Shown here: piece by piece, positions 1 to 64,000 of the stretch | How positions within the stretch are numbered: the first letter of the stretch is position 1 | Layout of the letters: each line of letters begins with the position of its first letter | Position numbers and translations under genes: made by a program | The notes under the pieces: generated by a model | Seen by the model: only the letters and a program-made list of their open reading frames with translations | What the model was told of the DNA's origin: nothing | The model's database searches: none | DNA from: an uncultured Pseudomonadales bacterium | GTDB taxonomy: Bacteria; Patescibacteriota; Microgenomatia; UBA1400; PJMF01 | Assembly: GCA_964457085.1 (NCBI GenBank) | Contig: CAYWDM010000002.1 | Span: 116,037 to 180,036, forward strand | DNA length: 64,000 bases | Direction of reading: 5' to 3'

Positions 1-725
1 TTGAATCAAGATCGGGTGCGTCAAAACCAAGCGACACAAAAATTGCACAGTCCTCAGAAAAACCAGTGGAGCGGAAGCGAACTCCAGATGAGAGAACTGA
101 GCTAATACTTGCAAGTCATCGGATCAAGGATTTACTCCCTGAGTTAGCACGAGTCCTACGGGAGATCAGTCAAGCAAATTGGGAGCAACTAGCTCCAATC
201 GTTGAGTTAATTGTGTTGTATCAACAAGGAAATCAACTACAAGATGATATCTTTGCTGAAGCAAATATTACTGAAGAATATGCAGCAAAATTATATATTA
301 GACTTGGTGAGTTTTTACTTCAGGGAACGCAGTCATCAAAATTAAAGGATGTGGTTCTCGGACTACGGTCTGAAGGACACAAGAACATATCGACATTACG
401 GCAGCATGCCTTAAAAAGTCAGAAAATGGATAGTACTGTGAAGATGAATTCTACGATAGTTTCTCAGATCCAGCGTTCTGTAGGAATACTGCGCAGATTA
501 ACTATGATTCAAGATGAGATGGAATTATACCAAGATCAACGCTCACTTGCAGCTTTGTTGGCAACTAACCAATCAAGCGAACCACCTGATTCTGCGTTAG
601 CCCAAATAGGTAGAGAAATGACAAATAAATTCAATGAAGTTGATGAAATAGTAACCACTCTTTCAGAGATATTACAGCAATTAATCGGTGCCAAAATTTT
701 GGCTACTAGAAAAGTGAGAGCATAG
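1..725 (+). CDS. Hypothetical protein, possibly 5'-partial. The frame is open to the window start; the track starts it at GTG 66.
   Basis: Long ORF with no in-frame stop back to position 3, helical/polar composition. No recognisable motif. Confidence 0.45.
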   Translation, partial: ESRSGASKPSDTKIAQSSEKPVERKRTPDERTELILASHRIKDLLPELARVLREISQANWEQLAPIVELIVLYQQGNQLQDDIFAEANITEEYAAKLYIRLGEFLLQGTQSSKLKDVVLGLRSEGHKNISTLRQHALKSQKMDSTVKMNSTIVSQIQRSVGILRRLTMIQDEMELYQDQRSLAALLATNQSSEPPDSALAQIGREMTNKFNEVDEIVTTLSEILQQLIGAKILATRKVRA

Positions 726-792
726 GTATCTCTTTGCACAGCTACTATTCAAATCTTGATTAAAATTACTTACAATCTGATATGATTGCTGC

Positions 793-1479
793 ATGTGGGT
801 CACATCAAAACTTAAATTATCTGTAATTGTTCCAATCTTCAATGAAGAGAAAACCGTGGTAAAGGTGTTGCAAAAGCTTCTTGCTTCGACCGAAGTTTTT
901 GAAGTGGTGGTGGTTGATGATGGCTCAACAGATGGTTCACTTAAAAAGATACAACAGCTCAAACACAAAAAACTTCGAGTTTTTTCAAAAGCTAATGGTG
1001 GCAAAGGTAGTGCGGTACGGTACGGTTTAGAAAAAGTTACTGGTGACTATGTGTTAATCCAAGATTCCGATTTGGAATACGATCCTGATGATATTCCAGT
1101 GTTGGTTGAGCCAGTGAAAAAAGGTAAAGCTGAGGTTATATATGGTTCAAGATTTTTAGGTTCACACTCGAATTTGCTGTTTTGGCATCGAGTTGGAAAT
1201 AGCTTTTTAAATTTCGTGGTCAATATCATGTATGACACTACACTGTCGGACATGGAAACTTGTTACAAATTATTGCCCACAGAATTATTCCGATCACTTG
1301 ACATTAAAGCGAATAAATTTGACATGGAACCTGAGATTACCTGCAAAATGCTGCGTAAAAAAGTCAAGATTTATGAAGTGCCCATTACCTATGTAGGGAG
1401 AGACTTCACTGAAGGCAAAAAAATTACTTGGCGCGATGGATTTGGAGCGCTGTGGATGATTTTTAAACTGAGATTTTAA
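793..1479 (+). CDS. Family-2 glycosyltransferase (DPM1/GtrB-like polyprenol-phosphate sugar synthase).
   Basis: N-terminal VIVPIFNEEKTV, the DDGSTDGS (DXD-like) motif, DSDLEYDPDD and a conserved GT-A core. Confidence 0.85.
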   Translation: MWVTSKLKLSVIVPIFNEEKTVVKVLQKLLASTEVFEVVVVDDGSTDGSLKKIQQLKHKKLRVFSKANGGKGSAVRYGLEKVTGDYVLIQDSDLEYDPDDIPVLVEPVKKGKAEVIYGSRFLGSHSNLLFWHRVGNSFLNFVVNIMYDTTLSDMETCYKLLPTELFRSLDIKANKFDMEPEITCKMLRKKVKIYEVPITYVGRDFTEGKKITWRDGFGALWMIFKLRF

Positions 1480-3839
1480 TGATGAAAACAGCTCGGTTCA
1501 CTCGCTGGTTGATGCAACATAGTTGGTTTTTTGGCATGGTGGCAGTGGCGATGGTAGTGATTTGTTTGCGTTTTTCCCCGGCAGTTTTTCAAGGCAAGAC
1601 TTTGGTATTTGGTGATAATTATTCATTGATGGTTCCAGGTAAAATTTTTACGGCTACCTGGCTCAAACAAGGTGTGCTGCCATTGTGGAATCCACTGATT
1701 TTTTCTGGTCTGCCGTGGTTGGCTGATATTAACCAATCAGTTCTGTATTTCACTACAGCTTTTTTTGTTTGGTTTCACCCAGCGGTGGCTTTGAATTTAA
1801 CAATTACTAGTCATTGGTTGATTGCTTTTGTTGGTGCGTATTTACTCGGAAGGTTTTGGACCAAACAACATTGGCTGGGAATGGTGGCGGGGAGTTTGTG
1901 GATGTTGTCGACTCAAGTCACAGGGAGTAGCAACAATTTTTCTACACTGCAGTCAATTGTTTGGTTGCCGTTAATTGCTTTTTTTGGTTTGCAACTACGA
2001 AGTCGCTGGTGGGCAATTGCTGGGTTTGCTTTGACAATTTTGGCTGAGTTTTTGGGTGGATATCCACAACATGTCTTGTACGCCATCATGGCTGCAGTAT
2101 GGCTGTCAATTATTTGGGAGTTTGGTCCCTCCGCACCTTGGCAGTCGCTTACCAAGCTACGCCCCGAGATTGAGCAGTGGGTGAAAATGTGGGCTGTGGC
2201 AGGGGTGATGACTGTGGGATTATCAGCAGTGGCATGGCTGCCATTTGTAGAAACACTACAGCAATCGACTCGAATGACACAAACCAGTGAACAAGCAGCT
2301 GTCGGTTCACTTGATCCGGTGATGTTGGTAGTGAAGCCACTATTGCCGTATGCGTTTGATAAGCCCACTGCCGGAATGAAGTGGGGGCCAGCTTGGAGTG
2401 GTCAGCCAAATGTGGTGTTTTACTTTACTTGGATTGGAATACTTGCTTTGGTGACTCGATTCATTTGGTTTCGAAAAAAAATAGATCATTGGTTTTTTTG
2501 GCCAATTGCAATAACACTGACGTTTTCACTGGGTAGCAACTTGCCTGGATTCGCACAGCTGCAACAAGCCCTCCCTTTTCTACGAATTGCGAGGTATCCC
2601 AGCATGGTGATGATTGCTACTCAGTTATGGTTGATTGCTTGGTTGCTTGAAGTGTGGAGTGACAAACAGATGATTAAAAAGCTGTGGCAACATAGCTGGC
2701 GATGGTTGGGAGTAGCTGGTATATTTGGCGGCGTTTTTTGGTTGTTATCGGTTTGGCAATTTGCCCCTATTTGGTCATTCGTCGATCAAGTTTTGCAGGG
2801 CAAATTGAGTCATAGTGTTTTTCATACTTTGGCACGTGATCAAGTTATTGCTACGGTAATTGGACAGAATATTTTTATGGCTGCTGGATTGAGTCTTTTG
2901 GCTGGTTGGTTGTTGTCACGACAACGGTGGGCATGGTTTTGGGCGGTGATGACTCTCGATTTACTGTATGCCACTCAAAGCATGCTGTTTTTTGCACCTG
3001 CAGAAATTTACAGCTATCCTGAAAATAAATTATTAGAGCAACTCCAAGCAACAAGTGGTTGGCAGCACCGATCGCTGACTCGTAACGTCAATATGCCCTA
3101 TAGCGACTATGGATCTTACTGGGAGGCGATGGTAGTACGATCACCATTTTCTGATTCATTCGTAACGCCAGTGGAGTTACAACAATTTGCACATTTGCAA
3201 CATTTGAGAAATGGAGCTACTCCTGATTGGAATTTGGCATCACAAACTCCGATGGTGCATGGATATACGACATTACTGCCTCGGGATTACGATCAACTAT
3301 GGAGAACCTCAGTAGAACCAAGAATTAACTTTATTGCACAGGTTGATCCAAGCAATGCTCTGTTAGCAGAGTGGGCGGTTAAATATTATCTGGTAGACAC
3401 TGCATACAAAGTTACCGAATCAGTAGCTCATTTGCCAATTGTGGCCACTGATCAACAATGGCAACTGCATGAAATTCCCAAAGCCCTGTCTCGAATTCGG
3501 TTTCTGGATGGCACGCCGGTAAAACTTGATGGTGCGATCGAGACTCCTAATTCCATCGAACTAACGTTTGTAAATGCTTCTAGTTCAGCTAGTCTCATCG
3601 TGGCCGATCGTTATGACTCTGCTTGGAAGGCAGAAGTTAACCAACAGCCAGTCGTGATTGCTAATTATCGGGGGATGCGTCAGATTGCAATTCAACCTGG
3701 GAAAAACCAGGTCAAGCTGCAGTACCAACCACACAGTATTTGGTGGGGACTGGGGATCACGTTGGCTACAGCAACTAGCTTTTTAGCAGTCACCACATTC
3801 GTCTGCTTAACAAACCGCAAACGGTTTGTTACAATCTAA
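1479..3839 (+). CDS. Large polytopic membrane protein, probably a GT-C/YfhO-like glycosyltransferase partner of the upstream GT2.
   Basis: 786 aa, more than 12 hydrophobic helices rich in W/F, a C-terminal soluble domain. Its start overlaps the GT2 stop (ATGATGA). Confidence 0.6.
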   Translation: MMKTARFTRWLMQHSWFFGMVAVAMVVICLRFSPAVFQGKTLVFGDNYSLMVPGKIFTATWLKQGVLPLWNPLIFSGLPWLADINQSVLYFTTAFFVWFHPAVALNLTITSHWLIAFVGAYLLGRFWTKQHWLGMVAGSLWMLSTQVTGSSNNFSTLQSIVWLPLIAFFGLQLRSRWWAIAGFALTILAEFLGGYPQHVLYAIMAAVWLSIIWEFGPSAPWQSLTKLRPEIEQWVKMWAVAGVMTVGLSAVAWLPFVETLQQSTRMTQTSEQAAVGSLDPVMLVVKPLLPYAFDKPTAGMKWGPAWSGQPNVVFYFTWIGILALVTRFIWFRKKIDHWFFWPIAITLTFSLGSNLPGFAQLQQALPFLRIARYPSMVMIATQLWLIAWLLEVWSDKQMIKKLWQHSWRWLGVAGIFGGVFWLLSVWQFAPIWSFVDQVLQGKLSHSVFHTLARDQVIATVIGQNIFMAAGLSLLAGWLLSRQRWAWFWAVMTLDLLYATQSMLFFAPAEIYSYPENKLLEQLQATSGWQHRSLTRNVNMPYSDYGSYWEAMVVRSPFSDSFVTPVELQQFAHLQHLRNGATPDWNLASQTPMVHGYTTLLPRDYDQLWRTSVEPRINFIAQVDPSNALLAEWAVKYYLVDTAYKVTESVAHLPIVATDQQWQLHEIPKALSRIRFLDGTPVKLDGAIETPNSIELTFVNASSSASLIVADRYDSAWKAEVNQQPVVIANYRGMRQIAIQPGKNQVKLQYQPHSIWWGLGITLATATSFLAVTTFVCLTNRKRFVTI

Positions 3840-3889
3840 CTCTCGAGTTACGAATCAATCTGTATCGGGTTATTATTTTTGAGCATTTT

Positions 3890-4756
3890 ATGCCAACAAA
3901 GCGCGATTTTTACGAAGTATTAGGCTTGTCAAAAACATCTAGCGAAAGCGAGATTAAGTCTGCGTATCGCAAGATGGCTTTGAAGTTTCATCCTGATCGT
4001 AATAAAGCCGCCGACGCTGAGACCAAATTTAAAGAGATTAATGAAGCGTATCAAGTGCTTTCTGATAAACAGAAACGCTCGACCTATGATCAATTTGGTC
4101 ACGCTGCATTTGATCCAGCTAGTGGTATGGGTGGTGCAGGTGGTGGAAATCCATTCAGCGGTGGTTTTGGCGGTGGTGGACCATTCACTTGGTCATATAG
4201 TAGCTCTGGTGCAAATCAGAACTCTGATTTTGGTGATCCTTTTGATATTTTTGAATCGATTTTTGGTGGCGGTGGTTTTGGTGGGGGCGGACAGCGACGA
4301 CCACGGTATGGTTTGCAATTAACTTTTATGGAGGCAGCCAAAGGTGTCACTAAAGAAGTCTCGATTGATGGCAAGAAGCAAGTGATTAAAGTGCCAGCCG
4401 GAGCTAATGATGGCACCAGACTGAAATTTGATGATTTTGATGTCACCATTGATGTGGCACCACACGATCGATTCAAACGTGATGGTTATGACGTTTTTGT
4501 TGATCAGGAAATTAGTTTTGCGGTAGCAGCACTTGGTGGTCAAATTGAGGTACCGACACTCGATGGCAAATTGAAGATGAAAGTGCGTGCTGGTACACCG
4601 TCGCACATGTTGGTAAGACTGCGAGATGAGGGAATTCAGCGTTTGCAGAGTCGTGGTAAAGGCGATTTATACGTGCGTTTAATTGTTAAAGTGCCCCAGT
4701 CTTTAAGTCGAGAGCAAAAGCAGCTGCTTGAGGAATTGAAAAAGCTGGAATCATAG
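3890..4756 (+). CDS. dnaJ: DnaJ-domain co-chaperone (CbpA/DnaJ-like) with a G/F-rich region and no zinc-finger CxxCxGxG repeats.
   Basis: J domain (DFYEVLGLSKTSSESEIKSAYRKMALKFHPDRNK) with the HPD motif, a long Gly/Phe region, and a C-terminal substrate-binding domain. Confidence 0.9.
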   Translation: MPTKRDFYEVLGLSKTSSESEIKSAYRKMALKFHPDRNKAADAETKFKEINEAYQVLSDKQKRSTYDQFGHAAFDPASGMGGAGGGNPFSGGFGGGGPFTWSYSSSGANQNSDFGDPFDIFESIFGGGGFGGGGQRRPRYGLQLTFMEAAKGVTKEVSIDGKKQVIKVPAGANDGTRLKFDDFDVTIDVAPHDRFKRDGYDVFVDQEISFAVAALGGQIEVPTLDGKLKMKVRAGTPSHMLVRLRDEGIQRLQSRGKGDLYVRLIVKVPQSLSREQKQLLEELKKLES

Positions 4757-4786
4757 CGTATAATTTAGTCTGGAATTTGATGTTGA

Positions 4787-4816
4787 AGGACTGGAGGCTG
4801 CTCAAGTCCTTTTTTT
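4787..4816 (+). terminator. Rho-independent terminator after dnaJ.
   Basis: AGGACU-loop-AGUCCU stem followed by a T7 run. It lies inside the track's N-terminal extension of nusA. Confidence 0.55.
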
Positions 4817-4848
4817 GTAAAAACAGCAAAAAAATAATAAGGAAATGT

Positions 4849-6117
4849 ATGTCACAGACAAGCTCAGTTGTACGAACAGAATTTGCGGCTGCTATTGCCC
4901 AAATCGCTACCGAACGTAAGATTGCTCCAGAAGCAATTTTTGAAGGTATTCGCCAGGCGTTGGTCTCGGCTTTTCGTAAACAAATCGGTGAGTTGGAAGA
5001 TGAATTTTATTACTACACTGTCTTGAATGAAGAGTCAGGTGAAGCTAATATTTTCAAAGCTCCAGTGTTAGAGCGAGATGAGGAAACTGAAGAAATCACC
5101 AAATGGGATGAGACTAAAGCTGTGGATGTAACTCCAGCAGGTTTTGGTCGTATTGCCGCTCAAACTGCCAAGCAAGTTATTTTGCAGAAGATTCGTCGCA
5201 GTGAAAAAGATCAGATCATTTCTGATTACCAAGACAAAATCGGTGATGTGATTACTGCACAAGTACTCCGCATGGATGGTCGAGCAGTGATTATGGATAT
5301 CGGTCGTGGTCATGGTTTCATGCCTCCAGAAGAGCAGATGCGTGGTGAGTTTTATCGCTTAAACCAACGCTTTGCAGTCTTGATCAAAGAAATTGGTGAA
5401 ACCGTTCGCGGCAAAGTAATCATCGTGTCTCGTGCCGACAAAAAATTAGTTGAAAAGTTGTTTGAACGTGAGGTTCCAGAAGTTGCTTCAGGTGCTGTCA
5501 CCATTACTAACATTGCTCGTGAAGCTGGTGTCCGCACTAAATTAACTGTCAAATCAACTCAAGATGGTGTTGATCCAGTTGGTTCATGTGTCGGTCAGCG
5601 TGGCGTTCGTGTCCAGAGAGTTATTGAAGAATTAAATAACGAGAAAGTCGATATCATTCCTCACTCTGATGACATGTCCAAATTGCTGCAAGGTGCTTTG
5701 GCTCCAGCAGAAAACCTCAAGATTGAGTTAAATCCAATGGCGTTCCAAGCTGTGGTAATTGCTCCAGATGATCAATTGTCATTGGCAATCGGTCGTGGTG
5801 GTCAAAATGTGCGTTTGGCAGCTAAATTAACCGGCTATCAAATCACCATCAAGTCAGCAGAAGGCACAGTTAAGTCACAAGTGACCGGTACTGAAGAGCA
5901 TGAAATCGATACTTTTGAAGGTATGGCTCCAGAGACTAGAACTTTCTTGATTGAGAACAAACTCACCACTCTTGGTGACTTGGCTCGATTCAAAGATAAA
6001 TGGTTCGGTGCTAAAGAATTGAGTATGGAGCAGAAAGAATTGCTCAGTGCTCGAGTAACTGCATTTGAAAAAGAAGAATTAGCTAATCCTCGCCGCATCA
6101 ATCCTTTAACTGCATAA
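4849..6117 (+). CDS. nusA: Transcription termination/antitermination factor NusA.
   Basis: N-terminal domain, S1 and two KH regions (GRGGQNVRLA). An AAGGAA RBS precedes the ATG at 4849. The track start at 4777 is probably too far upstream because it runs through the terminator hairpin. Confidence 0.9.
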   Translation: MSQTSSVVRTEFAAAIAQIATERKIAPEAIFEGIRQALVSAFRKQIGELEDEFYYYTVLNEESGEANIFKAPVLERDEETEEITKWDETKAVDVTPAGFGRIAAQTAKQVILQKIRRSEKDQIISDYQDKIGDVITAQVLRMDGRAVIMDIGRGHGFMPPEEQMRGEFYRLNQRFAVLIKEIGETVRGKVIIVSRADKKLVEKLFEREVPEVASGAVTITNIAREAGVRTKLTVKSTQDGVDPVGSCVGQRGVRVQRVIEELNNEKVDIIPHSDDMSKLLQGALAPAENLKIELNPMAFQAVVIAPDDQLSLAIGRGGQNVRLAAKLTGYQITIKSAEGTVKSQVTGTEEHEIDTFEGMAPETRTFLIENKLTTLGDLARFKDKWFGAKELSMEQKELLSARVTAFEKEELANPRRINPLTA

Positions 6118-6213
6118 GTTATAGGTAATTTGGCGAAATTAGGTTGAGTGCGAAAATCGAGCAATTGGTTTTTGTAATTAACCTACATACAAAAGAGTTT
6201 TATAAGGAAACAC

Positions 6214-7719
6214 ATGGCACGTACATCACGACCTCCAATTATCACCATCATGGGTCATGTCGACCATGGTAAAACCACGTTGTTGGATTTTATTCGCAAA
6301 AGTAAAATCACTGCCGGCGAAGCAGGTGGTATCACTCAGCATATCGGTGCCTATCAGATCGAGTTTAAAGGCAAATTGATGACCTTTATCGATACTCCAG
6401 GTCACGCAGCATTCAACAAAATGCGCCAGCGTGGTGCCAGGGCGACTGATTTTGTGATTTTGGTGGTAGCTGCCAATGATGGTGTGAAACCTCAAACCAT
6501 TGAATCAATTCGTTACATCAAAGAGAGTAATGTCTCGTTCATAGTGGCGGTTAATAAAACTGATCTTCCAGGCGTTTTAGTTGATCAAGTTAAGGGTCAA
6601 TTAGCTGAACAGGGTGTGGTGGTAACTGAGTTTGGTGGTGACATTGAAGCAGTCGAGATCTCTGCCAAATCTGGCAAGGGTGTCGATAAATTACTTGAAA
6701 CTATTCAATTAATGGCTGAGCTCAAAGAGTTACAGGCTGATCCAGATGCTCCTTTGGAAGCAGTGGTGATTGAGTCTACAATGGATGCTCGCAAAGGTTG
6801 TGTGGCTCGAGTAATTGTTAAAAGTGGCACCATGACTGTTCGTCAAGATATTTATGTCGGCGATATTAGTGGTCGAGTTCGCCAATTAACCAACGAAAAA
6901 GGGGTAATTTTAGATAAGGTTTTGCCTGGTTGCCCAGCTGAGATGATTGGTCTGGCTGCTCCCGCAGATGTTGGTGCGGTGATCAAAGAAGCTGGCCGAG
7001 ATTATTCCATTGATGATGAAGAAATTGCTGAGTTGGAAGCCGAGGCAGGATTTGCCAATCAAGGTACCAGTGCATCAAGATTGAAGAGTTTTAATGAAAT
7101 GGATGTCGACTTTTTGCTGGGCGATAAACAGCGCTTAAAGCTAATTGTTAAGGCTGATGTTCGCGGTACACTCGAGGCAATTTTACAGATTCTTGATCCT
7201 GAAAGTGTTGAATTATTATCAGCTGGTTTGGGTCAAATCACCGAACAAGATGTCGATATGGCTCATACCACTGATGCCTTAGTTATTGCGTTTGATGTTA
7301 AAGTCAGTAAACAAATCAAGATTTTGGCCAAAGGTCAGGGTGTCAAAATCAAAGAATACGACATCATCTATCAATTGATTGAAGATCTGCAAAAACAGAT
7401 GCTGCGATTGATGGAACCAACCATTGGTGAAGTTATCACTGGCGAGGCTGAAATTATCCAGATTTTCGAGATGCGAGGCGAACGAATTGCCGGCGTGCGA
7501 GTACGCACTGGTGAAATCAAAAAAAATGATTTGTTCCATCTGAAGCGTGGTGAGGTAATTACTGCAAATCCAGTGATTAAATCCATTAAGCATGGAAAAG
7601 AGGACATCTTGGTAATCAAGACCAAAAATGAAGCCGGTCTTACGTTTAAAAACAAAAAATTAGATTTTGTAGTGGGTGACCTGTTAATCGCATACAAAGA
7701 CGAAGACGCGATTGAATAG
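6214..7719 (+). CDS. infB: Translation initiation factor IF-2, short form lacking N-terminal domains.
   Basis: G1 motif GHVDHGKTTLLD, DTPGH, NKTD, and a C-terminal beta-barrel. 501 aa is typical of reduced genomes. Confidence 0.92.
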   Translation: MARTSRPPIITIMGHVDHGKTTLLDFIRKSKITAGEAGGITQHIGAYQIEFKGKLMTFIDTPGHAAFNKMRQRGARATDFVILVVAANDGVKPQTIESIRYIKESNVSFIVAVNKTDLPGVLVDQVKGQLAEQGVVVTEFGGDIEAVEISAKSGKGVDKLLETIQLMAELKELQADPDAPLEAVVIESTMDARKGCVARVIVKSGTMTVRQDIYVGDISGRVRQLTNEKGVILDKVLPGCPAEMIGLAAPADVGAVIKEAGRDYSIDDEEIAELEAEAGFANQGTSASRLKSFNEMDVDFLLGDKQRLKLIVKADVRGTLEAILQILDPESVELLSAGLGQITEQDVDMAHTTDALVIAFDVKVSKQIKILAKGQGVKIKEYDIIYQLIEDLQKQMLRLMEPTIGEVITGEAEIIQIFEMRGERIAGVRVRTGEIKKNDLFHLKRGEVITANPVIKSIKHGKEDILVIKTKNEAGLTFKNKKLDFVVGDLLIAYKDEDAIE

Positions 7720-7731
7720 TTAGCCGATTAT

Positions 7732-8013
7732 ATGCAGTTCACAATTTTAGTTAACGATTCCACTGCTCATGGTGCAGAATCAGAACAAGGTCATGCACAC
7801 ACGACAGAGTCAGAATTACCAAAACGTGCAGGTAGACTTGTCCAGATTTTAGACATTGCTTTTGGTTCAGCGATTTCGTTTAGTGCTGATGGTAATGTGG
7901 TAATTGCCAAGAGATTTGACGAAACTGATCTTGGCGGCAAGTTACTTGAAGCTGTTAAACACAAGCTTGATGACTATTGCCGTCTCAATGGATTGAAATA
8001 TACGACTGTTTAG
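7732..8013 (+). CDS. Small hypothetical protein directly downstream of infB, possibly DUF503/YlxP-like.
   Basis: 93 aa, 12 bp after the infB stop. The position matches ylxP in nusA-infB operons, but sequence similarity is weak. Confidence 0.35.
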   Translation: MQFTILVNDSTAHGAESEQGHAHTTESELPKRAGRLVQILDIAFGSAISFSADGNVVIAKRFDETDLGGKLLEAVKHKLDDYCRLNGLKYTTV

Positions 8014-8049
8014 TTGCTTGCTTTCCAAATTTACTGTAAATGAGTCGAT

Positions 8050-8077
8050 TTGATTTCTTCCGGTAACTCGGTATAAG
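8050..8077 (+). promoter_or_regulatory. Putative sigma70-like promoter (TTGATT-16-TATAAG) upstream of the 8113 ORF.
   Basis: Hexamer match and spacing seen in the sequence. Confidence 0.3.
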
Positions 8078-8112
8078 ATGTTGTTCTAGTACCTTATTTT
8101 TTTTGAAAGCAG

Positions 8113-9225
8113 ATGTATATGGCTGAACAAACAGAAAAACCAAAATTTGATTTAGAAAAAGCAATTGCGGAGATGTTGGCGGTCCCTGAATTTACCAAAC
8201 TTAAGCTTGATGTCTGGGCTAAAAAAATGGGAATTGAAGCTAGCTCAAGGGACTTACGAGCCAAGGTGATTGATTGGCTGGTGAATTATCCAGATCAAAA
8301 GCAAGCGGAACAATTGATGAGTAAAATTCATTTTATGGATTTTGCATTCATTTCTTCCCAAGTAATACCACGTTGGAACGAGGCAAAAAAATCTCAGCCA
8401 GAACAATCAAAGCTCACTCCCTCACAGGAAAAATTATTTAAATTAGTGGGTGCGACTGCAGCTACGGGTACCGCAATTGCTGTTTCAGAAATAGTTCGAC
8501 GACTAGACCAATTAATTAATGGTGGCGAACAAGTTTTTAGTGCTAACATCAACACGGCTGAGTTAGTCCAAGATTTAGAACAGAAACTGGATGGCAAAAA
8601 AATCACTATCCAACAGTCACTAGGTGGAAGAACTGGAGCTGGTGATACGCTAACTCTTATTGATGGACAAGACAAAGTGCTGTTGACCATAACGATCAAG
8701 AACTCAGCAGAAAATGCTCCATTAAACAAAACTTTATTTAGTGATGAAGAGCCTCGAAAAATGCCTAAAGTTGAGGTAATGGTCAGCAAATCAAATGGTG
8801 GAAATTTCTTTGAAAAAGGCGTTGACCTCTATGGAAGTGGCAAGCGGGCAATTCAGCAACTGCAAACTGGAGGTAGCGGAGTTGTTAATAGTATTCTGAA
8901 TGCAGCTGACGATGTGGGTGAAATGATTGGGTTAGTTGATTTGCCCAATCAAGTTTCTAATGTGATTGAAAAATTAGCAGAGCGAGAAGAACAGGAGTTT
9001 GATCGTGAGTCAGATGAGATTGCTACTCTTAATAATAATCAACTCGAGTTAGTACTTTCTGCTTTATTGTGTACAAGTTGTGGCGTGCCTCGACCTAAAG
9101 AAGCAAGTGCATTATGCGCACAATGTGGTGCTGCACTGGCAAATCGAGTAGAGGCCGATGTTGGTAAATACGGACAACAATTGGTTAAATTTAAGCAAAT
9201 GGGAATGGTTGACTCAGATAAATGA
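8113..9225 (+). CDS. Hypothetical protein with a C-terminal CxxC...CxxC zinc ribbon.
   Basis: 370 aa with CTSCGVPRPKEASALCAQCG at the C-terminus. No other recognisable motif. Confidence 0.5.
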   Translation: MYMAEQTEKPKFDLEKAIAEMLAVPEFTKLKLDVWAKKMGIEASSRDLRAKVIDWLVNYPDQKQAEQLMSKIHFMDFAFISSQVIPRWNEAKKSQPEQSKLTPSQEKLFKLVGATAATGTAIAVSEIVRRLDQLINGGEQVFSANINTAELVQDLEQKLDGKKITIQQSLGGRTGAGDTLTLIDGQDKVLLTITIKNSAENAPLNKTLFSDEEPRKMPKVEVMVSKSNGGNFFEKGVDLYGSGKRAIQQLQTGGSGVVNSILNAADDVGEMIGLVDLPNQVSNVIEKLAEREEQEFDRESDEIATLNNNQLELVLSALLCTSCGVPRPKEASALCAQCGAALANRVEADVGKYGQQLVKFKQMGMVDSDK

Positions 9226-9357
9226 TTTTTTGAGTCTGCGACAGTGAATAGAGTGTCGTCTGGTATAATACCTCCATTAATATGGTTACTTTGTTGATTG
9301 GTGCGGTTGGTTTGGTTTCTGACCGATTACGAATCAAGCAAGGGTGAAAGGATACCT

Positions 9358-9627
9358 ATGGCACTCGATAAAGCCAAAAAAGACCAAGTTATCAAAGACT
9401 TTCAAATTTTTGAAGGTGACACTGGATCTCCAGAGGTTCAGATTGCTTTGTTGACTATTTCTATCCAAGAGCTCACTGAGCACTTGAAGAAAAACAAGAA
9501 AGACAATCATTCTCGCCGTGGTTTGTTGAAGCAGGTTTCGAAACGCCGTCGCTTATTGAGCTTCTTGCTCAAGAGAAGTGAAGAGCGTTACCAAGCTGTA
9601 ATCAAGAAATTAGGTTTGAGTAAATAA
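9358..9627 (+). CDS. rpsO: 30S ribosomal protein S15.
   Basis: 89 aa (MALDKAKK...[14 protein letters not shown]...HSRRGLL), classic S15. An AAAGGA RBS precedes the ATG at 9358; the track start at 9298 is too long. Confidence 0.93.
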
Positions 9628-9672
9628 CTTGATCGTTTGCACCGAAAAGTGCATTGACTTGAAAATAAAAAA

Positions 9673-9697
9673 CCACCTCGAAAGGGGTGGTTTTTTG
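9673..9697 (+). terminator. Rho-independent terminator after rpsO.
   Basis: CCACCUC-GAAA-GGGGUGG (GNRA tetraloop) followed by U6. Confidence 0.8.
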
Positions 9698-9768
9698 GTT
9701 GTACAAATAACGAGAGTGATCTGAGGTGAATGATTGATTTTGATCAGTAATCTCTGTACAGTGATGGT

Positions 9769-10134
9769 ATGGGTGTAAATGCTACTATTTCTAATACCAC
9801 AAATGCCGTTCAGTCTGGCATAAATGACCTCCCACTTTCAGCTGCAGAACAAGCATTGAAAGATCGAATTGATCGTTATAACCAATTACCCGAAGTTAAA
9901 GGTGAAGAGTTGGTAGATCAGTACTTGGATCTACAGACCACATCGACAGTGATTAAATCAGCTGTGCAGATGGTACAGAGCGATGCTCATACAAATTTGA
10001 TTGATCAAGATACAAAACAGACCATGACTGCAGAAATTAAAACTGCGAGCCAACATCTCCTTGGTCAAGCTTCTGATTTTTTAACTGTGTGCAAAGAGTA
10101 TAAAGACCAAAATGGTACAAAGAGTACTTCATAA
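9769..10134 (+). CDS. Hypothetical protein, 121 aa, first gene of the accessory region.
   Basis: ORF ending 6 bp before the 1047-aa gene, so probably co-transcribed. Confidence 0.45.
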   Translation: MGVNATISNTTNAVQSGINDLPLSAAEQALKDRIDRYNQLPEVKGEELVDQYLDLQTTSTVIKSAVQMVQSDAHTNLIDQDTKQTMTAEIKTASQHLLGQASDFLTVCKEYKDQNGTKSTS

Positions 10135-10139
10135 GTAAT

Positions 10140-13100
10140 ATGCCAAATGAAAACATCCCCTTCCTAAAGGAAATCCAAAAAGGCTATTTGCCAAATGCAA
10201 AAAATGCAGAATCTGCAAATGCAGTTTTTGACTTAGTGGCAGATGAGGCTAAATCTGTAATGGAAATGGGTGAGCAGGCAGAGGTAGTTTCGAGTGCTGC
10301 ACGTCAAGCGATTAATGAAGTCTTAAAAGGAGAACAAGTCTGGACGACCGTTTTGGAATCGGTTCAAAAAAAGTTGATGGATGGCGTTGGCAATATGGAT
10401 TCCCTTCGTGAGCTCCGAGCTTTGCAGGTGTTTGTCAAAGAAAATTTACCGATACTTTCTCAGGGTAGATTAGAGAAAAGTGGTACTGGTGAGGGTGCAA
10501 GGCGAGAACGTGCTGAGATAGTGTTAGAAGTGCAAAACATGGTGGTGAGCTCTGTTGCGGAAAAATTGGCAGACACCAAACATTTACCGCCCAGAATTAC
10601 ATTTGTACAATCTTGGCAAACTGCGATTCCTGATTTAAAGCGGAGGCTAGGAGTTGCTGGCAAAACTGAACTCTCCAAGGAGATTGACAACTTATTGGAT
10701 GCAAGTACACCATCAGGCAATGACGCACTACTTCAAGTAAATAGGATGTTTTCGGAAGCGAAAATTACTGAATTTGTAGCTCGTTATGAGGTGAAATCAG
10801 AAGCTGATTCAGAATCTGCCACCACCATGTCTCCACAGGGCGAAGTGTATGCAGCATTTCTGCAACAACAGCTGGAATCTTTTGATGCCGGGCAGCATCA
10901 AATAATCAACACTCAAGTTACTCAATTAGAAGAACAATTTTTGAATGACATATTTGCTGGGATCTGGCAGAGAAATGGTAAACTTTCGAAAACGCTAGAT
11001 GAATTACCTGATGATCGTAGAGGTAACAGAGCTATCTCCGAGATAGTCAAGATGAGTGTGGAAGGTGGTAATCTGGGTGATTATTTATTAGCTTTGGGGC
11101 AGTTAAGTAATGAACAGCGAAGAATTGCTTTCCAAAACTCATATGATGCTTGGAATAAAGTTCCTAGAACCGCAGAGGAAAAGTCAGAAGCAGCAAAGAT
11201 ACTATTGGTGGCCTTTGATAGGGAGACAGACGGTGAAACCAATTACGCAGTTGAACAGCTGCAAAAGAGTGCTGGAAATCCTGATGTAGTGCAACTTCGG
11301 GCCGAGTCAAAAGCAGAACTGACGAAGGAAGCCATGGGTGAGCTTACATCCGATTTATTCACTATTGATCTGACAAATCCAAGTTACAGACTCTATGTGC
11401 CTGAGTTAGTCAGTAAGCTGATCGATAAGGGTGTAGATACTCGGAGGTTAGCCGCGGCTCAACTAGCGAAACAAGAAATATTCCAAACTACAATTACTGA
11501 TATTCTAGAAAAACACATGCCAAAAGATGTCACACAGGCACAACAGTTTATCGATGAGTCTAGATTTGCTTTAAAAAATGCACAGAAATTGGAATATTAT
11601 CGACAAGGAAAAGATGGCTTTGTGATTCGGAAGGACTTGGGTGAGCGTGACAATCAAGTGCTGGAGCGTCGTAAGCAACAAATGTTTTTAGTAGGCTTCG
11701 TACGCCATTTGTTAAATCAACCTCAACATGCACCAGAAGCAGTGACTGACATGCGGCAGTATTTTGCAGATGCCGAGAAGTTTGGAGTTACCGCCAAAAT
11801 CTTGATCGATATTCATAACTCTGTCTCTACCGCGATTGTGGCATTTAATAAGAAAATCGAGGCTACAAGTGTGGGAGCTTATCACAGAGAAAGTGCTGCA
11901 ATTGACTTTACCGACCACATGACACGGGTTATGAAAATCCCACCTCCACTTGGTGTTCATATGCTCACCATGACTGAAGCAAAAGGTCTAGAGAATTATG
12001 GCTGGGGCGGTGAGGATCGCCCAAGCACTGGTAATGTCGGAATATATACTGACAATGCTGAGGATTCGAGAGATCAGGTTATAGCTGGGTATGCAGTGAA
12101 AGATGTTCTAAAAAGAGCTCAGATGAAGGTTGATAAATCAGGGATTGTCCCGTTATTAAATACCGGAGCTGAGCTAGATTCTTTTGAGTCTAGACTGGCC
12201 AGACATGAGTCATTGCTCAAGCCAGGGTTTGGAGGAATGTATGAGGGCCAGCAATGGCACAATGTTGATAGATTTGACAATCTAATCAAAAATGATCCAT
12301 ATGTCGATCTACAAACAAAAGCAGCGGAGTCTTTAGTTGAGCCTGATGAGCAGGCATTAAAAGCAGCCATGGAGAAGTTGGCACTGACAGGTAAAAAAGG
12401 AGATGAGCTATCATCAGCCGTAGATTCTTGGGGATATCATTGTGAAAATGATTACTCAAGACTTGGTTTTGCAGAGAAAGGCCTAATTAGGTTGGGAGGT
12501 GGTAGTAGCACACTTGCGAGTGAGAAGCACAGGTATGAGCAAAGCGCCGAACAGTTAACTGGCGAGAAATTCAATTTACTTGAGAGTGCAGATCGGTTGC
12601 GTTTGAGAAATACTCTTGAAGCTAGGAAGAAAGCAGCGCAAAAGAAATTGGCTACAGAGATTGCTACGAAGATCAAGGGAATTAGTGCAAAAGTAGTTTC
12701 TGGTGAAAGCATGGCTGCTGAGTATGTAAAAATGATGCTTAAAGATCCAGAGATGCCTTCACTGGAGGTCGTTGATTACAGCCAAAATTATCGTACATTA
12801 AAGGTGATTGCAGCTGATGACATTAATACGGTGCAGACTGATCCTCGCCTTGAAGTTATATATCGTACTTTCCAGAAAGCGAGAGAGGCTTATGGGAAAA
12901 GAGTGTATTCAAAGGTGAATAACTTAGTGGCAAATCGTGCCTATGGTACAGAGACTCAAGCGATAGAGGATGCAGTTGGAGAGTTGAGATTAAAATTAGG
13001 ATATACGGAAGCTAGAGAATCTATGGGGTACAGTAGAGAGCCTTCGCCACCAAAAGTTGATTTAACTCCGATCAGTCGAGCTATCGAACCTGTTCTCAAA

Positions 13101-13283
13101 AAAGGCTATGCACTCAACACTCAAGCAATCAATTTGAATTCAATAAAATCAGAGCCATTCAAGCAAATGCCAGGTGGTTCAGAAGATTCTGAACAGGTAG
13201 TGCTCAAAAAGAAACAAGAGCTTGAACAGAGACAGCAGAAACTAGTGATGGCAGCAACGCCTTCACCTCAGCAGTCATCGTAA
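10140..13283 (+). CDS. Large hypothetical protein (1047 aa), helical and charged, no recognisable catalytic motif.
   Basis: Uninterrupted 3.1-kb ORF with consistent composition and no signal peptide. Confidence 0.6.
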   Translation: MPNENIPFLKEIQKGYLPNAKNAESANAVFDLVADEAKSVMEMGEQAEVVSSAARQAINEVLKGEQVWTTVLESVQKKLMDGVGNMDSLRELRALQVFVKENLPILSQGRLEKSGTGEGARRERAEIVLEVQNMVVSSVAEKLADTKHLPPRITFVQSWQTAIPDLKRRLGVAGKTELSKEIDNLLDASTPSGNDALLQVNRMFSEAKITEFVARYEVKSEADSESATTMSPQGEVYAAFLQQQLESFDAGQHQIINTQVTQLEEQFLNDIFAGIWQRNGKLSKTLDELPDDRRGNRAISEIVKMSVEGGNLGDYLLALGQLSNEQRRIAFQNSYDAWNKVPRTAEEKSEAAKILLVAFDRETDGETNYAVEQLQKSAGNPDVVQLRAESKAELTKEAMGELTSDLFTIDLTNPSYRLYVPELVSKLIDKGVDTRRLAAAQLAKQEIFQTTITDILEKHMPKDVTQAQQFIDESRFALKNAQKLEYYRQGKDGFVIRKDLGERDNQVLERRKQQMFLVGFVRHLLNQPQHAPEAVTDMRQYFADAEKFGVTAKILIDIHNSVSTAIVAFNKKIEATSVGAYHRESAAIDFTDHMTRVMKIPPPLGVHMLTMTEAKGLENYGWGGEDRPSTGNVGIYTDNAEDSRDQVIAGYAVKDVLKRAQMKVDKSGIVPLLNTGAELDSFESRLARHESLLKPGFGGMYEGQQWHNVDRFDNLIKNDPYVDLQTKAAESLVEPDEQALKAAMEKLALTGKKGDELSSAVDSWGYHCENDYSRLGFAEKGLIRLGGGSSTLASEKHRYEQSAEQLTGEKFNLLESADRLRLRNTLEARKKAAQKKLATEIATKIKGISAKVVSGESMAAEYVKMMLKDPEMPSLEVVDYSQNYRTLKVIAADDINTVQTDPRLEVIYRTFQKAREAYGKRVYSKVNNLVANRAYGTETQAIEDAVGELRLKLGYTEARESMGYSREPSPPKVDLTPISRAIEPVLKKGYALNTQAINLNSIKSEPFKQMPGGSEDSEQVVLKKKQELEQRQQKLVMAATPSPQQSS

Positions 13284-13348
13284 ATTGCTGATTTAGTTTT
13301 GCCGATTGCTGACATGTTAATTTCAGAAATGAAGAAGTGGTGACTTCA

Positions 13349-14092
13349 TTAACTATTTGGCTTGAAGTCTTTTGGAAAAGGATGAGCTGAGGGGTAGTTT
13401 TGTGTCCAACCACCACCATATTTTTTGTTGGCCAAGAGTATAGCTCGCTCTCCGGGATCAATCACGATTAGCTTGCCATCAGCAGTGCGTAGTAGCCCTT
13501 TAGCTACCAAACCCTGAAGGATTGAGTCAAAAATTTCTTCTGGTTTATTATTTACCTCGTTGGTGATTTTGTTGGTGTCTTTTTTAGAGATCACTACTGC
13601 TGCCCATAATCGTTGATATGGCCCATCAGTATCATCTTCGCTTTTGCCAAGAAATGAAAAGGCAAACACAAAATCTCCATGTTCCCAGCCACCTTTTTTT
13701 GAATCACAGGGAATTAGATCAAAGGCTGGTTTTCCCAGTAACCCATCTATTACAGTTTGACCGCGACTGTGTGATTGCTTGTCAAAACAGGTTTCATCAA
13801 ATTTGCGAACAGGTACAAAGATACCTATTGTTTTCATGCCACTCTCCACTGCTTGTTTAAATGACTGATCTGCAGTGATTGCAGCTTTTATCTTGCCAAG
13901 AATTTCAGTGAGACCAGGGCTCATTTCTTGAAGCGGTTTGATTTTGTCTCCGTGTAGAGTTTCGCCAGTTCTGCCAAGAAAAAGTGGTGGTGTTTCCTGT
14001 TCCTCAACGCCGAAAAAACCTTCTTTTCCTGGTCCATTTTTGCCAATTCCTGCTTTTCCAATTCCTGCTTTGCCTGCAAGTGCCTGTGCCAT
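13349..14092 (-). CDS. Module protein A1 (247 aa), paralogous to the 19230..19985 protein and divergently transcribed from giant gene B1.
   Basis: The C-terminal half aligns with A2 (WEHGDFVFAF...SKKDTNK... versus EHGWALFVMSGKDTNK...). N-terminal GKAGIGKAGIGK micro-repeat. Confidence 0.6.
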   Translation of the reverse strand: MAQALAGKAGIGKAGIGKNGPGKEGFFGVEEQETPPLFLGRTGETLHGDKIKPLQEMSPGLTEILGKIKAAITADQSFKQAVESGMKTIGIFVPVRKFDETCFDKQSHSRGQTVIDGLLGKPAFDLIPCDSKKGGWEHGDFVFAFSFLGKSEDDTDGPYQRLWAAVVISKKDTNKITNEVNNKPEEIFDSILQGLVAKGLLRTADGKLIVIDPGERAILLANKKYGGGWTQNYPSAHPFPKDFKPNS

Positions 14093-14154
14093 AGTTCTGT
14101 CTCCCAGATCATATTAGCACTAAAAGCCTATGTTTTGCATCATAAAAATCAGCT

Positions 14155-17100
14155 ATGATTATTTTGGAAATGATATTGGAAGCGACAACAGTGACCGGAG
14201 CTAGGCAACATGGATTTGACGATCTTGTTGTGGCTCCTGAGGATCCCGTATCAGTACTCAGAGATTTGAATTGTGGTGAGGTGAGAACAAAAGATACCTC
14301 ATACCTAAAAAGCCAAAATGAAGTTTCGGATATGGTTAAGGCCACAAAAGAACTAAAGTGGCCAGGTTTTTGGTACGAATTACTGCAGGGAGCTTGGGAT
14401 TATAACGACTGGAGTAAAGGTAGTCCTCAAATTACCATTACTTTTGCTGGTGGTGAATCAATTTCACTGGCTCAGTTTGTCAGTGAGTGTGCTGCAGCTG
14501 GTGGTTTAAAAAAACTCAAACGTGGTCGAATTCAAGAAGTGAGTGTCAGCAATAACATTCGCGGAGATACTGGACTGCGACCTGTAAATGTGGTGTTGAC
14601 TGATCACGATGAAAAGGACGGTAAAAAACCACTGGGAACACATGGGCGAGGACTAAAAATTGCCAGTACTTGTGTTTTTGCTGGCGAATTGGCTAAAGCG
14701 ATTTCATATGAGTCATGGGTGCCAGAAATGGGTATGTGGTACGGTGAGGCCGGCATGCATCGGGATGAAGATGACCCAAAAGCTCCAGAAAATTTTCAAA
14801 TTAAATACAAACGAAATAAGGAATTGCAGACAGATAGAACTGTAATTAGAGTAACAGAGCCTGCAGAGGATTTGGTAGAAGCACTAATTTCATTTCAAGA
14901 TTGGTTTTTACCAGTCAATGGCAACTACCGTTTCCAAAGGATGGAGGCACAATCTGCAGATATGGTGCCTAATCGAGCTACGATTTTTGCCAACAAAAAA
15001 CACGCTCAAGAACCCCACGATGCTGCGGTTACTCCTTCAGAGCTGAGGTGGACGTATGGGCAAAATAAACTGGATGAGGCCGATGGTGTGGAACCACCTA
15101 GAGTCGAGATTCTATCGCGGGAATTATTGCCAACTGCACCAAATCCTATTAATTTTGTGTTTATTGATGGTTTGAGGGTGGGAGTGCCGGGAGCTACATT
15201 TTGTCAAATCTATGCTTTTTGGGGCTGGGGCAAAGGGACTAGTCATGGATACAATCCTGGTCGATCAAATGACTCGCTTAAAATGACCGGTGATATTGAC
15301 GATTTGTTGGCAAAAACATTAACGCTTAACACTAATGCAGCAGTTTTTTTGGAAATCATGGTTGCGAATTTAAATGGCCACAAAACGTATGAGGGTACAG
15401 AAGTGTCATATCTAGATGCTCTCGCTGGAAATGCAGCATCAAAGTCAGCACTGACACATGCATGGGAAGAATTAAGGATGGCAACTAATTCACCTGCAGA
15501 TGTTTTGATTACAGACTCTAAAGACGATTATGATCGGGCAAAGCGTGAGCAAAAAGTCGCTTTATTTTTGCCAAAACGATGGACAGCAATTTTGTGTGAG
15601 ATTATTCCAGGTTTGACTACTGCAGGCACGGTTTTTTCTCAAGAATTTGAAGAGGTTCAAGCGAAAGAGAGAGCCACTAGGCAGGCTATGGAACTGCAAC
15701 AGCGTGAAATGGAGGCTCGGGTTGTGAGAGAGAAGGAAGAGGCAATTGAACAATATAGAAAGAGCCGAGGTATTGTTAAGGAGGCATCAAATACTGGTGA
15801 AGTCATTAAAATGGCAAGACCAGAAAACAAACAAATAACGTTGCAACTGGCTTTATTGCATCTGGTGCATGCGTTGGCTATGGATGGTGGCAGAGTTGTA
15901 TCAGGCGATCCAAAGAAATTAATTCTCGAGATGCGAGCTGGTGGTTTTGATCAGTTGCCCAATAATACCAATTCGCTTGATGTACTTGGTGAATTTCTCA
16001 AATTGTACCTGGTGGTGTTTGGTAGTGACGCAATCGCAGAGTTAAAAATCGTGAGACAAGAAAAGGGAGTGTATTTCAATTTTGCCAGAAGTAAAAAAGC
16101 TGATTCTTTTGGCAACTACACCATTGAGGTACAGCAGGGTGAACTGGAACTACCACATGACAGTTGGGTGCAGTTAGAGTTGTCATTACCAGACACAACT
16201 GATGATAACGCATCCACTGGCGAAGCACGCCAACCACTAACTAGTGTTGATGGAGAAGATCTAGATTGTGCTGGATACCATGATGTGCTGACTCAGGCGA
16301 TTCGCGCCATCAGTAATTTGGATGGAACAGTTGATAGAAATGTCTATATGGCGAGTGAATATTTTGCACTGTATCCAGCAGCTGAAGCCAGAATGCGACT
16401 CCGCATGGAGATCGAAAAAACACAGCTTGAAATGAAGCTGTTATTCGATGAACAAAATAAATTGCGAGTGAGGTCTGGACTCAAGCCGTTGCCATATCCA
16501 GATGAATTAAAAACAACACGACCTCGGAAGGTGGGGCTTGGTGCTGGTATGGGACTACCGCCTGCGGAAGCCGACCTAACTCCAGCAGAAGAAGAGGAAA
16601 AGACTAAACAAAATCGTGAACATTCTGCAGCTCGAAAGTTACGTCAAAAAATGTCCAACATCTTGACGGGCAATGAAATTTTAGATGATGTTCCAGTCGA
16701 CTCTGAGATTATTAGTATGATTCACCCAGATAGCGTTCCGGGATTGAGTGAAAAAGGCGATGTGGAACGTATGCAGATGGTGCTGGCTGAATTACCCATT
16801 GGTGAGCGGATGAGAGCAACATTGGCTGAAAAGATGCGTGAGATTCTCAATCGTGTGGCAGTGCCAGACTTCTCACTCAGTTCAGGAGAATGGTTGCATC
16901 TGCGCGGATATTTAATTGATCACATTAATCCCGCTCATTCAATCACAACTACAGATAATTATGATGCTCTACCAGCCCTACCATTCACTGAGATGCAGGC
17001 AAATCCCTGTCTCAGATTTAATAAGAAAATTATTGCAGGACTATATTCAATTCCATGCCCACCTGGATTTCATCCGGTGGCAGTCAGTCATCCTGGCGGT

Positions 17101-18747
17101 CCAAATATTGGTTTACATTTCTCTGGCAATTTAGAGAAAAATGTTTTTGCAATGAATCTTGAAAAAGACGTGCCTCCGGGACTGAGTTTTTATTTTGAGC
17201 CGACCAAAACAGTTGATCGTTCATTACCCGATCAGCGTGAATGTGAAGTCACAGCTGATGAATCTAGTTTGGCAGAGCACTGGTTTAATTTGATTACCTC
17301 AATTCGTGAGTCATCACTAACTGATAAGCAAAAAGTTGATGTCATTATTCGTGCTTGGGTCAAGGCTTTTAACTACAGCAAAGAACAAAAAGCATTTGAC
17401 GAATATACAGATAGTCGAGGAATTAAAAAGAAATTTACTACAGATATCATTAACAAATCGATTGGCAACTGTGGGTATGCAACCCAAGGTATTTTAGGGT
17501 TACTTACTTTAATTGGGATTCCGACCAGAGATGTGGCGGCATTTCTGCATGATGGCGGTGGCAATTTTTCGCGTCAAGGAAATTATCACGGTATGGTGCA
17601 AGTCTATATTGATAACCGTTGGGTGTTGATCGAACCGCAAAGCGGATATGTTCAGGAAGGGTATGAAACTGAAGAACTACCCACAACTGTTCGTACTGAA
17701 TTTGAAAATTTACTCGGTGAGATTCCCAGAAGGTACTTAGAGTCAGCTCGAACTGTTGCGGCACTGCCTGATGTAGTTGGAGAAGATGAGAACGAAATAC
17801 CAACCATGGCTACTGGGCTTCGTGAGAGCTTGCGGGCTTTACTGCCATTTAGCTTACCAACATTTTCAAATCCATTTGCACTACTTCGTGACCGATGGAC
17901 TGAATTCATGCAGCGACGTCGAGAATCAAGCGGACGTAATCAGCACGAGGCAACAGTAATAAATCCCGCTGAGTTGCTCCGCGACTTAGCACAGGCAACA
18001 AATGCACTACAGCTAACTGAAGGAAAATTACCAGAGGGAATAACTCAATCTGAACCATTTACTGGTGCAGATATGGGACAGCAATTTTTGATTGAGCTGA
18101 GCACACAAATTACAGAGATGATGGCTGATTCCCCAACAACCATTCTTAATCCAGATGCTCCAATTGCCGAAAGATTAGAAGTAATGGAAGAGCAGTTATT
18201 GCATTACACTCGTTTGTTGCAAACTGTGCGAACAGCACAAATGTATGAGATGGTAACCGATGATCAAGTTGAGGCGATAAAGAATACTGTTGATAGACTG
18301 GGTCAGTTTGTGGTGCAGCTGCGAAATGAACAATCTGAGTTTGAGGATGCACAGCTACGAAAAGAATTATTCAGGGCAAATTTGAAAAAATCATTATTGC
18401 GGCTGAGTGCAGTTACAGCCGGAGCAACCATTGGAGCATTGTTGGCTCCACATATGAATGAGATCTTGTCACTGGGAGCTACTCAATTAGCTGCAACCAA
18501 ACAGCTGGTGGAATCACTGGCATCATCAGGACCAAATCTTCCCTCACCATCTGAAATTGCAACCAGTACCCAAGATTTTGCTCAAGAACAACTCCGAAAA
18601 ATCGAGTCCGTACCACAAAAACCAATTACTGAAACAATGCGACAGTATTGGCTGCTCGCATTAGTGGCAACAATACTAGCTGGCACACATACAGGAGCAT
18701 ATATGTTGGGTAAGACGAAAGAATCACCCGCAGAAATAGAGGATTAA
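14155..18747 (+). CDS. Giant protein B1 (1530 aa) with a transglutaminase-like (papain-fold) Cys/His core near the C-terminus and C-terminal hydrophobic segments.
   Basis: Conserved with B2 over the N-terminus (KDTSYLKSQNEV...WPGFWYELLQGAWDYNDW; IRGDTGLRP; GTHGRGLKIAS; YAFWGWGKG...NPGRSNDSLK). Cys motif IGNCGYATQG, then YHGMVQVYIDNRWVLIEPQ, and a Glu/Lys/Arg coiled central region. Confidence 0.7.
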   Translation: MIILEMILEATTVTGARQHGFDDLVVAPEDPVSVLRDLNCGEVRTKDTSYLKSQNEVSDMVKATKELKWPGFWYELLQGAWDYNDWSKGSPQITITFAGGESISLAQFVSECAAAGGLKKLKRGRIQEVSVSNNIRGDTGLRPVNVVLTDHDEKDGKKPLGTHGRGLKIASTCVFAGELAKAISYESWVPEMGMWYGEAGMHRDEDDPKAPENFQIKYKRNKELQTDRTVIRVTEPAEDLVEALISFQDWFLPVNGNYRFQRMEAQSADMVPNRATIFANKKHAQEPHDAAVTPSELRWTYGQNKLDEADGVEPPRVEILSRELLPTAPNPINFVFIDGLRVGVPGATFCQIYAFWGWGKGTSHGYNPGRSNDSLKMTGDIDDLLAKTLTLNTNAAVFLEIMVANLNGHKTYEGTEVSYLDALAGNAASKSALTHAWEELRMATNSPADVLITDSKDDYDRAKREQKVALFLPKRWTAILCEIIPGLTTAGTVFSQEFEEVQAKERATRQAMELQQREMEARVVREKEEAIEQYRKSRGIVKEASNTGEVIKMARPENKQITLQLALLHLVHALAMDGGRVVSGDPKKLILEMRAGGFDQLPNNTNSLDVLGEFLKLYLVVFGSDAIAELKIVRQEKGVYFNFARSKKADSFGNYTIEVQQGELELPHDSWVQLELSLPDTTDDNASTGEARQPLTSVDGEDLDCAGYHDVLTQAIRAISNLDGTVDRNVYMASEYFALYPAAEARMRLRMEIEKTQLEMKLLFDEQNKLRVRSGLKPLPYPDELKTTRPRKVGLGAGMGLPPAEADLTPAEEEEKTKQNREHSAARKLRQKMSNILTGNEILDDVPVDSEIISMIHPDSVPGLSEKGDVERMQMVLAELPIGERMRATLAEKMREILNRVAVPDFSLSSGEWLHLRGYLIDHINPAHSITTTDNYDALPALPFTEMQANPCLRFNKKIIAGLYSIPCPPGFHPVAVSHPGGPNIGLHFSGNLEKNVFAMNLEKDVPPGLSFYFEPTKTVDRSLPDQRECEVTADESSLAEHWFNLITSIRESSLTDKQKVDVIIRAWVKAFNYSKEQKAFDEYTDSRGIKKKFTTDIINKSIGNCGYATQGILGLLTLIGIPTRDVAAFLHDGGGNFSRQGNYHGMVQVYIDNRWVLIEPQSGYVQEGYETEELPTTVRTEFENLLGEIPRRYLESARTVAALPDVVGEDENEIPTMATGLRESLRALLPFSLPTFSNPFALLRDRWTEFMQRRRESSGRNQHEATVINPAELLRDLAQATNALQLTEGKLPEGITQSEPFTGADMGQQFLIELSTQITEMMADSPTTILNPDAPIAERLEVMEEQLLHYTRLLQTVRTAQMYEMVTDDQVEAIKNTVDRLGQFVVQLRNEQSEFEDAQLRKELFRANLKKSLLRLSAVTAGATIGALLAPHMNEILSLGATQLAATKQLVESLASSGPNLPSPSEIATSTQDFAQEQLRKIESVPQKPITETMRQYWLLALVATILAGTHTGAYMLGKTKESPAEIED

Positions 18748-18748
18748 T

Positions 18749-19237
18749 ATGATTAAACCACCCCAAATTGCAGTGACTTCATCGATCGGTGAGTATGATT
18801 TGTTTGAGTTGATGAATCTCAGCAAAATGCCACAGTCTCAAAAAGATACTTATTTATTGGATGCTAATGCCCTGATTTGGCAGGGTTTTTTGATGGAAAA
18901 ATTACCACATTTATTAACTCAACAACAGTATCAACAACTGCAGCAACAACTAAATGATGGCAAAACTCTCGAGGAAATTTTAGCTTGGTTATTGGAGCTG
19001 GTGCCGAATTTTACATATTTGCTGGCAGAATTCACTCGTGATGCAAAAGCAACATTGGTTGAAAAACAGTTTCAGAGTGAGATCTTGAGCTTGGAAAAAA
19101 TGCTCTCAACAGAATTAACAGAACAAAATTACCAGAAGATAAAAATCAGTCTTTCAAATTACAAGACTGCACTGCGACTTGCAGTACAACAAGAATGGCG
19201 TCAGATTATTGAGTTATGGCAGGCGTCAATTATTTAA
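18749..19237 (+). CDS. Module protein C1 (162 aa), small acidic helical protein paralogous to C2.
   Basis: Its start overlaps the B1 stop (TAATATGA) and a GAGGA RBS is present. EYDLFELM...ILAWLLELVPN...AEFTRDAK aligns with C2. Confidence 0.6.
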   Translation: MIKPPQIAVTSSIGEYDLFELMNLSKMPQSQKDTYLLDANALIWQGFLMEKLPHLLTQQQYQQLQQQLNDGKTLEEILAWLLELVPNFTYLLAEFTRDAKATLVEKQFQSEILSLEKMLSTELTEQNYQKIKISLSNYKTALRLAVQQEWRQIIELWQASII

Positions 19238-19985
19238 CGGTTGTTGTTGAGGCATAATTTTTTGGATATCTGCCTTTAACATGGGTATTGGAAAGAATAA
19301 TCACATGCTCGCCCATATCAACTTCAGCTTGCTCACCAGTACTCAGTTGTAATGGTTCATCTTCTGAAAGCATTCCAAGATCAACTAAATGCTCAAATAC
19401 TGCGGATGGATCCTTCAGACAATCAGCGGCAAATTTATTAGTGTCTTTACCAGACATCACAAATAATGCCCAGCCATGTTCTTGTTTTGGTTGAGAGCTA
19501 TCTTCAGTATCATTTGTAGCGGCGATTGCAAAATGAATCACTACTGCGTGGTCTTTTGATCCCCAGTTACCTAGTTTAGATTTGATTGGCTCTTCGACTG
19601 GCTCTTCGACTGGTCTTGAAAACAATTTTTTTACAAAACTAAGTCTAGTTTTTTGACTGGTCTTCGTTGTTCGTGTTGAGCTGTCTAAAAACTGAATAGG
19701 AACCACCTGTAGCCAAGTTGTGTCGCCAGGTTTCATTTGTGACTCTGGAATGGGGTCACCTGCCAAAACGGCTTGAATGTCTTTTCTTTTGAGTACATTT
19801 TCAATTACAGGATCAAGAATTAGTTTCTCAATTTGAGAAGGTTCAAGACCTCTATCACTATGTTCTGGTTGTGGCAGTTTAATAAACTTAAATTTAAATT
19901 TTATTTGACCGTCATCGACTTCTTGTAAATCGGGTTTGCCATCAAGATTTGGTTTTGAGGGAGTAGATTCTGAGATTTGAGTCAT
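19230..19985 (-). CDS. Module protein A2 (251 aa), paralog of A1, divergent from B2.
   Basis: Alignable with A1 over the C-terminal 120 aa. Contains a PVEEPVEEP micro-repeat. The 3' end overlaps C1 convergently by 8 bp. Confidence 0.6.
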   Translation of the reverse strand: MTQISESTPSKPNLDGKPDLQEVDDGQIKFKFKFIKLPQPEHSDRGLEPSQIEKLILDPVIENVLKRKDIQAVLAGDPIPESQMKPGDTTWLQVVPIQFLDSSTRTTKTSQKTRLSFVKKLFSRPVEEPVEEPIKSKLGNWGSKDHAVVIHFAIAATNDTEDSSQPKQEHGWALFVMSGKDTNKFAADCLKDPSAVFEHLVDLGMLSEDEPLQLSTGEQAEVDMGEHVIILSNTHVKGRYPKNYASTTTVK

Positions 19986-20065
19986 GCTAATTCCTTTTTT
20001 ACTCTACTTCAGAATACCACGGAGTACTTGATCTGGACAGTAACTATCAGCTATTCTGGAGAAGT

Positions 20066-23000
20066 ATGACATTAATGGATGTCCTTGGTTTTGGTGGCGT
20101 CATGTTTCGTGGCTCAAAGAAGTCAGGTGTGGATGGTGTGCCCCCCATGATTCCAGTTGAGATGGGTGACCCGCAGGCAGAGCTACGCAATCTCGGCCCA
20201 GAATCAAAGGTTAAGGGTACTTCATATAACGATCAGCAGAACGAAGTACGAGAGATGATTGATGCTACCAAAGAAAAGCGTTGGCCAGGTTTTTGGTATG
20301 AATTACTGCAGGGTGCATATGAGTACAACGATTGGAATCGGGGATTACCACGGATTTTAGTATATTATGCCGGAGTGGCTGAACCAGTGAGCTTGACTCG
20401 GTTTGTCTCTGATCGTGGTCGATTTTTCCATCGCAAAGTTGAAAGAGTTGAAATCAAAAACTATATTCGAGGCGATACTGGACTACGACCGCATAATGTC
20501 GCCGCAACTCTTCATGAAGAAAAAGATAATCAAGTTGGTTTGAGTGCTCATGGACGTGGGATGAAAATTTCATCCACTGCAGCCGCAGGTCATTTGGCGA
20601 AAGGCATCACTTTTGAGTCATGCGTACCTGGTATTGGTGCTTGGTTTGGTCGTGGTGAGATTGCACGGGATGAGGAGGATCCACGACCTTCAGATACATT
20701 CCAACTGCGGTATAACAATAATCCTGCATTGAGAGCAAAAGAGACCATTTTTACCGTACTTGAACCAAATAGTGCTGCTTTGAAAGCCTTGTCTGATTTA
20801 CCCAAATGGTTTTTACCCACGAATCCCGCATATCCAAGCTATCGTCTTGATGCAGAGCCAACCGCAACACGACCCAATAAAACTACTATATATGCTAACC
20901 AAAAGTTTGTGGGAGCTGAGAATAGTCTCGCTTTCTCTGAAAGAGAATTAAATTTATTTGGAAATAGTGGATTAAAATCTGAAGCTAATGCAGTTGAACC
21001 TGCTCGGGTTGAAATATTACCGGATAACTTGACTGGAAAGCGACGGGGCAAAATCGACTACGTATATGTTGATGGATTGCGAGTGGCAGTTGAGGGTGCC
21101 CAGTTTGCTAATGTGTATGCCTTTTGGGGGTGGGGCAATGGTGATCATGGTTTTAATCCGCGTCGTTCCAATGATTCCTTGAAGTTGGCAAATGCAATGA
21201 ATTTTTTACTAGGTGCCACGTTGTGTCGTTGTCCAAATCCTGAGGTATTTTTATCCATTCTACGTTCAAATTTGAATGATAAGGCCACCTTTGAAGGGGG
21301 TACCGGCATTTTTGAAAGACATTGGTACGACCTTTCAAAAAGTATGACTGGTGAAGCAAAAGCTGCCATGAGTGCTGCTTGGGGTCAGTTGACTACCGAA
21401 ATTGGTGTCAAAGGCAGAGTGTATGTCACATCTGAAAAAGAATCAAAGCAACGAGCCAAGCGAGAGAAAAAACCAACCATTTTGATGCAGCAGAACTGTT
21501 TAGCAATGTTGATGGTATCGAGATCTGATCTAAGGACTGTTGAGTCGGTGTTTGAAGATGAGGCCAAGGATGCAGAGGCACGTGAGGCTCAATTGAAATG
21601 GGAGAAAGATAAATTAATTCGTGAAAAAGAAGAACTGAAAAAAGAGGCTAAAAATAGAGACGAATATCTAAAGTTAGAGGCGGCAAAGGAAGCCGAGGCT
21701 AACGCCAAAAAGCGAACTGGTATTAAAGAGTATGCCGAAAGTACTGGAGAATTTCTCCGAGTGGCAGCACCCGATGATCCATCAATTGCAGTTGAGATGG
21801 CAAAAATAAATTTAATTAATTTATTTATGCTCAACCAAGGCTCTTTTAAACTAGAAAAAATTGGCCTTTTTGCTAAAACCGGGAAATTGGTAATTGATTT
21901 GCAGATGCCTGAGCTGGTGACGCTGCCGAGAAATGTTAAAGACATGGGACCGGTTGGTGATTTTGTGTTAAATTTTTTAGCCGCTGGTTCCACGACTGCT
22001 ACAGCCGAGGTGAGGTATGTGCGCAATTCAGAGGGGGTCTATTTTCATTTAGGTCGGTCGATGATTGACGAAAGGATTGATAAGTTTGGTAACTTCAGGA
22101 TTTTTGTGAATCAGGGTTCACTAGACATGACCGACAAACATCTAGTGAGAATCACACTCGATTTAGGAGAAAATGATGAGACAAGATTTAACGGTGAAGT
22201 GGCAAAGATATTTGAGTCATTGCAAAAGGCTGATGGCACTCCTGATGTAGATCGGTATCTGGAAAGTCAGTATTACCATGATTTTCCACCAGGTGAAGAT
22301 AGGCTTAAAGAAAAACGCAAAATGGAAGCGGAGCTACAGCAATACGAAAAGCACTTAGCTGAAGAGAATAGACGTCGACGTCGTGTTGGCCTGCCGCCAT
22401 TACCGAGCAAATACAATGCCAAATCAAGATTTGGTGGGCATGACGAGTTTGAAGATGAACCTGCATCTGGAGGAAGAGCCAAACTCCCCGCACAACGTGA
22501 TCGCAAAACCTTAGATCGTATTAGACGTTCTGAAGAACGAGCGATCGGTGATTCTGGTATCGATATCCAAGATGCGATCTTATCGCTGATGCACCCAGAT
22601 GCCAGGCCAGGAATTACTACGCATGGCACTGAGAAGCGACGGCGCATGGTACAAGAATCACTGTCTGGAAACGAGCGGCTTAGAAATGAAGCTGCAGCTC
22701 GGGCTAGGGAGATTTTTAAGCGACAATTGATCCCAGATTGTTCGATGTCGTCTAGTGAGTTTAGTCGGGTGAGACCATACCTTATTGACCATATCGACGA
22801 TGAAAACTTTGGCACTGACGATTACGACATCTTGAGTGGTTTTGAGTTTGGCCAGTTGAGTAATTTGCCCAAATTGAGGTTCAATAAACCAATTGGTTCC
22901 GGACTAGGCTCACTCCCTTGCCCTCCTGGGTACAGGCCAGTTGGGTATTATCACCCAGAGGGCGAGATTAAAGGACTGCATTTTTCAGGAAATTTTGAAC

Positions 23001-24136
23001 GCAATGTTTTTGCCATCTCATTACCTCGTGGTATTGATAAAGGCCTAACGGTCTACTATCGAAAGTTGAAATCATTTGCTGATACCACAGAGCCGACGGA
23101 AGAAAATCGTCGTTGCAGAGTGAAGGTGGAAACATTAAATGGTCCATGGTCTGAGCTGTTGATTGCATTACGCGATAGTCCTTTAAATGAAAAACAAAAA
23201 GCCGACATTATCATTCGAGCTTGGTCTCAGCGGGGCTTTATCTATGATAAGTCAGAGGCAGGACATCGTAAGTACGACCCGTATGGCTCGATTGATAGCC
23301 CTGAGTTTATGAGTGCTATTCTTAATTTTGGAAATGGTACTTGTGGGCATGCGGAAAAAGGTTGGCAGGGTGCGGGGACTGCTTGTAACTTGGCGGTTCG
23401 AAAAGTTACCAGTTATCTTGCTGGTGCTAATGGCGGTTTCTCGATGCGTGAAAATTTACATGGCTTGATACAGGTCTACATTAAAGATAGGTGGGTATTG
23501 GTAGAGCCACAAGTCGGATATATAGATCCTGGATATGAGTTAGAAGAAATACCAGCTCCATATCGTGAGAAATTTACTCGTTTGATTGAGGCGATACCTA
23601 ACGCAAAAGTTACTTCCCCAGAGCGTTTATCAGCGTTGCCAGATGTGCTTTCTGAAAACACAGAAAATTACACCAGCATGATGGAAGAATTAAGAATGAA
23701 ATATGATGAATATTTTGGTGATGGAGAACAGCTCACGCTCAGTGACTTGATGGTAGCTGTGCGTTCCGGTTTTGTCCAATTTGACAAACGCAAACTAGCA
23801 CTCTCACTTGCTAAATATTCAGCTCTAACCTTAGCTGGGGCATTTGCAGTACATGAAATTACACCAATGATTCCGAAGTTAGCTGAAATGACATTACAGC
23901 TTTTGGACTCAATTCCTCCAGAAAAATTAAGAAATATAGCAATTGGAACCATAGTGTCCATAGTCGCAATATCATATTTAGGTACCGGGAAGATTGGATT
24001 TGAGATCGGAAAATATATTGAAAGTCGTCGGTTAAGTTTAGCTTTTGCTTCCGATGAAACAGCAGCACTTCCAGATAGTTCAAGTGATGGTGGTGAAGAG
24101 AGCCCTTTGCCTGCGATACTACCAGTAGTAGACTAG
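20066..24136 (+). CDS. Giant protein B2 (1356 aa), paralog of B1 with a transglutaminase-like Cys/His core and C-terminal transmembrane-like helices.
   Basis: Shares the motifs WPGFWYELLQGAYEYNDW, IRGDTGLRPHNV, SAHGRGMKISS, YAFWGWGNGDHGFNPRRSNDSLK, GNGTCGHAEKGW and LHGLIQVYIKDRWVLVEPQ with B1. Confidence 0.7.
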   Translation: MTLMDVLGFGGVMFRGSKKSGVDGVPPMIPVEMGDPQAELRNLGPESKVKGTSYNDQQNEVREMIDATKEKRWPGFWYELLQGAYEYNDWNRGLPRILVYYAGVAEPVSLTRFVSDRGRFFHRKVERVEIKNYIRGDTGLRPHNVAATLHEEKDNQVGLSAHGRGMKISSTAAAGHLAKGITFESCVPGIGAWFGRGEIARDEEDPRPSDTFQLRYNNNPALRAKETIFTVLEPNSAALKALSDLPKWFLPTNPAYPSYRLDAEPTATRPNKTTIYANQKFVGAENSLAFSERELNLFGNSGLKSEANAVEPARVEILPDNLTGKRRGKIDYVYVDGLRVAVEGAQFANVYAFWGWGNGDHGFNPRRSNDSLKLANAMNFLLGATLCRCPNPEVFLSILRSNLNDKATFEGGTGIFERHWYDLSKSMTGEAKAAMSAAWGQLTTEIGVKGRVYVTSEKESKQRAKREKKPTILMQQNCLAMLMVSRSDLRTVESVFEDEAKDAEAREAQLKWEKDKLIREKEELKKEAKNRDEYLKLEAAKEAEANAKKRTGIKEYAESTGEFLRVAAPDDPSIAVEMAKINLINLFMLNQGSFKLEKIGLFAKTGKLVIDLQMPELVTLPRNVKDMGPVGDFVLNFLAAGSTTATAEVRYVRNSEGVYFHLGRSMIDERIDKFGNFRIFVNQGSLDMTDKHLVRITLDLGENDETRFNGEVAKIFESLQKADGTPDVDRYLESQYYHDFPPGEDRLKEKRKMEAELQQYEKHLAEENRRRRRVGLPPLPSKYNAKSRFGGHDEFEDEPASGGRAKLPAQRDRKTLDRIRRSEERAIGDSGIDIQDAILSLMHPDARPGITTHGTEKRRRMVQESLSGNERLRNEAAARAREIFKRQLIPDCSMSSSEFSRVRPYLIDHIDDENFGTDDYDILSGFEFGQLSNLPKLRFNKPIGSGLGSLPCPPGYRPVGYYHPEGEIKGLHFSGNFERNVFAISLPRGIDKGLTVYYRKLKSFADTTEPTEENRRCRVKVETLNGPWSELLIALRDSPLNEKQKADIIIRAWSQRGFIYDKSEAGHRKYDPYGSIDSPEFMSAILNFGNGTCGHAEKGWQGAGTACNLAVRKVTSYLAGANGGFSMRENLHGLIQVYIKDRWVLVEPQVGYIDPGYELEEIPAPYREKFTRLIEAIPNAKVTSPERLSALPDVLSENTENYTSMMEELRMKYDEYFGDGEQLTLSDLMVAVRSGFVQFDKRKLALSLAKYSALTLAGAFAVHEITPMIPKLAEMTLQLLDSIPPEKLRNIAIGTIVSIVAISYLGTGKIGFEIGKYIESRRLSLAFASDETAALPDSSSDGGEESPLPAILPVVD

Positions 24137-24160
24137 ATATAAATAAATATACATAAACCT

Positions 24161-24709
24161 ATGGTTACTGAGATGGCTCCAACAAAATCAATAGACGATT
24201 ACTCAGTTTTTGATTTGATTGGTGTTGAGTTAACACCAGAAGAACAAGAAAGCTATATCTTGGAATTAAATGATGAGGTATGGACTCGGTTTATCGAACA
24301 ACGGTTACCGTTTTTATTGACCGAAACTCAGTTGGATGAGCTGCGTGACCAACTTACTGAGACAATTCCATTTGATCAGATATTAACATGGCTGCAGCAG
24401 CTAGCTCCAAACACTCCAGAATTAGTTGCAGAATATACCCGTGATGTTAAAACTGAAGCCATTGAGAAGAGTTTGCTCGCACAATTGGCTCAGTGTGAAA
24501 AAATTCTAGCTAATGAAATTTCTGAAGAACATCGACTGCAACAACAAGAGCGACATGAACGGCTGCAGGCTGCTATTGGCTACGCACAACAGCAACTGTG
24601 GGATGATGTCGATCGTGTCCTCAACAGCTCAGAACCATTTGTGATAGGTAGTGAGGGATATGCAATTAATAAAATCGATTCAGTTGAAGTAGATGAGGAA
24701 TCAAAATAA
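24161..24709 (+). CDS. Module protein C2 (182 aa), paralog of C1.
   Basis: DYSVFDLIGV...ILTWLQQLAPNTPELVAEYTRDVK aligns with C1; same position relative to B2. Confidence 0.6.
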   Translation: MVTEMAPTKSIDDYSVFDLIGVELTPEEQESYILELNDEVWTRFIEQRLPFLLTETQLDELRDQLTETIPFDQILTWLQQLAPNTPELVAEYTRDVKTEAIEKSLLAQLAQCEKILANEISEEHRLQQQERHERLQAAIGYAQQQLWDDVDRVLNSSEPFVIGSEGYAINKIDSVEVDEESK

Positions 24710-24712
24710 ATC

Positions 24713-25321
24713 ATGATTGAAAATAACCAAGCCACATCAGCAGTTGGAAGTAAAATCAATCTGGCAGATGTGCCAAAAATGCCAGAGAATAGTTCGCCAG
24801 GTATCAAAGCTGAAGTTGAAACACACCTGCAGGTGGCGGTTGATACCATTGAACATGCCTTAGCTGCATTACCAAATGCTACTCCACAAGAGATTAATGA
24901 CCAACTCAAAACGATTCAAGGACTTCGTGACCAAGTCAATCAAAAAAACCAGTCCTGGCAACAACGATTAGAAGCAATTCGGGCATTGAATCAACAAATC
25001 AATGCTTTCAAGGCAGGAGCAAGAGAGGCAGCGGATGTACGACCACCAGCAGGGACACTACGAATTAATAGTGCTTCCATGAGGGCTCTTCTTGGTACGC
25101 TTGGCGTTTCATCTTTACCTGCTTTCGATCACGATGTTTTAAGTGCGACCTCAACTATAGGTGTTAATTTAAATCAAGCTGAAGTCGAATCACTTCGAAA
25201 AGAGCGAGATGCTCTCGGTGATGTACCATTAGAGCATACAGGTGCAATGGATTGGATCATTGCCAAACTCGATGAAGCCGCTGAGGCAGTTCGTGCAGCT
25301 GCGAGATTAACTGCAACATAA
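24713..25321 (+). CDS. Hypothetical protein (202 aa).
   Basis: ORF 4 bp after C2, polar/helical. No recognisable motif. Confidence 0.45.
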   Translation: MIENNQATSAVGSKINLADVPKMPENSSPGIKAEVETHLQVAVDTIEHALAALPNATPQEINDQLKTIQGLRDQVNQKNQSWQQRLEAIRALNQQINAFKAGAREAADVRPPAGTLRINSASMRALLGTLGVSSLPAFDHDVLSATSTIGVNLNQAEVESLRKERDALGDVPLEHTGAMDWIIAKLDEAAEAVRAAARLTAT

Positions 25322-25349
25322 TTTGATATCTTAAAAGATAAGGATATAT

Positions 25350-25940
25350 ATGTCTGAAATAAATGGCGTTAAAGAACTCGAATCAAGATTGAGTGAAAGT
25401 GCAAAGCGGAATTTAGATGTACAGCGAAGTGTGTATGAGCACCAAGATGCTGAATCATTACGGGAGAGTATTCAAACATTTAATGCCCAAAACGGATCGC
25501 CTGAAAGTACTTTTGCTTGGCTGAAGCAGCGAGCAGACAATCATCCTAGCGATGTTGGTCATCATGTTGCCCCATTCGATGGTGAGAAATGGGATACGTA
25601 TGCCGCCATGATGTTGGCAGGTCTTGAGGTGGTAGCGACAAATCCTGAGTTGGCAGAGATCGCTCAGCCAGAGCATTTTTTACAGGTGTTGCAGCTCATT
25701 AGCGACCACGTCAAAAATTCAGGATTAAAAATCGGCGAGAAGCTTAAGCTTTTTGGTTCTCCAGCTCAATTAAAAATTGATTGTGCCACATTTTTAGAGA
25801 TGGGAAAAATACTGATAGCTAACCAGAGTAAACTGGAGCCAGAATCAGCCCCAGTATCCGCCCCAGTATCCGCAATTAGCCATCTGGATTTGGATGATGG
25901 CCCTCTGGGTCAACATGGTCAAGGTGTAAAGGTTTCCTAG
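25350..25940 (+). CDS. Hypothetical protein (196 aa).
   Basis: ORF with a short SAPVSAPVSA repeat near the C-terminus. No recognisable motif. Confidence 0.45.
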   Translation: MSEINGVKELESRLSESAKRNLDVQRSVYEHQDAESLRESIQTFNAQNGSPESTFAWLKQRADNHPSDVGHHVAPFDGEKWDTYAAMMLAGLEVVATNPELAEIAQPEHFLQVLQLISDHVKNSGLKIGEKLKLFGSPAQLKIDCATFLEMGKILIANQSKLEPESAPVSAPVSAISHLDLDDGPLGQHGQGVKVS

Positions 25941-26233
25941 TAGTCTTTTTGTTATTTTGGTTACTTCTTATCGAATAGTAGACATTACTACAGCTATTGC
26001 TGTTGTGGCTCTGTTATAATTACCCAGTAAGTAATTTGGCTCGTCAGAGGATGAGTCTAGTTTAATTTTGGAAAACGGTTGAGAATTCAAGAGAGATGAT
26101 GAGGATGGGTGATAACTCCAGTTGGCATTCAAATAGCACAACTCGGACACTTTCATTGCTTGTCTTTTCTCCAGAATGCTCACGTTTTCCCCTAAGTTGT
26201 CAGTGATCTGGCAGCAACACAGAAAGGACTGTT

Positions 26234-28813
26234 ATGTCATATCCGACATACGGTAACACACTCCACCAAGATATTGCGGTGGGTGATAAGGTAGTACATA
26301 TTGAAATTGGCAAGTTCAGCCAACAGGCTGCTGCGGCAGTTTTGGCCACTTGTGGCGAGACCATGGTGCTCTGCACTGTTGGTTTGGGTCGTGAGACTGA
26401 ACTCGGATATTTTCCATTGTCAGTTGAGTTCGTTGAGAAACTCTATGCCGGTGGCATTATCAAGGGTTCTCGCTGGGTGAAGCGTGAGGGTCGACCAACT
26501 GATGAGTCTATTCTCAAAGGTCGAGTCGTTGATCGCACCATGCGACCATTGTTCCCAGATGGTTTAAAGAATGAAGTCCAGATCATTAACACTGTCTTTT
26601 CATATGACGGTGAAAATGATGCTGATATGGTAGGCATGATTGCAGCTTCGGTTGCATTGCAGATCAGTGAGATTCCTTTCGCAGGACCAATTTCTGGTAT
26701 GCGTATTGGCTATCGCAAAGCTGACGGCCAATTCTTGTTTAACCCAACTCAAACCGAGCGCAAAACTAGTGATCTAGACTTGATCGTTTCAGGTTCTGAC
26801 ACTAAAGTAGTGATGGTTGAGGCAGGTGCTAACGAAGTTGCTGAATCAGTGATTATCGAAGCCATCAGTAAAGCTCAAGAAATCTTAGGTGGCGTTTGTG
26901 CAACAATCACCAAGATTACTGAGCAAATTGGTAAGCCAAAATTTGCAGTCAAGACTTTGCCAGCAGAAGACGTGGCTCGCAACGACGCTTGGAAAGCAGC
27001 AATTCTCAAGAACTTCAAAAAAGAGATTCACGACATGACCATGAAGTTGGGTGTTTTGGAGCCAACTGGTGTCGAGGCATTTGTGCCTACAGTGACTGCT
27101 AAACTCAATGAGGGTTTAGATGCTGAAGCTGAGGGTGTGGTTTTAATCACCGACAAGCAAGCTAAGGGTTTTGTGTTTGATTTAATGCAAAAAGAAACTC
27201 GTCGTATGGTGATTGAGGACGGTGTTCGTCCCGATGGTCGCAAAGCCGATGAAATTCGCCCAATCTGGTGTGAAGTTGATGTTTTTGCACGCACTCACGG
27301 TAGTGCCATGTTCAAACGTGGTGCCACTCAAGCAGTTAGTGTTGTGACTTTAGGTAGTCCATCACTTGGTCAATATGTTGAAGATTTGGATGGCGAGTCG
27401 GTGCACCACTATATGCACCACTACAACATGCCTCCTTTCGCCTCTGGCGAAGCTGGTCGCATCGGTTCACCCAAACGTCGAGAAATTGGTCATGGTGCCC
27501 TAGCTGAGCGTGCCATCATGCCAATGTTGCCAACACAGGAAGAGTTCCCATACACCATTCGCGTGGTTAGTGAGATCTTGAGTTCCAATGGTTCAACTTC
27601 TCAAGCTTCAATCTGTGGTTCTACCATGTCATTAATGGCTGCAGGTGTGCCTTTGAAGAAACCAGTGGCAGGTATTGCTATGGGTTTGATGAGTGAGGGC
27701 GACAAAAACGTAGTGCTTTCCGATATCCAAGGTCTGGAAGATCACGATGGTGATATGGACTTTAAAGTGGCTGGTACCAAAGATGGTATTACCGCTTTGC
27801 AGATGGATATTAAGCTCACCGGTTTGAATTCAAAGATTCTCACCGAGGCTTTAGAGCAAGCACGCATCGGTCGCTTACACATCATGGACAAGATGTTAGC
27901 TTGTATTCCTGAGCCAAGAAAACAACTCAGTATCTACGCTCCAAAGATTCAACAGATCACCATTCCAGTTGGAAAGATTGGTGAGTTAATCGGACCAGGT
28001 GGCAAGATGATCAAGAGTATCATCGAGAAATCAGGTGCTGACATCGATGTTGATGAGGACGAAGAGCGTGGCTTGGGTATCGTTAACATCTCTTCACCAG
28101 ATCAAGAAAAGATTGATGTTGCAGTCAAAATGATTGAAGGCATTACTCGAGAAATCTTGGTTGGAGATGAGTTCGACGGTCCAGTTGTTCGAATTGAAGC
28201 ATACGGCTGTTTTGTAAACATCACTCCAGCAAAAGACGGTTTGGTACATGTCAGTGCTATGGCAACTGAATATGTCTCTGATCCAGAGTCTATCGTGAAG
28301 ATGGGCCAAGTGGTTCATGTTCGCGTCAGTGAGATCCAAGATGACGGCAAGATCAAACTCTCAATGTTAACCAAAGAACAAGAAGACGCTGCCAAACAAA
28401 GTGGCGGTAGTCGAGGTGGTTTCGGTGGTGACAGAGGTGGTGATCGCGGAGGTCGCTCAGGCGGCTTCAGTGGTGGACGCTCTGGTGGTTTCGATCGCGG
28501 TGGTGATCGAGGCGGCCGTGGAGGAGATCGTGGTAGTCGAGGTGGTTTCGGTGGTGACAGAGGTGGTGATCGCGGAGGTCGCTCAGGCGGCTTCAGTGGT
28601 GGACGCTCTGGTGGTTTCGATCGCGGTGGTGATCGAGGCGGCCGCAGTGACTTTGGAGGCAGTCGGGGTGGAGATCAGCTAAATCGCGATGCAAGTCGTG
28701 ATTCGAGTCGAGATGTTCAGCCCATCGTCAATGAAAATGCACCTGCAAAATCAGACACCACACGAGATCAGATGAACAACTTAAGTGACATTTTTCAAAG
28801 TAATTTGACCTAA
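26234..28813 (+). CDS. pnp: Polynucleotide phosphorylase with an unusual roughly 145-aa RGG/RGD-rich low-complexity C-terminal extension.
   Basis: Two RNase PH domains, KH (GKIGELIGPGGKMIK), S1 (VVRIEAYGCFVNI), then the GG(F/S)(D)RGG repeats. Confidence 0.93.
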   Translation: MSYPTYGNTLHQDIAVGDKVVHIEIGKFSQQAAAAVLATCGETMVLCTVGLGRETELGYFPLSVEFVEKLYAGGIIKGSRWVKREGRPTDESILKGRVVDRTMRPLFPDGLKNEVQIINTVFSYDGENDADMVGMIAASVALQISEIPFAGPISGMRIGYRKADGQFLFNPTQTERKTSDLDLIVSGSDTKVVMVEAGANEVAESVIIEAISKAQEILGGVCATITKITEQIGKPKFAVKTLPAEDVARNDAWKAAILKNFKKEIHDMTMKLGVLEPTGVEAFVPTVTAKLNEGLDAEAEGVVLITDKQAKGFVFDLMQKETRRMVIEDGVRPDGRKADEIRPIWCEVDVFARTHGSAMFKRGATQAVSVVTLGSPSLGQYVEDLDGESVHHYMHHYNMPPFASGEAGRIGSPKRREIGHGALAERAIMPMLPTQEEFPYTIRVVSEILSSNGSTSQASICGSTMSLMAAGVPLKKPVAGIAMGLMSEGDKNVVLSDIQGLEDHDGDMDFKVAGTKDGITALQMDIKLTGLNSKILTEALEQARIGRLHIMDKMLACIPEPRKQLSIYAPKIQQITIPVGKIGELIGPGGKMIKSIIEKSGADIDVDEDEERGLGIVNISSPDQEKIDVAVKMIEGITREILVGDEFDGPVVRIEAYGCFVNITPAKDGLVHVSAMATEYVSDPESIVKMGQVVHVRVSEIQDDGKIKLSMLTKEQEDAAKQSGGSRGGFGGDRGGDRGGRSGGFSGGRSGGFDRGGDRGGRGGDRGSRGGFGGDRGGDRGGRSGGFSGGRSGGFDRGGDRGGRSDFGGSRGGDQLNRDASRDSSRDVQPIVNENAPAKSDTTRDQMNNLSDIFQSNLT
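28411..28662 (+). repeat. Tandem direct repeat: 126-bp period, about 2.1 copies, 108 bp identical, encoding the RGG tail of PNPase.
   Basis: Sequence 28411-28518 is identical to 28537-28644; a third partial unit starts at 28663. Confidence 0.9.
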
Positions 28814-28832
28814 TGTTTTCTTGAATAGTTTG

Positions 28833-28861
28833 AATTAGAAAAGCCCTCGGCGAAAGCCGAG
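28833..28861 (+). terminator. Rho-independent terminator after pnp.
   Basis: GCCCUCGGC-GAAA-GCCGAGGGC followed by UUUGUGG. Confidence 0.8.
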
Positions 28862-29014
28862 GGCTTTGTGGTTCATACAGGATCCAAGCTTGACTGGTGA
28901 CCAGGAGCCCGTAACTCATTAGTACTGATTCCAAGCAGTAATTTGCGTTATAGTTATTGTGTTAGCGCAAACTCAGCGTCTATTTATTTGGTGTCATCTT
29001 ATTTAATTTGAGCT

Positions 29015-29872
29015 ATGCATATTTCATCTTTATCTTCAGCAAACAGAATGTTCCATTTGCTTGCCCTAGATGGCTCAGCTCGCATGATTGATCGATTTGA
29101 GCTGCCGATGGTTGATCCCGAAACAGATGAAGCAATTAGTAAGATTTTGACTGCAATACAGCAGTTGATCTCACCAAGCAGCTCTGGAGTAGTGATTGAT
29201 CCCATGTATGGTTTTCATTTATCACAGCTTAAGCCTGCTGATGTGGGCATCGCATACCGTTTAGAAAAATTAGCAGCAGAGGTTGATCCATTGGCATTGC
29301 CGATTTTAATTGGTAACTGGGGGATAAGTGCAATTCGACACAACTATGGGGTGGCAAAGCTCGAGTTGTATTATCACCCCAAAGAAGAATGTGCTTTGGA
29401 GAAAAAACAATTAATTGCGGAGTTGTTTGATTACTGTAAACATGAAGGCATCTCGCTATTGCTCAAATTAGTTGTCTACACACCTGCAGATGAGACTTTT
29501 ACGGTGGCGAGCTTCCAGGAAGCACAGTTGGAGGCAGCTCGAGAATTGTCTCCCAGTTGTTCATTGCTAGCATTGCAATTTCCCCAAGATGCATTAGCGT
29601 GTGCCACACTAACCGCTGAGCTTGATGTGCCATGGATCTTAATTGGTGACGACATTGAATATGAGAGTTTTAAAGATATTTTGCGAACTTCCCTCGATAA
29701 TGGTGCAAAAGGATATCTAATAGACGAGGTTTTATGGCGAGAAATGTACCAAATGCGCCAAGAAGATGGTTTTCCTGATTGGACAGCGGTCACGAAGTTT
29801 TTGCAGACCACAGTCAGAGATCGGAGTATCGAATTGGCGAGAATTGTAAATGAGAGTGATGCGGATAATTGA
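29015..29872 (+). CDS. TIM-barrel aldolase-like protein (tagatose/fructose bisphosphate aldolase LacD-like); tentative.
   Basis: N-terminal FHLLALDGSAR resembles the LacD ALAFDQRGAL motif; alternating beta/alpha pattern over 285 aa. Confidence 0.35.
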   Translation: MHISSLSSANRMFHLLALDGSARMIDRFELPMVDPETDEAISKILTAIQQLISPSSSGVVIDPMYGFHLSQLKPADVGIAYRLEKLAAEVDPLALPILIGNWGISAIRHNYGVAKLELYYHPKEECALEKKQLIAELFDYCKHEGISLLLKLVVYTPADETFTVASFQEAQLEAARELSPSCSLLALQFPQDALACATLTAELDVPWILIGDDIEYESFKDILRTSLDNGAKGYLIDEVLWREMYQMRQEDGFPDWTAVTKFLQTTVRDRSIELARIVNESDADN

Positions 29873-30158
29873 GCGGATTATTGCTAAAAGAGTATGTGGT
29901 TACTCTTACAATTTGTCATTCCCACAGCTTATTAATTCGAGTGCATTGTAAAATATATTCGATTACGTAAAAATGTGTGAGATTAGCTTGATCTCTGGAT
30001 TTTTTTAATTTCATAAACTACAACACTGATTAAATTAGTGTTATTTATCAGTGTATCGAGAAATCGAGTGACTGGACAAGCAAAAACTGTGTGATTTGTC
30101 ACTGATTGTGTTGATAGGTGAGCATATAATTAAAGCATCAAATCCTAGAAAGGTACGT

Positions 30159-30770
30159 ATGTCGTTTACTTTATCTCCACTTCCTTACAACTATGCCGCC
30201 CTTGAGCCGCACTTTGATGAGCAAACCATGCGTGTCCATCACGACAAGCATCATCAAACCTATTTGGATAAACTAAATGAGGTGGTAGCCACTGAACCAG
30301 CACTGGTTGATATTGATGCTGAGCAGCTGATTGTCGAATTAAATTCTCTGGTTCCAGAACCGATTCGTCAAAAAATTAAAAATTTTGGTGGGGGATATAT
30401 AAATCACACTTTTTTCTTTGAGTCGTTTGCTCCAAACGCAGGTGGTGAGCCAGTTGGAGAGCTTGTCGAAGCAATTGAGCGTGATTTCGGCAATTTTGCT
30501 TCGTTCAAAGAACAATTTACCGCTGCTGCAACCACACTATTTGGTTCTGGGTGGGCATGGTTAGTTGTTGATCAAGATAAACTACGAATAATTACTACTA
30601 CCAATCAAGACTCACCCTTAACTCTTGGCTTGAAACCACTGCTTGGGATTGACGTTTGGGAGCATGCATATTATTTGAAGTATCAGAATAAGCGTCCAGA
30701 TTATATTGCCGCATTTTGGCAGGTTGTTGACTGGTCAGTGGTTTCGAAGCGATACACTCAAGCAAAATAA
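30159..30770 (+). CDS. sodA: Fe/Mn superoxide dismutase.
   Basis: LPYNYAALEPHFDEQTMRVHHDKHHQTY and the C-terminal DVWEHAYYL motif. An AAAGG RBS precedes the ATG at 30159. Confidence 0.93.
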   Translation: MSFTLSPLPYNYAALEPHFDEQTMRVHHDKHHQTYLDKLNEVVATEPALVDIDAEQLIVELNSLVPEPIRQKIKNFGGGYINHTFFFESFAPNAGGEPVGELVEAIERDFGNFASFKEQFTAAATTLFGSGWAWLVVDQDKLRIITTTNQDSPLTLGLKPLLGIDVWEHAYYLKYQNKRPDYIAAFWQVVDWSVVSKRYTQAK

Positions 30771-30782
30771 CTGACTTTCTTC

Positions 30783-31439
30783 GTGTTTTATTTCACTGTG
30801 TTTCAGGTGTATAAATCTGATAGAGTGAGGTTTGTTATTTACTCGGATTTATATATGTTGCAAGTTATTCTTGATGTCGAAACTAAGAAAACCTTTGAAG
30901 AAGTTGGAGGATATTTTCCTGACCGACTGGGCATTTCGTTCGTTGGCGTTTGTGTCAGGCAAAATTTTGGTGAAGCTGGTGAGTTTCAATCATATTTTGA
31001 GCGTGATTTGCCAAAGTTGTTTCCATTGTTAGAACGTGCAGATGTGGTGGTCGGTTTTAATATTGATGGGTTCGACATGCCCACTTTCACGAATTATTAC
31101 AGTGGTGACATCACTAAGATTCCAACCTTAGACGTAATGTCTAGAATTAAAGATAGCGTAGGGCATCGAATTGGTTTGGATGCAGTTGCTAAAGAGACAT
31201 TGGGCCAGGGTAAAACAGGTGATGGCTTGGATGCGATTAAATACTATAAGAATCAAGATTGGGAAAAACTTGAAAAATACTGTTTACAGGATGTGAAAGT
31301 TACCAGAGATGTTTTTGATTATGGGTATAAAAATGGCAAAGTGCTGTTTCGCAATAAATGGAATCGGTTGATTGACTGCCCAGTTGATTTTTCAATCAAA
31401 CCACAAAAAGATTCTGGGGTGCAAATGGCTTTATTGTAA
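30783..31439 (+). CDS. DEDD-family 3'-5' exonuclease-like protein (RNase H-like fold).
   Basis: ILDVET (Exo I), FNIDGFDMP (Exo II), and YCLQDVKVTRDVFDYG (Exo III YxxxD). The true start may be the ATG near 30855. Confidence 0.5.
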   Translation: MFYFTVFQVYKSDRVRFVIYSDLYMLQVILDVETKKTFEEVGGYFPDRLGISFVGVCVRQNFGEAGEFQSYFERDLPKLFPLLERADVVVGFNIDGFDMPTFTNYYSGDITKIPTLDVMSRIKDSVGHRIGLDAVAKETLGQGKTGDGLDAIKYYKNQDWEKLEKYCLQDVKVTRDVFDYGYKNGKVLFRNKWNRLIDCPVDFSIKPQKDSGVQMALL

Positions 31440-31466
31440 CTGCACGATTCCTAAAATTTTTAATAC

Positions 31467-32015
31467 ATGACCATTCAACAAAATACTCTGAATAAACCGC
31501 TGGTATGTTTTACGGCAGGTGGCTTGGTAATTCACCAGAAAAAAGTACTGTTGGTGAAGCATAAAAAACTGGGAATTTGGCTGGCCCCAGGTGGTCACTT
31601 GGAGGAAAATGAGTTACCACATCAGGCTGCGATTCGGGAAGTGTCCGAGGAGACAGGTATCATGGCTGCAATTACTAGCACTGTGTCCTTGCCATTTTCA
31701 AATGACTCAGAATACCAACCCACGCCACTGCTGGTTAATTTGCACTGGGTAGTGCAGGAAAATTATCAAGCTCGAATTCAGTCTATTGATCCGAGCAAGC
31801 CACACATCACGGAAAAGTGGAAACGTGGCTGTGAAAAACACTTAGTATGGATATATTTGATGAAGCCGGCAAGTGACTCAATCGATCTGAAAATTGATTT
31901 AAATGAGTCTACAGAAATTGGTTGGTTTGAGTCATCACAAATTGCGACACTTCAGACGACTGAAGATATTAAATCGGAGATTCAATTCGCTTTGCGATTT
32001 GTAGAAAAGAGTTGA
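31467..32015 (+). CDS. NUDIX hydrolase.
   Basis: Nudix box GGHLEENELPHQAAIREVSEETGI. Confidence 0.8.
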   Translation: MTIQQNTLNKPLVCFTAGGLVIHQKKVLLVKHKKLGIWLAPGGHLEENELPHQAAIREVSEETGIMAAITSTVSLPFSNDSEYQPTPLLVNLHWVVQENYQARIQSIDPSKPHITEKWKRGCEKHLVWIYLMKPASDSIDLKIDLNESTEIGWFESSQIATLQTTEDIKSEIQFALRFVEKS

Positions 32016-32053
32016 TTAACTAATTTTTTGTTGGAGTTGTAATCCTGGGTATC

Positions 32054-32590
32054 ATGATTGATGATATGGATATGCAAGAAGCACTCACTGTTCCACATCA
32101 ATTGACGTCACACACCAAGTTGCTACATAAGGTAGCTATTATTTGGCAGGGCAAAGTTTTACTGCTAAAACGATCTGTTCAAGCACTTTCTCGACCAAGT
32201 TGCTGGGATTTGCCAGGTGGGAATTCTGAGTGGCCAAGTGCCATTGCTGAGCCAACTGAGAATCTGTATCAATTAGATATTGCGCGTGAGATTTTGGAAG
32301 AAACTGGCATACAAGTTACTCCGAATGTTTTTGATACCCAGGCATTAGTTTTGTTTTATAGCTTTTTTGAACCAAAACGAGAAATTTACAGCATTATTTG
32401 TGGTTGGAGCTGCTCAAGTGATAAAATCGTGAGCTCTCTTGCAGCTGACCTACAGACGTCTGTGGTACTATCTGCCGAACACCAAGAATTTGTTTGGGCA
32501 ACTATCGATGAGTTGTCTCAATATGATTTTGGAGGTGTATCTGGAGATTTTGTACTTGAGATTGCCAAGAAAGCTTTAGAGCATACATAA
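32054..32590 (+). CDS. NUDIX hydrolase (second, diverged).
   Basis: LPGGNSEW...AREILEETGIQ, a Nudix-like box. Confidence 0.65.
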   Translation: MIDDMDMQEALTVPHQLTSHTKLLHKVAIIWQGKVLLLKRSVQALSRPSCWDLPGGNSEWPSAIAEPTENLYQLDIAREILEETGIQVTPNVFDTQALVLFYSFFEPKREIYSIICGWSCSSDKIVSSLAADLQTSVVLSAEHQEFVWATIDELSQYDFGGVSGDFVLEIAKKALEHT

Positions 32591-32596
32591 AAATAT

Positions 32597-33373
32597 ATGT
32601 CAAAAATAGAGCAATTATTATCTGTTGCTAACTTAGTGGTAACTATTGGAGATAAGCCAATTCTCAATGGTTTGGATTTGCAGATCAACAAAGGTGAATT
32701 CCACGTCTTGCTCGGACAAAATGGTTCAGGCAAATCTACATTTGCCAGCATTCTAGCTGGTGATCCTAGCTATGAGATTCAGAAAAATCCTAGTACAGTT
32801 TTGGAGTTTTCTGGACAATCATTATTGGAAGTCAGTGCTGATGAGCGGGCACGAAATGGTTTATTTATGGCTTTTCAACAACCTGTGGAAGTTCCTGGGG
32901 TTAAGGTACTCAATTTTTTGTGGGAGGCGTATAAAACTCGTTTTCCTGAAAAAACCGCCAGAAAATGGGTGACAATTGTGAATTTCCGAGATGCACTGCA
33001 AGTCTTAACAGAGGAACTGGGAATAAAATCTGAACTAATCATGCGCGGCTTGAATGAAGGTTTTAGCGGTGGAGAGAAAAAACGATTAGAAGTTGCACAG
33101 ATGATGATGCTGACTCCAACCTTGGCTATTTTAGATGAAATTGATTCCGGACTTGATGTCGATGCACTCAAACTTGTAGCCAGTGGAGTGCAGAAAGTTC
33201 GAAAACAACACAACACTGCTGTCTTGATGATTACACATCATCAACGAATTTTGCAGTATTTTAAGCCTGACAAAGTGCACGTGATGAACCAAGGAAGAAT
33301 AGTTGTCAGTGGTGGATATGAACTTGTGGAGCAAATTGAAAAAAATGGCTATGCCAGTGTCATCAAAGGATAG
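32597..33373 (+). CDS. sufC: Fe-S cluster assembly ATPase SufC.
   Basis: Walker A GQNGSGKST, ABC signature FSGGEKKR, Walker B ILDEIDSG. Confidence 0.9.
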   Translation: MSKIEQLLSVANLVVTIGDKPILNGLDLQINKGEFHVLLGQNGSGKSTFASILAGDPSYEIQKNPSTVLEFSGQSLLEVSADERARNGLFMAFQQPVEVPGVKVLNFLWEAYKTRFPEKTARKWVTIVNFRDALQVLTEELGIKSELIMRGLNEGFSGGEKKRLEVAQMMMLTPTLAILDEIDSGLDVDALKLVASGVQKVRKQHNTAVLMITHHQRILQYFKPDKVHVMNQGRIVVSGGYELVEQIEKNGYASVIKG

Positions 33374-33378
33374 TTTTA

Positions 33379-34827
33379 GTGTCACGATTTATTTCCAAAC
33401 CTAAGCTTAATGAAGAGACTACAATTAAAAGTGGCGACGATTTAATTGCAACTGAGTACGAGCATGGCTTTTCATATCCTACCGATGGTTATTCATTTAT
33501 CTCTAAACCAGGACTGAGTGAAAAAACAGTTTCAGAAATTTCGCATCTCAAGATTGAACCTGCTTGGATGAGCGACTATCGTTTGAAAGCATACCAACAG
33601 TTTTTGGCCAAGCCCATGCCGGCTTGGGGAGCAGATCTGAGTGAAATCGATTTTCAAACTATTCGGTATTATTTGCGTCCAACTGATGATGTGGCTGGAT
33701 CTTGGGATGATGTTCCTGCTGACGTCAAATTAACTTTTGAGAAGTTGGGAATTCCAGAAGCAGAACGCCAGGTTTTAGCAGGAGTTAAAGCTCAATATGA
33801 TAGCGAAGTGGTATACGGTTCGTTGCAAAAAGTGTGGCAACAGGATGGTGTCATTTTCCTCTCTATGGATGAAGCACTGCAGCAACATCCTGATTTAGTG
33901 AAGCAATATTTTGGTACTGTCATCAACAGTGATGACAATAAATTTGCAGCATTAAACAGTGCAGTATGGAGTGGTGGATCATTTGTGTATGTCCCTGCTG
34001 GAGTGCATGTCAAAATGCCACTGCAAACGTATTTCCGTATTAATTCAAAAAATGCTGGTCAATTTGAACGTACTCTAATTATTGTCGAGGAAGGTGCAAG
34101 TGTGCACTATGTTGAGGGTTGTACCGCTCCTAATTTTTCAGCCACATCACTTCATAGTGCAGTAGTTGAAATCATTATTAAAAAAGGTGCCCGGTGTCAG
34201 TACACCACTATCCAAAATTGGTATAAAAATATTTATAACTTAGTGACTAAACGTGCTTGGGTTGATAGTGAGGGCGAGATGATTTGGACCGATTGTAATA
34301 TCGGTTCAAAAGTTACCATGAAATATCCAGGCTTTGTGTTGGCAGGTAAGGGTGCTCGAGGTCAGGTGTTGTCCATGGCTTTAGCAGGTGCAGGTCAACA
34401 TCAAGATACTGGTGCTAAAGCAATTCATTTGGCACCGCATACTAGTTCCACAATCATCGCTAAATCAATAAGTAAAGCAGGTGGCCGCACCAGCTATCGT
34501 GGTATGGTGAACATTGGTCCGTATGCGACTCAAAGTAAAAATACTGTGGTTTGTGATGCATTAATTTTAGATGCACAGTCGCGATCAGATACTTATCCTG
34601 TAGATCGGATTTTTAATCATGATGTTGAAATCCAGCATGAAGCTACGGTTTCTAAAATTGGTGATGATCAACTTTTTTATTTAATGAGTCGTGGTATTTC
34701 CGAAGAAGATGCTCGAAAAATGATTGTTAATGGTTTTATGGCAGATTTGGTTCAAAAACTACCTTTAGAATATGCAGTCGAAATGAATCGGTTGATTGAT
34801 TTTGAAATGGAAGGCAGCGTGGGCTAA
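33379..34827 (+). CDS. sufB: Fe-S cluster assembly protein SufB.
   Basis: 482 aa with a SufB/SufD beta-helix C-terminal region, between sufC and sufD. Non-ATG (GTG) start. Confidence 0.85.
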   Translation: MSRFISKPKLNEETTIKSGDDLIATEYEHGFSYPTDGYSFISKPGLSEKTVSEISHLKIEPAWMSDYRLKAYQQFLAKPMPAWGADLSEIDFQTIRYYLRPTDDVAGSWDDVPADVKLTFEKLGIPEAERQVLAGVKAQYDSEVVYGSLQKVWQQDGVIFLSMDEALQQHPDLVKQYFGTVINSDDNKFAALNSAVWSGGSFVYVPAGVHVKMPLQTYFRINSKNAGQFERTLIIVEEGASVHYVEGCTAPNFSATSLHSAVVEIIIKKGARCQYTTIQNWYKNIYNLVTKRAWVDSEGEMIWTDCNIGSKVTMKYPGFVLAGKGARGQVLSMALAGAGQHQDTGAKAIHLAPHTSSTIIAKSISKAGGRTSYRGMVNIGPYATQSKNTVVCDALILDAQSRSDTYPVDRIFNHDVEIQHEATVSKIGDDQLFYLMSRGISEEDARKMIVNGFMADLVQKLPLEYAVEMNRLIDFEMEGSVG

Positions 34828-35324
34828 TGTCATTGAAACTATTCAAGCATTCCATTGAGAGTCACCAGGAAACTGAGATTGTTCTGGATCAACCAGGTCG
34901 TTATGAAGTGCGGCTAGTGGGTGAGTACGCCAGCGTGAAGGTTAGTGGCAGATTCCAATTAGTTGGCACAGATGCCGAACAATATCAGGTCATTTTGTAT
35001 CATCAAGCTCCGCACACGACTGCCAACACTTCACTACTGGGTACTGTTGATGACCGAGCATTTCTACGTATCCAAGGCAAAATTATTATCGAGGAAAATT
35101 GCCACGATTCCCAATCATTTTTAACCGAACGAATTTTGTTATTATCAGCGACTGCAAAAGCTGAAGTGGTTCCTGATTTAGAAATTCTCAATCATGAAGT
35201 TAAGTGCTCTCATGCTGCAAGTTTAAGTAGAATTCCTGATGCTCAGATTTTTTACCTGCAAAGTCGTGGCATTACAGCAAACAAAGCTAAACAATTAATT
35301 GCAGCAGGTTTCTTGTTACAATAG
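34827..35324 (+). CDS. sufD: Short SufD-like protein (SufBD beta-helix core only, 165 aa).
   Basis: Position after sufB with an overlapping start/stop; the C-terminal FYLQSRGI motif is shared with SufB (FYLMSRGI). Confidence 0.7.
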   Translation: MSLKLFKHSIESHQETEIVLDQPGRYEVRLVGEYASVKVSGRFQLVGTDAEQYQVILYHQAPHTTANTSLLGTVDDRAFLRIQGKIIIEENCHDSQSFLTERILLLSATAKAEVVPDLEILNHEVKCSHAASLSRIPDAQIFYLQSRGITANKAKQLIAAGFLLQ

Positions 35325-35332
35325 CAATAACT

Positions 35333-36595
35333 ATGACTGAGCTCACCGCAAATTCTTGGAATGTGACTAAGGATTTCCCTTTTATTAATCACCCAGAGAA
35401 TAAAGACTTAATATATTTTGATAGTGCTGCCACCAGTCAAAAACCGGGCAGCGTCATCGATGCTATCTCAACTTATTACCAATTTGGAGTGGCAAACGTG
35501 CATCGTGGTGTTCACCGTTTATCAGATCGAAGCACACAACTTTGGGAACAGAGTTGTCAACAAGTTGCACAGTTTCTAGGAGCAGATGCAAACGAGTTAA
35601 TTATTACTCGCAATGCCACTGAAGCACTCAATGGAGTGGCCTATGGGTGGGGTGAACAACATGTTGTGGCTGGGGATGTTCTGTTGGTGTCAGGACTAGA
35701 ACATCATGCAAATTTAGTACCATGGCAGGAATTGGCAAAACGAAAAAATGCGGTTTTGAAAATCATTGAAGTTGATCAAAATGGTCAGATTGATATAACC
35801 AAGGTGGAACAAATGTTGAAGGATTTACCAGTGAAGCTAATCGCTGTTGGTCATGTTTCAAACGTACTTGGCAGTGTTTTACCAATTAAAGAAATTGCCA
35901 CACTCATAAAAAAATATAATCATAAAAATGCTCGATTGACTCGTCTAGCAGTCGATGGTGCACAGGCTGTGCCACATATTGCTGTTAGTTTTAAGGAACT
36001 TGGTGCAGATTTTTATGCGTTCAGTGGCCACAAACTCTATGGCCCAATGGGAATTGGAGGATTATTGGTGAAGAAAGAGTTATTGGAGAGTAATGAGATG
36101 CTACCATGGCTATTTGGTGGCGGCATGATTGATTGGGTTACATCAGAAAGTGCTGCTTTTGCAAATAACCCCAATGATCGATTCACGGCAGGTACTCCTG
36201 ATGTTGCCTCAGCCATAGGTTTGGCAGCAGCAACAAAATATCTGAGTGACCTGGGAATGGCAAGAGTTGCAGACCATGAGCAAGAACTGGTGCATGCTGC
36301 CTACCAGCTACTTTCAAAAAACCCAGAAATCTCAGTGATTGGCCCAAATCCAGATACATATCAACGAATTGGTTCTGTGGCTTTTACTCACACCTATGCA
36401 CATGCACACGACATTGCTCAAGTATTTAATAGTTTTGGAATAGCAGTTAGGTCTGGGCATCATTGTGCCATGCCACTACACATTCAATTTAATTGGCAAG
36501 CTACCACAAGAATTAGTTTTGGAGTTTACAATACTAGTGCACAGGTGAGTCGTTTGCAAATTGCAATTGATAAAATAAACACCATGTTTCGTTGA
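35333..36595 (+). CDS. sufS: Cysteine desulfurase SufS (class V aminotransferase).
   Basis: PLP-lysine region SGHKLYGPMGIGGL; catalytic Cys region HHCAMP. Confidence 0.9.
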   Translation: MTELTANSWNVTKDFPFINHPENKDLIYFDSAATSQKPGSVIDAISTYYQFGVANVHRGVHRLSDRSTQLWEQSCQQVAQFLGADANELIITRNATEALNGVAYGWGEQHVVAGDVLLVSGLEHHANLVPWQELAKRKNAVLKIIEVDQNGQIDITKVEQMLKDLPVKLIAVGHVSNVLGSVLPIKEIATLIKKYNHKNARLTRLAVDGAQAVPHIAVSFKELGADFYAFSGHKLYGPMGIGGLLVKKELLESNEMLPWLFGGGMIDWVTSESAAFANNPNDRFTAGTPDVASAIGLAAATKYLSDLGMARVADHEQELVHAAYQLLSKNPEISVIGPNPDTYQRIGSVAFTHTYAHAHDIAQVFNSFGIAVRSGHHCAMPLHIQFNWQATTRISFGVYNTSAQVSRLQIAIDKINTMFR

Positions 36596-36960
36596 TGTCT
36601 GATATCTACGCCGAATTGTTACTTGAATCCGCAAAGCATCCCGAGCATTATAAATTGCTCGATGATTTTACCGCCACTGCTGAAGGATTTAATGCATCCT
36701 GTGGAGATAAAATTCAGGTGACTCTTAAAGTAACAAATGAAATAATTACTGATGTTGGTTGGATCGGTCAGGGCTGTGTAATCAGTAGAGCTCATATGAG
36801 CGTGTTGTCAGAACTGATGATTGGAAAAAAAATTTCCGAAATTTTAAAAATGGAAAAAAAAGATTTATTGCAGTTTTTTGGATTTGATGAAACCTTATCA
36901 CCGGGACGTGATAAATGTTTATTGATTGGTTTGAATACGGTTAAGTTAGCATTGAAATAA
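36592..36960 (+). CDS. sufU: SufU/IscU-like sulfur acceptor scaffold.
   Basis: Conserved cysteines (CGDKIQV, GQGCVIS); overlaps the sufS stop. Confidence 0.8.
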   Translation: MMSDIYAELLLESAKHPEHYKLLDDFTATAEGFNASCGDKIQVTLKVTNEIITDVGWIGQGCVISRAHMSVLSELMIGKKISEILKMEKKDLLQFFGFDETLSPGRDKCLLIGLNTVKLALK

Positions 36961-36982
36961 TAATTTATTTTTTTACATCGCT

Positions 36983-37540
36983 ATGTATTTTTTTGTTGGA
37001 TCAAACAATCCAGTTAAATTACAAGCCGCCAAAATGGCAGGCATTTCCAGTTGGCCTGATTTACAGGTTTCCGGATATTCAGTTCCTAGTGGTGTTTCTG
37101 ACCAACCACGAACTGACAGTGAGACTAAGACTGGTGCAGCTAATAGAGCAGCAGCTGCATTGATTGCTGGTCGCAGGGCTAATAGTTCGACTAAGATTGA
37201 AGCATTGGGATTGGGACTAGAAGGTGGGGTATTTGTTCAGGATGGTGAGTTATGGTCTACAGTTTGGGTGGCTGTAACGGATGGCACAGAGACGTATTTT
37301 GCGAACGGAGCACGTTTCAAAATTCCTGACGCAATCGCACAGCCAATAGTTGCTGGAGAAGAAATGGGTATTGTTGTCGGTAAACTATTACAGAATCCAT
37401 TAATAAAACAGCAGCAAGGTATGATCGGAGTGGTCACAAAAAACTTTGTCGATCGCACAGAGGAATATGCGGCTCTGACAAAACTTGCAGTTGGTTTGTG
37501 GTATGGTAGAGACTGGGAATCTGTACAGCTTCGTAAGTGA
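36983..37540 (+). CDS. Non-canonical purine NTPase-like protein (YjjX/Ham1-Maf superfamily); tentative.
   Basis: N-terminal FVGSNNPVKLQAAK resembles the YjjX GSxNPxK motif. Confidence 0.45.
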   Translation: MYFFVGSNNPVKLQAAKMAGISSWPDLQVSGYSVPSGVSDQPRTDSETKTGAANRAAAALIAGRRANSSTKIEALGLGLEGGVFVQDGELWSTVWVAVTDGTETYFANGARFKIPDAIAQPIVAGEEMGIVVGKLLQNPLIKQQQGMIGVVTKNFVDRTEEYAALTKLAVGLWYGRDWESVQLRK

Positions 37541-38259
37541 CAAAAAACAATATGACTCAAAAACCTCAGCAATTTATCTGCAGATTGCAGGAAAAGAAGA
37601 TCTTGAATGAGCGATTTGTTCAGTATAATTTTGAACTAGTTCAGCCAAATGCAATTCATTTTTTAGCCGGTCAGCATGTATCGGTCCAAGTTAGTGAGGG
37701 AGGAGATCAGCGTGCTTACACAATTGTGAGTACTCCAGAAATTACACATGGGTTTGAGTTACTTGTTGAACACATTCCAGGTGGAATTGGTTCGCTCTAT
37801 TTCCAACAATTACAACTTGGCGATCAAATAAAAATCTTAGAACCTACTGGCCAGTTTACGCTTGATTTTGCTGAACCAGAGTTTGCGTTTGTGGCTACAG
37901 GTTCTGGAATAGCTCCATTTAGAAGCATGATTTTGCAATTATTACAGCAACAGCGATTCAGTAAACCAATCACATTGTATTGGGGCATGAAGACTGTAGC
38001 AGATATGGTTTGGGAAACTGAATTTCAAGAATTAATGACTGCATTTCCCAACTTTAAATTCCACCCAACACTCTCTCAAAGTCCGACAGAGTGGCCACTT
38101 TGTAGGGGGAGAGTAACTGATTGCCTTTCAATTCACGAAATTTCAACTGCAGCAGGATATTATTTGTGTGGCGGTACACCAATGATTCTAGATGTCAAAG
38201 AATTACTGAAAAAACGGGGAGTGAATAACGATAACATTCACTACGAAAAATTCTTTTAG
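37537..38259 (+). CDS. FAD/NAD(P)-binding oxidoreductase of the ferredoxin-NADP reductase family.
   Basis: RAYTIVS (RxYS FAD motif), GSGIAPFRSM (NAD-binding) and C-terminal YLCGGTPM. Confidence 0.75.
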   Translation: MTKNNMTQKPQQFICRLQEKKILNERFVQYNFELVQPNAIHFLAGQHVSVQVSEGGDQRAYTIVSTPEITHGFELLVEHIPGGIGSLYFQQLQLGDQIKILEPTGQFTLDFAEPEFAFVATGSGIAPFRSMILQLLQQQRFSKPITLYWGMKTVADMVWETEFQELMTAFPNFKFHPTLSQSPTEWPLCRGRVTDCLSIHEISTAAGYYLCGGTPMILDVKELLKKRGVNNDNIHYEKFF

Positions 38260-38281
38260 TTACAAGAAAATTCCAAATAAA

Positions 38282-39394
38282 TTAAATAGAGGCAGTCAGT
38301 AGTAAATTTGTTTCAAATGAACGTAGCTGAGTGGTGTTGTCTCGCGATTGAGTGAGAGCAATCTCCACTAGTCTATCAATCAACTGCGGATATGATGTAC
38401 CACTGGGTTCCCACAGATAGAAACTCATGCTTCCTGGAATTGTATTTAGTTCAGTTAGAAAAATTTCACTAGTTGTTTGATTGACAAAGAAATCGATTCG
38501 CACCACACCTGTGCAATCAAAAATCTTGAAAACATGTAGAGCAACTTCATGCAGTTTTGCTAGAGTAGAGCTACTGATTGGTGCTGGGATACGTCTAGTA
38601 GCACTAGCCATGCCAGATTTTTTGCCACCACCTCGTTGATATTTATCGACAAAACTCAAGAACTCATCGGCTTTAATTGGCTGCTCAGCTACTGAAGCTT
38701 CAGCATGAGTTTGGTCACCAAGTACTGAGATATTAATCTCAATGCAGTCTTTTACTTCAGCTTCCACAATAACTCGGTCATCAAACTGAAGTGCAAACTC
38801 AATTGCTGCATCAAGATCTAATTGTTGGCTGACTCGCTTAATACCAATACTTGATCCAGAGTTAGCAGGCTTCACGAAAACTGGTAGCCCGAGTCGACCC
38901 AATTTAGTAGTTATCTCTGATTTTTTACTCAGCCAATCATGTTTCGTGAGCCATTCAAAATCAGTTTGTCCGATATGTTCTGCAGCTAAGATTTGTCTGG
39001 TAACAATTTTATCAAAACCTATAGCAGATGATAGGACGCCAGGTCCCTGATAAGGAATGCCGGCAAGTTCCAACACTCCTTGAATTGGGCCACTCTCACC
39101 ATTTGTACCATGGAAGCAGAGCAATGCCACATCAAGCTGTTTTGTGTCAGGATGATTTAGATCTAATATAAATGGAGTTAGTCCGGTAGGTTTAAATAGA
39201 TCAGCTGTACGGAAATAGGCCAGTGTTGCTACTTGATCTCCAATCCACCATTTTCCAGTTTTATCAATGTAAATTGGTGTGGGTTCATACTTGGCGGGGT
39301 CAACTTTTTTAAGTAACTGTAGACCGGTGATGATTGAAACCTCGTGTTCTACCGACACACCTCCAAACAAGACGCCAAGTTTAAGTTTTGTCAT
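38282..39394 (-). CDS. ddl: D-alanine--D-alanine ligase.
   Basis: MTKLKLGVLFGGVSVEHEVSIITG N-terminus, ATP-grasp motifs. Confidence 0.9.
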   Translation of the reverse strand: MTKLKLGVLFGGVSVEHEVSIITGLQLLKKVDPAKYEPTPIYIDKTGKWWIGDQVATLAYFRTADLFKPTGLTPFILDLNHPDTKQLDVALLCFHGTNGESGPIQGVLELAGIPYQGPGVLSSAIGFDKIVTRQILAAEHIGQTDFEWLTKHDWLSKKSEITTKLGRLGLPVFVKPANSGSSIGIKRVSQQLDLDAAIEFALQFDDRVIVEAEVKDCIEINISVLGDQTHAEASVAEQPIKADEFLSFVDKYQRGGGKKSGMASATRRIPAPISSSTLAKLHEVALHVFKIFDCTGVVRIDFFVNQTTSEIFLTELNTIPGSMSFYLWEPSGTSYPQLIDRLVEIALTQSRDNTTQLRSFETNLLLTASI

Positions 39395-39404
39395 AATTTA
39401 ATTC

Positions 39405-40733
39405 CTAGTTGTATACCTCAGGGAGGTTATTCTCAAATAATACCACTGATTGTGGTTGATAGAGATGTCCGAGTGCTTGGGATGTCTCGAGCTGCGAACT
39501 TGCTTCGATGATTTGTTCTGGCTTACCTCCTGCAGACAAAAATCCTCTAATAATTGCCTTGCTACCGGATGAGGTAATGATGCCTAGATAATCAACAACC
39601 TGAGCTAATTGACGACCAAATTGCTCATGTAGTTGTTCAGAAGCAGACCCAAGTTCTGCAAATCCTGGTGTAATTACTATTCTTCTAGCAGCTGGCAAAC
39701 CTTGCAGTAATTCCAAACTGAAGACTGCTGAGTCGGGGTTAGAGTTATATCCATTATCTAGAAAGAGAATGTTGTTTGCGGAAAATGTTGGTTGATGTCG
39801 ATGCGGCACATATGGTGTACTGCCGAGTTGTCTGATGGCATTTTCTTGATCCAAACCGAGTGCTTGTGCTAGCCACAGTGCTGGCAAGCTATTCACCAAT
39901 TGATGTACGCCAAATAATGGTGTGAATACTTGAGTGGAAACAGTATTCTTTGTCAATTTCACATGGCCCTCTGTGCCTGCCCAACTTACCTTTCCATGAC
40001 TGACCACATAATCACTTGCCGGTAAATTACCGTAGGTGAGAGGAGCTGTCGCTAAACCGGTTGGAAGAAAAGGCACCAGTGACTCATGAATTAGAACTTT
40101 TGCTGGATTAAACTCAAAATGAGTGGCCAGTTCCAAGATAGTTGTGGCAATTGTCGAGAGTTCCTGCATTCTTTCAAGATGCTGCCGACCAGCAGGACAA
40201 ACTACACCCAAATCTGGCTCGATAAATCGAGTTAAGGTGGCAATGTCACCAGGGTAATACTCACCCAGCTCAACCAAAAAAACTTTTTCTTTGCCGGTGA
40301 GGTTTTTTAAAATAAATTGCGAGATTCCCAGTAAGGTATTGATGCTTTTTGGTGTAGCCAAGGTAGCGGTCTGAGCGTTAAGTAAGTGCTGGGCAATTTT
40401 TTTAGTCGAAGTTTTGCCGTAACTGCCGGAAAAGGCAATAATTTTTAGACCTCTTTTTTTGAGCCAGAGCAATTTAATTTTTGCAGCAAACAACCAAGCT
40501 GATTTGGTTACCCAATCCGCCGGGCTGAGGAGCCAACTAGCAGTCAAGATTTGCTGGTGAGCAGGTAGCCAAAAAAACAGACGGCTCATTTGATCGATTA
40601 GGCGTAGTTTGGTGGTCCATTTTTTTGGTGAGATGAGGTCATTTTCTTGATGGTGATCGCGCCACCAGCGATTGAAATAAATATCGTCGTATTCGCTTTG
40701 TTGCAGAATGGCTAAAATTGTTTGACGATGCAT
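39405..40733 (-). CDS. murF: UDP-MurNAc-tripeptide--D-Ala-D-Ala ligase (Mur ligase family).
   Basis: P-loop GSYGKTSTK; placed immediately upstream of ddl. Confidence 0.8.
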   Translation of the reverse strand: MHRQTILAILQQSEYDDIYFNRWWRDHHQENDLISPKKWTTKLRLIDQMSRLFFWLPAHQQILTASWLLSPADWVTKSAWLFAAKIKLLWLKKRGLKIIAFSGSYGKTSTKKIAQHLLNAQTATLATPKSINTLLGISQFILKNLTGKEKVFLVELGEYYPGDIATLTRFIEPDLGVVCPAGRQHLERMQELSTIATTILELATHFEFNPAKVLIHESLVPFLPTGLATAPLTYGNLPASDYVVSHGKVSWAGTEGHVKLTKNTVSTQVFTPLFGVHQLVNSLPALWLAQALGLDQENAIRQLGSTPYVPHRHQPTFSANNILFLDNGYNSNPDSAVFSLELLQGLPAARRIVITPGFAELGSASEQLHEQFGRQLAQVVDYLGIITSSGSKAIIRGFLSAGGKPEQIIEASSQLETSQALGHLYQPQSVVLFENNLPEVYN

Positions 40734-40734
40734 G

Positions 40735-41505
40735 CTAGATACTGGCTTCTAAAATTGCTGTAAGTGTTTCTCTTGGTTGATCATGAAAAGGACAGTGTCC
40801 TGCTGCAGTGATTATACAAAGTTTTGAGTTGGCTATCAGTGTTGCAAACTGTTTTCCTGCACTGAGAGGAGTTGTTGTATCTTGCTCTCCCCAAATAATG
40901 GTGGTCGGTAACGTGATTCTTTTCAACTGGGGCTCAATGTTTTCTCTAACAATTTCTCGTAATATCGCTTGTTGAGCTGAATTAGCATTTTGGTAGTCAG
41001 TGGCCACTCCAACTTTTCTAAGAATCTCAGGTGTTAACTGGTGCTTATACACATCTTTTATTTTTCTGGGAATTAATTTGGAGATAGTCTGAACTAATTG
41101 TTCTTTTCGAGTGAGTGGGAGGGGTAATCCGGCACTATCGATCAGAATCAAACCTTGTTGCAATTCTGTATTTTTTGTTGTGGCAATGACTGCAATTTTG
41201 CCGCCGAATGAATGTCCAAGTAGTAGGTATGGGCGATTTGGAATGATTTGCTGAATTAAATCCTCTAGCCAAAGAGTGTATTCATTACTATTCCAAGCTT
41301 TACCGGCTGCAGAGGGTGTAGGGTTGGCTGATTCGCCAAAGCCAGGAAGATCAGGGAGCAATACAGAGAAATGGTCGGCAAGTCCTGGAATGAGGTTGGC
41401 AAAGGTCTCGTGTGTGTGTCCCCAGCCGTGTAGCATCACCAACACAATAGGATTGTTTCCAATCAGTTGGTAGTGAGTACTAGTGTTATGAGCGACGCAC
41501 TGCAT
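40735..41505 (-). CDS. Alpha/beta-fold hydrolase.
   Basis: HGWGH and the GHSFGG nucleophile elbow. Confidence 0.8.
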   Translation of the reverse strand: MQCVAHNTSTHYQLIGNNPIVLVMLHGWGHTHETFANLIPGLADHFSVLLPDLPGFGESANPTPSAAGKAWNSNEYTLWLEDLIQQIIPNRPYLLLGHSFGGKIAVIATTKNTELQQGLILIDSAGLPLPLTRKEQLVQTISKLIPRKIKDVYKHQLTPEILRKVGVATDYQNANSAQQAILREIVRENIEPQLKRITLPTTIIWGEQDTTTPLSAGKQFATLIANSKLCIITAAGHCPFHDQPRETLTAILEASI

Positions 41506-41717
41506 GGTAAAAATTGTGTCGTTGCTGATTATACTTGGTGGCCATAATTCAGAACAGCTGGGTTATTATTTTGTGTTTTTCTCAAGATACACATTGGTTC
41601 CCCTTGACATCACTAGCTTTTTGGCGAGAATGTGAGATAGTTAGATTGGGTTTGAAACAAATTCAGTCAACATACGTGCAAAGTTAATTTAAAATAAGCC
41701 TGGTGGAGAGGCAAAGC

Positions 41718-42233
41718 ATGAAAAAATTATATCCGTATATTTTCCCGGCAATCGCATTGGCATTTCTCGTATTCTTAACATATCGCTGGTACGCACTACG
41801 CACACAGCGTGACGGTTTAGTAACTCCTTTCGAGGAAGGTGTGATTGTTGAAAACCTCAGCACAGATGATGCACAAAAGATTCTAAAAGGGATGGGCGAT
41901 CTCAAAACTGTTGAACTGACTAGTGAGAAATCAGACACAAAAACACCAGTAATCGGTCAAGTCAGATATGAAGTTAAAAATAGTAAGGTAAACTTTAGTG
42001 TTCAAGCTGATTTACCAAAATTAAAGACTGGTTCATATCAAGTTTGGCTGAAAGAGGTTGGCACAGAAGCTAAAAAGAAGGCTTTTGTACTTGAATTTGG
42101 TAAGGGAGGTTACATGGGAACTGCATCTGTTGCAGAATCATCACTGCCATTTGAAGTAGTCGTGACCAATCAGAGTGCAGATAGTGCAGTCATGGGCGAA
42201 GTGATCTTAAGCGGTCGTATCAATAAAAATTGA
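41718..42233 (+). CDS. Hypothetical membrane-anchored protein.
   Basis: N-terminal transmembrane helix; a GGAGAGG RBS precedes the ATG at 41718, inside the track's longer ORF. Confidence 0.5.
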   Translation: MKKLYPYIFPAIALAFLVFLTYRWYALRTQRDGLVTPFEEGVIVENLSTDDAQKILKGMGDLKTVELTSEKSDTKTPVIGQVRYEVKNSKVNFSVQADLPKLKTGSYQVWLKEVGTEAKKKAFVLEFGKGGYMGTASVAESSLPFEVVVTNQSADSAVMGEVILSGRINKN

Positions 42234-42352
42234 TGTATCGCAATAGCACTTCATTCGTATCTGGAGTAACAATTACTCCTTGATATACGAATCGAGTATG
42301 TTACGCTGTATACAGTAGTAATCCCCGAGTAAATCGGGAAAAGGAGAAGAAT

Positions 42353-42556
42353 ATGGCAGATACCTATAGCTACACAAACGCCAAGGGTCAGGCATATTAC
42401 TTGCACACACGTGAGGTCACTCTCAAAAATGGTCGTGTGCAACGTATTTACTTTTTTGCTCGCGACATTCGCAGTGGCTCTTTGAGTGCTGTGCCCGCAG
42501 GCTACAAAGTAATTGAGACCAAGCGTACTGGCATGCCAGTACTCAAAAAAGCCTAA
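42353..42556 (+). CDS. Small conserved-looking hypothetical protein (67 aa).
   Basis: A GGAGAAGA RBS precedes the ATG; followed by a strong terminator. Confidence 0.5.
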   Translation: MADTYSYTNAKGQAYYLHTREVTLKNGRVQRIYFFARDIRSGSLSAVPAGYKVIETKRTGMPVLKKA

Positions 42557-42590
42557 TATTGGCTTTAGCTACACTAAAATTGTAACGAAG

Positions 42591-42615
42591 ACCCCAGTTT
42601 AGACTGGGGTTTTTG
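42591..42615. terminator. Bidirectional rho-independent terminator between convergent genes.
   Basis: ACCCCAGU-UUAG-ACUGGGGU followed by a U run. Confidence 0.75.
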
Positions 42616-42672
42616 GTTATTTTGCCAAAGTATGGTGAGTGGATTCAGCCAACTGAACAGACCACAATAGTC

Positions 42673-44499
42673 TTATTGGAAATCAACTGTTTTGTATTGT
42701 AAGTGATCTGGTGAGAGTTCAAATATTTTACTGTTAAATTGATTATGATAATCCCAGTTTTCGATTAGTTTCTCATTTAGACAAGCTCCTCTTTCGACAA
42801 AAACCCTTGAAACTAAGTTGCGATTGATGTGGCTAAAGTTGCAGATTGAATGGTAATCCTCACCAAATGGCAAAACTAGATCGAAATTGTTTGAATAAAC
42901 GGCATGTGTGTAAATTTTTTTGTGTAGAGTTTCATCAACAATAAGGCTAGCAAAATGTATGTTTCGATGAATAAGTACTGAGCTATCTACGTGCGAGACA
43001 ATCCACTGATAACTATCAGATTTGGACAGTTTGCCATTAGATATTCTCAGCCAATTATAGTTTTCTGACCAAGATGTTGTAAGAAATATAATTGTTAGTA
43101 TCATCAGTGCGACTCTAAAGATCTTTTCACTTACTTTATTATCTTGGCTTACTAGCTGAAGACCTACCCATAAAAATGAAATTGAACCGAATGATAAAAA
43201 TTTGTGTGAAAAATATCTCCAGGTTAGGAAGAAAGTACCAGTAATTATTATTAATTGTGTTAGAGTCAGCAAATAGATTGCTTGGTGCTTTTGTCGATAT
43301 TCCTTATTCATACTGTTTTTGACTAGAACTCCAAACAATGTTATGAATAACAATAGGGTTGGTATGACCTTCCAGGAGTTGTCATTAATTATTTTTTCCC
43401 AATATACTGAGTCTAGGTATGCTGGATTAAAATCATTGGGAATGGCACCTATAATTTGAGAGATTCTCTGAGCAGTCAGTGTATATTTGTTTTGACCGTA
43501 GATTGCGACTTCTTTTTCAATACTGGTGATATTAGGGTAATAAAATCCCAAAAGAAGAATCGTTACGAATATAAGTTGCTGCAATGTTAGCCAAGATTTT
43601 CGTTTAAATAACCTATATGCGTAATAAATCAAAAACGGTGCTAATAGTACTAGCGAATAGTAATATACGAGTCCTGTAATAAAAACTAACAAAGGCAGAA
43701 GAATCAACTTTGTGTCAAATGAGGGTAAAAATAATAATAGCATGACGAGAAATAATGATATCTCTTGCGATATAGAATCCATGCCAACAATAACGTGTAA
43801 CAATGGGTAACTGAAGCAAGCAATAATTGGTAGCCATGACCATTTTATTTTTGGCAAAAACTGTGTTGCTAGAGTGAGTGCAAGCAACAATGCATATGTA
43901 AAGAAGAATTTATGAATGCTGACAAAATGTGGCTGTGTCAGCATTACATCTTCAAACCCGTGTAAAAAAATTAACAAATAATGAGCACCGAGCGGATATC
44001 TATAATTCTCTGTAACTCGTCTGAGCGTCCCAAAAAAATGATCGTTTAAGTTGGAAGGACGTTCACTCAATGAAAAATCATTTATATATCGAGCTATTCT
44101 TTCATGGTTGTGATAATCACCATTCCCACCAAATGAAATAATTGTATTGTTGCTAATCTCGGCAAAACAAATAAAGAAAAACATGCTGACATATATAAGT
44201 AGATGTAACCAAATTTGTTTGGTGATTATTGGCTTGAGGTAAATGAGGCAAATTGCACCGAGTATTGACAATACTATATAAAATTCTGTTGTAAGAATTG
44301 TATTTAAGCTCACGAAATAACTCAGAGGATAAATCAGTAATAGGACTGCAATCCACCCAACGGAAGAAAAAAGTATGATGTCATTGATTGAAGCTTTTTC
44401 TATTTTTTTTCTTACGATTAGGGAATATCCACAAAAAGAAATTGAGCCCAAGAAAAGTATTAAAACAGTGAAGATGAAAAAACTAACTAAATAAAACAT
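42673..44499 (-). CDS. Polytopic membrane glycosyltransferase-like protein (GT-C-like, 608 aa) in an AT-rich islet.
   Basis: At least 12 hydrophobic helices plus a C-terminal soluble domain; markedly lower GC than the flanks; paired with a GT2. Confidence 0.6.
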   Translation of the reverse strand: MFYLVSFFIFTVLILFLGSISFCGYSLIVRKKIEKASINDIILFSSVGWIAVLLLIYPLSYFVSLNTILTTEFYIVLSILGAICLIYLKPIITKQIWLHLLIYVSMFFFICFAEISNNTIISFGGNGDYHNHERIARYINDFSLSERPSNLNDHFFGTLRRVTENYRYPLGAHYLLIFLHGFEDVMLTQPHFVSIHKFFFTYALLLALTLATQFLPKIKWSWLPIIACFSYPLLHVIVGMDSISQEISLFLVMLLLFLPSFDTKLILLPLLVFITGLVYYYSLVLLAPFLIYYAYRLFKRKSWLTLQQLIFVTILLLGFYYPNITSIEKEVAIYGQNKYTLTAQRISQIIGAIPNDFNPAYLDSVYWEKIINDNSWKVIPTLLLFITLFGVLVKNSMNKEYRQKHQAIYLLTLTQLIIITGTFFLTWRYFSHKFLSFGSISFLWVGLQLVSQDNKVSEKIFRVALMILTIIFLTTSWSENYNWLRISNGKLSKSDSYQWIVSHVDSSVLIHRNIHFASLIVDETLHKKIYTHAVYSNNFDLVLPFGEDYHSICNFSHINRNLVSRVFVERGACLNEKLIENWDYHNQFNSKIFELSPDHLQYKTVDFQ

Positions 44500-44505
44500 A
44501 ATAAG

Positions 44506-45210
44506 TTATTCACGACTAAATCTTGATTTTAAAATATAGGCCATTATTTTAAGTCCATCGAATGGACTGCAGCCATTTTTGGGCATACTTTCAGGTAACG
44601 AAATAATTGGCATTTCAATTAAATTAATATTTTTTTTGCATATTTTTACTAATATTTCTGCCTCTAAGTTATAACCAGATGAGTTTAAGTCCAATTTTTG
44701 AAAACTCTGCTTGGTAAACGCTTTTAGACCACAAAGAGGGTCTCTAAAAAATCTGCCATTCAAGAGAAAAAATTCGACGATAATGCAGATTTTTCCGAGT
44801 ATTTTTGAACTTGGCTCTGACGAATTGCCATACCGACTACCTGTGATAATTGCATCACTGTTGGAGTCAAGTATCTGATTGAAGCTGTGCAGACAGGAAA
44901 CTTGGTGTTGACCATCAGCATCAAACAAAATTAATTTACTTGCGTGCAAATTTTTAATTGCGTGTTGGCATCCAATTTTAATGGCTTGACTTTTGCCCAG
45001 ATTTTTATTGAGTTTAATAACATGAGGGGTGAATCTTGAGGCAATTTTTGCAGTCTGATCTGTAGAACCGTCATCAACAACCAAACAGTTAATGTGTAGT
45101 TTCTTTATTGCAACCAATAGTGGTTTAATTCGTGGGGCTTCGTTGTATGCAGGTATCACAACAACGAGTGTGCCAGTGGTTGTATAGTGTTTCTTTTCAT
45201 TCATGGGCAA
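44506..45210 (-). CDS. Family-2 glycosyltransferase.
   Basis: VVIPAYNEAPRI, VVDDGSTDQT, LFDADGQH. Confidence 0.85.
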   Translation of the reverse strand: MPMNEKKHYTTTGTLVVVIPAYNEAPRIKPLLVAIKKLHINCLVVDDGSTDQTAKIASRFTPHVIKLNKNLGKSQAIKIGCQHAIKNLHASKLILFDADGQHQVSCLHSFNQILDSNSDAIITGSRYGNSSEPSSKILGKICIIVEFFLLNGRFFRDPLCGLKAFTKQSFQKLDLNSSGYNLEAEILVKICKKNINLIEMPIISLPESMPKNGCSPFDGLKIMAYILKSRFSRE

Positions 45211-45396
45211 CGTAGCACAGATTGAGGCTTACTTGAACTTGTCGAATCATGTTACTTCTATATCAATATATTACATGGATGCTATATTTTTTTTACTCAA
45301 AATACAAGGGTACCTGATTGATATTCCAAGTTTTTGAGTTTGGGATATTTATGTAGCCTTACGTTTTAATGTGTTTTTTTCCGTTACAATACCAAT

Positions 45397-45768
45397 ATGA
45401 CAACATCCCTAGCAAAACAATCAAAAATTAGTACGCCTCCAACACTATTATCGCCGACCAAGCAAAGAATCATAGAACGTTTAAAAACTATCTTGGATCC
45501 TGAAATCGATGTTGATATTGTTAGTTTAGGTTTGATTTATGACGCAATGGTTACTACTGATAAAAAAGTGTTTGTGCGAATGACCCTAACCTCTCCAGGC
45601 TGTCCATTGGCAGGCTCGATTGAATCATTAATCAGAATCTCAATGAATGATTTGGTAGCTGATACCGACGGAGATGTGATACTTGAAATAACCTTTGATC
45701 CTCCATGGACACCTGATATGATGAGTGAGGAAGTTCGACTTGAGTACGGAATTCCATTGGTGAATTAA
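45397..45768 (+). CDS. DUF59/MIP18-family Fe-S assembly protein (SufT-like).
   Basis: IDVDIVSLGLIYD...LTSPGCPLAGSI motif. Confidence 0.75.
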   Translation: MTTSLAKQSKISTPPTLLSPTKQRIIERLKTILDPEIDVDIVSLGLIYDAMVTTDKKVFVRMTLTSPGCPLAGSIESLIRISMNDLVADTDGDVILEITFDPPWTPDMMSEEVRLEYGIPLVN

Positions 45769-45769
45769 T

Positions 45770-46243
45770 ATGAAATTATTATTTGGTGCCGATCACGGTG
45801 GTTTTGAACTGAAAGAACAACTCAAAGGTTGGGCAATTTTACAGGGTTATCAGATTGAAGATTTTGGAGCGATAGAGTTGGTACCTGGCGATGATTACAC
45901 TCCATATGCGATTGCAGTAGCGAGATCAGTTGCGAGCCAATCAACGGATTACAGTCAGCAACATGTTTTTGGAGTCTTGTGTTGCCGATCTGGAGGGGGC
46001 GTGACTATTGCCGCTAACAGAATTGCTGGAGTTAGAGCAGTTGACGTCGACAATGAAGTTGAGGCTCAGCATGCTCGAAATGATAACGCTGCTAATATCA
46101 TCACACTTAGTGGAGATTGGCTGTCAATTGCAGCAGCTCAGAAATTACTAGCAGTGTTTTGCACCACACCATTTAGCGGTGCAGAGCGACATGTGAGGCG
46201 GCTGCGAGAGATTGACGCAATTACTGACACTACAGCTGAGTAA
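45770..46243 (+). CDS. rpiB: Ribose-5-phosphate isomerase B.
   Basis: MKLLFGADHGGFELKEQL; RpiB/LacAB family. Confidence 0.85.
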   Translation: MKLLFGADHGGFELKEQLKGWAILQGYQIEDFGAIELVPGDDYTPYAIAVARSVASQSTDYSQQHVFGVLCCRSGGGVTIAANRIAGVRAVDVDNEVEAQHARNDNAANIITLSGDWLSIAAAQKLLAVFCTTPFSGAERHVRRLREIDAITDTTAE

Positions 46244-46265
46244 TTAAGTAGTAACTATTTTATTT

Positions 46266-46949
46266 ATGCAAATAATTCCCACAATTCTGCAATCGGACTT
46301 AGAAATGGTAAAAAAACAGGTGGCTCTATCACAGCAACTACCAGGTGTTGAGTTAATTCAGATCGATGTGCAAGATGGACAATTTACTTCAGAGCGAACG
46401 GTTAGTATCAGTGATTTGACAGAGATTGAATACGGTAATTTGCAGCTCGATGTGCACTTAATGGTTGACGAACCAATGGACTTTCTCTGGGAGTTAATTG
46501 AGTTGAATGAATGGTTACCTATACATAGTGTCACTGCACAGATAGAGCACATGAGTTATCAGGCTGATTTTATCGACGAAGTCGCAGGACATAATTGGGA
46601 GGTTGGCTTTTCACTTGAATTGTATACACCGTTTGAATCTATCGACCAGGAATCATTGGCTAGATTGGATAGCGTACAACTGTTGGCTATTCAGGCTGGC
46701 AGTCAAGGACAACCACTAAATGACTTGGTATATGGGCGTTTGTTGGAACTACAAAAAGTGTTATCTCAGTGCAAATCAGTTGACGGTCTTGATCGCAAAC
46801 CAATAGAGATTTGGGTGGATGGTGGAGTAAAGCCAGAAAATATTACCAAGTTGCAACAACATGGTGTTACTGCAGTAACTGTTGGTAGTTACCTGTGGAA
46901 ATCAACTGATAGCATCGAGGCATATCGTCAACTGCAGGCATTACTCTAA
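46266..46949 (+). CDS. rpe: Ribulose-phosphate 3-epimerase.
   Basis: IIPTILQSDL, IQIDVQDGQF, DVHLMV motifs. Confidence 0.8.
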   Translation: MQIIPTILQSDLEMVKKQVALSQQLPGVELIQIDVQDGQFTSERTVSISDLTEIEYGNLQLDVHLMVDEPMDFLWELIELNEWLPIHSVTAQIEHMSYQADFIDEVAGHNWEVGFSLELYTPFESIDQESLARLDSVQLLAIQAGSQGQPLNDLVYGRLLELQKVLSQCKSVDGLDRKPIEIWVDGGVKPENITKLQQHGVTAVTVGSYLWKSTDSIEAYRQLQALL

Positions 46950-47032
46950 TTACTATTTGTGTCTATCTAATTAGATTTGTGTTCAATTCATTGTTCCTAA
47001 GTTTTCCGCATATTGCTACTATGTAGTCACCT

Positions 47033-47665
47033 ATGCGTACCCAAATCAGCATTCCTCACATTAAACAGCAAAGCACTATTCGTGATATTGCAATCTTCGG
47101 AGGTGCTGATGTTGATGAGCTACATCCTCTGTATCAGGAAGTTTTCAAAGTTGCACGTTATTTGGCATATCACGGTAAGGTAATTATCGATGGTGGTGGT
47201 CCAGGAGTGATGAACGCAGCTACTCAGGGGGCAGAGTCAGTTGGTGGCCAGACTTTAGGTGTCACTTTTTATCCCAAGGACATGCCAAATTTCGAGGGCA
47301 GATTTGGTGAAAATAAAGTTGATAAGGAGATCCGTACTTCTAACTACATCGAGAGAATGTTTACCTTAATGTATCACGCAGATGCTTTTGTGATTTTTCA
47401 AGGTGGCACTGGCACTCTGAGTGAATGGGCAACAGCTTGGTTATTGGCTCATCTCTATTATGGGAACCACAAGCCAATTATTTTATATGGTGAATTTTGG
47501 CATGAGGTGATGCGGGTGATTAATGACAATTTTCTGATTGGTGAGTCAGAAAGAATGGTATACAAGATTGCCAACGATCAAGACCAGCTGATTGCAGCCT
47601 TAAGTGATTTTGAGGCTGAACTCGAAACTCGTTGTCAGTTGCCCAAGCGCCAAACAAACGAGTAG
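47033..47665 (+). CDS. LOG-family protein (TIGR00730 Rossmann-fold nucleotide-binding protein).
   Basis: GGGPGVMNA and FQGGTGTLSEW motifs. Confidence 0.8.
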   Translation: MRTQISIPHIKQQSTIRDIAIFGGADVDELHPLYQEVFKVARYLAYHGKVIIDGGGPGVMNAATQGAESVGGQTLGVTFYPKDMPNFEGRFGENKVDKEIRTSNYIERMFTLMYHADAFVIFQGGTGTLSEWATAWLLAHLYYGNHKPIILYGEFWHEVMRVINDNFLIGESERMVYKIANDQDQLIAALSDFEAELETRCQLPKRQTNE

Positions 47666-47715
47666 AATGACTTTGGCAACTTATTCACAGTATTAATTGG
47701 TTGCGGTATCTGCCT

Positions 47716-48642
47716 ATGTTTCATGTCATTTCAATTGGCTCTGCGTTAGTTGATATTTTTATCCACTCACAAAAGTTTGAGACTCAGTCAAATGCTGAAG
47801 GAAAATTGCTCTGTCAGATGCAAGGAGCAAAAGTCGACATTGAAGGTTTTAGAGTGTACACAGGTGGTGGTGCTAGTAATACTGCAGTAGGTTTCAGTCG
47901 ATTGGGTCTATCAAGTGCGGCACTTTGCGAAACTGGTCGAGATGAATTTGCCAGAATTGTTGTTTCAGATTTAGAAAAAGAAAATGTTTCCACTCAATTA
48001 GTAATCTCAGAGAAAAAGGAACAGACGGGTGGTTCAGTTATTTTGGTTGGGGCAAAAGGAAGCCGTACTGCATTAGTACACCGAGGTGCAGCTTCAATGT
48101 TGGATTCATTTGATATTCCGCCATATTGGATTTCACAGACACGTTGGGTGCATTTATCGAGTATCGGGGGCAGGCTGGAAACACTTGAACGTATCTTTAA
48201 GTTGGTTAAAAAAGTTGGAGATGTTGGTTTGTCTTGGAATCCGGGACAAGGTGAGTTGGCATTATTGAAAGAAGGTTCTCTAGCGGTTGAGTCCATCACT
48301 TGTACTGTTTTATTTTTAAACAAAGAAGAGTGGCGTCAGATTAGTGCACAACACGCTCAATTGCTTGAGCATATTCCACAAATCATTATCACCGACGGCA
48401 AAAATGGTGGTGATGCATACATTAATGGCAAACATAGTTGGCGATATTTGGCACTACCTGTTGAGTCAGTCGATGACACAGGAGCAGGTGATGCCTTTGC
48501 AGTGGGCTATGTTGCTGCACATTTGTCTGGCAAAAAACCTCAAGAGTCTATTGAATGGGCAGTAAAGAATGCCAGCTCTGTAGTCAGATTTTATGGTGCC
48601 AAACCTGGTTTACTCGATAAAAAACGAATAGAAAGTAACTAA
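47716..48642 (+). CDS. PfkB-family carbohydrate kinase (ribokinase-like).
   Basis: N-terminal ISIGSALVDIF and the C-terminal DTGAGDAF anion-hole motif. Confidence 0.8.
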   Translation: MFHVISIGSALVDIFIHSQKFETQSNAEGKLLCQMQGAKVDIEGFRVYTGGGASNTAVGFSRLGLSSAALCETGRDEFARIVVSDLEKENVSTQLVISEKKEQTGGSVILVGAKGSRTALVHRGAASMLDSFDIPPYWISQTRWVHLSSIGGRLETLERIFKLVKKVGDVGLSWNPGQGELALLKEGSLAVESITCTVLFLNKEEWRQISAQHAQLLEHIPQIIITDGKNGGDAYINGKHSWRYLALPVESVDDTGAGDAFAVGYVAAHLSGKKPQESIEWAVKNASSVVRFYGAKPGLLDKKRIESN

Positions 48643-48696
48643 TCATAAAGTAGAGGTTTGATAATTTCCCAAAAACTCTCTATCATGAGACTAACC

Positions 48697-49263
48697 ATGA
48701 AACGAATCATTTTTTTACTCGTATTTTTTTTGTTGGCATTTAGCCTCACAGCTTCATCTGCTTTGGCTGCAACTTTAAAACTAACTAGAATTGGAGCCTC
48801 CTCGACAGAGGGTCAGACTTTTCGAACTTGGTACTACCAGGGTTTAAATCCATTACTACAGGGAACCACAACCCCTGAAGCTCAAGTGAGCATCACGTTA
48901 AACAGTGCTAATAATAAAGTCACTGCTGATGAGACCGGTGATTGGAGTTTTCAACCAACCACACTCATTGCTGGTCAACATGATGTAACTATTGGATCTG
49001 ACGGTCAACAAATTGCATTTACACTCACCATCGATGACGGAACTGCCTCTAGTAGTGCGAGTACTAGTTCTACCACTACTACATCGAGTAGTAGCTCTGA
49101 ATCTGCAACAACTGAGAGTGGTGTAGGTGGAGTGGCGACTGATTCTGGTGAACTACCAGTAACCGGTGCTGTAAGTCAAACATTCTTCTTAGTATTGGCA
49201 GGTTTTTCAATCATGGGTTTGGGCATGGCCATTAAGGCAGTGCATCATGCTGAGGTTAGTTAA
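48697..49263 (+). CDS. Secreted Ser/Thr-rich protein with an LPxTG sortase sorting signal.
   Basis: Signal peptide MKRIIFLLVFFLLAFSLTASSALA; low-complexity S/T linker; C-terminal LPVTG plus a hydrophobic stretch and a charged tail. Start ambiguous (48658, 48685 or 48697). Confidence 0.75.
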   Translation: MKRIIFLLVFFLLAFSLTASSALAATLKLTRIGASSTEGQTFRTWYYQGLNPLLQGTTTPEAQVSITLNSANNKVTADETGDWSFQPTTLIAGQHDVTIGSDGQQIAFTLTIDDGTASSSASTSSTTTTSSSSSESATTESGVGGVATDSGELPVTGAVSQTFFLVLAGFSIMGLGMAIKAVHHAEVS

Positions 49264-49287
49264 TTTAGTAAAAATGGTTTTTGAGGT

Positions 49288-50346
49288 ATGTCCGATTTTC
49301 GTCAAGTTCTCCAACAAGAAATTGATGAGCTGAAGCAAAAAGCTGCAGCTGCTGTTTTGCCGGAACCAATGCGGGTGAAGGTGAACAAGGAAATAGTTGC
49401 GCTGGAGCGAAGTGTGGAGCTGGGAAGTTATGACGAAAAGTACGAAAAAGTCTCAAGATATGTTGATTGGGTACTGAAAATTCCTTGGCAGAATGAAAGT
49501 AAAGACACTTTAGACATTACCCAAACTCGTCAGATTTTTGACGAACATCATTATGGTTTAGAGGAGGTGAAGGATCGTTTTTTGGAGTATGTGTCAGTGC
49601 TGAAACTTCGTGCCAAACAAGATCCAGAAGCTTCATTTCGAGCTCCAATTTTACTATTGGTTGGTTTGGTGGGTACCGGTAAAACAACTTTTGCTTATTC
49701 ACTAGCTGAGGCATTAGGACGTCAAATTGTTCGTATTCCATTTGGTGGTATGGGTTCTGCTCGTGAACTGCGTGGTAACTCAAGACTGCTACTCGGATCA
49801 GAGCCAGGTCGAGTGATTAAAGGTGTTTGTGAGGCTGGAGTTAGAAATCCAGTGATCTTGCTTGATGAGATTGACCGCTCTGCAGAAGAAGCAAACATGG
49901 ATATCATGGGTGTTTTGGTCGAGTTGCTCGATCCAGCCCAGAACAACTCATTCGTTGATACCTACATCGATTTTCCAATTGATCTGAGTCATGCGATATT
50001 TATTGCTACCGCCAACAATACAGTTAAGATTGCTACAGCTGTGATGGATCGTATGGAAAAAATCACCATGCCTTCATATTCTGATGAAGAAAAAATCGTG
50101 ATTGCCAAGAAATATGTCTTGCCGGGGTTGTTGAAAGATGCTGGTCTTAAACCAGAGCAGTTTATTATCGAGGAGGATGTTTGGGCAAAAGTGGTTCGGC
50201 CACTCGGATTTGATATGGGTATCCGTACTCTGCAAAGAACGCTCCATGGTGCAGTACGAAAAGCAGTACGAATTATTGTTGAACGTGGATTTACTGAGAT
50301 TGTGATTACAGTTGATAATTCGAAGATTTTCTTACCGCAGTATTAA
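49288..50346 (+). CDS. Lon-like AAA+ ATPase module lacking both the N-terminal LAN domain and the C-terminal Ser-Lys protease domain.
   Basis: YVDWVLKIPWQNESKD, EDHYGLEEVKDRFLEY, Walker A GLVGTGKTT, Walker B ILLDEIDR, LLDPAQNNSF and FIATAN are all Lon signatures. The ORF ends after the AAA lid (352 aa). Confidence 0.75.
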   Translation: MSDFRQVLQQEIDELKQKAAAAVLPEPMRVKVNKEIVALERSVELGSYDEKYEKVSRYVDWVLKIPWQNESKDTLDITQTRQIFDEHHYGLEEVKDRFLEYVSVLKLRAKQDPEASFRAPILLLVGLVGTGKTTFAYSLAEALGRQIVRIPFGGMGSARELRGNSRLLLGSEPGRVIKGVCEAGVRNPVILLDEIDRSAEEANMDIMGVLVELLDPAQNNSFVDTYIDFPIDLSHAIFIATANNTVKIATAVMDRMEKITMPSYSDEEKIVIAKKYVLPGLLKDAGLKPEQFIIEEDVWAKVVRPLGFDMGIRTLQRTLHGAVRKAVRIIVERGFTEIVITVDNSKIFLPQY

Positions 50347-50394
50347 TTCTTTAAGCAGCAATTGTGGCGTCGCTACTTTACAGGCGAAGCATAA

Positions 50395-50919
50395 TTGCTC
50401 ACAATAACACTAACTATGACAGAATTAGAAAAAGTAACAAAAGTATCAGAACTCCATGAAAGACTTGGGTATCTAGGTGCAAAAACAGCAGAGTTTTTTG
50501 CGAAAATGCATAGTCTATGGGCAGAAGGCAGAGGTAGCCAATTACTGCAGACTCAGTTTGTGGATATGGCTGCTGGTCAGCAAGATATGATTGCTGTAGA
50601 TTCAGATGTTTCAGAATCAACTGTTGTAGAACCAGCAACTATTGAGTCATCAGATCTCAGACCAGCTCCAGCAGAAAGTCATGTAGTAGAATCAGCTCCA
50701 AAAATGACTTCCAGAGTACTTTTAGCCACTCTTCGTAGAAAAATTGCAGCTGGACTACCGATACTTGGTGCTGAATCGGTAGTGGCTACTTCCAACAAAA
50801 AAGAATTAGATTTAGATGACGCAGAAGACAAACATCCAATCAGGGATTTTCTAGCGAATTTTAAAACTCAAATTTCTCAAGGTTTATCACCTCTACTGTT
50901 AACTCCAGTACGAGCCTAG
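50395..50919 (+). CDS. Hypothetical protein (174 aa).
   Basis: ORF between Lon-like and UDG. No Lon protease motif. Confidence 0.45.
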   Translation: MLTITLTMTELEKVTKVSELHERLGYLGAKTAEFFAKMHSLWAEGRGSQLLQTQFVDMAAGQQDMIAVDSDVSESTVVEPATIESSDLRPAPAESHVVESAPKMTSRVLLATLRRKIAAGLPILGAESVVATSNKKELDLDDAEDKHPIRDFLANFKTQISQGLSPLLLTPVRA

Positions 50920-50920
50920 G

Positions 50921-51550
50921 ATGAGTCAGACTCAGTTACAACAACTCCAAACTTCACTTGAAGAGGCTGCCGCTGAAGGAAAATTGCCCCTAGCAATGAA
51001 ACTTGAAGATATTGTCATGGGCGAGGGTCCAGCTACGGCTAGTATCATGCTGATCGGCGAAGCACCGGGATATCATGAATCAGTACAGCGTCGCCCATTT
51101 GTAGGTGTTTCTGGCCAGCTACTTCGAAAAACATTGCTGGCGGTTGGGCTAAAACCAGAATTGGTATATATCAGTAATATTGTTAAGGTTCGACCACCAG
51201 ATAATCGAGACCCATCAGATATTGAAATTGAGGCCTTTAAGCCTTTTCTAGATCGAGAAATTGAGATTCTGGCACCTAAGTTAATAATTACGCTTGGTCG
51301 ATTTAGTATGGCTAAGTTTTTGCCAGATGTCCGAATCTCAGCAGTACATGGTAAATTGCATAAGATTGAGTGGAATGGTGAAAAACTATTTGTTTTGCCA
51401 ATGTATCATCCTGCAGCTGCACTGCGTTCGGGAGCGATGAAAGCAGCTTTTTTGGCTGACTTTGAAAAAATACCAAAAATAGTAGTTTGGATAGATGAAC
51501 AGTCACAGTTGGCTAATGACGTTGCTTCTGTAAAGGCAGCACTTTTCTAG
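50921..51550 (+). CDS. Uracil-DNA glycosylase, family 4.
   Basis: LIGEAPGYHE...RPFVGVSGQLL motif. Confidence 0.85.
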   Translation: MSQTQLQQLQTSLEEAAAEGKLPLAMKLEDIVMGEGPATASIMLIGEAPGYHESVQRRPFVGVSGQLLRKTLLAVGLKPELVYISNIVKVRPPDNRDPSDIEIEAFKPFLDREIEILAPKLIITLGRFSMAKFLPDVRISAVHGKLHKIEWNGEKLFVLPMYHPAAALRSGAMKAAFLADFEKIPKIVVWIDEQSQLANDVASVKAALF

Positions 51551-51568
51551 ACATGTTAAGATAATTGT

Positions 51569-52327
51569 ATGGTGATGTTCCTCGTGTTAATTCCGATGTT
51601 GGTGGTGATTAGTTCAATTCTCATCTATCAATTCAATGGTCGAAAAGAATTTGTTAAGTTTGATTTAGTGCAGTTTTTATATGCTTTCTTTTTTGTGCCA
51701 GTGATGTTTATTTGGTTAAAAAGTTTATTGTTTTATCTACTTCGCAGAGAATTAGATCTGCATCTCTCAGTAACTGACATTTTTGCAGCAGACACCGCTT
51801 TTTCGGTAATGTTCTTATTTTTATATGCATTTATTGTGATTCACTCACTGACGAAAAGCTTTGAATTAAAGCGAGAACATGATCCACTGTATGACTTGAT
51901 GAAAGATTCGGAATATTTTCATCTTTGGATTTCGCACATCGTGTTTAATTTTGGCATGACTTTGATTGTGAGTGTGCTGTCCGTCACAAATTTATTTATA
52001 CCTATCACTACTACAATTAATCACCCATTTTTTTACATGCTACTTAGTTTTGGTTTGATTTTTGGAATTGCATTATTCGTTTTTACCTGGCTGTCTAATT
52101 TTTCAGCCAACTTCGTGCGAGTAATGAAGATTTTTTATGGTGTGATCTTTACCATACACGTAGGTTTATATATTACAATTTACCCAGGATTTGATAATCG
52201 ATATGGTATATTCTGGGTGACGGTTACAGCACTGAGCTCATTCATGTTTTGTTCATTATTTTTTGAACGGTTTGAAAGGCCAATGAACTGGATTCAACGA
52301 TTACATTACAAATTCTTTAAATCCTGA
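51569..52327 (+). CDS. Hypothetical polytopic membrane protein.
   Basis: Six to seven hydrophobic helices. Confidence 0.5.
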   Translation: MVMFLVLIPMLVVISSILIYQFNGRKEFVKFDLVQFLYAFFFVPVMFIWLKSLLFYLLRRELDLHLSVTDIFAADTAFSVMFLFLYAFIVIHSLTKSFELKREHDPLYDLMKDSEYFHLWISHIVFNFGMTLIVSVLSVTNLFIPITTTINHPFFYMLLSFGLIFGIALFVFTWLSNFSANFVRVMKIFYGVIFTIHVGLYITIYPGFDNRYGIFWVTVTALSSFMFCSLFFERFERPMNWIQRLHYKFFKS

Positions 52328-52337
52328 AGGAGAAAAT

Positions 52338-53999
52338 ATGTCAGATTTACGCTTAATTCCACTTGGTGGCATGGGTAACGTTACCCAAAATATGTATGTA
52401 TATGAATATGAGGATGAGATGCTGCTCGTCGATTGTGGTATCGGATTTCCCGATGTCTACATGCCTGGAGTTGATGTTTTAATTCCCGATATTTCATACA
52501 TTCTTAAACAAGTGCAACTTGGCAAGACAATAGTTGGTATGGTGTTGAGTCATGGTCATGATGACCATATCGGTGCATTACCATATCTCTTGCCAGAGAT
52601 GCCTTCATTTCCAATCTATGGTTCGCCATTAACTGCTGGGTTTGCAAAACAACGTATCTCGGACAAGTTAGATTCTAAGGAAATTACTGTTTTAACTGAT
52701 AGAGTTCCAGTAAAAATCGGCAAATTCTTCCGAGTTACCACATTAGCCATGACTCACTCGGTGCCTGACACCAAACACTTGGTGATCGAGACTCCAGTTG
52801 GATTGGTGTATCACGGTTCAGATTTTAAACTCGACACTAACCCGGTTGACGGTGTTTTGCCTGATTATGCTGCTATAGAACAAGTTGGATCAAAGTCAGT
52901 GATGCTGATGTTAATTGATAGCTTACGTTCAGAACGCAGCGAGTGGGGTAAGTCAGAGTCGACCGTTGGTCCAGTGTTAGAGGATTTAATGTCTCAGACC
53001 AAAGGAAAATATGTGGTGACATTAATGAGTTCACATATTCATCGCATCCAGCAAGTTATTCGTGCCGCTGAAAAACTGGGTCGCAAAATCGTCTTGGTTG
53101 GTCGCTCAGTCGAGCAAAATGTTAAGGTTTCAGTTGAACTTGGCAAACTAAAAGTAGATAGAGAAACACTCGTAGATAAGAAATACATTGCTGATTACTC
53201 AGATAACAAACTTTGCATTATCATTGCCGGTAGTCAGGGACAAGAAGGTTCTTCACTAGTGCGAGCTGTATATGGTGAGCATCGTGAGGTGCAGCTCGGC
53301 AGCTCAGACACAGTGGTCTTTTCAGCCGACGTTATTCCTGGAAATGAGGTGCCGTATTACCGTGCTATTGATGAGTTGTCTCGAAATGGAATTCAAGTAA
53401 TTTATCCAGATATTAATAAAGAAGTACATCAATCAGGTCACGCTGCAGCTCCAGAGCAACAAAAGTTGCTAGGTATGGTGAGGCCAAAGTTTGTAATGCC
53501 AATTGGTGGTGCTGATCGACATCGAGCTCGTTTCACTCAAGTAGTGGCAAAGCCAATTGGATACACAGATGATCGCATTTTAATTCCAAAACCAGGTGAG
53601 GTTTTGAGTTTTAACAATGGTGAATTCCATGTGGCTGAAACACTAGTGCTCAATCCAAGTGTGGTTGATGGACTGGGAATTGGAGACGTGGGCCCAGTAG
53701 TTCTGTCCGATCGCTTGTCACTTGCTCAAGCGGGAATGATTGTGATTATTATTCCCAAAAAAGCTGGTCAGTTGGATCTCAAACAAATTGAGGTGGTTTC
53801 TCGAGGTTTTGTGTTCATGAAACAAGCAGATGAAGTGGTGAAGTTTATTAAAACTCAGACCGCAGAAATTGCCATCAAAGAACAAAACTCAAAAGAAGCA
53901 GATCTTAAAAAACTGATTGAGAGAAGACTTGCTCGCAAACTCTATAAAATCATTAAACGTGAGCCATTGATTGACGTGACCATATTGAACGTTGATTAG
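52338..53999 (+). CDS. rnj: Ribonuclease J (metallo-beta-lactamase/beta-CASP).
   Basis: HGHDDHIG motif; beta-CASP and C-terminal domain; 553 aa. Confidence 0.88.
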   Translation: MSDLRLIPLGGMGNVTQNMYVYEYEDEMLLVDCGIGFPDVYMPGVDVLIPDISYILKQVQLGKTIVGMVLSHGHDDHIGALPYLLPEMPSFPIYGSPLTAGFAKQRISDKLDSKEITVLTDRVPVKIGKFFRVTTLAMTHSVPDTKHLVIETPVGLVYHGSDFKLDTNPVDGVLPDYAAIEQVGSKSVMLMLIDSLRSERSEWGKSESTVGPVLEDLMSQTKGKYVVTLMSSHIHRIQQVIRAAEKLGRKIVLVGRSVEQNVKVSVELGKLKVDRETLVDKKYIADYSDNKLCIIIAGSQGQEGSSLVRAVYGEHREVQLGSSDTVVFSADVIPGNEVPYYRAIDELSRNGIQVIYPDINKEVHQSGHAAAPEQQKLLGMVRPKFVMPIGGADRHRARFTQVVAKPIGYTDDRILIPKPGEVLSFNNGEFHVAETLVLNPSVVDGLGIGDVGPVVLSDRLSLAQAGMIVIIIPKKAGQLDLKQIEVVSRGFVFMKQADEVVKFIKTQTAEIAIKEQNSKEADLKKLIERRLARKLYKIIKREPLIDVTILNVD

Positions 54000-54070
54000 A
54001 CAAGTGGTTTGTAAACCAGCTTTTTGCGAGATGTGGTAAAGACACACCTCGACGTGTTACTATAAATGCA

Positions 54071-54310
54071 ATGTTTTATTTTATTGCATTAGTTATTTTG
54101 CAAACGATCTTGTTTATTGAGTTGGGATTACTGTTTTTACGGGTACTGGGACGTCGGAAAACAAAGTATGGCGGGCTCGGCAAATCTTGTGCTTCCCTCC
54201 AATGTTTTTTTGCATGGTTGTCTCGGTTAATTGGCTATTTGTTTATTACTTTGGCAGCATATGTATTGTCGATGGGGATTTTGCAAGCATTGGCTGTGTA
54301 CAATATTTAA
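54071..54310 (+). CDS. Small membrane protein (79 aa).
   Basis: Two hydrophobic helices; weak support. Confidence 0.3.
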   Translation: MFYFIALVILQTILFIELGLLFLRVLGRRKTKYGGLGKSCASLQCFFAWLSRLIGYLFITLAAYVLSMGILQALAVYNI

Positions 54311-54382
54311 TTTTTATTGACAGTAGCACAATATCATTATATCCTATAATAATTAGAATTCAGTGACGCGGGCACGCGTATT

Positions 54383-56566
54383 ATGCCCAGAAGAAAGAAG
54401 TTAAAACCCCTACATCTCGATGTCAAACCTGAGACAATTTCCTCAATTGCCGCAGTTGTTTTAGTGATGGTTGGTCTATTAGTGATGGTTTCGTTCACTG
54501 GGCAAGGTCAGTTGCTGTCTGCCATCAATCAATTCTTGGGTTTTAAATTTGGTTTTTCGACACTTTTTTTGCCATTTATTTTTATTTCTTCAGGCTTAGT
54601 ACTATTTCGCACCAAATGGAAATTCACTAAGCCACACGTCTTGCTCGGAACCATTTTATTGGGTTTAGCCACTATGGGGTTATTCCAAACTGGACAGATT
54701 GGCGAAGAAACGTTTGTTAACTTGGCTGCACTCATCAGTGTGGCTGGCACGTATGTGTTATTTAGTGCCATCGCAATCACTGGTTGGTTGATTTTGACTC
54801 AACTTTCTTTAGCAGAATTACTCGAGCTTTTTGAAAAGATGGGAAATAAAGTTCCCACTAAATTACCCACGACTACAGAAGATTTATTTGTCAGTGCTGG
54901 GGCCACCGAGAAAAAGTCTGGATTTTCCTTGCCAAAATTGAGTCTAGGTTTTGGCTCGCTTAAATCTGGTGACACTAAAGATGAGCCTACTGTTGAAGAG
55001 GAAAAAACAGAAAAAACCGTGGCAGACAAAAAGATAAATCAACTAAAAAAACTACCAGTGGGCACTTCTCTTGATGGTACTGCGATCGAAACTTCGTCAC
55101 ACTCACCAGCTATTTGGGAGTATCCGCCACTATCATTGCTTTCTAATAAAGGTGGTGGTCAAGCAGATCGTGGTGATATCCGCAGCAACGCTCAGATTAT
55201 TGAAAACACCTTAGACTCATTTGGACTTAAAGCAAAGGTAGTAGAGGTGAACAAAGGTCCGGCAATTACGCAATATGCTTTGGAGATTGCTCGCGGTACC
55301 AAACTTTCAAAAATTACTGGATTGTCAAATGACTTAGCACTGGCGTTGGCCGCAACTACTGGTCAGGTTCGTATTGAGGCTCCAATCGCTGGTAAAAATT
55401 TAGTTGGTGTCGAAGTGCCCAACCATTCATCTCAATATGTAACTTTGCGAGAGATGTTGGCGAGTAAAGCTATGAAAGATGCACATTCGAAGTTGGCAGT
55501 CTCATTGGGAATTGGTGTTTCTGGCGAACACGTGATGGCGGATATCGCCAAGATGCCACACCTACTGATTGCAGGTTCAACTGGGTCAGGTAAATCGGTT
55601 TGTGTGAATGCATTTCTGTGTTCAATTTTATTTAGAGCCAGTCCTGATGAGGTTAAACTCATTTTGGTCGATCCAAAACGAGTGGAGTTGACTGGATATA
55701 ACGACATCCCTCACTTATTAACTCCAGTGATCACTGAGCCAGGAAAAGTGGTGTCTGCTCTTAAGTGGGCAGCCAACTTGATGGACAAACGGTACAAACA
55801 ACTCCAAGAAGTTGGAGTTAAAAATATCTCTGATTACAACGAACTTGCTGGATTGGTGGCGATGCCAAACATCGTGATTGTGATTGATGAATTGGCCGAT
55901 ATTATGTTGTTCGCTCCAAGTGAGGTTGAAGAAAACATTACTCGGTTGGCACAAATGGCTCGTGCAGTCGGCATCCATTTGGTGTTGGCAACACAGCGGC
56001 CGTCGGTAGATGTTATCACTGGTTTAATCAAAGCTAACATCCCAACTCGCATTGCATTCAATGTGTCCTCGGTGACTGATTCTCGGGTTATTTTGGATAA
56101 TCCTGGTGCTGAGAAACTACTCGGTCGAGGTGACATGCTGTATTTGCCTCCAGATAGGGCTAAGCCATTGCGTGTTCAGGGTACTTTTGTAACCGATGCT
56201 GAAATCAAGAATCTAATTAGTTTCTTGAAGACTCAGGGATACCGACCTCAATATGAAGATGAGGTGGTTAACAAATACAAGGCAACCATGTCAAAGGGAA
56301 GTGGTGGCGGCAGTAGTATGGGCGGTGAGAATGGTGAAAATCGAGATGAGTTATTTGCAGAAGCAGCTCGTTTATTCTCGAGTTATGACAAGGCCTCGTC
56401 ATCATTGATTCAGCGACGGATGTCTGTGGGTTATGCCCGTGCAGCTCGGATTCTTGATCAACTCTATGAAGCAGGTTTTGTCGGTCCAGCAGATGGCAGC
56501 AAACCTCGTGAAGTTAATGGCACTAAAATCATGGAGTATCTCGCCAATCACATGCCGGAAGAGTAA
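54383..56566 (+). CDS. ftsK: DNA translocase FtsK/SpoIIIE.
   Basis: N-terminal transmembrane helices, Walker A GSTGSGKS, LVLATQRPSVDVI, and a C-terminal gamma winged-helix domain. Confidence 0.92.
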   Translation: MPRRKKLKPLHLDVKPETISSIAAVVLVMVGLLVMVSFTGQGQLLSAINQFLGFKFGFSTLFLPFIFISSGLVLFRTKWKFTKPHVLLGTILLGLATMGLFQTGQIGEETFVNLAALISVAGTYVLFSAIAITGWLILTQLSLAELLELFEKMGNKVPTKLPTTTEDLFVSAGATEKKSGFSLPKLSLGFGSLKSGDTKDEPTVEEEKTEKTVADKKINQLKKLPVGTSLDGTAIETSSHSPAIWEYPPLSLLSNKGGGQADRGDIRSNAQIIENTLDSFGLKAKVVEVNKGPAITQYALEIARGTKLSKITGLSNDLALALAATTGQVRIEAPIAGKNLVGVEVPNHSSQYVTLREMLASKAMKDAHSKLAVSLGIGVSGEHVMADIAKMPHLLIAGSTGSGKSVCVNAFLCSILFRASPDEVKLILVDPKRVELTGYNDIPHLLTPVITEPGKVVSALKWAANLMDKRYKQLQEVGVKNISDYNELAGLVAMPNIVIVIDELADIMLFAPSEVEENITRLAQMARAVGIHLVLATQRPSVDVITGLIKANIPTRIAFNVSSVTDSRVILDNPGAEKLLGRGDMLYLPPDRAKPLRVQGTFVTDAEIKNLISFLKTQGYRPQYEDEVVNKYKATMSKGSGGGSSMGGENGENRDELFAEAARLFSSYDKASSSLIQRRMSVGYARAARILDQLYEAGFVGPADGSKPREVNGTKIMEYLANHMPEE

Positions 56567-56576
56567 GCAGCAGAAG

Positions 56577-57608
56577 CTACTGAGTTGCGGTATTTTCAGG
56601 TAAGAAGGTAATTGTGTCACTGTAGTTAGTACAGCTGTTTTTTTCGATGGTACAGACTCGGAAATAATAGGTATTATTTTTATCAGGCAATGCCCAGTCA
56701 TAGCTTGTCTTACCGCCAGTAATGTTTCGAAAACCGGTGGCAGTTTTTTGGTCAAGTGGCTTTGCACTACTTCGCAGCAGACGATAGGCGACTTTTTTTG
56801 ATGCGGAATCGCTATTTGGGTTGATCCAAATAAACGTAATTTTAGGAGTAGTTTTACCAATAGTTAGCAATAGTGGTTTGGTCGCAGTTTGTGTAGCGGC
56901 TGTTGTCGCGATTGGTGCAGTGGGAGGTGGGAGCATTGTCAGTGAGATTCGACTCTCTTCGGGTGTTGGCAGAGTGACGCTTGTTGTAGCTGTTGTTGTG
57001 AGGTTATCAGCTGGAATGATCACTTCGCTCTCAACGATAGCCGAATTGGTGAAGCTGTATGTTTCTCCCGAGCCAATAAGAATAGGAGTTTCATCCTCTG
57101 TGGTTTCATCAGAGTAAGTGAGCTCTACAGTTTTGTCATACACAGTGACTGACTGATTTGACAGAGTATTGCTGATTTTGAAAGTAGCACTAGTGATAGT
57201 GACTTCGTTGCTGCCAACTTCAATTTTTAATGGGTTTTGTTGTGAGCCCAAATATCTTCCTGATATCGAACCACTCAGCAGTTCCCAGGTTGAGGCACCA
57301 TTCGAGACCCCTTCGTATATTAATTGTGAGTCTGATTGCAAGCCAATTTGACTCACCGTGTTGAGCCAAAGTGAACCACTACTATCCTCACCAATTCGCA
57401 GCTGGGTATTGGGAGCGATGTGCTGGTTATCAATAGCAGGCAGCCAATCTTGATTCCCGATTTGGTATTCCACATTGCCACGAATATGAGTCAATTGACT
57501 ACTATGTGCAACTTGGGCAATTTTACTGAAAAAATGCACCAACCACACACTGAAGAATGTCAGGATAACCAAAGTTACCAGTGTCACAATTACGAGTGAG
57601 CGACGCAT
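56577..57608 (-). CDS. Hypothetical membrane-anchored Thr-rich extracellular protein.
   Basis: N-terminal transmembrane helix, a T/A-rich linker, and a C-terminal domain. Confidence 0.5.
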   Translation of the reverse strand: MRRSLVIVTLVTLVILTFFSVWLVHFFSKIAQVAHSSQLTHIRGNVEYQIGNQDWLPAIDNQHIAPNTQLRIGEDSSGSLWLNTVSQIGLQSDSQLIYEGVSNGASTWELLSGSISGRYLGSQQNPLKIEVGSNEVTITSATFKISNTLSNQSVTVYDKTVELTYSDETTEDETPILIGSGETYSFTNSAIVESEVIIPADNLTTTATTSVTLPTPEESRISLTMLPPPTAPIATTAATQTATKPLLLTIGKTTPKITFIWINPNSDSASKKVAYRLLRSSAKPLDQKTATGFRNITGGKTSYDWALPDKNNTYYFRVCTIEKNSCTNYSDTITFLPENTATQ

Positions 57609-57676
57609 TGAACCATTGTAGCAAGTGAAAGCTGACTATGAGGATGGGCAGAATGTTAGTGCAAAAGTTTACGATT

Positions 57677-58027
57677 CTACGCTTGTTTCAACATGCGTTT
57701 TAGCGTCAGAGCAAGGGTTGCAAGTCGCATCTTTTTTGTTTGTTTAGTTTCTTTGTTATATGAGTAAATTTCGCCAGAAAATTCGAAATAAGACATTCCA
57801 TTAGCAGTTGTTTGTGCGATCCTATCAGCTTCTTCAATCACCCTTTCCAACGTTGCTCCGGAAACGGGCTCTATTGGTTGTTCTGGGGTTAGACCATCTC
57901 CTTCTTTTCGCACGAACCATTGATCAGTTAGACCAAGTTTTATTAGCAACTCTTGTTTAGCTTCGTCAGTCATTTCTGGTGCAGCGGGAGGATTTGTTGC
58001 CCTTGTGGGACTTTCTTCGATTATCAT
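57677..58027 (-). CDS. Hypothetical small protein (116 aa).
   Basis: ORF only. Confidence 0.4.
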   Translation of the reverse strand: MIIEESPTRATNPPAAPEMTDEAKQELLIKLGLTDQWFVRKEGDGLTPEQPIEPVSGATLERVIEEADRIAQTTANGMSYFEFSGEIYSYNKETKQTKKMRLATLALTLKRMLKQA

Positions 58028-58051
58028 ATCTATGACTATATCTCATATATC

Positions 58052-58076
58052 AAAAAAACGCCGCAGAAGCGACGTT
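58052..58076 (-). terminator. Rho-independent terminator following tmRNA (minus strand).
   Basis: ACGUCGC-UUCU-GCGGCGU followed by U7 on the minus-strand transcript. Confidence 0.7.
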
Positions 58077-58084
58077 TTTAAATG

Positions 58085-58516
58085 TGGAGATGAGGGGCAA
58101 TGAACCCCTGTCCGTAAACAAGATCAAGAGTGAGCACTACAGACATAGTCAATCTTTGGTATGAATTAACTGGTGGAAATGACAGACCATGCTAATTCAC
58201 CCATAGCAGATTTGCTTAGCCCACCTCAGGCTATGAACTGTGAGGGCTGACACACGAACTGGGTTTTCACTAGTCAATTTCCGCTCGTGAAAGAACTCTG
58301 ACTAATGTCCCTTACAAGTTGCAATTAAGCAACGGCGTAAGATGGAGCCATCAAACTGGCGACGGTGTCTACGGCTGAGCCGAAGAAACTTGCCACTTTG
58401 CTGGTTAGACTGCGAAATGAATTGGCAGTTATTGTTTTTGACTCTGTTTTACACCCGTGAGTCAAGGGTGGTCTGCACTTGCTAATGAGCTGTCACGTCG
58501 ATGCAATTACATCCCC
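58085..58516 (-). ncRNA. ssrA: Transfer-messenger RNA (tmRNA, SsrA).
   Basis: The 5' GGGGAUG pairs with the 3' CAUCUCC, giving a G3:U wobble as in tRNA-Ala, followed by discriminator A. T-arm AGGGG-UUCAUUG-CCCCU. The 5' AUCGACG resembles the tmRNA D-analog consensus. The in-frame ORF ends ...APSYAVA-UAA at 58325-58327. There is no protein ORF on either strand across roughly 560 bp. Confidence 0.8.
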
Positions 58517-58525
58517 GTGATCTGT

Positions 58526-58554
58526 AGTATAGCTTTTTTAGTATTTTTTCTCAA
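58526..58554 (-). promoter_or_regulatory. Sigma70-like promoter for ssrA (TTGAGA-17-TATACT, about 9 nt to G+1).
   Basis: Hexamers and spacing read on the minus strand immediately upstream of the tmRNA 5' end. Confidence 0.5.
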
Positions 58555-58587
58555 GTAGCTGGTTTTTTTTATTGTTGTTATTATTGC

Positions 58588-59214
58588 TTATGAACCGTGT
58601 GCGATCGCTAGTCCATAAACGCTATTTGCACCAGCCGCTTTGAGTGCTCGGGCACAAGCTATAAGTGTGGCCCCGGTGGTGAGTACATCATCAAGCAGAA
58701 TAATGTTTTGGTTGGCACACTCTGGAGTCGCAAGAAATGTGCCGGCTTGGTAATGTTCTAATCTTTCCGCTCGACTCAGTCCAGCTTGGGGAGAGGTTGG
58801 TTGAGCTCGAGTGAGCAGTGACAGATAAGGTATACATATTGATTTGCTGAGATGTTTGGTTATTAATTCTGCTTGATTGAAGCCACGTTGATTGAGTTTG
58901 CTTTTGTGCAGTGGCACCCAGGTAATTATGGAGGCAGTCCAATCGGGAAAGGAAGCAAATGCGAGGTTTGCAAGAATCTCGGCAATTGCAGTCACACCTT
59001 GGTATTTTAAGGCACGAATTAGCGACTTAATTGGTCTGTTGTAAATAAATATAGCTGCTGATTCATCTAGCGCAGGGTCTGTCGGTAAATGCTGTAGCAA
59101 AGGAATACCTGGTTCAATTAATTCTTGGCAATTCTTGCAGAATAACTTGCCAATTCGACCACAATTCACACAGAAAGATGGATAGAACAGTTTAAGGAAA
59201 AATGAGAGATTCAC
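58588..59214 (-). CDS. comF: ComF-family phosphoribosyltransferase (competence protein ComFC-like).
   Basis: N-terminal Cys4 finger (CVNCG...CKNCQ); PRTase motif IILLDDVLTTGATL. Confidence 0.8.
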   Translation of the reverse strand: MNLSFFLKLFYPSFCVNCGRIGKLFCKNCQELIEPGIPLLQHLPTDPALDESAAIFIYNRPIKSLIRALKYQGVTAIAEILANLAFASFPDWTASIITWVPLHKSKLNQRGFNQAELITKHLSKSICIPYLSLLTRAQPTSPQAGLSRAERLEHYQAGTFLATPECANQNIILLDDVLTTGATLIACARALKAAGANSVYGLAIAHGS

Positions 59215-59255
59215 CTGACTAAAATATCAGAGGAAGATTAACCTAGTATGAAATT

Positions 59256-59332
59256 TGGTGGACAATACAGGACTCGAACCTGTGACCTCACGAATGTGAA
59301 TCGTGCGCTCTAACCAGCTGAGCTAATTGTCC
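59256..59332 (-). tRNA. tRNA-Val (anticodon CAC), CCA encoded.
   Basis: Manual fold: acceptor GGACAAU/AUUGUCC, D-arm GCUC-AGCUGGUUA-GAGC, anticodon stem CACGA/UCGUG with loop UUCACAU, T-arm ACAGG-UUCGAGU-CCUGU. Confidence 0.85.
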
Positions 59333-59471
59333 AAACAGATTTACAGCGAACAGAGTCAAGTTCGCTGGTAATAGTCGGTATTATATCGGTGAGCAGCATT
59401 CTTGATAAGAGGGATTCACCAGATGTCGATATCTGACCCATGATACAATTATTCTCGAGAAGGAAAATACT

Positions 59472-59903
59472 ATGACAATCAAACAGACTTTAATGGAAGA
59501 CATGAAAACAGCGATGAGAGCTCATGATTCGGTCAAGCTCAATACTATTCGTATGTTGATTTCTGATGTTAAAAACTTTGAAATCGATAATGGTGAGCAA
59601 GATGACGCTGGTGTGCAGAAAATTGCTGCCAAGTTAATCAAACAATGGCAAGATGCCATGACTGATTTTGTCAAAGCGGCTCGTGAAGACTTAATTGCCG
59701 AAACACAAGCTAAAATTGACATCATGACCGCCTATTTACCTCAGCAGTTGAGTGATGACCAGCTCAAGGCAGTGGTTGATGAAGTGTTGGCAGCGGCTCC
59801 AGTTAAGTCAATGGGCCCAGTAACTGGTATGGTGATGAAACGAGTGGCTGGTCAGGCAGATGGATCTCGAGTTTCAGCAATGGTCAAAGCAGCTTTAAGT
59901 TAA
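59472..59903 (+). CDS. yqeY: GatB/YqeY-domain protein.
   Basis: N-terminal LMEDMKTAMRAHDSVKLNTIRMLISDV is typical of YqeY. Confidence 0.75.
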   Translation: MTIKQTLMEDMKTAMRAHDSVKLNTIRMLISDVKNFEIDNGEQDDAGVQKIAAKLIKQWQDAMTDFVKAAREDLIAETQAKIDIMTAYLPQQLSDDQLKAVVDEVLAAAPVKSMGPVTGMVMKRVAGQADGSRVSAMVKAALS

Positions 59904-59955
59904 CTGTCAGTTTATTGTCGGCAATCAACAGTAGCATTACTTTTAAATACACATT

Positions 59956-60603
59956 GTGAAGACTAAAACATTGGGGGAAATACTCAAAGATGCACGTATC
60001 AGTGCAGGTGTGGGACTCGATGAGCTTGAGTCATTGACTCGTATCAAATTGGTAAGTTTGCAAGCATTAGAGCGAGATGATTTCAGTCAATTACCCTCAG
60101 CAGTTTTCGTTAAAGGATATATCTGCAGCATTGCTCGAGCACTGGATGTAGATTCTAGACCGCTTTTGGCAATACTGCGTCGTGATTTCAAGTCAAGTGC
60201 GAAGGGGCATCTTCAAGCTCGAGAATTTTTGGTACCGATGGCAAACACTCAATTTGCACCAAGACCAATACGTTTTGTGGTTTTAGCCACATTCTGTATG
60301 GGTCTAGTATTGGCGCTATATGTGAGTTGGCAATGGTTTTTGCTCAATCAACCCCCGTCGGTATTATTGGTTAGTCCAACCGAACTGAGTGAAGTGGGGA
60401 GTGAGGTGAGCGTGACTGGTCGAACCAAACCTGAAGTGAGTGTGCTGATAAATGGGCAACCTGCCAACCTTAAGCCAGATGGATTATTTATTGGTGAAGT
60501 GTATTTTCCCAAAGATGGAATTGCCAATATTGTCGTGGAGGTTAAGGATCGCCGTGGTAAAAAAACCACTATTGAGCGACAGGTTTTGGTAAAAAGTAAT
60601 TGA
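59956..60603 (+). CDS. RodZ-like HTH (XRE) membrane protein.
   Basis: N-terminal HTH (LGEILKDARISAGVGLDELESLTRIKLVSLQALE), a single transmembrane helix and a C-terminal domain. GTG start. Confidence 0.65.
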   Translation: MKTKTLGEILKDARISAGVGLDELESLTRIKLVSLQALERDDFSQLPSAVFVKGYICSIARALDVDSRPLLAILRRDFKSSAKGHLQAREFLVPMANTQFAPRPIRFVVLATFCMGLVLALYVSWQWFLLNQPPSVLLVSPTELSEVGSEVSVTGRTKPEVSVLINGQPANLKPDGLFIGEVYFPKDGIANIVVEVKDRRGKKTTIERQVLVKSN

Positions 60604-60619
60604 TGTAGAATAGACTCAT

Positions 60620-60898
60620 ATGCAAGAAGCTCTCCCCATCTTATTCGCGATCGTTTTAATTGTGGTCACCATTGTCCTGTCGGTTGTCGGCGTTCAGTTG
60701 GTGTTGACTCTACTTGAGCTGAAGAGAACTTTGACTCGGGTAAATCAACTGCTTGATCAAGCTGAAGATAAATTTGAAAATGTACTTTCACCACTTCGAA
60801 ATTTGGGCGGTATTGCTAGTGGGTTACAGACTGGTTTTCGAGTTTTTGAGTCATTCATTGGCTGGTTGAATCGAGCTAAAGATGATCGAGATGATTAG
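60620..60898 (+). CDS. Small membrane protein (DUF948-like).
   Basis: N-terminal transmembrane helix then a helical tail. Confidence 0.45.
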   Translation: MQEALPILFAIVLIVVTIVLSVVGVQLVLTLLELKRTLTRVNQLLDQAEDKFENVLSPLRNLGGIASGLQTGFRVFESFIGWLNRAKDDRDD

Positions 60899-60905
60899 TT
60901 AACAG

Positions 60906-61292
60906 TTGAGTACTTTTTTTATGTCGCAAGATACTCCTGCCAACACACCGACTGAACATACAAAATCTGGTGTGTCTACTTTTGTAGGTGGATTTACCGT
61001 TGGAGTGTTGTTTGGTGTGGCTGGATATTATCTGTTCGGTACTAAGCAGGGCAAGGCTGTGAGAAATCTACTTACAGAGGAGTGGCAACTTGCGGAGCGA
61101 TCAGCACATCTTCCAGTTGGTGAAGCTCATGTGAGCAAGCATTGGCAAAGTGCTTTTTCAAGATTAGCCAAGGAATTGGGGTTTAATCGTCGTCGACAGG
61201 CTTCGGTCTCAGGAAAAGTTGTCCGACAATCGGCTTTTATCAAGAAAAACCGTCCACATAAAAAGCCAAGCGGTAAGTTTAGCGGAATTTAA
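60906..61292 (+). CDS. Small membrane-associated protein (YtxH-like).
   Basis: Hydrophobic GGFTVGVLFGVAGYYLFG segment then a basic tail. Confidence 0.4.
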   Translation: MSTFFMSQDTPANTPTEHTKSGVSTFVGGFTVGVLFGVAGYYLFGTKQGKAVRNLLTEEWQLAERSAHLPVGEAHVSKHWQSAFSRLAKELGFNRRRQASVSGKVVRQSAFIKKNRPHKKPSGKFSGI

Positions 61293-61359
61293 TTCGATCG
61301 TAATTTTAAGTTGTAATTTACTCGACTGTTCTCCATAGAACATCGGGTATAATTGCTCC

Positions 61360-63300
61360 ATGTTAACTCCCAATCAACTGCGACAACTGTACTTTGATTT
61401 TTTCGCGGGAAAATTAGCAGCAGCCCAGTCTTCGATTCCTATGGCAGCACATGCGATTGTGCCTTCATCACCGTTAGTTCCAGAAAACGATCCCACAACT
61501 TTGTTTACTGGTTCTGGCATGCAACCAATGATGCCGTATTTGCTCGGAGAAAAGCATCCAAAAGGACAACGAATTTGCGATTCTCAAAAATGTTTTCGTG
61601 CAGAAGACATTGAAGAGGTTGGTGATAACAGACATACCACTTTTTTCGAAATGTTAGGCAACTGGTCTCTGGGAGATTACTTTAAAAAAGAACAACTCAC
61701 ATGGTTTTATTATTTTCTAACTGAGCTAGTTGGACTGAAACCAGAAAAACTATATGTCACTGTGTTTGGCGGAAATGCTGAACTTAAAGTTGACCGCGAT
61801 GATGAGTCAGTGGCAATTTGGCAGGAGATATTTGCTGCCGCTGGCATTGAGGCCAAAGCGATTGAAAATGCTAAAGCAAAAGGTATGCAGGGTGGTCGAA
61901 TTTTCTTCTATGACGAGAAGAAAAACTGGTGGTCACGTGCGGGTGTTCCAGCGAATATGCCAGTTGGTGAGCCGGGTGGTCCAGATAGCGAAATGTTTTA
62001 TGACTTTGGTAGTGAGTTACAGCTGCATGAAAACTCCGAATTTAAAAATGAACCCTGTCATGTAAATTGTGATTGTGGTCGTTTCTTGGAGATCGGCAAC
62101 TCGGTGTTCATGAAATATCACAAAACTGCGACTGGTTTTGAGGAATTAGCACAACAAAATGTCGATTTCGGTGGTGGGTTTGAGCGAATTCTGGCTGCCT
62201 CACAAAATGAGCGTGATGTTTTTAACACCGCTATTTTTGCTCCTTTAATGGCAGTAATCAGTCAAACTAGTGGTCAAGAATATGCTACTTCTTCGCAGAA
62301 AGCTTCATTTCGAGTGATTGCTGACCATGTGCGAGCAGCAGTGATGCTGGTAGCTGATGGAGTTTTCCCCGGAAACAAAGAGCAAGGTTATGTGGTCAGA
62401 AGATTAATTCGTCGAGCGGTTCGTCATGGCAAAATGCTGGGCATTGAGCAAAGTTTTATGGCCAGTTTAGTCAGGCCATTGATCGAGCTATACAAGGAAG
62501 CATATCCAGTATTGGGCGAGCGTAGTGAGATAATTGAACAAGCGTTAACTCAAGAAGAGGCTAAATTTTTGAGAACAATTGCTAAAGGTCTCAAAGAATT
62601 TGATAAAGCACCACCAGTAGTGACGACAGAAGGTGCGACAGACGGCAAACAATATTTGAGTGGCGACTTGTCATTCAAACTCTACGAAACTTTTGGTTTT
62701 CCGCTTGAACTAACAATCGAAGAGGCAAAACTGCGTGGATTTGTAGTTCCTGAGGATATTTCAGCGACTTTTACGGTCGCAAAAACAGCCCATCAAGATA
62801 TTTCGCGAACTGCCACAGCTGGCAAATTCAAAGGTGGTTTGCAAGATCAATCAGTGGTGACCACCAAATATCACACCGCCACACATTTGCTACATGCCGC
62901 GCTACGACAAGTTCTGGGTAAACATGTATCTCAAAAAGGTTCCAACATTACAGTTGAAAGACTTCGGTTTGATTTTTCTCATCCAGATGCATTGACTCCG
63001 ATGCAGCTCAAAGAAATTGAAATACAAATCAATGAGTGGATTGTGGCTGACCTACCCATGACTAAGGCGATGATGGCTAAACAAGCTGCTTTAGATTCTG
63101 GAGCCATGGCTTTCTTTGTGGAGAAGTACCCAGATGAAGTTAGTGTCTACACAATTGGCAAATCAGGAGAGGCTTGGGTTTCTCGAGAACTCTGTGGTGG
63201 TCCTCATGTGGCACACACTGGAGAAATTGGGGCCATTAAAATCGTCAAAGAAAAAGCCATTTCTGCCGGAATTCGCAGAATATACGCTGAGTTGACTTAG
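61360..63300 (+). CDS. alaS: Alanyl-tRNA synthetase, short form lacking the C-Ala domain.
   Basis: The class II catalytic core and the editing-domain HxxxH/CxxxH motifs (HTATHLLHAAL...CGGPHV) are present; the ORF ends at 646 aa. Confidence 0.9.
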   Translation: MLTPNQLRQLYFDFFAGKLAAAQSSIPMAAHAIVPSSPLVPENDPTTLFTGSGMQPMMPYLLGEKHPKGQRICDSQKCFRAEDIEEVGDNRHTTFFEMLGNWSLGDYFKKEQLTWFYYFLTELVGLKPEKLYVTVFGGNAELKVDRDDESVAIWQEIFAAAGIEAKAIENAKAKGMQGGRIFFYDEKKNWWSRAGVPANMPVGEPGGPDSEMFYDFGSELQLHENSEFKNEPCHVNCDCGRFLEIGNSVFMKYHKTATGFEELAQQNVDFGGGFERILAASQNERDVFNTAIFAPLMAVISQTSGQEYATSSQKASFRVIADHVRAAVMLVADGVFPGNKEQGYVVRRLIRRAVRHGKMLGIEQSFMASLVRPLIELYKEAYPVLGERSEIIEQALTQEEAKFLRTIAKGLKEFDKAPPVVTTEGATDGKQYLSGDLSFKLYETFGFPLELTIEEAKLRGFVVPEDISATFTVAKTAHQDISRTATAGKFKGGLQDQSVVTTKYHTATHLLHAALRQVLGKHVSQKGSNITVERLRFDFSHPDALTPMQLKEIEIQINEWIVADLPMTKAMMAKQAALDSGAMAFFVEKYPDEVSVYTIGKSGEAWVSRELCGGPHVAHTGEIGAIKIVKEKAISAGIRRIYAELT

Positions 63301-63551
63301 TTTTACTACTCGATGTAGCTGACCATTTTTACCTTGACATTAGTCCTATAATAATTTATAATTGGACTGTGTGATGTTTTTTGTCAAATTTTGCATTTGA
63401 TTGAAAGACTCACATGAACTTTAACACTGCAATTACTTAATTTGACTCGTGGTAGGCACCCAGACTTTGTGATGAAGCATGAGTGCCTAATCATGAGTCA
63501 CCGTGCGACGGTGAACATGTTAGCAACTACCTTTCTTCTGGAGACAACTGA

Positions 63552-64000
63552 TGATCAACCGTTCGAACATCCTTACAATTACTCTGTCGTTATTGCTTGG
63601 TGCCGTCATTGGTGCTTTTGCAATGAATTATTTCGCACCTGCTCCCAAGCAAGTGTTTGTGAGCACCACATATCAAACCTGCGTTGGCGATATCGCCGCA
63701 AATCAGGCGATGGTGCCACCCTACAAGGGCTTTACTCTTGACCCCGGTGACAATACGGCCGTTTACTATGGCTCAAACTTGTCCAATGGCAAAATGTCCA
63801 TCACTCGGGTTGATTTGGTAACGGGTGAAAACAGTACTCCTTTTGGGGAGGGCTGGATCGAGGTCGAAAAGGTTAAGGTCGATGGCTATACCTTCACGGT
63901 GAATTCCGACCGCATGCTCGTGATCGTTGGTGAGAGTTGGTACAAAAGCATCGGCGTCTGGGATATCCACCAGTTCGGAGAATTTATTGATGGCAATTTC
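63552..64000 (+). CDS. Hypothetical membrane-anchored/secreted protein, 3'-partial (runs off the window).
   Basis: ATG at 63552 followed by transmembrane helix ILTITLSLLLGAVIGAFAM. The frame is open to the window end. Local GC is higher than the rest of the window. Confidence 0.5.

Follow-up and report, generated by a model that had tools for sequence, protein, structure and literature searches.

A predicted, highly divergent GHL-type module at the N terminus of two paralogous giant proteins from an uncultured bacterium

Two genes in a 64,000-nt stretch of DNA from an uncultured bacterium (the window) encode giant proteins, B1 and B2, and the locus raises the question of what their conserved N-terminal region is. 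An earlier note had drawn attention to motifs shared by the two proteins, had suggested a ligand-binding or enzymatic domain with no obvious family, and had placed the end of the conserved region at position 15300. Coordinates given here are those of the window, on the forward strand unless the reverse strand is named. B1 (14155..18747; 1530 aa) was defined by its open reading frame, its translation, and its paralogy to B2 (20066..24136; 1356 aa), which was defined by its open reading frame and by BLASTP against B1 and has the same architecture. The order in B1 is a GHKL-like module, a central region, a transglutaminase-like domain, and C-terminal hydrophobic helices. BLASTP aligned the two proteins with 36% identity over 1251 columns (E = 0.0); their first 480 aa are 43% identical. 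All of the quoted motifs were found in both proteins where they had been placed. In B1 these are TSY (residues 48-50), QNEV (54-57), WPGFWYELLQGAWDYNDW (69-86), IRGDTGLRP (135-143), GTHGRGLKIAS (161-171), PRVEIL (315-320), YAFWGWG (353-359), and NPGRSNDSLK (367-376); the B2 equivalents lie at nt 20219-21184. The conserved region does not end at 15300 but extends to about residue 480 (nt 15594), and the B2 N-terminal module covers 20066-21520.

Neither Pfam nor NCBIfam gave a significant GHKL match for B1, B2, other family members, or family consensus sequences. The Pfam models HATPase_c, HATPase_c_3, HSP90, and DNA_mis_repair stayed below their gathering thresholds on B1, B2, and the family consensus, and HATPase_c matched only 1 of 34 members (E = 0.041). 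Searches of PDB sequences with phmmer and hmmsearch returned nothing above noise (the matches were NKG2-D and a protein related to thioredoxin reductase), and the central region (residues 481-1049) and C-terminal region of B1 had no matches there. The statement that the region has no obvious family thus holds for sequence searches (Pfam, NCBIfam, PADLOC, and PDB) but not for the fold, for which the superfamily is clear.

Homologs of the N-terminal module amounted to 58 representatives, 34 of them with E < 1e-30, and the conservation that the earlier note had read as a sign of function extends to all of these. A profile search of MAG contigs with a six-sequence alignment led to two MAG loci. 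The family is rare and is known solely from uncultivated bacteria. From the 34-sequence alignment, AlphaFold2 gave a model with a pLDDT of 90.3 and a pTM of 0.88; from B1 and B2 alone the pLDDT was 34 and the model was unusable. The pLDDT exceeded 90 at 379 of 480 residues, and the low complexity or disorder that the earlier note had set against its own reading was not seen. The predicted structure has the Bergerat alpha/beta-sandwich fold of the GHKL superfamily, and two independent structure-comparison programs returned GHKL proteins exclusively. One of these was Foldseek, a check that had been proposed for the region, which matched Hsp90 (E = 2.4e-5), TRAP1, and Topo VI-B. Because this is a nucleotide-binding fold, it supports the idea of a ligand-binding or enzymatic domain. 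Given the model, residues ~30-480 of B1 and B2 very probably belong to the GHKL superfamily, as a far-diverged module of the GHL type. The superfamily is known; this branch of it is new and unannotated.

Conservation was counted in 50 family members, whose overall identity is only 23 to 30%. In B1 numbering, Y74, E75, Q78, G166, T229, P236, R370, and S374 are invariant in all 50, and E75, Q78, G164, G166, T229, and R370, invariant or nearly so, are among the best-conserved positions of the 480-aa module. The invariant residues sit on four GHKL motifs, in the right order and on the right secondary-structure elements. Profile alignments with hhalign had E-values of 0.05 to 0.24; against an Hsp90 profile made of three sequences, the N-box, G2 box, and motif IV aligned co-linearly and weakly (E = 0.049).

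The Bergerat-fold nucleotide-binding domain covers B1 residues ~44-255 (14284..14919), including an N-terminal strand and helix (the strap, which holds TSY and QNEV). The N-box (motif I), assigned from hhalign and conservation, reads YELLQGAWD, with E75, G79, and D82 (14374..14400; B2, 20297-20323), and hhalign aligned it with MutL E29-LVEN33-SLD36 and HtpG ELISNASD. E75, presumed to be the catalytic base, is present in 50/50 members and D82 in 44/50. Position 79, that of the Mg-binding Asn, is Gly in 26/50 (including B1 and B2) and Asn in 24/50, with no other residue, and the switch between the two has occurred independently at least three times. Motif III, the G2 box or ATP lid, is G161-T-H163-G164-R-G166-LKIAS (14635..14667; B2, 20543-20575) and runs into helix 166-176. 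The GxxGxG pattern is present (G166 in 50/50, G164 in 49/50, G161 in 47/50, and H163 in 45/50); hhalign paired it with Hsp90 IGQFGVG, and it resembles GyrB GGLHGVG (113-119). Motif IV, RTVIRVTEP (14836..14862), lies on strand 228-234 and carries the invariant T229 and P236; hhalign paired T229 with the motif-IV Thr of Hsp90 (compare GyrB GT165MV). The earlier note had not mentioned the N-box pattern YE..Q(N/G)..D, T229 of motif IV, or the Gly in place of Asn at the Mg site of both paralogs.

Motif II is the exception. A canonical G1 box (DxGxG) with its adenine-contacting Asp, as in GyrB VSVQD73DGRGIP, was not found in this module. The corresponding region of B1, VSVSNNIRGDTGLRP (14539..14583), has N133 at the end of model strand 126-135, followed, after an insertion of 3 to 4 residues, by G140-L-x-P143. 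The residue at the strand end is Asn in 46/50 and Asp in 1/50. By its position in the model, N133 appears to occupy the site of the adenine-binding Asp, in a stretch where the profile alignment is unreliable.

The model, the two-domain alignments, and conservation delimit a second alpha/beta domain (B1 256-381; 14920..15297) that contains PRVEIL, YAFWGWG, and the R370-S-x-D-S374 loop. Two-domain GHL structures aligned with 219 to 262 residues of the model, and isolated ATPase domains with 143 to 152, some 90 to 110 fewer. The second domain is transducer-like in the model, and its identity as a true S5-like transducer is putative. Of the two motifs from which the earlier note had suggested a ligand-binding or enzymatic domain, G.HGRG is the glycine-rich ATP-lid box, whereas WGWG is in the transducer-like domain, outside the binding pocket. 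The WGWG tetrad is limited to the B1/B2 clade; only F355 and G357 are kept there across the family. A helical subdomain (B1 382-480; 15298..15594; pLDDT ~90-97), aligned across the family, finishes the module.

The C-terminal part of B1 holds a transglutaminase-like (papain-fold) domain with C1106, H1145, and E1160 (17302..17640), which matched Pfam Transglut_core (PF01841) with E = 2.6e-8 and 34.5 bits against a cutoff of 23. B2, with C1093, H1132, and E1147 (23336-23512), scored 18 bits, under the Pfam cutoff. The triad motif, GNCG...H...W..IEPQ, is kept in at least 35 family members, including B2, and its acidic residue is the Glu within W..[IV]EPQ. A hydropathy scan found a pair of hydrophobic helices near the B1 C terminus (residues 1413-1431 and 1500-1518; 18391..18708) and the same pattern in B2 (23795-23983) and in the family members P0002, P0012, and P0017; most members combine a Cys-His-Glu transglutaminase-like domain with such C-terminal helices. 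In B1 the helices are presumed, from hydropathy, to be a membrane anchor. The scan found no N-terminal hydrophobic segment that might be a signal peptide; with none, and with the hydrophobic helices at the extreme C terminus, a secreted effector is disfavored.

Directly 3' of B1 is a gene for an all-helical protein of 162 aa (18749..19237) that is 32% identical to the product of its homolog downstream of B2 (24161..24709; 182 aa). Homologs of this partner, of about 160 aa, follow family members in loci L002, L006, L008, L012, L013, and L014, and the gene is present at 8/8 main-clade loci.

Taken as a whole, and with the fold included, the explanation that we think is probably correct is a membrane-tethered, nucleotide-gated GHL clamp that controls a cysteine enzyme. 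Its central step, regulation of the transglutaminase-like domain by the clamp, is more tentative, and the case for it falls a little short of even. By analogy with gyrase B, MutL, Hsp90, and MORC, nucleotide would bind in a pocket lined by E75, the lid box, and T229. The lid would then close, and two N-terminal modules would dimerize through the strap. The sensor of the gamma-phosphate would be a basic residue in the second domain, with R370, the invariant Arg of the RSNDS loop, as the most likely candidate; one study of Hsp90 describes a middle-domain Arg that touches the gamma-phosphate (PMC12280139). The resulting conformational switch would gate or position the C-terminal cysteine peptidase/transglutaminase domain at the cytoplasmic face of the membrane, where the small helical protein would probably be the enzyme's target or work alongside it. 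Because B1 and B2 have Asn at the site of the adenine-binding Asp and Gly in place of the Mg-ligand Asn, slow or no hydrolysis, i.e., a binding-driven switch, is expected of them. A preference for a nucleotide other than ATP is possible. A more speculative version, which we consider doubtful, is an undescribed membrane-tethered machine of small-genome uncultivated bacteria, in which a GHKL clamp with both of its canonical nucleotide contacts exchanged would respond to a ligand other than Mg-ATP, or to ATP bound without hydrolysis, and would switch a cytoplasmic transglutaminase-like protein-modifying enzyme that has a dedicated 160-aa partner. If this were true, a GHKL module working together with a papain-fold enzyme would be without described precedent.

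The same substitutions can be read differently. The module may be a pseudo-ATPase that keeps the GHKL fold, binds no nucleotide, and serves as a rigid dimerization or scaffold domain presenting the transglutaminase-like domain at the membrane. N133 at the place of the adenine Asp in 46/50 members and G79 in 26/50 fit this reading, as does the failure of sequence models of active GHKL families to match, and yeast Hsp90 with the equivalent D79N change at the adenine-binding Asp neither binds nor hydrolyzes ATP (PMC2132952). However, drift would be expected in a pocket that had lost its function, whereas E75, Q78, G164, G166, T229, and R370 have stayed invariant or nearly so at such low overall identity. 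The restriction of position 79 to Asn or Gly, with repeated switches between them, speaks for continued selection on the pocket. We therefore consider a pseudo-ATPase unlikely.

A kinase-type GHKL protein (as in histidine kinases, PDK/BCK, or the anti-sigma factor SpoIIAB), which would phosphorylate a protein such as the small downstream partner instead of working as a clamp ATPase, is a good deal less probable. It is very improbable that structure prediction has misled the fold call and that the module is an unrelated ligand-binding domain or has a novel fold: sequence-only methods, hhalign included, gave no significant GHKL match, but high model confidence depended on real homologs, both structure-comparison programs found GHKL proteins and nothing else, and the positions without variation map, in order and in matching secondary structure, to all four motifs.

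The nucleotide-gated clamp that we favor can be compared with known systems. The GHL clamp ATPases (GyrB/ParE/Topo II, MutL/MLH, Hsp90/HtpG/TRAP1/GRP94, and Topo VI-B) have in common with the B1/B2 family the N-box Glu, the Gly-rich lid box (G-L-H-G-V-G in GyrB, G-x-H-G-x-G here), and the motif-IV Thr; Hsp90 likewise has an N-terminal strand and helix ahead of the N-box helix. Sequence identity to these proteins is only 7 to 13%, with no Pfam or NCBIfam match, and the lid is shorter in B1 (28 residues from N133 to G161, versus 41 in GyrB and 35 in MutL). The GHL C termini (DNA gate, endonuclease, or chaperone) are absent from the family, which instead has the transglutaminase-like domain and the membrane anchor. 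GHL ATPases have the adenine-binding Asp and the Mg-binding Asn, whereas this family has Asn and, in half of its members, Gly. In textbook mutants, it is these two residues that are changed to inactivate GHKL ATPases. The natural change of Asp to Asn and the recurrent change of Asn to Gly, with the rest of the pocket invariant, are thus a natural experiment on the need for them.

The MORC, paraMORC, SMCHD1, and sacsin modules (HATPase_c_3 type) are a second comparison. Family members with Asn at position 79 read YELxQNAxDYN at the N-box, close to ELLQNAxDA, which we take to be the signature of sacsin-type domains. The giant multidomain setting is also like that of sacsin (PMC3710099). In contrast, HATPase_c_3 and other models fail to detect the B1/B2 module, the family is outside restriction-modification or defense neighborhoods and has no PADLOC match, and its fusion partners are a transglutaminase-like domain and transmembrane helices rather than CW, coiled-coil, HEPN, or DnaJ domains. 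Bacterial transglutaminase-like proteins, including membrane-anchored ones, share with B1 Transglut_core, the Cys-His-Glu/Asp triad, and adjacent hydrophobic helices; none with an N-terminal GHKL module was described in the literature searched. The combination of a GHKL module, a transglutaminase-like domain, a membrane anchor, and a dedicated small partner was likewise not found described. With this assignment, some 480 residues that were blank in every sequence library gain a name and a testable mechanism, and the GHKL superfamily gains a deep unannotated branch.

The genes around B1 and B2 include a paralogous pair on the reverse strand. A divergent gene upstream of B1 (13349..14092; 247 aa) encodes a protein 26% identical to that of the divergent gene upstream of B2 (19230..19985; 251 aa). 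The 247-aa product is similar to that of 9184-9843 in L002, and L006 has a 242-aa gene at the equivalent place; the gene is missing at L008 and L013 and so belongs to the cassette of close relatives only. PADLOC defense models gave no matches for B1, B2, or their cassette neighbors, and the family lies among housekeeping genes (rpsO-pnp, ftsA-ftsZ, and prfA); on these grounds a defense system was rejected. One distant family member adjoins PIN/RHH and AAA_14 genes. The label of the MAG, uncultured Pseudomonadales, does not fit a PNPase with only 42% identity to the E. coli enzyme, an IF-2 of 501 aa, and RNase J. The housekeeping setting, in reduced-looking uncultivated bacteria, suggests that the family may serve a core function of its lineage and not be a mobile accessory.

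B1 (1,530 amino acids [aa]; 14155..18747) and B2 (1,356 aa; 20066..24136), the two giant proteins of the window, are encoded on the same strand and are clear paralogs, with 36% identity over 1,251 BLASTP columns (E = 0.0) and 43% identity in the first 480 residues. The motif blocks that the earlier note had listed for the N-terminal region were all in place. In B1, whose numbering is used unless otherwise stated, they are TSY (residues 48-50), QNEV (54-57), WPGFWYELLQGAWDYNDW (69-86), IRGDTGLRP (135-143), GTHGRGLKIAS (161-171), PRVEIL (315-320), YAFWGWG (353-359), and NPGRSNDSLK (367-376). A hidden Markov model of the region, run on the window translated in all six frames, matched no copy other than these two. 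The conserved region is real, but it does not end at nucleotide (nt) 15300, as had been supposed; the module extends to about residue 480 (nt 15594).

A profile of the B1 and B2 N termini, searched against 1.84 billion representative proteins, found 58 proteins, 34 of them with E < 1e-30. Most homologs are 1,000 to 1,500 aa long and aligned to B1 at the N terminus and in the transglutaminase region. The clusters that we looked up were all singletons or pairs from metagenome-assembled genomes (MAGs) or metagenome assemblies, and the sole name among them was "transglutaminase domain-containing protein [bacterium]." The N-terminal region defines a real but rare family. The only Pfam domain type found in the two proteins was the C-terminal Transglut_core, which matched B1 residues 1050 to 1161 above the cutoff (E = 2.6e-8) and B2 more weakly (18 bits). 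B1 keeps the Cys-His-Glu triad (C1106, H1145, and E1160) in a motif, GNCG...H...W..IEPQ, shared by at least 35 members, among them B2. The first 480 residues had no matches in Pfam, NCBIfam, or PADLOC; phmmer and family-profile searches of all PDB sequences returned only noise; and the family consensus sequences had no match in Pfam, where 1 of 34 members touched HATPase_c (E = 0.041).

AlphaFold2 failed when given the two paralogs alone (pLDDT 34), whereas a 34-sequence alignment gave a confident model (pLDDT 90.3, pTM 0.88), with a pLDDT at or above 90 in 379 of the 480 residues. Structural matches of this model included the phage T6 topoisomerase II ATPase (score 11.0), MutL (10.9), SMCHD1 (10.8), MORC3 (10.7), TRAP1 (10.3), GRP94 (10.0), and Topo VI-B (9.4), followed by sacsin SR1 (6.7) and histidine kinases (5 to 7). 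A Foldseek search, a check proposed in the earlier note, gave the same picture (Hsp90 with E = 2.4e-5, followed by TRAP1, Topo VI-B, and MutL). We are therefore highly confident that the N-terminal 480 residues have a GHL-type fold. Because structures with a second (transducer) domain aligned over 219 to 262 residues and isolated ATPase domains over 143 to 152, B1 residues 256 to 381 probably form a transducer-like domain, positioned as in GHL ATPases.

The motifs were mapped onto those of GHKL proteins from the secondary structure of the model, conservation, and the Escherichia coli GyrB, MutL, and HtpG sequences, and the correspondence was co-linear. In hhalign, motif I (the N-box), Y74-E75-LLQ-G79-AW-D82, pairs with MutL E29-LVE-N33-SL-D36, the sole stretch aligned to MutL; it also aligned to HtpG ELISNASD, with HtpG QSEVKQLL opposite the QNEV..M helix that precedes the N-box. 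For motif II, at which profile alignment is unreliable, VSVSN133N...G140-L-R-P143 may correspond to GyrB VSVQD73DGRGIP, since N133 lies at the end of a strand (126-135) in the model. Motif III, G161-T-H-G164-R-G166, is the G.HGRG.K block of the earlier note and matches GyrB G114-L-H-G-V-G119 and Hsp90 GQFGVG; motif IV, R-T229-VIRVTE-P236, matches GyrB G-T165-MV. The second domain holds PRVEIL and the WGWG...RSNDSLK block. Across a 50-sequence alignment of the module, Y74, E75, Q78, G166, T229, P236, R370, and S374 were invariant and N133, P143, H151, G161, H163, G164, W195, and Y258 nearly so; the WGWG tetrad was restricted to the B1/B2 clade. R370 and S374 fall in a modeled loop between two strands of the second domain. 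The GyrB QTK loop and MutL K307 contact the gamma-phosphate of the nucleotide. Hsp90 R380 is reported to make the same contact (PMC12280139), and the R370/S374 loop could, as an unproven proposal, be the counterpart of all three.

Two pocket positions depart from the canon. Where the adenine-binding Asp would be expected, 46 of 50 members have Asn, the same change as in the engineered yeast Hsp90 mutant D79N, which abolished ATP binding and ATPase activity (PMC2132952). The position of the Mg-binding Asn is Gly in 26 members, including B1, B2, and their whole clade, and Asn in the other 24, with at least three independent N-to-G switches in a neighbor-joining tree. The main rival reading, that the module is a fully dead pseudo-ATPase, seems unlikely to us: among sequences otherwise only 23 to 30% identical, conservation is highest at the remaining residues of the pocket, and the pocket is for this reason read as functional but retuned. 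A retuned pocket might bind nucleotide without hydrolysis or with slow hydrolysis, might, speculatively, hold Mg via water or the invariant Q78, or might have an altered base preference.

Directly downstream of each giant gene is a gene for a small all-helical protein (18749-19237 after B1 and 24161-24709 after B2). These partners are 150 to 180 aa long, and the two in the window are 32% identical. Homologs follow family members at seven other loci, where identity to B1 is as low as 27%, among them L002 (13977-14438), L006 (10531-11031), L008 (9337-9825), L013 (7988-8455), and L014 (3784-4239), and a partner lay directly 3' of every main-clade member examined. The partner had no match in Pfam or PDB; one member touched DUF5663 (E = 0.018). 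Its role is probably that of a dedicated partner, substrate, or regulator.

The C termini of B1, B2, and most relatives carry a pair of moderately hydrophobic helices (1413-1431 and 1500-1518 in B1; 1244-1262 and 1288-1306 in B2), and no N-terminal hydrophobic segment was found in B1, B2, or the relatives scanned; the bulk of the protein is thus predicted to be cytoplasmic and tail anchored. We suggest that the N-terminal module would act as a nucleotide-gated dimerizing switch of the GHL type. Tentatively, and with slightly less than even confidence, we propose that this switch and the small partner control the transglutaminase-like cysteine enzyme of the C-terminal part, on the cytoplasmic side of the membrane. 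The proposed way of working is that of GyrB, MutL, Hsp90, and MORC, but the module is a member of none of these families, because their sequence models do not match it, the motif II Asp is absent, and the effector domains differ; B1 and B2 also lack the motif I Asn. The suspicion of a ligand-binding or enzymatic domain was right in essence. The module represents an atypical, unannotated, and new branch of the well-known GHKL superfamily in a new architecture. No published account of a GHKL-transglutaminase fusion turned up in full-text literature searches. The finding would gain interest if the altered pocket binds a ligand other than Mg-ATP or if coupling between the two domains is demonstrated.

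In close relatives a divergently transcribed gene of 220 to 250 aa precedes the giant gene, with start codons 62 to 80 bp apart; it is absent beside distant family members. The window has two paralogous copies (13349-14092 and 19230-19985, both minus strand), and L002 (9184-9843) and L006 (5193-5921) have one each, also on the minus strand. The whole cassette of three genes, made up of this upstream gene, the giant gene, and the small partner, is tandemly duplicated (13349-19237 and 19230-24709), and the duplication is old, as the copies are only 26 to 36% identical. Just upstream of the first cassette, a 1,047-aa protein without a family match (10140-13283) resembles, weakly but over its full length (20% identity, E = 8e-12), a 1,011-aa protein just downstream of the L006 cassette (11447-14482), and may be another lineage-specific large protein tied to the locus.

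The neighborhoods of the giant genes are housekeeping: dnaJ-nusA-infB-rpsO ... pnp flank them in the window and L006, prfA neighbors the member in L008, and ftsA-ftsZ that in L009; PIN/RHH and AAA_14 genes adjoin one distant member. The window itself is bacterial chromosome (nusA, infB, pnp, sufB/S, ftsK, ddl, RNase J, alaS, transfer-messenger RNA [tmRNA], and tRNA-Val). Four housekeeping genes (6214-7719, 26234-28813, 52338-53999, and 61360-63300) look reduced or atypical. IF-2 (501 aa, beginning at the GTPase domain) and AlaRS (646 aa) are short, RNase J is present, and PNPase (859 aa, with a low-complexity C-terminal tail of ~140 aa) shares only 42% identity with the E. coli enzyme; for these reasons we doubt the label "uncultured Pseudomonadales bacterium" carried by two related MAG contigs. 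The tmRNA (58082-58516, minus strand; Rfam, 82.5 bits) is a standard one-piece molecule, and tRNA-Val(CAC) is at 59256-59332 (minus strand). Sizeable open reading frames without a Pfam match lie at 1479-3839 (786 aa), 8113-9225 (370 aa), and 42673-44499 (608 aa); the 370-aa frame follows infB, a position held in L006 by a 352-aa gene, also without a Pfam match. With GC skew above zero in every 2-kb bin from 1 to 64000 and nearly all genes on the plus strand, the whole window appears to belong to a single leading-strand replichore.

Follow-up and report, generated by a model that had tools for sequence, protein, structure and literature searches.

PNPase is among the best-studied enzymes of RNA decay, and its textbook architecture stops at the S1 domain. 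Within the 64,000-nucleotide stretch of DNA analysed here (the window), a pnp gene encodes a PNPase that continues well beyond S1 into a low-complexity region rich in RGG triplets, part of which is a near-perfect tandem repeat. The locus raises the question of what such a tail does on a housekeeping enzyme, whether it is peculiar to this genome, and how its repeat came about. A search of the literature found no published description of an RGG tail on PNPase, and analogies only.

Judged by its sequence, and as to lineage by the names given to homologues and GTDB loci, the gene is an ordinary housekeeping pnp of a Patescibacteria (CPR) bacterium. It is an uninterrupted single open reading frame in the ORF list, and its product matches the NCBIfam models NF008805 (851.3 bits, cut-off 471) and TIGR03591 (840.4 bits, cut-off 525), in both cases over residues 13-712. 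Pfam gives the domain order RNase PH, RNase PH_C, RNase PH, KH and S1, with S1 ending at residue 711, and the core has pLDDT values of mostly 80-97 in an AlphaFold2 monomer model. The second PH domain was searched for the phosphate-binding (NGS-S-S) and metal-binding (D-x-x-G-D-M-D-F-K) motifs; these are present as NGSTS (residues 452-456) and DHDGDMDFK (residues 503-511), which correspond to the catalytic residues of E. coli PNPase. Canonical bacterial PNPases (E. coli, Caulobacter, Streptomyces and others; 3cdi, 4aid, 1e3h and 5yjj among them) belong to the same family, with the full domain order and active-site motifs and E-values down to 1e-180. Alignments to these solved enzymes stop no more than about 20 residues from S1 (query residues 709-729), as judged by the alignment end, whereas in the window protein 147 disordered residues follow. 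The alignment to the human mitochondrial PNPase entry 9njb reaches query residue 766. A consensus terminator scan assigned the hairpin that lies 3' of the gene to the minus strand.

Table 1. Features of the pnp locus. Positions are those of the window; L081 is the syntenic locus of the closest relative.
Feature	Position	Strand	Evidence
Shine-Dalgarno-like AAAGGA	26223..26228	+	5 nt upstream of pnp ATG; read in the sequence
pnp coding sequence, 859 aa plus stop codon	26234..28813	+	Single ORF; NCBIfam PNPase equivalogs far over cut-offs
PNPase core, residues 13-712 (RNase PH, RNase PH_C, helical region, RNase PH, KH, S1)	26270..28369	+	Pfam, NCBIfam, AlphaFold2
Short linker helix after S1, TKEQEDAAKQSG, residues 713-724	28370..28405	+	AlphaFold2 helix 714-724; segment conserved in L081
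RGG/DRGG-rich region, predicted disordered, residues 723-812	28400..28669	+	Net charge +8 over 90 aa; pLDDT ~30
Repeat copy 1, 113 bp	28406..28518	+	Identical to 28532-28644; 80.5% identity to L081 first unit
Junction between copies, 13 bp, TGGAGGAGATCGT	28519..28531	+	4/13 match to each flank
Repeat copy 2, 113 bp	28532..28644	+	TRF; base-by-base identity to copy 1
Non-RGG N/D/S-rich variable linker, residues 813-851	28670..28786	+	Poorly conserved relative to L081; predicted disordered
Conserved C-terminal tip DIFQSNLT, residues 852-859, candidate short linear motif	28787..28810	+	Identical in L081
Strong hairpin 3' of pnp stop codon, probably the pnp terminator	28832..28874	+	MFE -29.5 kcal/mol; z = -6.7 against shuffles

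The tail that follows S1 comprises 147 residues (713-859, nucleotides 28370-28810). A preliminary description of this DNA had proposed that the PNPase is extended by about 145 low-complexity residues rich in RGG; the family matches to the core and the counted length bear this out, and the 859-residue frame runs through the tail without interruption. A scan for disorder and RGG motifs, as that description had suggested, gave low pLDDT and 12 RGG triplets, along with eight phenylalanines. Five overlapping tri-RGG and eight di-RGG patterns lie between residues 727 and 803, so that the tail has the pattern of an RGG/RG motif region, for which a single tri-RGG or di-RGG match is enough; the tri-RGG pattern was reportedly defined by Thandapani and colleagues in 2013 as RGG-X0-4-RGG-X0-4-RGG. 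AlphaFold2 gives residues 725-859 pLDDT values of 29-36 and no predicted secondary structure, and the mean hydropathy of the tail, 0.35, falls below the charge-hydropathy boundary of 0.43-0.45, on the disordered side, so that the tail is predicted to be intrinsically disordered. The end of the protein had been called serine/aspartate-rich and acidic. The last 47 residues are indeed rich in Asn, Asp and Ser, but with a net charge of just -3 the word acidic overstates the case.

Two further features of the region were set aside as by-products. A Val-rich 93-residue ORF in another frame (28401-28682) was put down to the periodicity of GGT/GAT/CGN codons, and a favourable predicted RNA fold over the repeat (z = -4) to repeated GATCG(N) Asp-Arg codon pairs and to the duplication itself.

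At the DNA level, TRF reports a period of 126 bp over 28406-28644, with 1.9 copies and 100% matches. The assembled sequence thus does contain the 126-bp near-perfect tandem repeat of the preliminary description, which keeps the reading frame, and the two stretches within it are identical as claimed, although base by base they extend to 113 bp, not 108 bp. The repeat unit is 42 codons long and the exact repeat at the protein level is 38 residues (GSRGGFGGDRGGDRGGRSGGFSGGRSGGFDRGGDRGGR). Any number of such units preserves the reading frame and the conserved tip. Apart from one segment shared by paralogues, the window has no other long repeat that is nearly exact, which excludes chance as the cause of this one. 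The shared segment, 74% identical, is common to two paralogous large ORFs.

The history of the repeat can be read against the closest relative, the syntenic locus L081, whose PNPase is 92% identical in the core and 69% identical in the tail. The two window copies differ at none of 113 bp, whereas the window unit and its L081 orthologue differ by 19.5%, so the copies became identical very recently. The L081 tail (142 residues, against 147) also contains two units, which have diverged, with anchors 38 residues apart; the window unit matches the first at 80.5% identity but the second at only 66-68%, with gaps. A simple recent tandem duplication would be expected to show period-wise identity across one full period or more, or else a junction derived from a flank. 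Identity covers 113 of the 126 bp, and the 13-bp junction resembles neither the 13 bp preceding copy 1 nor the 13 bp following copy 2 (4/13 in each case), which excludes a simple duplication; L081, moreover, already has the two-unit layout. On this sequence evidence the perfect repeat most likely arose when gene conversion recently acted between units that are themselves older. The preliminary description had offered recent expansion or gene conversion: the identity is very recent, as it held, but a fresh duplication is less apt than conversion or homogenisation of units that already existed.

The tail itself is not confined to this genome. All 120 of the nearest homologues (57-100% identity; few are named, and those mostly Patescibacteria/CPR) have R/G/D-rich tails, of 45-147 residues, with a median length of 70 residues and a median R+G content of 57%. 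The preliminary description had pointed to the pnp genes of relatives as a check on the tail, and they agree on its presence. Its statement that PNPase normally ends after S1 stands for the solved model enzymes but fails for this lineage. Among GTDB loci above 52% identity with a readable tail, 26/26 have an arginine-rich tail, six of them almost without RGG. GTDB loci titled Patescibacteria, Paceibacterota or Woesebacteria have R/G/D-rich tails of at least 45 residues, and the Peptococcaceae and Campylobacter PNPases among the GTDB loci end at S1. Taken together these counts make the tail a norm of the clade and no peculiarity of this genome. If a Patescibacteria-type PNPase tail is defined as R/G/D-rich, at least 45 residues long and placed directly after S1 and a short helix, the window protein has such a tail. 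Its tail exceeds all others among the 120 in length and alone contains a long perfect repeat; degenerate in-frame tandem arrays with periods of 12-42 bp occur in tails of other homologues. The perfect repeat, unlike the tail, is by this comparison special to the genome.

Local sequence within the tails varies. An R-P-[PSA]-F-R-G-G element near the tail start occurs in 62 of the 120 nearest homologues but is absent from the window protein, as it is from the L081 protein (P0002) and from P0004 (L082); the tails of these three open with SRGGFGGDRGG or GGGDRGG, and P0003 (L083) has only a degenerate RPSFGG in its place. A C-terminal tip of the type F-[QKR]-S-x-[LM] is found in 16/120, in different sublineages. 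Further afield, 16 of 141 representatives of more distant PNPase clusters (about 1 in 9) carry an RG-rich tail. PNPases of Planctomycetota and Thermoanaerobaculia, lineages other than that of the window, have G/R-rich tails that are poly-Gly/Pro-rich, and those of the Bipolaricaulota/Thermotogae type carry a second S1-like domain at the C-terminus where the window protein has its disordered RGG tail. From these sequences, the PNPase C-terminus is a recurrent site for added, putatively RNA-binding, modules.

The composition of the tails is strongly skewed. Pooled, the homologue tails are 40% Gly, 23% Arg and 10% Asp; the ratio R/(R+K) stands at 0.98 (cores, 0.42) and D/(D+E) at 0.88 (cores, 0.41), and Ile, Leu, Val and Met together make up 0.9% (cores, 28%). 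The RGG region has a GC content of 63.6%, compared with 41.6% for the window, yet its GC3 is only 32%, so the bias arises at the protein level. A GC-biased process behind the local GC peak was ruled out, as the core has a higher GC3 than the RGG region. A genome-wide R/G bias was rejected as well: no ORF of the 64-kb window other than pnp is RG-rich, and across 30 related loci (267 kb) the RG-rich ORFs are pnp and one 76-residue antisense ORF lying inside a pnp. The composition of the tail looks selected. Searches with the tail alone returned no matches among 5.8 billion proteins or among PDB sequences, composition correction and masking being such that they remove sequence of this kind.

We favour, at a probability of roughly 60%, the reading that this is a clade-normal PNPase tail kept for its composition, with a repeat made by recent conversion, and that the tail is an auxiliary RNA-binding arm. 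PNPase is a homotrimer in solved structures. In the lineage considered here each subunit would contribute one disordered tail of RGG/GAR-like composition (much Arg, Gly and Asp, and an occasional Phe or Tyr), which would emerge beside the KH/S1 ring at the RNA entry; the tails would serve as sequence-nonspecific arms that aid the capture and holding of RNA. Such a tail would be conserved by composition and not by exact sequence, its short units undergoing in-frame tandem duplication, decay and homogenisation. In the window, 113 bp of an older 42-codon unit would recently have overwritten the matching part of the adjacent unit, gene conversion being the most likely route, and this would account for both the perfect repeat and a tail that, at 147 residues, is the longest seen. 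We infer the RNA-binding role, and any higher-order role likewise, from sequence features. Asp comes close to balancing Arg (+8 over 90 residues), which leaves the tail only weakly polycationic, and contacts with other proteins or self-association could be its role instead. The window also encodes an RNase J, which has no RG-rich tail, and the RNA decay machinery of the organism, as read from the genes of the window, includes that enzyme.

Analogies to this arrangement come from several systems. Like the window PNPase, CsdA/DeaD and CshA are RNA-metabolism enzymes with an Arg/Gly-enriched C-terminal low-complexity region, and in the E. coli helicase CsdA this R/G-rich IDR favours the formation of condensates with RNA (bioRxiv 10.64898/2026.09.17.752289). 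Their core is a DEAD-box helicase, whereas that of the window protein is a phosphorolytic exonuclease; the tails have no demonstrable homology, and those of the window clade differ in being Asp-rich (DRGG) and in continuing into a non-RGG segment. A disordered N-terminal extension drives LLPS of Type II RhlB (PMC13462270). In the degradosome and BR-bodies, the Arg-rich disordered C-terminal appendix of the ribonuclease RNase E binds RNA and organises decay. PNPase is a client of such condensates and becomes more active in them (PMC10412687, PMC13462270); RNase E condensates stimulate PNPase (PMC10412687). Here the appendix is on PNPase itself and is much shorter; in the window tail we identified no membrane-targeting helix (AlphaFold2 gave none) and no known partner-binding motifs, only one conserved tip.

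The same motif grammar, with tri-RGG, RGGF, DRGG and aromatics in a Gly matrix, is found in eukaryotic RGG/GAR domains (fibrillarin, nucleolin, FUS/EWS/TAF15), and the tail presumably resembles FUS RGG3. With no demonstrable homology between them, convergence is the likelier reading; BLASTP of the tail against an FUS RGG3 segment gave no alignment under a composition masking that removes such sequence. Arginine methylation regulates the eukaryotic domains and is not known to occur in these bacteria. The GAR domain of fibrillarin is described as necessary for the ribonuclease activity of that protein (PMC7290794).

These parallels bear on a more ambitious proposal, which we regard as possible but improbable. 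With three RGG tails per trimer, PNPase might be multivalent and phase-separate with RNA, acting through a eukaryote-like RGG domain as its own scaffold in a minimal body for RNA decay or nucleotide salvage where an RNase E-type organiser may be missing. Some phyla beyond Patescibacteria would have come to the arrangement convergently, and tail length, and with it the saturation concentration, would be tuned rapidly by in-frame gain, loss and conversion of repeat units, of which the added unit in this genome would be an instance. The make-up of the tail is of the sticker-and-spacer kind, with Arg and Phe/Tyr among Gly/Ser spacers (6.7% aromatic, R/(R+K) 0.98), and the tri-RGG motifs, the predicted disorder, the trimeric enzyme and the bacterial precedents of CsdA, Type II RhlB and RNase E condensates speak for it. 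The case is compositional throughout, however; many homologue tails have just 45-60 residues with few RGG and may be too short or weak, and the interspersed Asp reduces the net charge.

The 47 non-RGG residues and the conserved tip that follow the RGG block hint at a docking role as well. In the stronger form of this idea the tail would chiefly be a flexible tether, holding out DIFQSNLT to some partner (RNase J, a helicase or the ribosome, for example), while the RGG block would act as a spacer and make secondary contacts. The tip is identical in L081 though the 40 residues before it have diverged, and the tips of related type stand in tails almost without aliphatic residues. Yet the tip is present in only 16 of 120 homologues while the R/G-rich part is present in essentially all, so it cannot account for the conserved feature, and AlphaFold2 gives it no structure. 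We consider this stronger form unlikely.

About equally doubtful is an assembly artefact, in which short metagenome reads were wrongly joined across a low-complexity tandem repeat so that the second identical unit, or the number of copies, is false. Identical 113-bp tracts 126 bp apart would loop a de Bruijn graph at k below about 113, the contig is of metagenome type, and the protein is present just once in the protein collection. Assemblers usually collapse repeats and do not expand them, however; the sequence of the junction, like that of each flank, is unique, and the independently assembled, 92%-identical L081 has the two-unit layout with a tail of 142 residues against 147.

Very unlikely, finally, is neutral growth, in which the tail would be a tolerated, functionless product of replication slippage in GGN/CGN/GAT-rich DNA: its highly variable length and sequence (45-147 residues), the commonness of degenerate in-frame arrays and its lower identity to L081 than that of the core (69% against 92%) would suit such an origin, but a tail is kept in 120/120 close homologues with the frame always preserved, takes Arg over Lys and Asp over Glu almost exclusively despite AT-rich genomes and low GC3, and recurs, RG-rich, in other phyla.

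The perfect repeat is of local interest only and illustrates how such tails change in length. The Arg/Gly-rich PNPase tail, which is predicted to be disordered, is a feature of a whole, largely uncultivated group and of about one in nine of the distant clusters sampled. Should it turn out to bind RNA or to drive condensation, it would show in compact form how RNA decay, and perhaps nucleotide salvage, can be organised in reduced genomes that do without a large scaffold protein, and would provide a clean bacterial model of RGG function without arginine methylation.

Judged from its domain matches, the pnp product is a bona fide PNPase. Residues 13-712 give an NCBIfam PNPase equivalog match (851 bits, cut-off 471), the Pfam domains follow in the order RNase_PH, RNase_PH_C, RNase_PH, KH and S1, the last of which ends at residue 711, and NGSTS (452-456) and DHDGDMDFK (503-511) are both intact. 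A further 147 residues lie beyond S1. The alignment of solved bacterial PNPases to this protein ends no more than ~20 residues from the S1 end, whereas that of the human mitochondrial entry 9njb reaches query residue 766. A preliminary description had reported a pnp gene with a long RGG tail, and the reading frame, checked for interruption, runs unbroken through it.

Features of pnp, its tail and its surroundings (window positions)
Feature	Position	Strand	Details
rpsO (S15-like ORF)	9298-9627
ORFs between rpsO and pnp			1047 aa; 1530 aa with transglutaminase-like core; 1356 aa; several ~200 aa
AAAGGA	5 bases 5' of pnp ATG	+	read in sequence
pnp coding sequence	26234-28813	+	single unbroken ORF, 859 codons
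Short helix TKEQEDAAKQ	first part of tail, right after S1
RGG/DRGG block	residues 723-812		90 residues, net charge +8
N/D/S-rich linker	between RGG block and tip		39 residues
C-terminal tip DIFQSNLT	28787-28810	+	tail end
Strong hairpin 3' of pnp stop codon	28832-28874		-29.5 kcal/mol, z = -6.7
RNase J gene	52338-53999		553 aa, beta-CASP and RNase J C-terminal domains
tmRNA gene	58082-58516	-	82.5 bits
tRNA gene	59259-59332	-

The disorder and RGG-motif scans that the preliminary description had proposed both bore it out. The tail holds 12 RGG and 8 Phe, with five tri-RGG and eight di-RGG patterns, and the formal RGG-motif pattern is present. In an AlphaFold2 model built from a 50-sequence alignment the core is confident, while residues 725-859, tip included, have pLDDT 29-36 and no secondary structure; by charge-hydropathy calculation, too, the tail comes out as disordered. 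A 93-aa Val/Glu/Ala-rich ORF in another frame (28401-28682, +) overlaps the repeat; it was rejected as a gene, being a by-product of the GGT/GAT/CGN periodicity with nothing pointing to a gene.

Judged by its homologues, the locus is ordinary for its clade, and R/G-rich tails are the norm across this lineage. All 120 best homologues (57-100% identity) carry tails, of 45-147 aa (median 70; median R+G 57%), the window protein having the longest; the few source-named ones are mostly Patescibacteria, Woesebacteria or Pacebacteria, with one mislabelled Vitreimonas. Among GTDB contigs, one genome per species, an Arg-rich tail, mostly RGG-type, was found in 26/26 loci with >52% identity and a readable tail. 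Six loci at 57.5-59.2% identity (L008, L011, L012, L014, L015 and L026; three titled Paceibacterota/Woesebacteria, three mislabelled Pseudomonadales) have tails rich in N, R and S, each containing 0-1 RGG. That PNPase normally ends after S1, as first stated, holds for the solved bacterial enzymes but not for this lineage, and the possibility that all related pnp genes lack the tail is contradicted by the 120 homologues. Further afield, PNPases of Peptococcaceae, Desulfitobacterium, Acholeplasmatales and Campylobacter end at S1; some from Thermoanaerobaculia and Planctomycetota have G/R-rich tails too. With the core as query, an exhaustive HMMER search was assessed through 150 representatives of 50%-identity clusters. 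The S1 end could be located in 141 of the 150, with tails of at least 30 aa in 68/141 and RG-rich tails in 16/141, a fraction that may not hold for all bacteria because the 150 are the nearest of ~3,000 strong hits. Records titled 'uncultured Pseudomonadales', 'Limisphaerales' or 'Methylococcaceae' (L003, L007, L008, L010 and others) are Patescibacteria-like by PNPase similarity and tail type; their titles probably reflect mislabelled MAG taxonomy.

The perfect repeat, by comparison with this general feature, is both recent and local. Nothing else in the 64-kb window forms a long near-exact repeat, and the next-longest exact internal repeat among the 120 homologue tails is 19 aa. TRF gave a period of 126 bp with 100% matches and a weaker 63-bp sub-period, which indicates that the 42-codon unit is itself an old doublet. 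The near-perfect 126-bp tandem repeat first described is real in the assembled sequence, with slightly corrected coordinates: 28406-28518 and 28532-28644 are identical base by base over 113 bp and lie in frame, so that 38 residues are the same in both. A simple tandem duplication unchanged since should leave identity over 126 bp or more, or else a flank-derived junction; the 13-bp junction matches the 13 bp before copy 1 and the 13 bp after copy 2 at 4/13 each, and this origin was rejected. The closest relative with DNA, L081, comes from an independent Logan assembly (core identity 92% protein, 82% nucleotide; same downstream genes). Its tail has two mutually diverged units, with FDRGGDRGGR anchors 38 aa apart against 42 aa in the window. 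The window unit is 80.5% identical to L081 unit 1, about the core divergence, and just 66-68% identical, with gaps, to unit 2. These comparisons are read most simply as a very recent homogenisation of two older units in the window lineage, by gene conversion or equivalent recombination. Gene conversion was already among the origins proposed; of the recent expansion also proposed, a simple duplication is contradicted by the junction and by L081's two older units. A two-unit copy number is plausible since the junction is unique and the independently assembled L081 tail is similarly long. Degenerate in-frame arrays (periods 12-42 bp) in other homologue tails fit tail growth by duplication then decay.

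Tail and core differ sharply in composition. Pooled homologue tails (G 40%, R 23%, D 10%, S 8%, F 5%) have R/(R+K) of 0.98 against 0.42 in cores, D/(D+E) of 0.88 against 0.41, and 0.9% ILVM against 28%. The window RGG block reaches 63.6% GC (window sequence, 41.6%), yet its third codon positions are at 32%, below the core's 42%, so the GC peak is set by the amino acids, in opposition to the mutational bias. The tail looks to be under selection for composition. It is also specific to the pnp gene: no other genuine RG-rich ORF was found within the window, whose RNase J (23 kb downstream of pnp), NusA and IF2 have no RG-rich region. Across 267 kb around pnp in 30 related loci only one further match came up, an ORF of 76 aa that lies antisense within L016 pnp and is regarded as spurious.

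In the window, rpsO and pnp are separated by ~16.6 kb of large ORFs nearly without Pfam matches, whereas the relative L082 has rpsO ~350 bp upstream of pnp. This suggests that the block is an insertion into a conserved nusA-infB-rpsO-pnp row. Its large proteins (9298-25940 region) possibly serve at the surface or in host interaction. The giant ORFs 14155-18747 and 20066-24136 are paralogues, because they have in common a 100-nt segment of 74% identity (14314-14413 / 20237-20336).

Other C-terminal features were seen. An R-P-[PSA]-F-R-G-G element near the tail start occurs in 62/120 homologue tails (among P0006-P0120) and is possibly another short conserved motif of the tail; it is absent from the window protein and from those of L081 (P0002) and L082 (P0004), and that of L083 (P0003) has only a degenerate RPSFGG. 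In L052-L055 (Bipolaricaulota / Thermotogae-labelled MAGs) an extension of ~170-225 aa places a second S1-like domain between R/E-rich repeats (EREPRGE-type), a different route to added RNA-binding capacity at the same position. The tails of L058 and L060 (Planctomycetota MAGs; 109-145 aa) are mainly poly-Gly with scattered R and P, and end in a conserved FDDFDPMSGPGDG...RRRRRR segment.

RNA enters the PNPase trimer at the face built by its S1 and KH domains. Beginning directly after S1, the tails would place three flexible, Arg-rich, aromatic-containing arms at this face, where they could help capture or hold substrates; added non-specific RNA affinity is most plausibly their function. Two stronger versions of this reading were considered. 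Multivalent condensation of tailed PNPase with RNA has precedents in the R/G-rich IDR of CsdA, which promotes condensation (bioRxiv 10.64898/2026.09.17.752289), in the disordered N-terminal extension of Type II RhlB (PMC13462270), and in RNase E condensates, inside which PNPase is stimulated (PMC10412687); by these analogies it is conceivable here, though unlikely. Docking through the tip is more doubtful still. The tip is identical in L081 although the linker before it has diverged, and F-[QKR]-S-x-[LM]-type tips end the tail in 16/120 homologues (including P0002, P0003, P0005, P0023, P0027, P0038 and P0044); being conserved where the linker is not, it is a candidate docking motif.

The searches run gave no demonstrable homology between the tail and eukaryotic GAR domains, and the resemblance is likely convergence. 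No account of an RGG-tailed PNPase turned up in the literature searched, which took in only part of the subscription papers. The tail is apparently an unreported but widespread appendix to a known enzyme, and as a clade-wide attribute it is a testable feature. According to a suggestion in a Saccharimonadia preprint, Patescibacteria may use PNPase in salvaging nucleotides from RNA; if so, we speculate, efficient RNA capture by such arms would be valuable.

Follow-up and report, generated by a model that had tools for sequence, protein, structure and literature searches.

A two-gene, AT-rich glycosyltransferase/membrane-protein islet: a probable accessory GT-A/GT-C glycosylation module whose base composition follows its amino-acid composition

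GT-A/GT-C modules decorate bacterial envelopes, and the decorations often decide recognition by phages, hosts or the immune system. Among the mobile examples are the phage-borne gtrABC serotype-conversion cassettes, which combine the flippase GtrA with a GT2 enzyme (GtrB) and a GT-C-like transferase specific to the serotype, and which are strain-variable and often AT-rich. In Firmicutes, the CsbB/YfhO system (with the flippase GtcA) and the GtlA/GtlB system glycosylate teichoic acids (PMC5836110, PMC8035078). The short GT2 enzyme PpgS (Rv3631) of M. tuberculosis makes polyprenyl-P-GalNAc, which the GT-C enzyme Rv3779 uses on arabinogalactan (PMC3485146), and in the GacI/GacJ/GacK/GacL system of Streptococcus pyogenes a cytoplasmic GT-A enzyme devoid of transmembrane (TM) helices makes C55-P-GlcNAc for the modification of the wall polysaccharide by the GT-C enzyme GacL (PMC8035078).

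The 64-kb stretch of DNA analysed here (the window) contains, on its minus strand, a gene pair of 2538 bp (the islet) that resembles these systems. Both open reading frames of the preliminary description are present, and the islet comprises the following features:

44506 to 45204, minus strand: GT2 glycosyltransferase, 232 aa from the ATG, soluble, DPMS/PpgS-like, a putative polyprenyl-phosphate sugar synthase
42673 to 44499, minus strand: polytopic membrane protein, 608 aa, with a GT-C-like fold in the structural model, a proposed extracytoplasmic transferase
43927 to 44151, minus strand: candidate active-site loop of the 608-aa protein (codons 117-191), long and conserved, with SFGxNxD128xxxH132(E) and YRYPxGAH173YLL
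42676 to 43065, minus strand: C-terminal soluble alpha/beta domain of the 608-aa protein (codons 479-608), predicted to be extracytoplasmic, a candidate acceptor-binding domain

In public gene calls, the GT2 begins with the ATG at 45204, and a TTG at 45210 is an upstream in-frame alternative that would give 234 aa. We read the islet as a two-gene operon that encodes an accessory GT-A/GT-C transmembrane glycosylation module and owes its AT-richness to amino-acid composition, and we assign this reading a probability of about 0.6.

The upstream gene had been taken for a GT2, and it does match PF00535 (residues 17-140; 77.7 bits against a gathering cut-off of 23.3; E = 1.3e-21). Its best NCBIfam matches were PpgS (99.5 bits, E = 1.8e-28), AglJ (88.2 bits, E = 6e-25) and a dolichyl-phosphate hexose transferase (40.7 bits, E = 1.2e-10), all with scores below the NCBIfam equivalog cut-offs of 325-375 bits; because 99.5 bits is far under the 370-bit equivalog cut-off, the kinship with PpgS is one of resemblance and not of orthology. 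The sole PDB sequence match was the DPMS of P. furiosus (5mlz, E = 1e-12), in which positions 23-219 align with residues 13-202 of the islet protein and MDADLQH and VVDDDSPD are paired with FDADGQH and VVDDGSTD, indicating a GT-A core with its DxD motif. The named relatives come mostly from Patescibacteria/CPR MAGs. The protein is thus a putative polyprenyl-phosphate sugar synthase of DPMS/PpgS-like type, and the polyprenol-phosphate-sugar route suggested at first sight is the best reading of its nearest relatives. Polyprenyl-phosphate sugar synthases are attached to the membrane by C-terminal TM helices of their own (GtrB, CsbB, ArnC and the P. furiosus DPMS) or by a small partner (Rv3632, GacJ or DPM3). 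The islet GT2 shows neither: it has one marginal hydrophobic segment in place of a TM helix, the islet encodes no small membrane partner, and ten scanned window ORFs of 109-251 aa included no GtrA and no DUF2304 protein, the latter being what we take to be the GacJ family.

The two islet genes are separated by only 6 nt, in keeping with the operon arrangement initially described. One homologous locus (L002) carries the same head-to-tail pair with an identical 6-nt spacer, its GT2 being 54% and its membrane partner 29% identical to those of the islet. At other loci, a GT2, a methyltransferase gene and a homolog form an operon (L021), and a homolog of the 608-aa protein lies within a polysaccharide cluster (L019). 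The family member P0129 has a same-strand GT2 two genes upstream in one overlapping operon. The family member P0126 is located directly after tuf with no adjacent GT2, and P0127 has none immediately adjacent. These last two cases, together with the functional diversity of GT2 enzymes and the scores far under all equivalog cut-offs, would suit genes that are functionally unrelated neighbours, with the GT2 acting on a cytoplasmic or lipid-linked oligosaccharide acceptor elsewhere. However, the arrangement and spacer are repeated at L002 despite the divergence of both proteins, the GT2 of P0129 lies in the same operon, and the best family and structure matches of the islet GT2 are all polyprenol-phosphate glycosyltransferases; we therefore regard a chance neighbourhood as very improbable.

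The 608-aa protein contains approximately 14 TM or hydrophobic segments, as expected of the large membrane protein that had been noticed; GT-C enzymes have 7-13 or more TM helices. It matched no Pfam or NCBIfam model, even at E <= 10, its homologs matched none either, and the family profile found no sequence match in the PDB. When the protein or its family alignment was used in word-indexed protein searches, nothing but the query came back, a metagenome scan with a three-sequence alignment of the family found nothing, and the family amounted to six sequences among 1.84 billion representatives. By sequence, the protein falls outside the described GT-C families (PMT, PMT_2, YfhO, STT3, ALG/PIG and Emb/Aft), and hhalign comparisons of its family with PMT_2-like and YfhO-like proteins gave probabilities below 1%. 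A structural model was obtained from the six-sequence alignment, with a pLDDT of 64.5 (below 50 for residues 113-166). In a Foldseek search, the top five matches of this model were all GT-C enzymes, with probabilities of 0.63-0.99 at an E-value of about 0.07 and TM-scores of 0.3-0.36, and the top matches comprised ALG3/9/12, ALG6, PMTs and PIG-M at 7-14% sequence identity. The predicted model thus has a polytopic TM core of GT-C-like fold, which backs the GT-C-like label given to the protein beforehand, and at the level of this model the protein appears to be the first representative of a very small GT-C-like family that has not been described before and is a sequence orphan.

In the published GT-C scheme, a large loop is followed by TM segments with short loops, a second large loop, the last four TM segments and an outward C-terminus (PMC6801728). 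The 608-aa protein fits this layout with loops at 117-191 and 327-374, four TM segments after the second loop, and the C-terminal domain at 479-608. D128, H132 and H173 of the first loop are invariant in the four full-length family members; the loop is extracytoplasmic in the positive-inside model, its side being uncertain with residues 113-166 at pLDDT below 50. The invariant acidic residues of the family (D128, D241 and E330) are all located in predicted outside loops. The C-terminal domain carries the motifs NWLRxSN, (L)IHRNI, IYTN, VExGAC and HNxxN, and eight of its columns (N482, R485, I510, N513, Y530, T531, N586 and N589) are invariant in all six sequences. Described GT-C enzymes carry an acidic DxD, DD or ExD motif close behind TM1, within their first extracytoplasmic loop (PMC6801728, PMC8035078). 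An acidic residue does occur at 39/40 in all five sequences, approximately 11-16 residues past TM1, but the positive-inside rule places its loop in the cytoplasm; the D128 loop (NxDxxxHE) comes after the fourth hydrophobic segment, and no DxD pair is conserved. In a possible alternative topology, segments 2 and 3 would be juxtamembrane helices of EL1.

With no known catalytic motif confidently placed and the D128 loop poorly modelled, the protein might be something other than a lipid-monophosphate-sugar transferase, namely a diphosphate-glycan polymerase or ligase, a flippase, or a non-catalytic GT-C-like scaffold that anchors the GT2. The structural matches also include the GPI-transamidase subunits PIG-U and GAB1, which to our knowledge are not known as sugar transferases. 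An anchoring role would further suit a TM-less GT2 found without a small partner of the kind that accompanies PpgS (Rv3632) and GacI (GacJ), and P0126 occurs without an adjacent GT2. However, the high-ranking structural matches are all GT-C transferases, transporter matches are at noise level, and the only ligase-type match was WaaL, whose probability of 0.06 and TM-score of 0.11 led us to reject an O-antigen ligase or polymerase. An N-terminal TM module corresponding to a fused GacJ is likewise unsupported (hhalign probability below 1% against DUF2304 proteins), and the invariant D, H and E residues in predicted outside loops, along with the outward C-terminal domain, suit an enzyme with an external acceptor. 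A role other than the transfer of lipid-monophosphate sugars thus seems rather unlikely to us.

If the islet is a GT-A/GT-C module, it would act in three steps. As family resemblance suggests, the soluble GT2 would use a nucleotide-sugar at the cytoplasmic face to load polyprenyl phosphate with one sugar, and the lipid-linked sugar would then be flipped. Neither the islet nor the scanned window ORFs encode a dedicated flippase of GtrA or Wzx type; the flippase may be encoded elsewhere, since those of such systems can be shared and unlinked (PMC8035078). At the outer face, the 608-aa protein, with its modelled fold, may pass the sugar to an acceptor in the envelope, whether glycan, lipid or protein. 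We infer its use, with inversion, of a polyprenyl-phosphate-sugar donor only from the adjacent DPMS-like GT2. Such modules have precedents (PMC8035078, PMC3485146).

The preliminary description had regarded the islet as the mirror image of a second pair in the window:

793 to 3839, plus strand: core pair of a 228-aa GT2 (793-1479) and a membrane protein of 786 aa, probably of the YfhO family (1479-3839), conserved in relatives with dnaK and dnaJ on either side

The GT2 at 793-1479 matches PF00535 with E = 1.4e-33. The 786-aa protein has six relatives at 45-57% identity; it gave no match to PF09586 (YfhO) itself, but five of the seven family members did (best E = 3.9e-14), and its probable YfhO membership follows by transitivity from these relatives. 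Its single-sequence AF2 model was unusable (pLDDT 39.5). In all four homologous loci with a called upstream ORF (L022, L024, L025 and L027), a GT2 lies directly or one short ORF upstream, with DnaK upstream in L022, L024 and L025 and DnaJ next in L022 and L024. The likeness to the islet holds for the architecture, a GT2 with a large membrane partner, but does not extend to the sequences: the two GT2s have an identity of only 22%, and no similarity between the 608-aa and 786-aa proteins is detectable (hhalign probability below 1%), which leaves them unsupported as paralogs.

The drop in GC content that first drew attention to the islet is real. With a GC content of 0.337, the islet is the lowest 2.5-kb stretch of the window, approximately 5 sd below the 2.5-kb windows that do not overlap it (mean 0.420, sd 0.016, minimum 0.384); the 1-kb bins at 43-45 kb have values of 0.335 and 0.329, versus 0.416 for the whole window, and the AT run cited as an example is located at 42722-42749. 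The codons are indeed dominated by A/T endings, as had been stated, but this is not distinctive, as GC3 is 0.312 and 0.315 in the two genes versus 0.341 +/- 0.043 in the 54 other window ORFs (z = -0.67 and -0.60). GC at 4-fold sites (GC4) is similarly ordinary (z = -0.86 and +0.56), and amino-acid composition combined with the codon preferences of the window predicts GC contents of 0.341 and 0.364, close to the observed 0.331 and 0.358 (residual z = -0.56 and -0.27). The low GC of the islet therefore comes from its amino-acid make-up, both proteins being FYMINK-rich and GARP-poor, and not from recent import from a lower-GC donor. It had been proposed that lateral acquisition would fall if TM-helix composition alone explained the shift and synonymous-site GC equalled that of the flanks. 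The equality is essentially what we found, but TM helices are not the whole cause, since the soluble GT2 is FYMINK-rich as well. The surplus of F, Y, I, N, L and K and the deficit of G, A, R and P in the islet are typical of fast-evolving, weakly constrained envelope genes in an AT-biased genome. A core syntenic membrane gene of the window (51569-52327) is equally AT-rich (GC 0.335) and is 74% identical in the sister lineage.

The accessory nature of the islet was revealed by synteny, not by composition. The features that delimit it are as follows:

42586 to 42615, plus strand: intrinsic terminator hairpin with T-tract, which ends the convergent 67-aa gene (42353-42556) and marks the left edge of the segment
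42618 to 45383, no strand: lineage-specific segment, consisting of the islet and the upstream intergenic region, delimited by blastn breakpoints (42593 and 45487), junction alignments and the gene tables of loci L008-L015
45205 to 45396, no strand: intergenic region separating the GT2 gene from the divergently oriented FeS-assembly gene, examined by scan and inspection, the presumed site of the operon promoter

At least eight sister-lineage contigs retain the flanks (57-96% amino-acid identity) and carry other genes at the islet site, with sharp breakpoints; the sister lineage has approximately 1.1 kb there, with two small plus-strand membrane-protein genes. The presence/absence comparison called for in the preliminary description thus reveals a polymorphic site between conserved flanks, and the islet is an accessory, lineage-specific element at a variable spot right after a conserved terminator. 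This terminator persists in four locus states, in which changes in the stem are compensatory, and straight after 42617 the similarity between all the sequences ends. Its hairpin is as real as had been claimed (-20.6 kcal/mol on the plus strand, z = -5.1), but the claim of bidirectionality is weakened: the terminator scan matched 42586-42615 on the plus strand only, and only the plus-strand gene has a proper T-tract, the minus strand giving -13.9 kcal/mol and the tail CUUCGUUACAAUUUU. The hairpin may also stop minus-strand transcription, less efficiently. At the other edge, the flanking genes are divergent as described, but a promoter scan of 45211-45396 found no sigma-70-type site on either strand, and the only part of 45205-45396 conserved with the sister lineage is GTTACAATACCA, just before the ATG of the FeS gene. 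A search with the neighbouring Mur ligase against GTDB representative contigs gave no close relative (only a 26% match, from Mucilaginibacter), suggesting that the representatives searched do not include this species or genus.

Recent horizontal acquisition from a lower-GC donor, with AT-richness as the donor signature, was the explanation originally offered for the islet. It would agree with the exceptional GC trough, the absence of the islet from the same site in the sister lineage, the presence of homologous genes at another chromosomal site, adjoining tuf, in two other genomes, the more distant homologs in genomes of 28-32% GC, and a mildly low synonymous codon log-likelihood of the 608-aa gene (z = -2.1). 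However, two ordinary window genes score lower than this gene, GC3, GC4 and observed-minus-expected GC of both islet genes are all near the window values, and homologs are GC-poorer than their own flanks too, with the same drop in genomes of 43-46% GC. The compositionally foreign-looking gene at this site is instead the 140-aa replacement gene of the sister lineage (GC3 0.61, about +4.5 sd). No integrase or transposase gene was found in the segment, tRNA and tmRNA genes come no closer than 13-14 kb, matches to flanking repeats or att-like sites were at chance level, and database searches found no phage or plasmid relatives of the islet genes; one short contig of a relative (L007) does have an IS200-type transposase directly beside this terminator. 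Among the marks of a genomic island, the segment thus displays variable presence but neither deviant synonymous composition nor mobility hallmarks, and GC content gives no sign of lateral acquisition; recent import from a lower-GC donor seems improbable to us. For genome scanning, the islet cautions that amino-acid composition alone can yield a 5-sd GC trough, even in a soluble protein.

Taken together, these analyses favour an accessory glycosylation module with composition-driven AT-richness. A bolder proposal is that the 608-aa family constitutes a new GT-C class, in which D128/H132 replace the post-TM1 DxD and three extra N-terminal helices precede the catalytic loop as a module that could substitute for the small partner of TM-less synthases such as PpgS and GacI. 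The cassette would then be self-sufficient and relocatable, a unit of surface variation in a lineage with small genomes, probably of Patescibacteria type; we consider this unlikely. As a GT-C-like orphan missed by profile libraries, the family indicates that fold searches can still reveal such enzymes in poorly studied lineages. More speculatively, should the organism be an epibiont with a small genome, its variable surface-glycosylation cassette would be among the candidates for what sets host or phage specificity.

Compared with the known systems, the islet would share with CsbB/YfhO and GtlA/GtlB a plan with two enzymes, a GT-A/GT2 synthase of C55-P-sugar and a multi-span GT-C-fold transferase that uses this sugar on the far side of the membrane, with genes that are often adjacent. 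The GT-C partners differ widely in sequence between these systems, and the window pair at 793-3839 is probably of YfhO type, whereas the 608-aa protein matches neither YfhO nor PMT_2 models. CsbB, GtlA and GtrB-type synthases have C-terminal TM helices, which the islet GT2 lacks, and the scanned window ORFs include no GtrA-type flippase. PpgS is the best NCBIfam match of the islet GT2 over nearly its full length, but PpgS has the small integral-membrane partner Rv3632, which is absent from the islet, and Rv3779 is not adjacent to ppgS. With the Gac system the islet shares a TM-less GT-A enzyme combined with a putative GT-C enzyme, and a 39%-identical relative of the islet GT2 (P0004) is flanked by DUF2304 genes; however, neither a 3-TM activator resembling GacJ nor a flippase of Wzx type is encoded in the islet. 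The eukaryotic and archaeal Dol-P-sugar GT-C enzymes (ALG3/9/12, ALG6, PMTs and PIG-M), together with DPM1/DPMS, use a lipid-monophosphate sugar across the membrane, as proposed for the islet, but in the 608-aa protein there is an additional conserved domain of approximately 130 aa at the C-terminus, and the most strongly conserved loop comes after four hydrophobic segments instead of one. In contrast to the gtrABC cassettes, the islet lacks a flippase gene, a phage or IS context and phage or plasmid homologs, and its synonymous composition is native. The islet is thus probably a glycosylation module of the ordinary GT-A/GT-C kind, in which the GT-C-like member is new and a sequence orphan.

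The likeliest reading of the islet is an accessory GT-A/GT-C operon for envelope glycosylation. Its membrane component is the founder of a very small family, as yet undescribed, whose fold is probably GT-C-like. Both of the adjacent minus-strand ORFs that a preliminary description of this DNA had placed here are present, separated by a 6-nt spacer:

42673-44499, minus strand: ORF of a 608-aa membrane protein
44506-45210 (TTG start, 234 aa) or from the ATG at 45204 (232 aa; the start in public gene calls), minus strand: ORF of the GT2 protein

The visible drop in GC content reported for this region was also recovered, as 1-kb bins at 43-45 kb reach 0.335 and 0.329 against 0.416 for the window, and the AT run quoted as an example was found at 42722-42749. 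The 2538-bp islet has a GC content of 0.337, while the 2.5-kb windows that do not overlap it average 0.420 (sd 0.016, minimum 0.384); lying about 5 sd under that mean, it is the lowest-GC stretch of the 64 kb. Probable lateral acquisition had been read from this drop, with synonymous sites named as the place where that reading could fail. At these sites, both GC3 and 4-fold-site GC are near those of the other ORFs, and the GC content does not hold up as a sign of acquisition.

Base composition of the islet genes and of the other 54 ORFs in the window
GC3: 608-aa gene 0.312 (z -0.67); GT2 gene 0.315 (z -0.60); other ORFs 0.341 +/- 0.043
GC1: 608-aa gene 0.381 (z -3.1); GT2 gene 0.409 (z -2.5); other ORFs 0.530
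4-fold-site GC: 608-aa gene 0.261; GT2 gene 0.341; other ORFs 0.310 +/- 0.057
Expected GC (amino-acid sequence and window codon preferences): 608-aa gene 0.341; GT2 gene 0.364
Observed GC of scored codons: 608-aa gene 0.331; GT2 gene 0.358
Residual z, observed against expected: 608-aa gene -0.56; GT2 gene -0.27

Thus, as the GC3, 4-fold-site and expected-versus-observed values indicate, the GC trough is encoded at the amino-acid level. The FYMINK fraction is 0.367 in the 608-aa protein and 0.358 in the GT2, versus 0.252 +/- 0.038 elsewhere in the window, and the GARP fraction is 0.128 and 0.185, respectively, versus 0.229 elsewhere. The low GC is not solely an effect of transmembrane (TM) helices: the islet GT2 abounds in I, N and K although it is soluble (GRAVY -0.05), and the gene of a YfhO-like protein at 1479-3839 encodes a hydrophobic product but has a GC content of 0.448, the core GT2 gene at 793-1479 being low as well (0.377). 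The islet GT2 (44506-45204, minus strand) also has a cysteine frequency about five times the window average (ratio 5.01). A natural control is provided by a core gene of the window:

51569-52327, plus strand: membrane-protein gene (252 aa, GRAVY 0.87, FYMINK 0.405, GC 0.335, no Pfam match)

This gene is syntenic in the sister lineage, where its product is 74% identical and the gene equally AT-rich (0.325); being as AT-rich as the islet, it indicates that low GC tracks amino-acid composition. Homologs of the 608-aa gene likewise fall below their own flanks (0.365 versus 0.448; 0.354 versus 0.458). The synonymous log-likelihood of the 608-aa gene is mildly anomalous (z = -2.1), with two ordinary genes lower still. 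With a deficit set by amino acids and native synonymous sites, the composition gives no support to recent import.

The accessory character of the islet is instead established by synteny. When presence or absence in relatives was checked, as had been suggested, the islet was missing at the same site in the sister lineage, of which at least eight contigs keep the flanking gene order, with flanking proteins 57-96% identical. Conserved on one flank are the Suf genes, Ddl, a Mur ligase, a hydrolase and the genes for the 167-aa and 67-aa proteins; the other flank starts with the FeS-assembly gene and continues through RpiB and Rpe up to RNase J. In place of the islet, the sister lineage has two small membrane-protein genes on the plus strand, with products of 81 and 140 aa. 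The gene adjoining the left junction is the following:

42353-42556, plus strand: 67-aa gene, function unassigned, no Pfam match, followed by a terminator at 42586-42615

The 67-aa protein is 96% identical between the lineages, its neighbours only 57-90%, an unusual conservation for a small orphan. Four locus states preserve its terminator hairpin and T-tract, the stem having undergone compensatory changes, and every sequence diverges right past 42617. On the right, the shared stretch covers only about 15 nt before the start codon of the FeS-assembly gene (GTTACAATACCA..ATG). These sharp junctions delimit a lineage-specific segment of about 42618-45383. The terminator had been described as bidirectional, which is only partly supported: on the plus strand the hairpin at 42586-42615 is strong (dG -20.6 kcal/mol, z = -5.1, then UUUUUGGUUAUUUU), whereas the minus-strand hairpin is weaker (-13.9 kcal/mol) and has no good U-tract. 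The divergent intergenic region (186-192 bp) is the obvious place for a promoter, and no match to the sigma-70 consensus was found in it. A conserved TACAAT (45383-45399), some 9 nt ahead of the ATG of the FeS-assembly gene, is the sole intergenic sequence common with the sister lineage; by its position, it suggests the promoter of a leaderless or near-leaderless mRNA.

Evidently, the site turns over its cargo. Contig L007 (JGI 3300042114) matches window 42353-42617 at 96% identity; directly past the conserved terminator it has the gene of an IS200-type Y1 transposase (L007:335-781; PF01797, E = 5e-40) and then the C-terminal part of a peptide release factor, giving a different junction at the left breakpoint of the islet. 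L007 is only 1183 bp long and may be an assembly chimera. Another contig, L016, matches the sister type at 92% and diverges again further along. In sister-lineage contig L008, the 140-aa four-TM gene (10792-11214) has a GC3 of 0.61 versus 0.386 +/- 0.05 for its neighbours, about +4.5 sd, and the compositional criterion of the preliminary description marks it as more foreign-looking than the islet. The islet itself contains no integrase, transposase, tRNA or flanking repeats, and the only Rfam matches in the window, a tmRNA (58082-58516, minus strand; RF00023, 82.5 bits) and a tRNA (59259-59332, minus strand), do not adjoin it. A synonymous composition that is native throughout speaks against any recent event here.

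The islet had further been described as mirroring a second pair in the window:

793-1479, plus strand: GT2 gene (PF00535, E = 1.4e-33)
1479-3839, plus strand: gene of a 786-aa YfhO-type protein

The two pairs share an architecture, but they are not duplicates, as the GT2s are only 22% identical and the 786-aa and 608-aa partners show no similarity. The 786-aa protein has six metagenomic relatives at 45-57% identity, and five of the seven family members match Pfam YfhO (best E = 3.9e-14). A GT2 gene lies directly upstream at three of the relatives' loci and one short ORF further upstream at a fourth; DnaK is upstream in three of these four and DnaJ follows the pair in two, as it directly does in the window (793-4756). 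At two loci, L022 and L024, the GT2 and YfhO-like pair sits between dnaK and dnaJ, so that envelope-glycosylation genes are oddly, and conservedly, placed beside chaperone genes. Given this conservation and the variability of the islet, the window holds one core, vertically conserved GT2 and YfhO-type pair and one accessory GT2 and orphan GT-C-like pair. Three very large neighbouring plus-strand ORFs (10140-13283, 14155-18747 and 20066-24136; 1047, 1530 and 1356 aa), among which the sole Pfam match is the transglutaminase core of the 1530-aa protein, may encode giant surface proteins.

The 608-aa protein, with about 14 hydrophobic segments, belongs to a very small family. It had no match in Pfam or NCBIfam even at E <= 10, nor among PDB sequences, also when the family profile was used; a word-indexed search of 5.8 billion proteins returned the query alone, and an exhaustive HMMER search of 1.84 billion representatives found five relatives (P0126, 37%; P0127, 30%; P0129, 28%; and two fragments). 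No relatives were found in a JGI metagenome scan or on known phages or plasmids. The family motifs SFGxNxD128xxxH132(E) and YRYPxGAH173YLL sit in one 75-residue loop, the acidic residues D241 and E330 are invariant, and the motifs NWLRxSN, IHRNI, IYTN, VExGAC and HNxxN occur in a conserved domain of about 130 residues at the C-terminus.

An AF2 model built on a six-sequence alignment (pTM 0.67, mean pLDDT 64.5) has a fair TM core and poor loops at 113-166 and 326-371. Its structural matches were ALG3 and ALG12 (11.7 each), AftA (11.6), ALG6 (11.2), Pmt4 (10.9), AglB (10.6), GPI-MT-I (10.4), STT3B (10.3), ALG9 (9.4), AftB (9.3), AftD (9.2), PglB (9.0), PimE (8.3), ArnT (7.9) and DPY19 (7.8). 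Foldseek agreed independently, its best five being PglB (three entries), ALG12 and GPI-MT-I (probability 0.63-0.99) and the matches past the fifth noise (WaaL ligase, 0.06); as the Foldseek statistics are weak by themselves (E about 0.07, TM-score 0.3-0.36), the resemblance applies at the fold level, and the model points with moderate confidence to a GT-C-like fold.

In four full-length members, the positive-inside rule gives a regular alternation of short K/R-rich loops and predicts the long loops 117-191 and 327-374 and the C-terminal domain to lie outside the cell, which places all three invariant acidic residues in predicted outside loops. This predicted layout reproduces the general GT-C scheme of a big loop, short-loop TMs, another big loop ahead of the final four TMs and an outward C-terminal domain (PMC6801728). 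An acidic residue at 39/40, after TM1, occurs in all five sequences, as in canonical GT-C enzymes, in a loop that the charge rule predicts inside, and the best-conserved loop comes after the fourth hydrophobic segment. Since hydrophobic EL1 helices of STT3/PglB are known to be mispredicted as TMs (PMC6801728), a canonical GT-C topology is possible.

The islet GT2 matches PF00535 (E = 1.3e-21), which together with the modelled fold of its partner bears out the proposed pairing of a GT2 with a GT-C-like membrane protein. Its best curated-family matches, PpgS (1.8e-28), AglJ (6e-25) and dolichyl-phosphate hexose transferase (1.2e-10), are all polyprenol-phosphate glycosyltransferases, and all are far under equivalog cut-offs; its sole relative of solved structure is the Pyrococcus furiosus dolichol-phosphate mannose synthase (5mlz, E = 1e-12), in an alignment spanning the catalytic domain and the DAD motif. 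The GT2 would thus supply a putative lipid-phosphate-sugar intermediate for outward transfer by the membrane protein, with candidate catalytic residues and a presumed sugar and acceptor.

The association of the two families is frequent but not obligatory. In L002 (GCA_043754035.1), a GT2 of 54% identity has an ORF 6 nt behind it that is truncated by the contig end; the 99 residues of that ORF align gap-free to the N-terminal end of the 608-aa protein (29% identity, E = 3e-10). In L021, GT2, methyltransferase and P0129 genes form one overlapping operon adjoining ALGX, MBOAT and GT4 genes, and in L019, P0127 lies within a polysaccharide cluster (WecG, PMT_2-like, Wzx-type, GDSL esterases). In L018, P0126 comes directly after tuf, with no GT2 between; homologous genes adjoin tuf in L002 as well.

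The islet GT2 has no TM helices, and in this it resembles the short PpgS/GacI type, unlike GtrB/CsbB. TM-less synthases usually have a small membrane partner, such as Rv3632 with PpgS (PMC3485146) or GacJ with GacI (PMC8035078). Neither such a partner nor a flippase gene was found in the window, and the 608-aa protein does not resemble DUF2304 proteins in its N-terminal module. DUF2304, which we take to be the GacJ-type family, flanks on both sides the gene of P0004 (39% identical to the islet GT2; L003:6733-8076), in a large glycan cluster with several further GT2 genes and a PMT_2-like GT-C; this locus shows a partner-dependent variant of the same synthase type. Multi-component transmembrane glycosylation systems, as reviewed, include a variant with a cytoplasmic GT-A, and the sequences of their GT-C partners can be nearly unrecognisable (PMC8035078). 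The association seen in the islet fits these systems.

Follow-up and report, generated by a model that had tools for sequence, protein, structure and literature searches.

A conserved protease-less Lon-type AAA+ ATPase in Microgenomates and Dojkabacteria

In Microgenomates and Dojkabacteria, whose genomes are tiny, Lon-type AAA+ ATPases without a protease domain form a large, strongly conserved family. The member described here is not the product of a broken lon gene; it is encoded in a 64-kb stretch of DNA that was analyzed as a whole (the window). Its gene is real, is under strong purifying selection and belongs to a large protease-less clade in these two groups of the Patescibacteria (CPR). 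Sequence alignment indicated that the protein keeps every residue that ATP binding and hydrolysis require, the trans-acting arginine finger among them, and that the substrate-gripping pore loops of Lon are not kept. On balance, we consider the protein to be a functional, self-standing Lon-derived ATPase, a putative ATP-hydrolyzing remodeler or chaperone that is not proteolytic.

Domain content of the Lon-type protein

The Lon-type gene runs from an ATG to a TAA and encodes 352 amino acids (Table 1). Pfam matched the protein to AAA (aa 122 to 260, E = 4.7e-17) and to Lon_lid (aa 283 to 333, E = 2.5e-7). The NCBIfam profile TIGR00763 ("lon") matched with E = 6e-91, covering only profile positions 252 to 568 of 795; the score was 306 bits, half the cut-off of 608, and the score for NF008053 was 235 against a cut-off of 891. 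The protein aligned to LonA solely over the last helices of the N-terminal region and the AAA+ module. The closest solved structures were those of LonA from B. subtilis (3M6A, E = 7e-70) and T. thermophilus (7P6U, residues 249 to 571), with M. taiwanensis LonA (4YPL) and the E. coli AAA+ fragment (6N2I) as further solved relatives. An AF2 model of the protein (pLDDT 79) gave TM scores of 0.73 to 0.80 to Lon AAA+ modules, the target-normalized score to 6N2I being 0.80. The sequence-only reading had traced a match to Lon from a helical pre-AAA segment through the AAA+ core, and the TIGR00763 positions, Pfam and the LonA structures bore this out. Three of the strings that it quoted (YVDWVLKIPWQNESKD, LLDPAQNNSF and FIATAN) are present, and "EDHYGLEEVKDRFLEY" was a slight misreading of DEHHYGLEEVKDRFLEY.

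The protein has the features of the HCLR clade (HslU/ClpX/Lon/RuvB) of the AAA+ superfamily, namely a P-loop alpha/beta domain, a helical lid, Walker A and B, sensor-1 and a trans arginine finger. The features of a LonA-type AAA+ module were also found (K132, D193/E194, N243, R255, R313 and Lon_lid), together with a spacing of 60 residues from the Walker A Lys to the Walker B Asp, which is a criterion for LonA (PMC9569914). In the helical region ahead of this module, AF2 placed helices at residues 2 to 21, 26 to 45, 49 to 64, 77 to 87 and 92 to 111, and LERSVELGSYDEKYEKVSRY (aa 39 to 58) was nearly invariant across the family. The C-terminal tail corresponds to the LonA linker between the AAA+ module and the protease domain, and the protein terminates exactly at that domain boundary. 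Both the N-terminal three-helix region (aa 39 to 61) and the tail (N-x-K-I-F-L-P-x-Y) were conserved above the LonA level.

Table 1. Positions in the window of the Lon-type gene and of the features of its product
Feature	Positions	Strand	Basis
Gene for the protease-less Lon-type AAA+ ATPase, 352 aa	49288..50346, stop codon included	+	profile, structure and homology matches
Helical region, aa 1-110: C-terminal part of LonA HI(CC), i.e. long-helix end plus three-helix bundle NTD3H	49288..49617	+	lon profile match from position 252; AF2 helices; conservation
Walker A GLVGTGKTT, aa 126-134 (K132); LonA counterpart GPPGVGKTS	49663..49689	+	motif alignment
Remodeled pore-loop 1 ELRGNSRLLLGSEPGR, aa 160-175; LonA counterpart eIRGHRRTY[IV]GamPG; Tyr equivalent is L168	49765..49812	+	alignment
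Walker B ILLDEIDR, aa 190-197 (D193, E194); 60 residues from Walker A Lys, as in LonA	49855..49878	+	alignment; PMC9569914
Pore-loop-2 region SAEEANMDIMGV, aa 198-209; LonA "x-RGDP" and aromatic (Trp431 in MtaLonA) gone	49879..49914	+	alignment; PMC8503904
Sensor-1 Asn243 (TAN motif)	50014..50016	+	alignment
Arginine finger Arg255 (DRME motif), acting across the subunit interface	50050..50052	+	alignment
Alpha-helical lid subdomain, aa 263-340 (Pfam Lon_lid); sensor-2 Arg313 (GIR) at 50224-50226	50074..50307	+	Pfam; alignment
Conserved C-terminal tail TVDNSKIFLPQY, aa 341-352; N344, I347, F348, P350 invariant	50308..50343	+	conservation

Pfam found no Lon_C (PF05362, the S16 proteolytic domain with the Ser-Lys dyad) in the 352-aa protein, as the sequence-only reading had claimed. 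The N-terminal LON substrate-binding domain (PF02190) was also absent, the lon profile match opening at position 252; that reading had missed this second absence. When the six frames of the window were searched by tblastn with nine Lon queries (E ≤ 10), neither Lon_C nor the LON N-domain gave a signal, and full-length Lon queries aligned only through their residues ~244 to 587. An unfiltered profile-HMM search of the six frames found neither domain, the top Lon_C score being a 37-aa chance match inside IF-2 (E = 0.025). A frameshift relic or an adjacent split gene downstream had been considered earlier; both searches (tblastn at E ≤ 10 and the unfiltered six-frame HMM search) returned nothing past position 50346. 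No Lon_C was found within 10 kb on either side of the homolog in 84 related loci.

The next open reading frame (50395 to 50919; likely start, the ATG at 50416) had no Pfam or NCBIfam match and no similarity to Lon_C, in agreement with the earlier statement that it does not supply the protease domain. Its homolog was not found among the 84 related loci, and in a relative with a 90%-identical Lon-type gene the same slot holds a 139-aa open reading frame that is only 30% identical. The frame was rejected as a missing domain or partner and is a fast-evolving, lineage-specific small gene. The open reading frame upstream of the Lon-type gene encodes a surface protein of the LPXTG type, whose match to a bacterial Ig-like domain is weak and below the Pfam cut-off.

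The protein probably descended from LonA and lost the substrate-binding domain at the N terminus and the Ser-Lys protease domain at the C terminus, both cleanly at the domain boundaries; the last HI(CC) helices and the complete nucleotide-binding and lid subdomains were kept. The same boundaries delimit a fragment of E. coli Lon obtained by limited proteolysis (residues 235 to 584; 6N2I), which likewise consists of the C-terminal HI(CC) part and the AAA+ module and which crystallizes as an ADP-bound open hexameric spiral (PMC6722904). Unlike this laboratory fragment, which has canonical pore loops, the 352-aa protein is a natural, conserved gene product with remodeled pore loops.

Extent of the family and selection on the gene

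The best 120 database clusters were 351 to 389 aa long (all but three were 351 to 354 aa) and 74 to 100% identical to the query, and none had Lon_C; their source labels were Pacebacteria, Woesebacteria and Patescibacteria. Scanning one genome per GTDB species turned up at least 251 relatives, and the loci of 80 of these, 68 to 79% identical to the query, were fetched. An exhaustive search of 1.84 billion representatives returned, beside canonical Lons, ~25 clusters of Lon modules without Lon_C inside the clade, many of them 350 to 670 aa long. In a neighbor-joining (NJ) tree of 204 Lon modules, for which Lon_C and the modules were called with home-made HMMs, the query fell within a group of 34 leaves, all 34 without Lon_C. 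A clade profile search added 120 further clusters of 348 to 608 aa, also without Lon_C; where their labels named a taxon below "bacterium", it was Dojkabacteria, Microgenomates, Shapirobacteria or Patescibacteria. The labels of the clade overall were Pacebacteria, Woesebacteria, Shapirobacteria, Microgenomates and Dojkabacteria. The longer members carry low-complexity Q/P-rich extensions, and all members terminate within ~10 residues of the AAA-to-protease linker. The nearest full-length Lons were 38 to 42% identical to the query, and the named ones came from unrelated phyla.

The Lon-type gene was the most conserved member of its syntenic block. Over 84 loci, its median identity was 74%, compared with 62% for FtsK, 58% for RNase J and 38 to 67% for the neighbors overall. 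Against the 90%-identical relative, the dN of the Lon-type gene was 0.077, the lowest of eight genes (FtsK, 0.11; RNase J, 0.16), with dS saturated in this comparison.

ATPase residues and pore loops

Motif residues were counted over distinct sequences, 221 protease-less and 158 with a protease domain. The Walker A Lys was present in 220 of the 221 protease-less sequences and in all 158 of the others; the Walker B Asp-Glu, the sensor-1 Asn and the arginine finger were each present throughout both sets (221/221 and 158/158), and the sensor-2 Arg was present in 219/221 and 157/158. The Walker and sensor residues pointed out in the sequence-only reading were intact in at least 99% of the 221 distinct protease-less sequences. 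The pore-loop-1 position, which is Tyr in 158/158 of the sequences with a protease domain, was aromatic in only 14% of the protease-less sequences (Leu 98, Ile 48, His 13, Val 11, Asn 9, others).

In the window protein, pore-loop 1 reads RGNSRLLLG, with L168 in place of the Tyr. The flanking His-Arg-Arg-Thr of LonA is replaced by x-Ser-Arg-Leu in protease-less sequences, and the RGDP motif of pore-loop 2 is lost in the protease-less protein. Within the window subfamily, the loop S-R-L-(L/I/V)-L-G is strictly conserved, L167 and L169 being present in 120/120 sequences; in other protease-less subfamilies, the loop is polar and variable. In MtaLonA, degradation depends on Tyr397 and Trp431, both of which touch the substrate during translocation (PMC8503904). 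The earlier proposal of an "unfoldase/chaperone" acting without proteolysis was supported as far as it meant a Lon-derived non-proteolytic ATPase; the word "unfoldase" found no support, since the pore-loop-1 Tyr needed for Lon translocation and the RGDP of pore-loop 2 are both replaced (PMC8503904).

Compared with LonA (endopeptidase La, MEROPS S16; TIGR00763), the protein shows ~38 to 42% identity over the NTD3H helices and the whole AAA+ module and shares the Walker A/B spacing, sensor-1, the arginine finger, sensor-2, Lon_lid and the fold (TM 0.73 to 0.80). It differs from LonA in having neither the LON N-domain nor the S16 protease domain, in the change of RGHRRTY[IV]G to RGxSRL[LIV]LG, in the loss of RGDP and in the change of Walker A GPPG to GLVG. 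LonC (e.g., MtaLonC) is also a Lon that is missing one of the two Lon activities (PMC3391209; PMC9569914), but it is the mirror image: LonC has kept the protease and lost the ATPase residues, whereas the protease-less family has kept the ATPase residues and lost the protease.

Gene neighborhood and possible functions

The conserved trans-acting arginine finger implies an oligomer. In the reading that we favor, the subunits would assemble into an ATP-hydrolyzing ring, and ATP would be spent on a non-degradative job, e.g., chaperone-like holding or remodeling of proteins or complexes, probably without processive threading into a protease chamber. The protease ring supplies much of the stability of the LonA hexamer, and a closed ring without the protease is therefore not guaranteed. 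Since the substrate-binding domain, the protease domain and the gripping tyrosine are all missing, the task of the motor is probably other than feeding a protease. A weak, low-grip engagement of polypeptides by the window subfamily is possible, because the Leu-(Leu/Ile/Val)-Leu of its pore loop is aliphatic and conserved; the strict conservation of this hydrophobic loop would also fit a motor that still translocates, which argues against the non-threading reading. As a precedent for a protease-independent Lon activity, the anti-aggregation activity of LONP1 requires its ATP hydrolysis and not its protease activity (PMC8368198); a 2026 preprint assigns the chaperone-like activity of LONP1 to the N-domain and calls it ATPase-independent. 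The precedent is weakened in that LONP1 retains the N-domain, which is absent from the 352-aa protein.

The protein could instead be the ATPase half of a split protease, docking on a separate peptidase encoded elsewhere (a stand-alone Lon_C or a ClpP-like or HslV-like protein) in the manner of HslU-HslV and ClpX-ClpP, perhaps through the conserved tail ...N-x-K-I-F-L-P-x-Y-COOH. We regard this as unlikely. A stand-alone AAA+ protein with a separate peptidase is an established design, as in HslUV, ClpXP and PAN-20S, and it would suit a protein that ends exactly at the AAA-to-protease linker with a conserved tail (N344, I347, F348 and P350 invariant) and, commonly across the clade, an aromatic last residue. 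However, the tail is homologous to the ordinary LonA linker, so its conservation may be inherited and not mark a new docking motif. Partner unfoldases use an aromatic pore-loop residue that is lost here, at a position with poor conservation across the clade. Neither Lon_C nor any other conserved peptidase gene was found within ±10 kb of the gene in 84 close loci, and no peptidase gene recurred in 17 divergent loci, of which only one (L089) has M16 and M23 peptidase genes nearby. HslU and ClpX, of the same HCLR clade, are also self-standing AAA+ genes without an in-chain protease domain, serving separate peptidases. In them, the pore loop is aromatic and conserved, docking relies on a defined element, and a peptidase gene co-occurs and is usually adjacent, whereas none of these traits was found for the protease-less family (for a cognate peptidase gene, within ±10 kb across about 100 loci).

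The window comes from the chromosome of a Microgenomates-type CPR bacterium and carries ordinary housekeeping genes (DnaJ, NusA, IF-2, PNPase, Suf system, Ddl, Mur ligase, AlaRS). Its order, with insertions, is DnaJ, NusA, IF-2 ... PNPase ... Lon-type gene, UDG, RNase J, FtsK, all on the + strand, and in related loci the order is RpiB – RPE – LOG – PfkB – (surface protein) – Lon-type gene – UDG – (membrane protein) – RNase J – FtsK. The order pnp – Lon-type gene – (udg) – rnj – ftsK held from 37% to 90% identity, and RNase J lay downstream of the Lon-type gene in 77 of the 84 close loci. In 14 of 17 divergent loci, the member, 37 to 56% identical to the query, closely follows rpsO-pnp, closely precedes RNase J and FtsK, or does both (L085-L088, L090, L092-L094, L096-L099, L102 and L173); L089 and the short L091 break the context, and L095 is a close, 76%-identical locus of the Pacebacteria type. 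None of the ~69 canonical-Lon loci from the same scan had pnp, rnj or ftsK as neighbors. The idea that an "ancestral" full-length Lon occupies the same slot of the chromosome was rejected on these ~69 loci and on the NJ sister (P0250), which lies in an unrelated context.

Such a context might point to a connection with the enzymes of RNA decay or of the chromosome, and the motor may have been redeployed to RNA or DNA or to the neighboring enzymes (PNPase and RNase J in RNA decay; UDG and FtsK in DNA transactions). The persistence of the gene order, the RNase J and PNPase neighbors in close and divergent loci and their absence from the canonical-Lon loci all favor such a role, which we nevertheless hold to be rather improbable. 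RuvB, in the same AAA+ clade as Lon, is a DNA motor. Lon itself is known to bind DNA, and PDB 6n2i was deposited as "DNA-binding ATP-dependent protease La." On the other hand, the context is weak functional evidence, since the neighbors form a mixed housekeeping array whose block nusA-infB-rpsO-pnp ... rnj-ftsK is presumably roughly conserved in Firmicutes too (B. subtilis map), and the adjacency may be inherited rather than functional. No nucleic-acid-binding domain has been gained. Nor was there a shift to a basic pI, which would have suggested nucleic-acid binding: the protease-less modules are acidic (median pI, 5.9; 5.5 for the window protein), as are canonical Lon modules (6.2).

Similarly doubtful is the combined proposal that the protease-less motor is the only Lon homolog in Microgenomates and Dojkabacteria and has a non-degradative task tied to its neighbors PNPase, RNase J, UDG and FtsK; an example would be the part of ATP-driven remodeler in a minimal RNA degradosome without a dedicated helicase. 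If the protein is the only Lon homolog and its task is non-degradative, it would represent a new functional class of Lon-derived AAA+ machines. A promoter and terminator scan of positions 47600 to 52400 was uninformative, since its counts were not above those of shuffles. Membership in a defense system (BrxL, IetA/IteA, etc.) was rejected, PADLOC giving weak generic AAA matches only (best, DolB, 27.8 bits) among housekeeping neighbors.

It is quite improbable that a full-length Lon is also encoded and that the 352-aa protein mixes into or stacks on its ring as a regulatory subunit. Some natural proteins, such as P0122 from Candidatus Dependentiae, carry two or three Lon-type AAA+ modules in tandem ahead of a single Lon_C, which makes a stacked or paired arrangement of Lon modules structurally viable. 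These proteins resemble the protease-less family in having Lon-type AAA+ modules that are not directly joined to a protease domain, but the protease domain is still in their chain, and their modules branch apart from the protease-less clade in the NJ tree. An accessory role would also be in keeping with Meheust et al. (2019), whose single "Lon" family spans 911 CPR genomes and has the full architecture in just 56% of its members; the figure shows that two forms were lumped together, and it does not show which lineages have which form. Against such a role, a canonical Lon was not seen in any fetched CPR locus, and the closest full-length Lons, at 38 to 42% identity, are from unrelated phyla. 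Finally, decay of lon, a frameshift from sequencing or assembly, or a miscalled open reading frame, which the bare absence of a protease domain in one window alone would support, can practically be dismissed, and with it the "degraded lon" of the sequence-only reading, because the same start, stop and length recur in hundreds of independent assemblies (a 351- to 354-aa architecture at 70 to 90% identity), the dN is the lowest in the block, no Lon_C relic lies in any downstream frame, and the catalytic ATPase residues are intact.

In the literature, Lon is defined by an ATPase fused to a protease: every Lon protease carries a P domain after its A domain, and the subfamilies are A, B, C and BA (PMC9569914). 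This classification is built on the protease domain, and the protease-less family is thus invisible to it. Our literature search found no paper on a conserved protease-less Lon family and no relevant paper on Lon in Patescibacteria/CPR. The family amounts to a natural separation-of-function experiment, in which the motor has stayed under very strong constraint while substrate-binding domain, protease and gripping tyrosine were discarded. It bears on the long-debated protease-independent, chaperone-like role of Lon (PMC7801493; PMC8368198) and on proteostasis in the smallest bacterial genomes; in Mycoplasma, by contrast, a full Lon is one of two essential ATP-dependent proteases (PMC7737663). 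Where genomes of these CPR lineages are annotated with "ATP-dependent proteolysis by Lon," the annotation is probably wrong. In the databases, members of the protease-less family are labeled only "AAA family ATPase" or "Lon protease."

Conserved gene order around the Lon-type ATPase gene

We compared three regions of the window (3890-7719, 26234-28813 and 49288-56566) with mostly divergent carriers of the Lon-type ATPase gene (loci L085-L099, L102 and L173). The order dnaJ-nusA-infB ... rpsO-pnp - Lon-ATPase - (udg) - rnj - ftsK was conserved over a long range across Patescibacteria lineages, although the Lon-ATPases of these lineages share only 37-56% identity. In the window, about 20 kb comprising the Suf operon, Ddl and a Mur ligase, and pentose-phosphate genes is inserted between pnp and the Lon-ATPase gene.

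Many GTDB genome records that carry a Patescibacteria-type Lon-ATPase gene in typical CPR synteny bear the titles "uncultured Pseudomonadales", "Vitreimonas", "Methylococcaceae" or "Limisphaerales" (L007, L009, L013-L015, L022, L026, L044, L065 and other loci). The organism names in these public records look wrong.

Neighboring and large proteins of the window

Features of the window and of other loci
Feature	Location	Position relative to other genes
Five large ORFs (608-1530 aa)	window 1479-3839, 10140-13283, 14155-18747, 20066-24136, 42673-44499	
201-aa protein	window 48658-49263	directly upstream of Lon-ATPase gene
Small acidic ORF	window 50395-50919 (probable start ATG 50416)	between Lon-ATPase gene and UDG
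139-aa ORF of closest relative	L170/L171, 11166-11585	slot of the small acidic ORF
Two Lon-like genes	L163 (metagenome contig Ga0101944_10005183), 3448-6042 and 6064-8475	adjacent

The 201-aa protein begins with a signal or TM segment and ends with an LPVTG motif followed by a hydrophobic anchor. Part of it is rich in Ser/Thr, and it weakly matches a bacterial Ig-like domain (Big_13), scoring under the Pfam cut-off. It is a predicted sortase-type surface protein. Its conservation is poor, with a median identity of 38% and detection in only 28 of the 84 related loci.

The small acidic ORF has no counterpart among the 84 related loci fetched. In the closest relative, the ORF occupying its slot is only 30% identical, and the flanking genes share 70-90% identity between the two genomes. 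The GC3 of the small ORF is 0.20, versus 0.30-0.35 in its neighbors. It is a lineage-specific gene that is evolving very fast.

Only one of the five large ORFs, the one that encodes the 1530-aa protein, had a Pfam match, which was to a transglutaminase-like core. Such proteins are typical of the uncharacterized giant proteins of CPR genomes.

Lon proteins with tandem or paired modules

Outside the window, the 150 best representatives from the exhaustive search include about 34 proteins (P0121-P0128, P0131-P0139, P0142, P0145, P0151-P0157 and others; 860-3900 aa) in which two or three Lon-type AAA+ modules are arranged in tandem ahead of a single Lon protease domain (Lon_C), as in P0122 (1113 aa, NCBI MFC1854773.1, Candidatus Dependentiae). 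No "double- or triple-ring Lon" class was found in the published Lon classifications examined. It was proposed that a second AAA+ module survives as a remnant in the helical HI(CC) region of LonA (PMC6722904), and the tandem-module proteins bear on this idea.

At L163, the first gene of the adjacent pair encodes an 865-aa protein with a Lon AAA+ module and with neither a Lon_C match nor a canonical pore-loop match. It is directly followed by a canonical 804-aa Lon.
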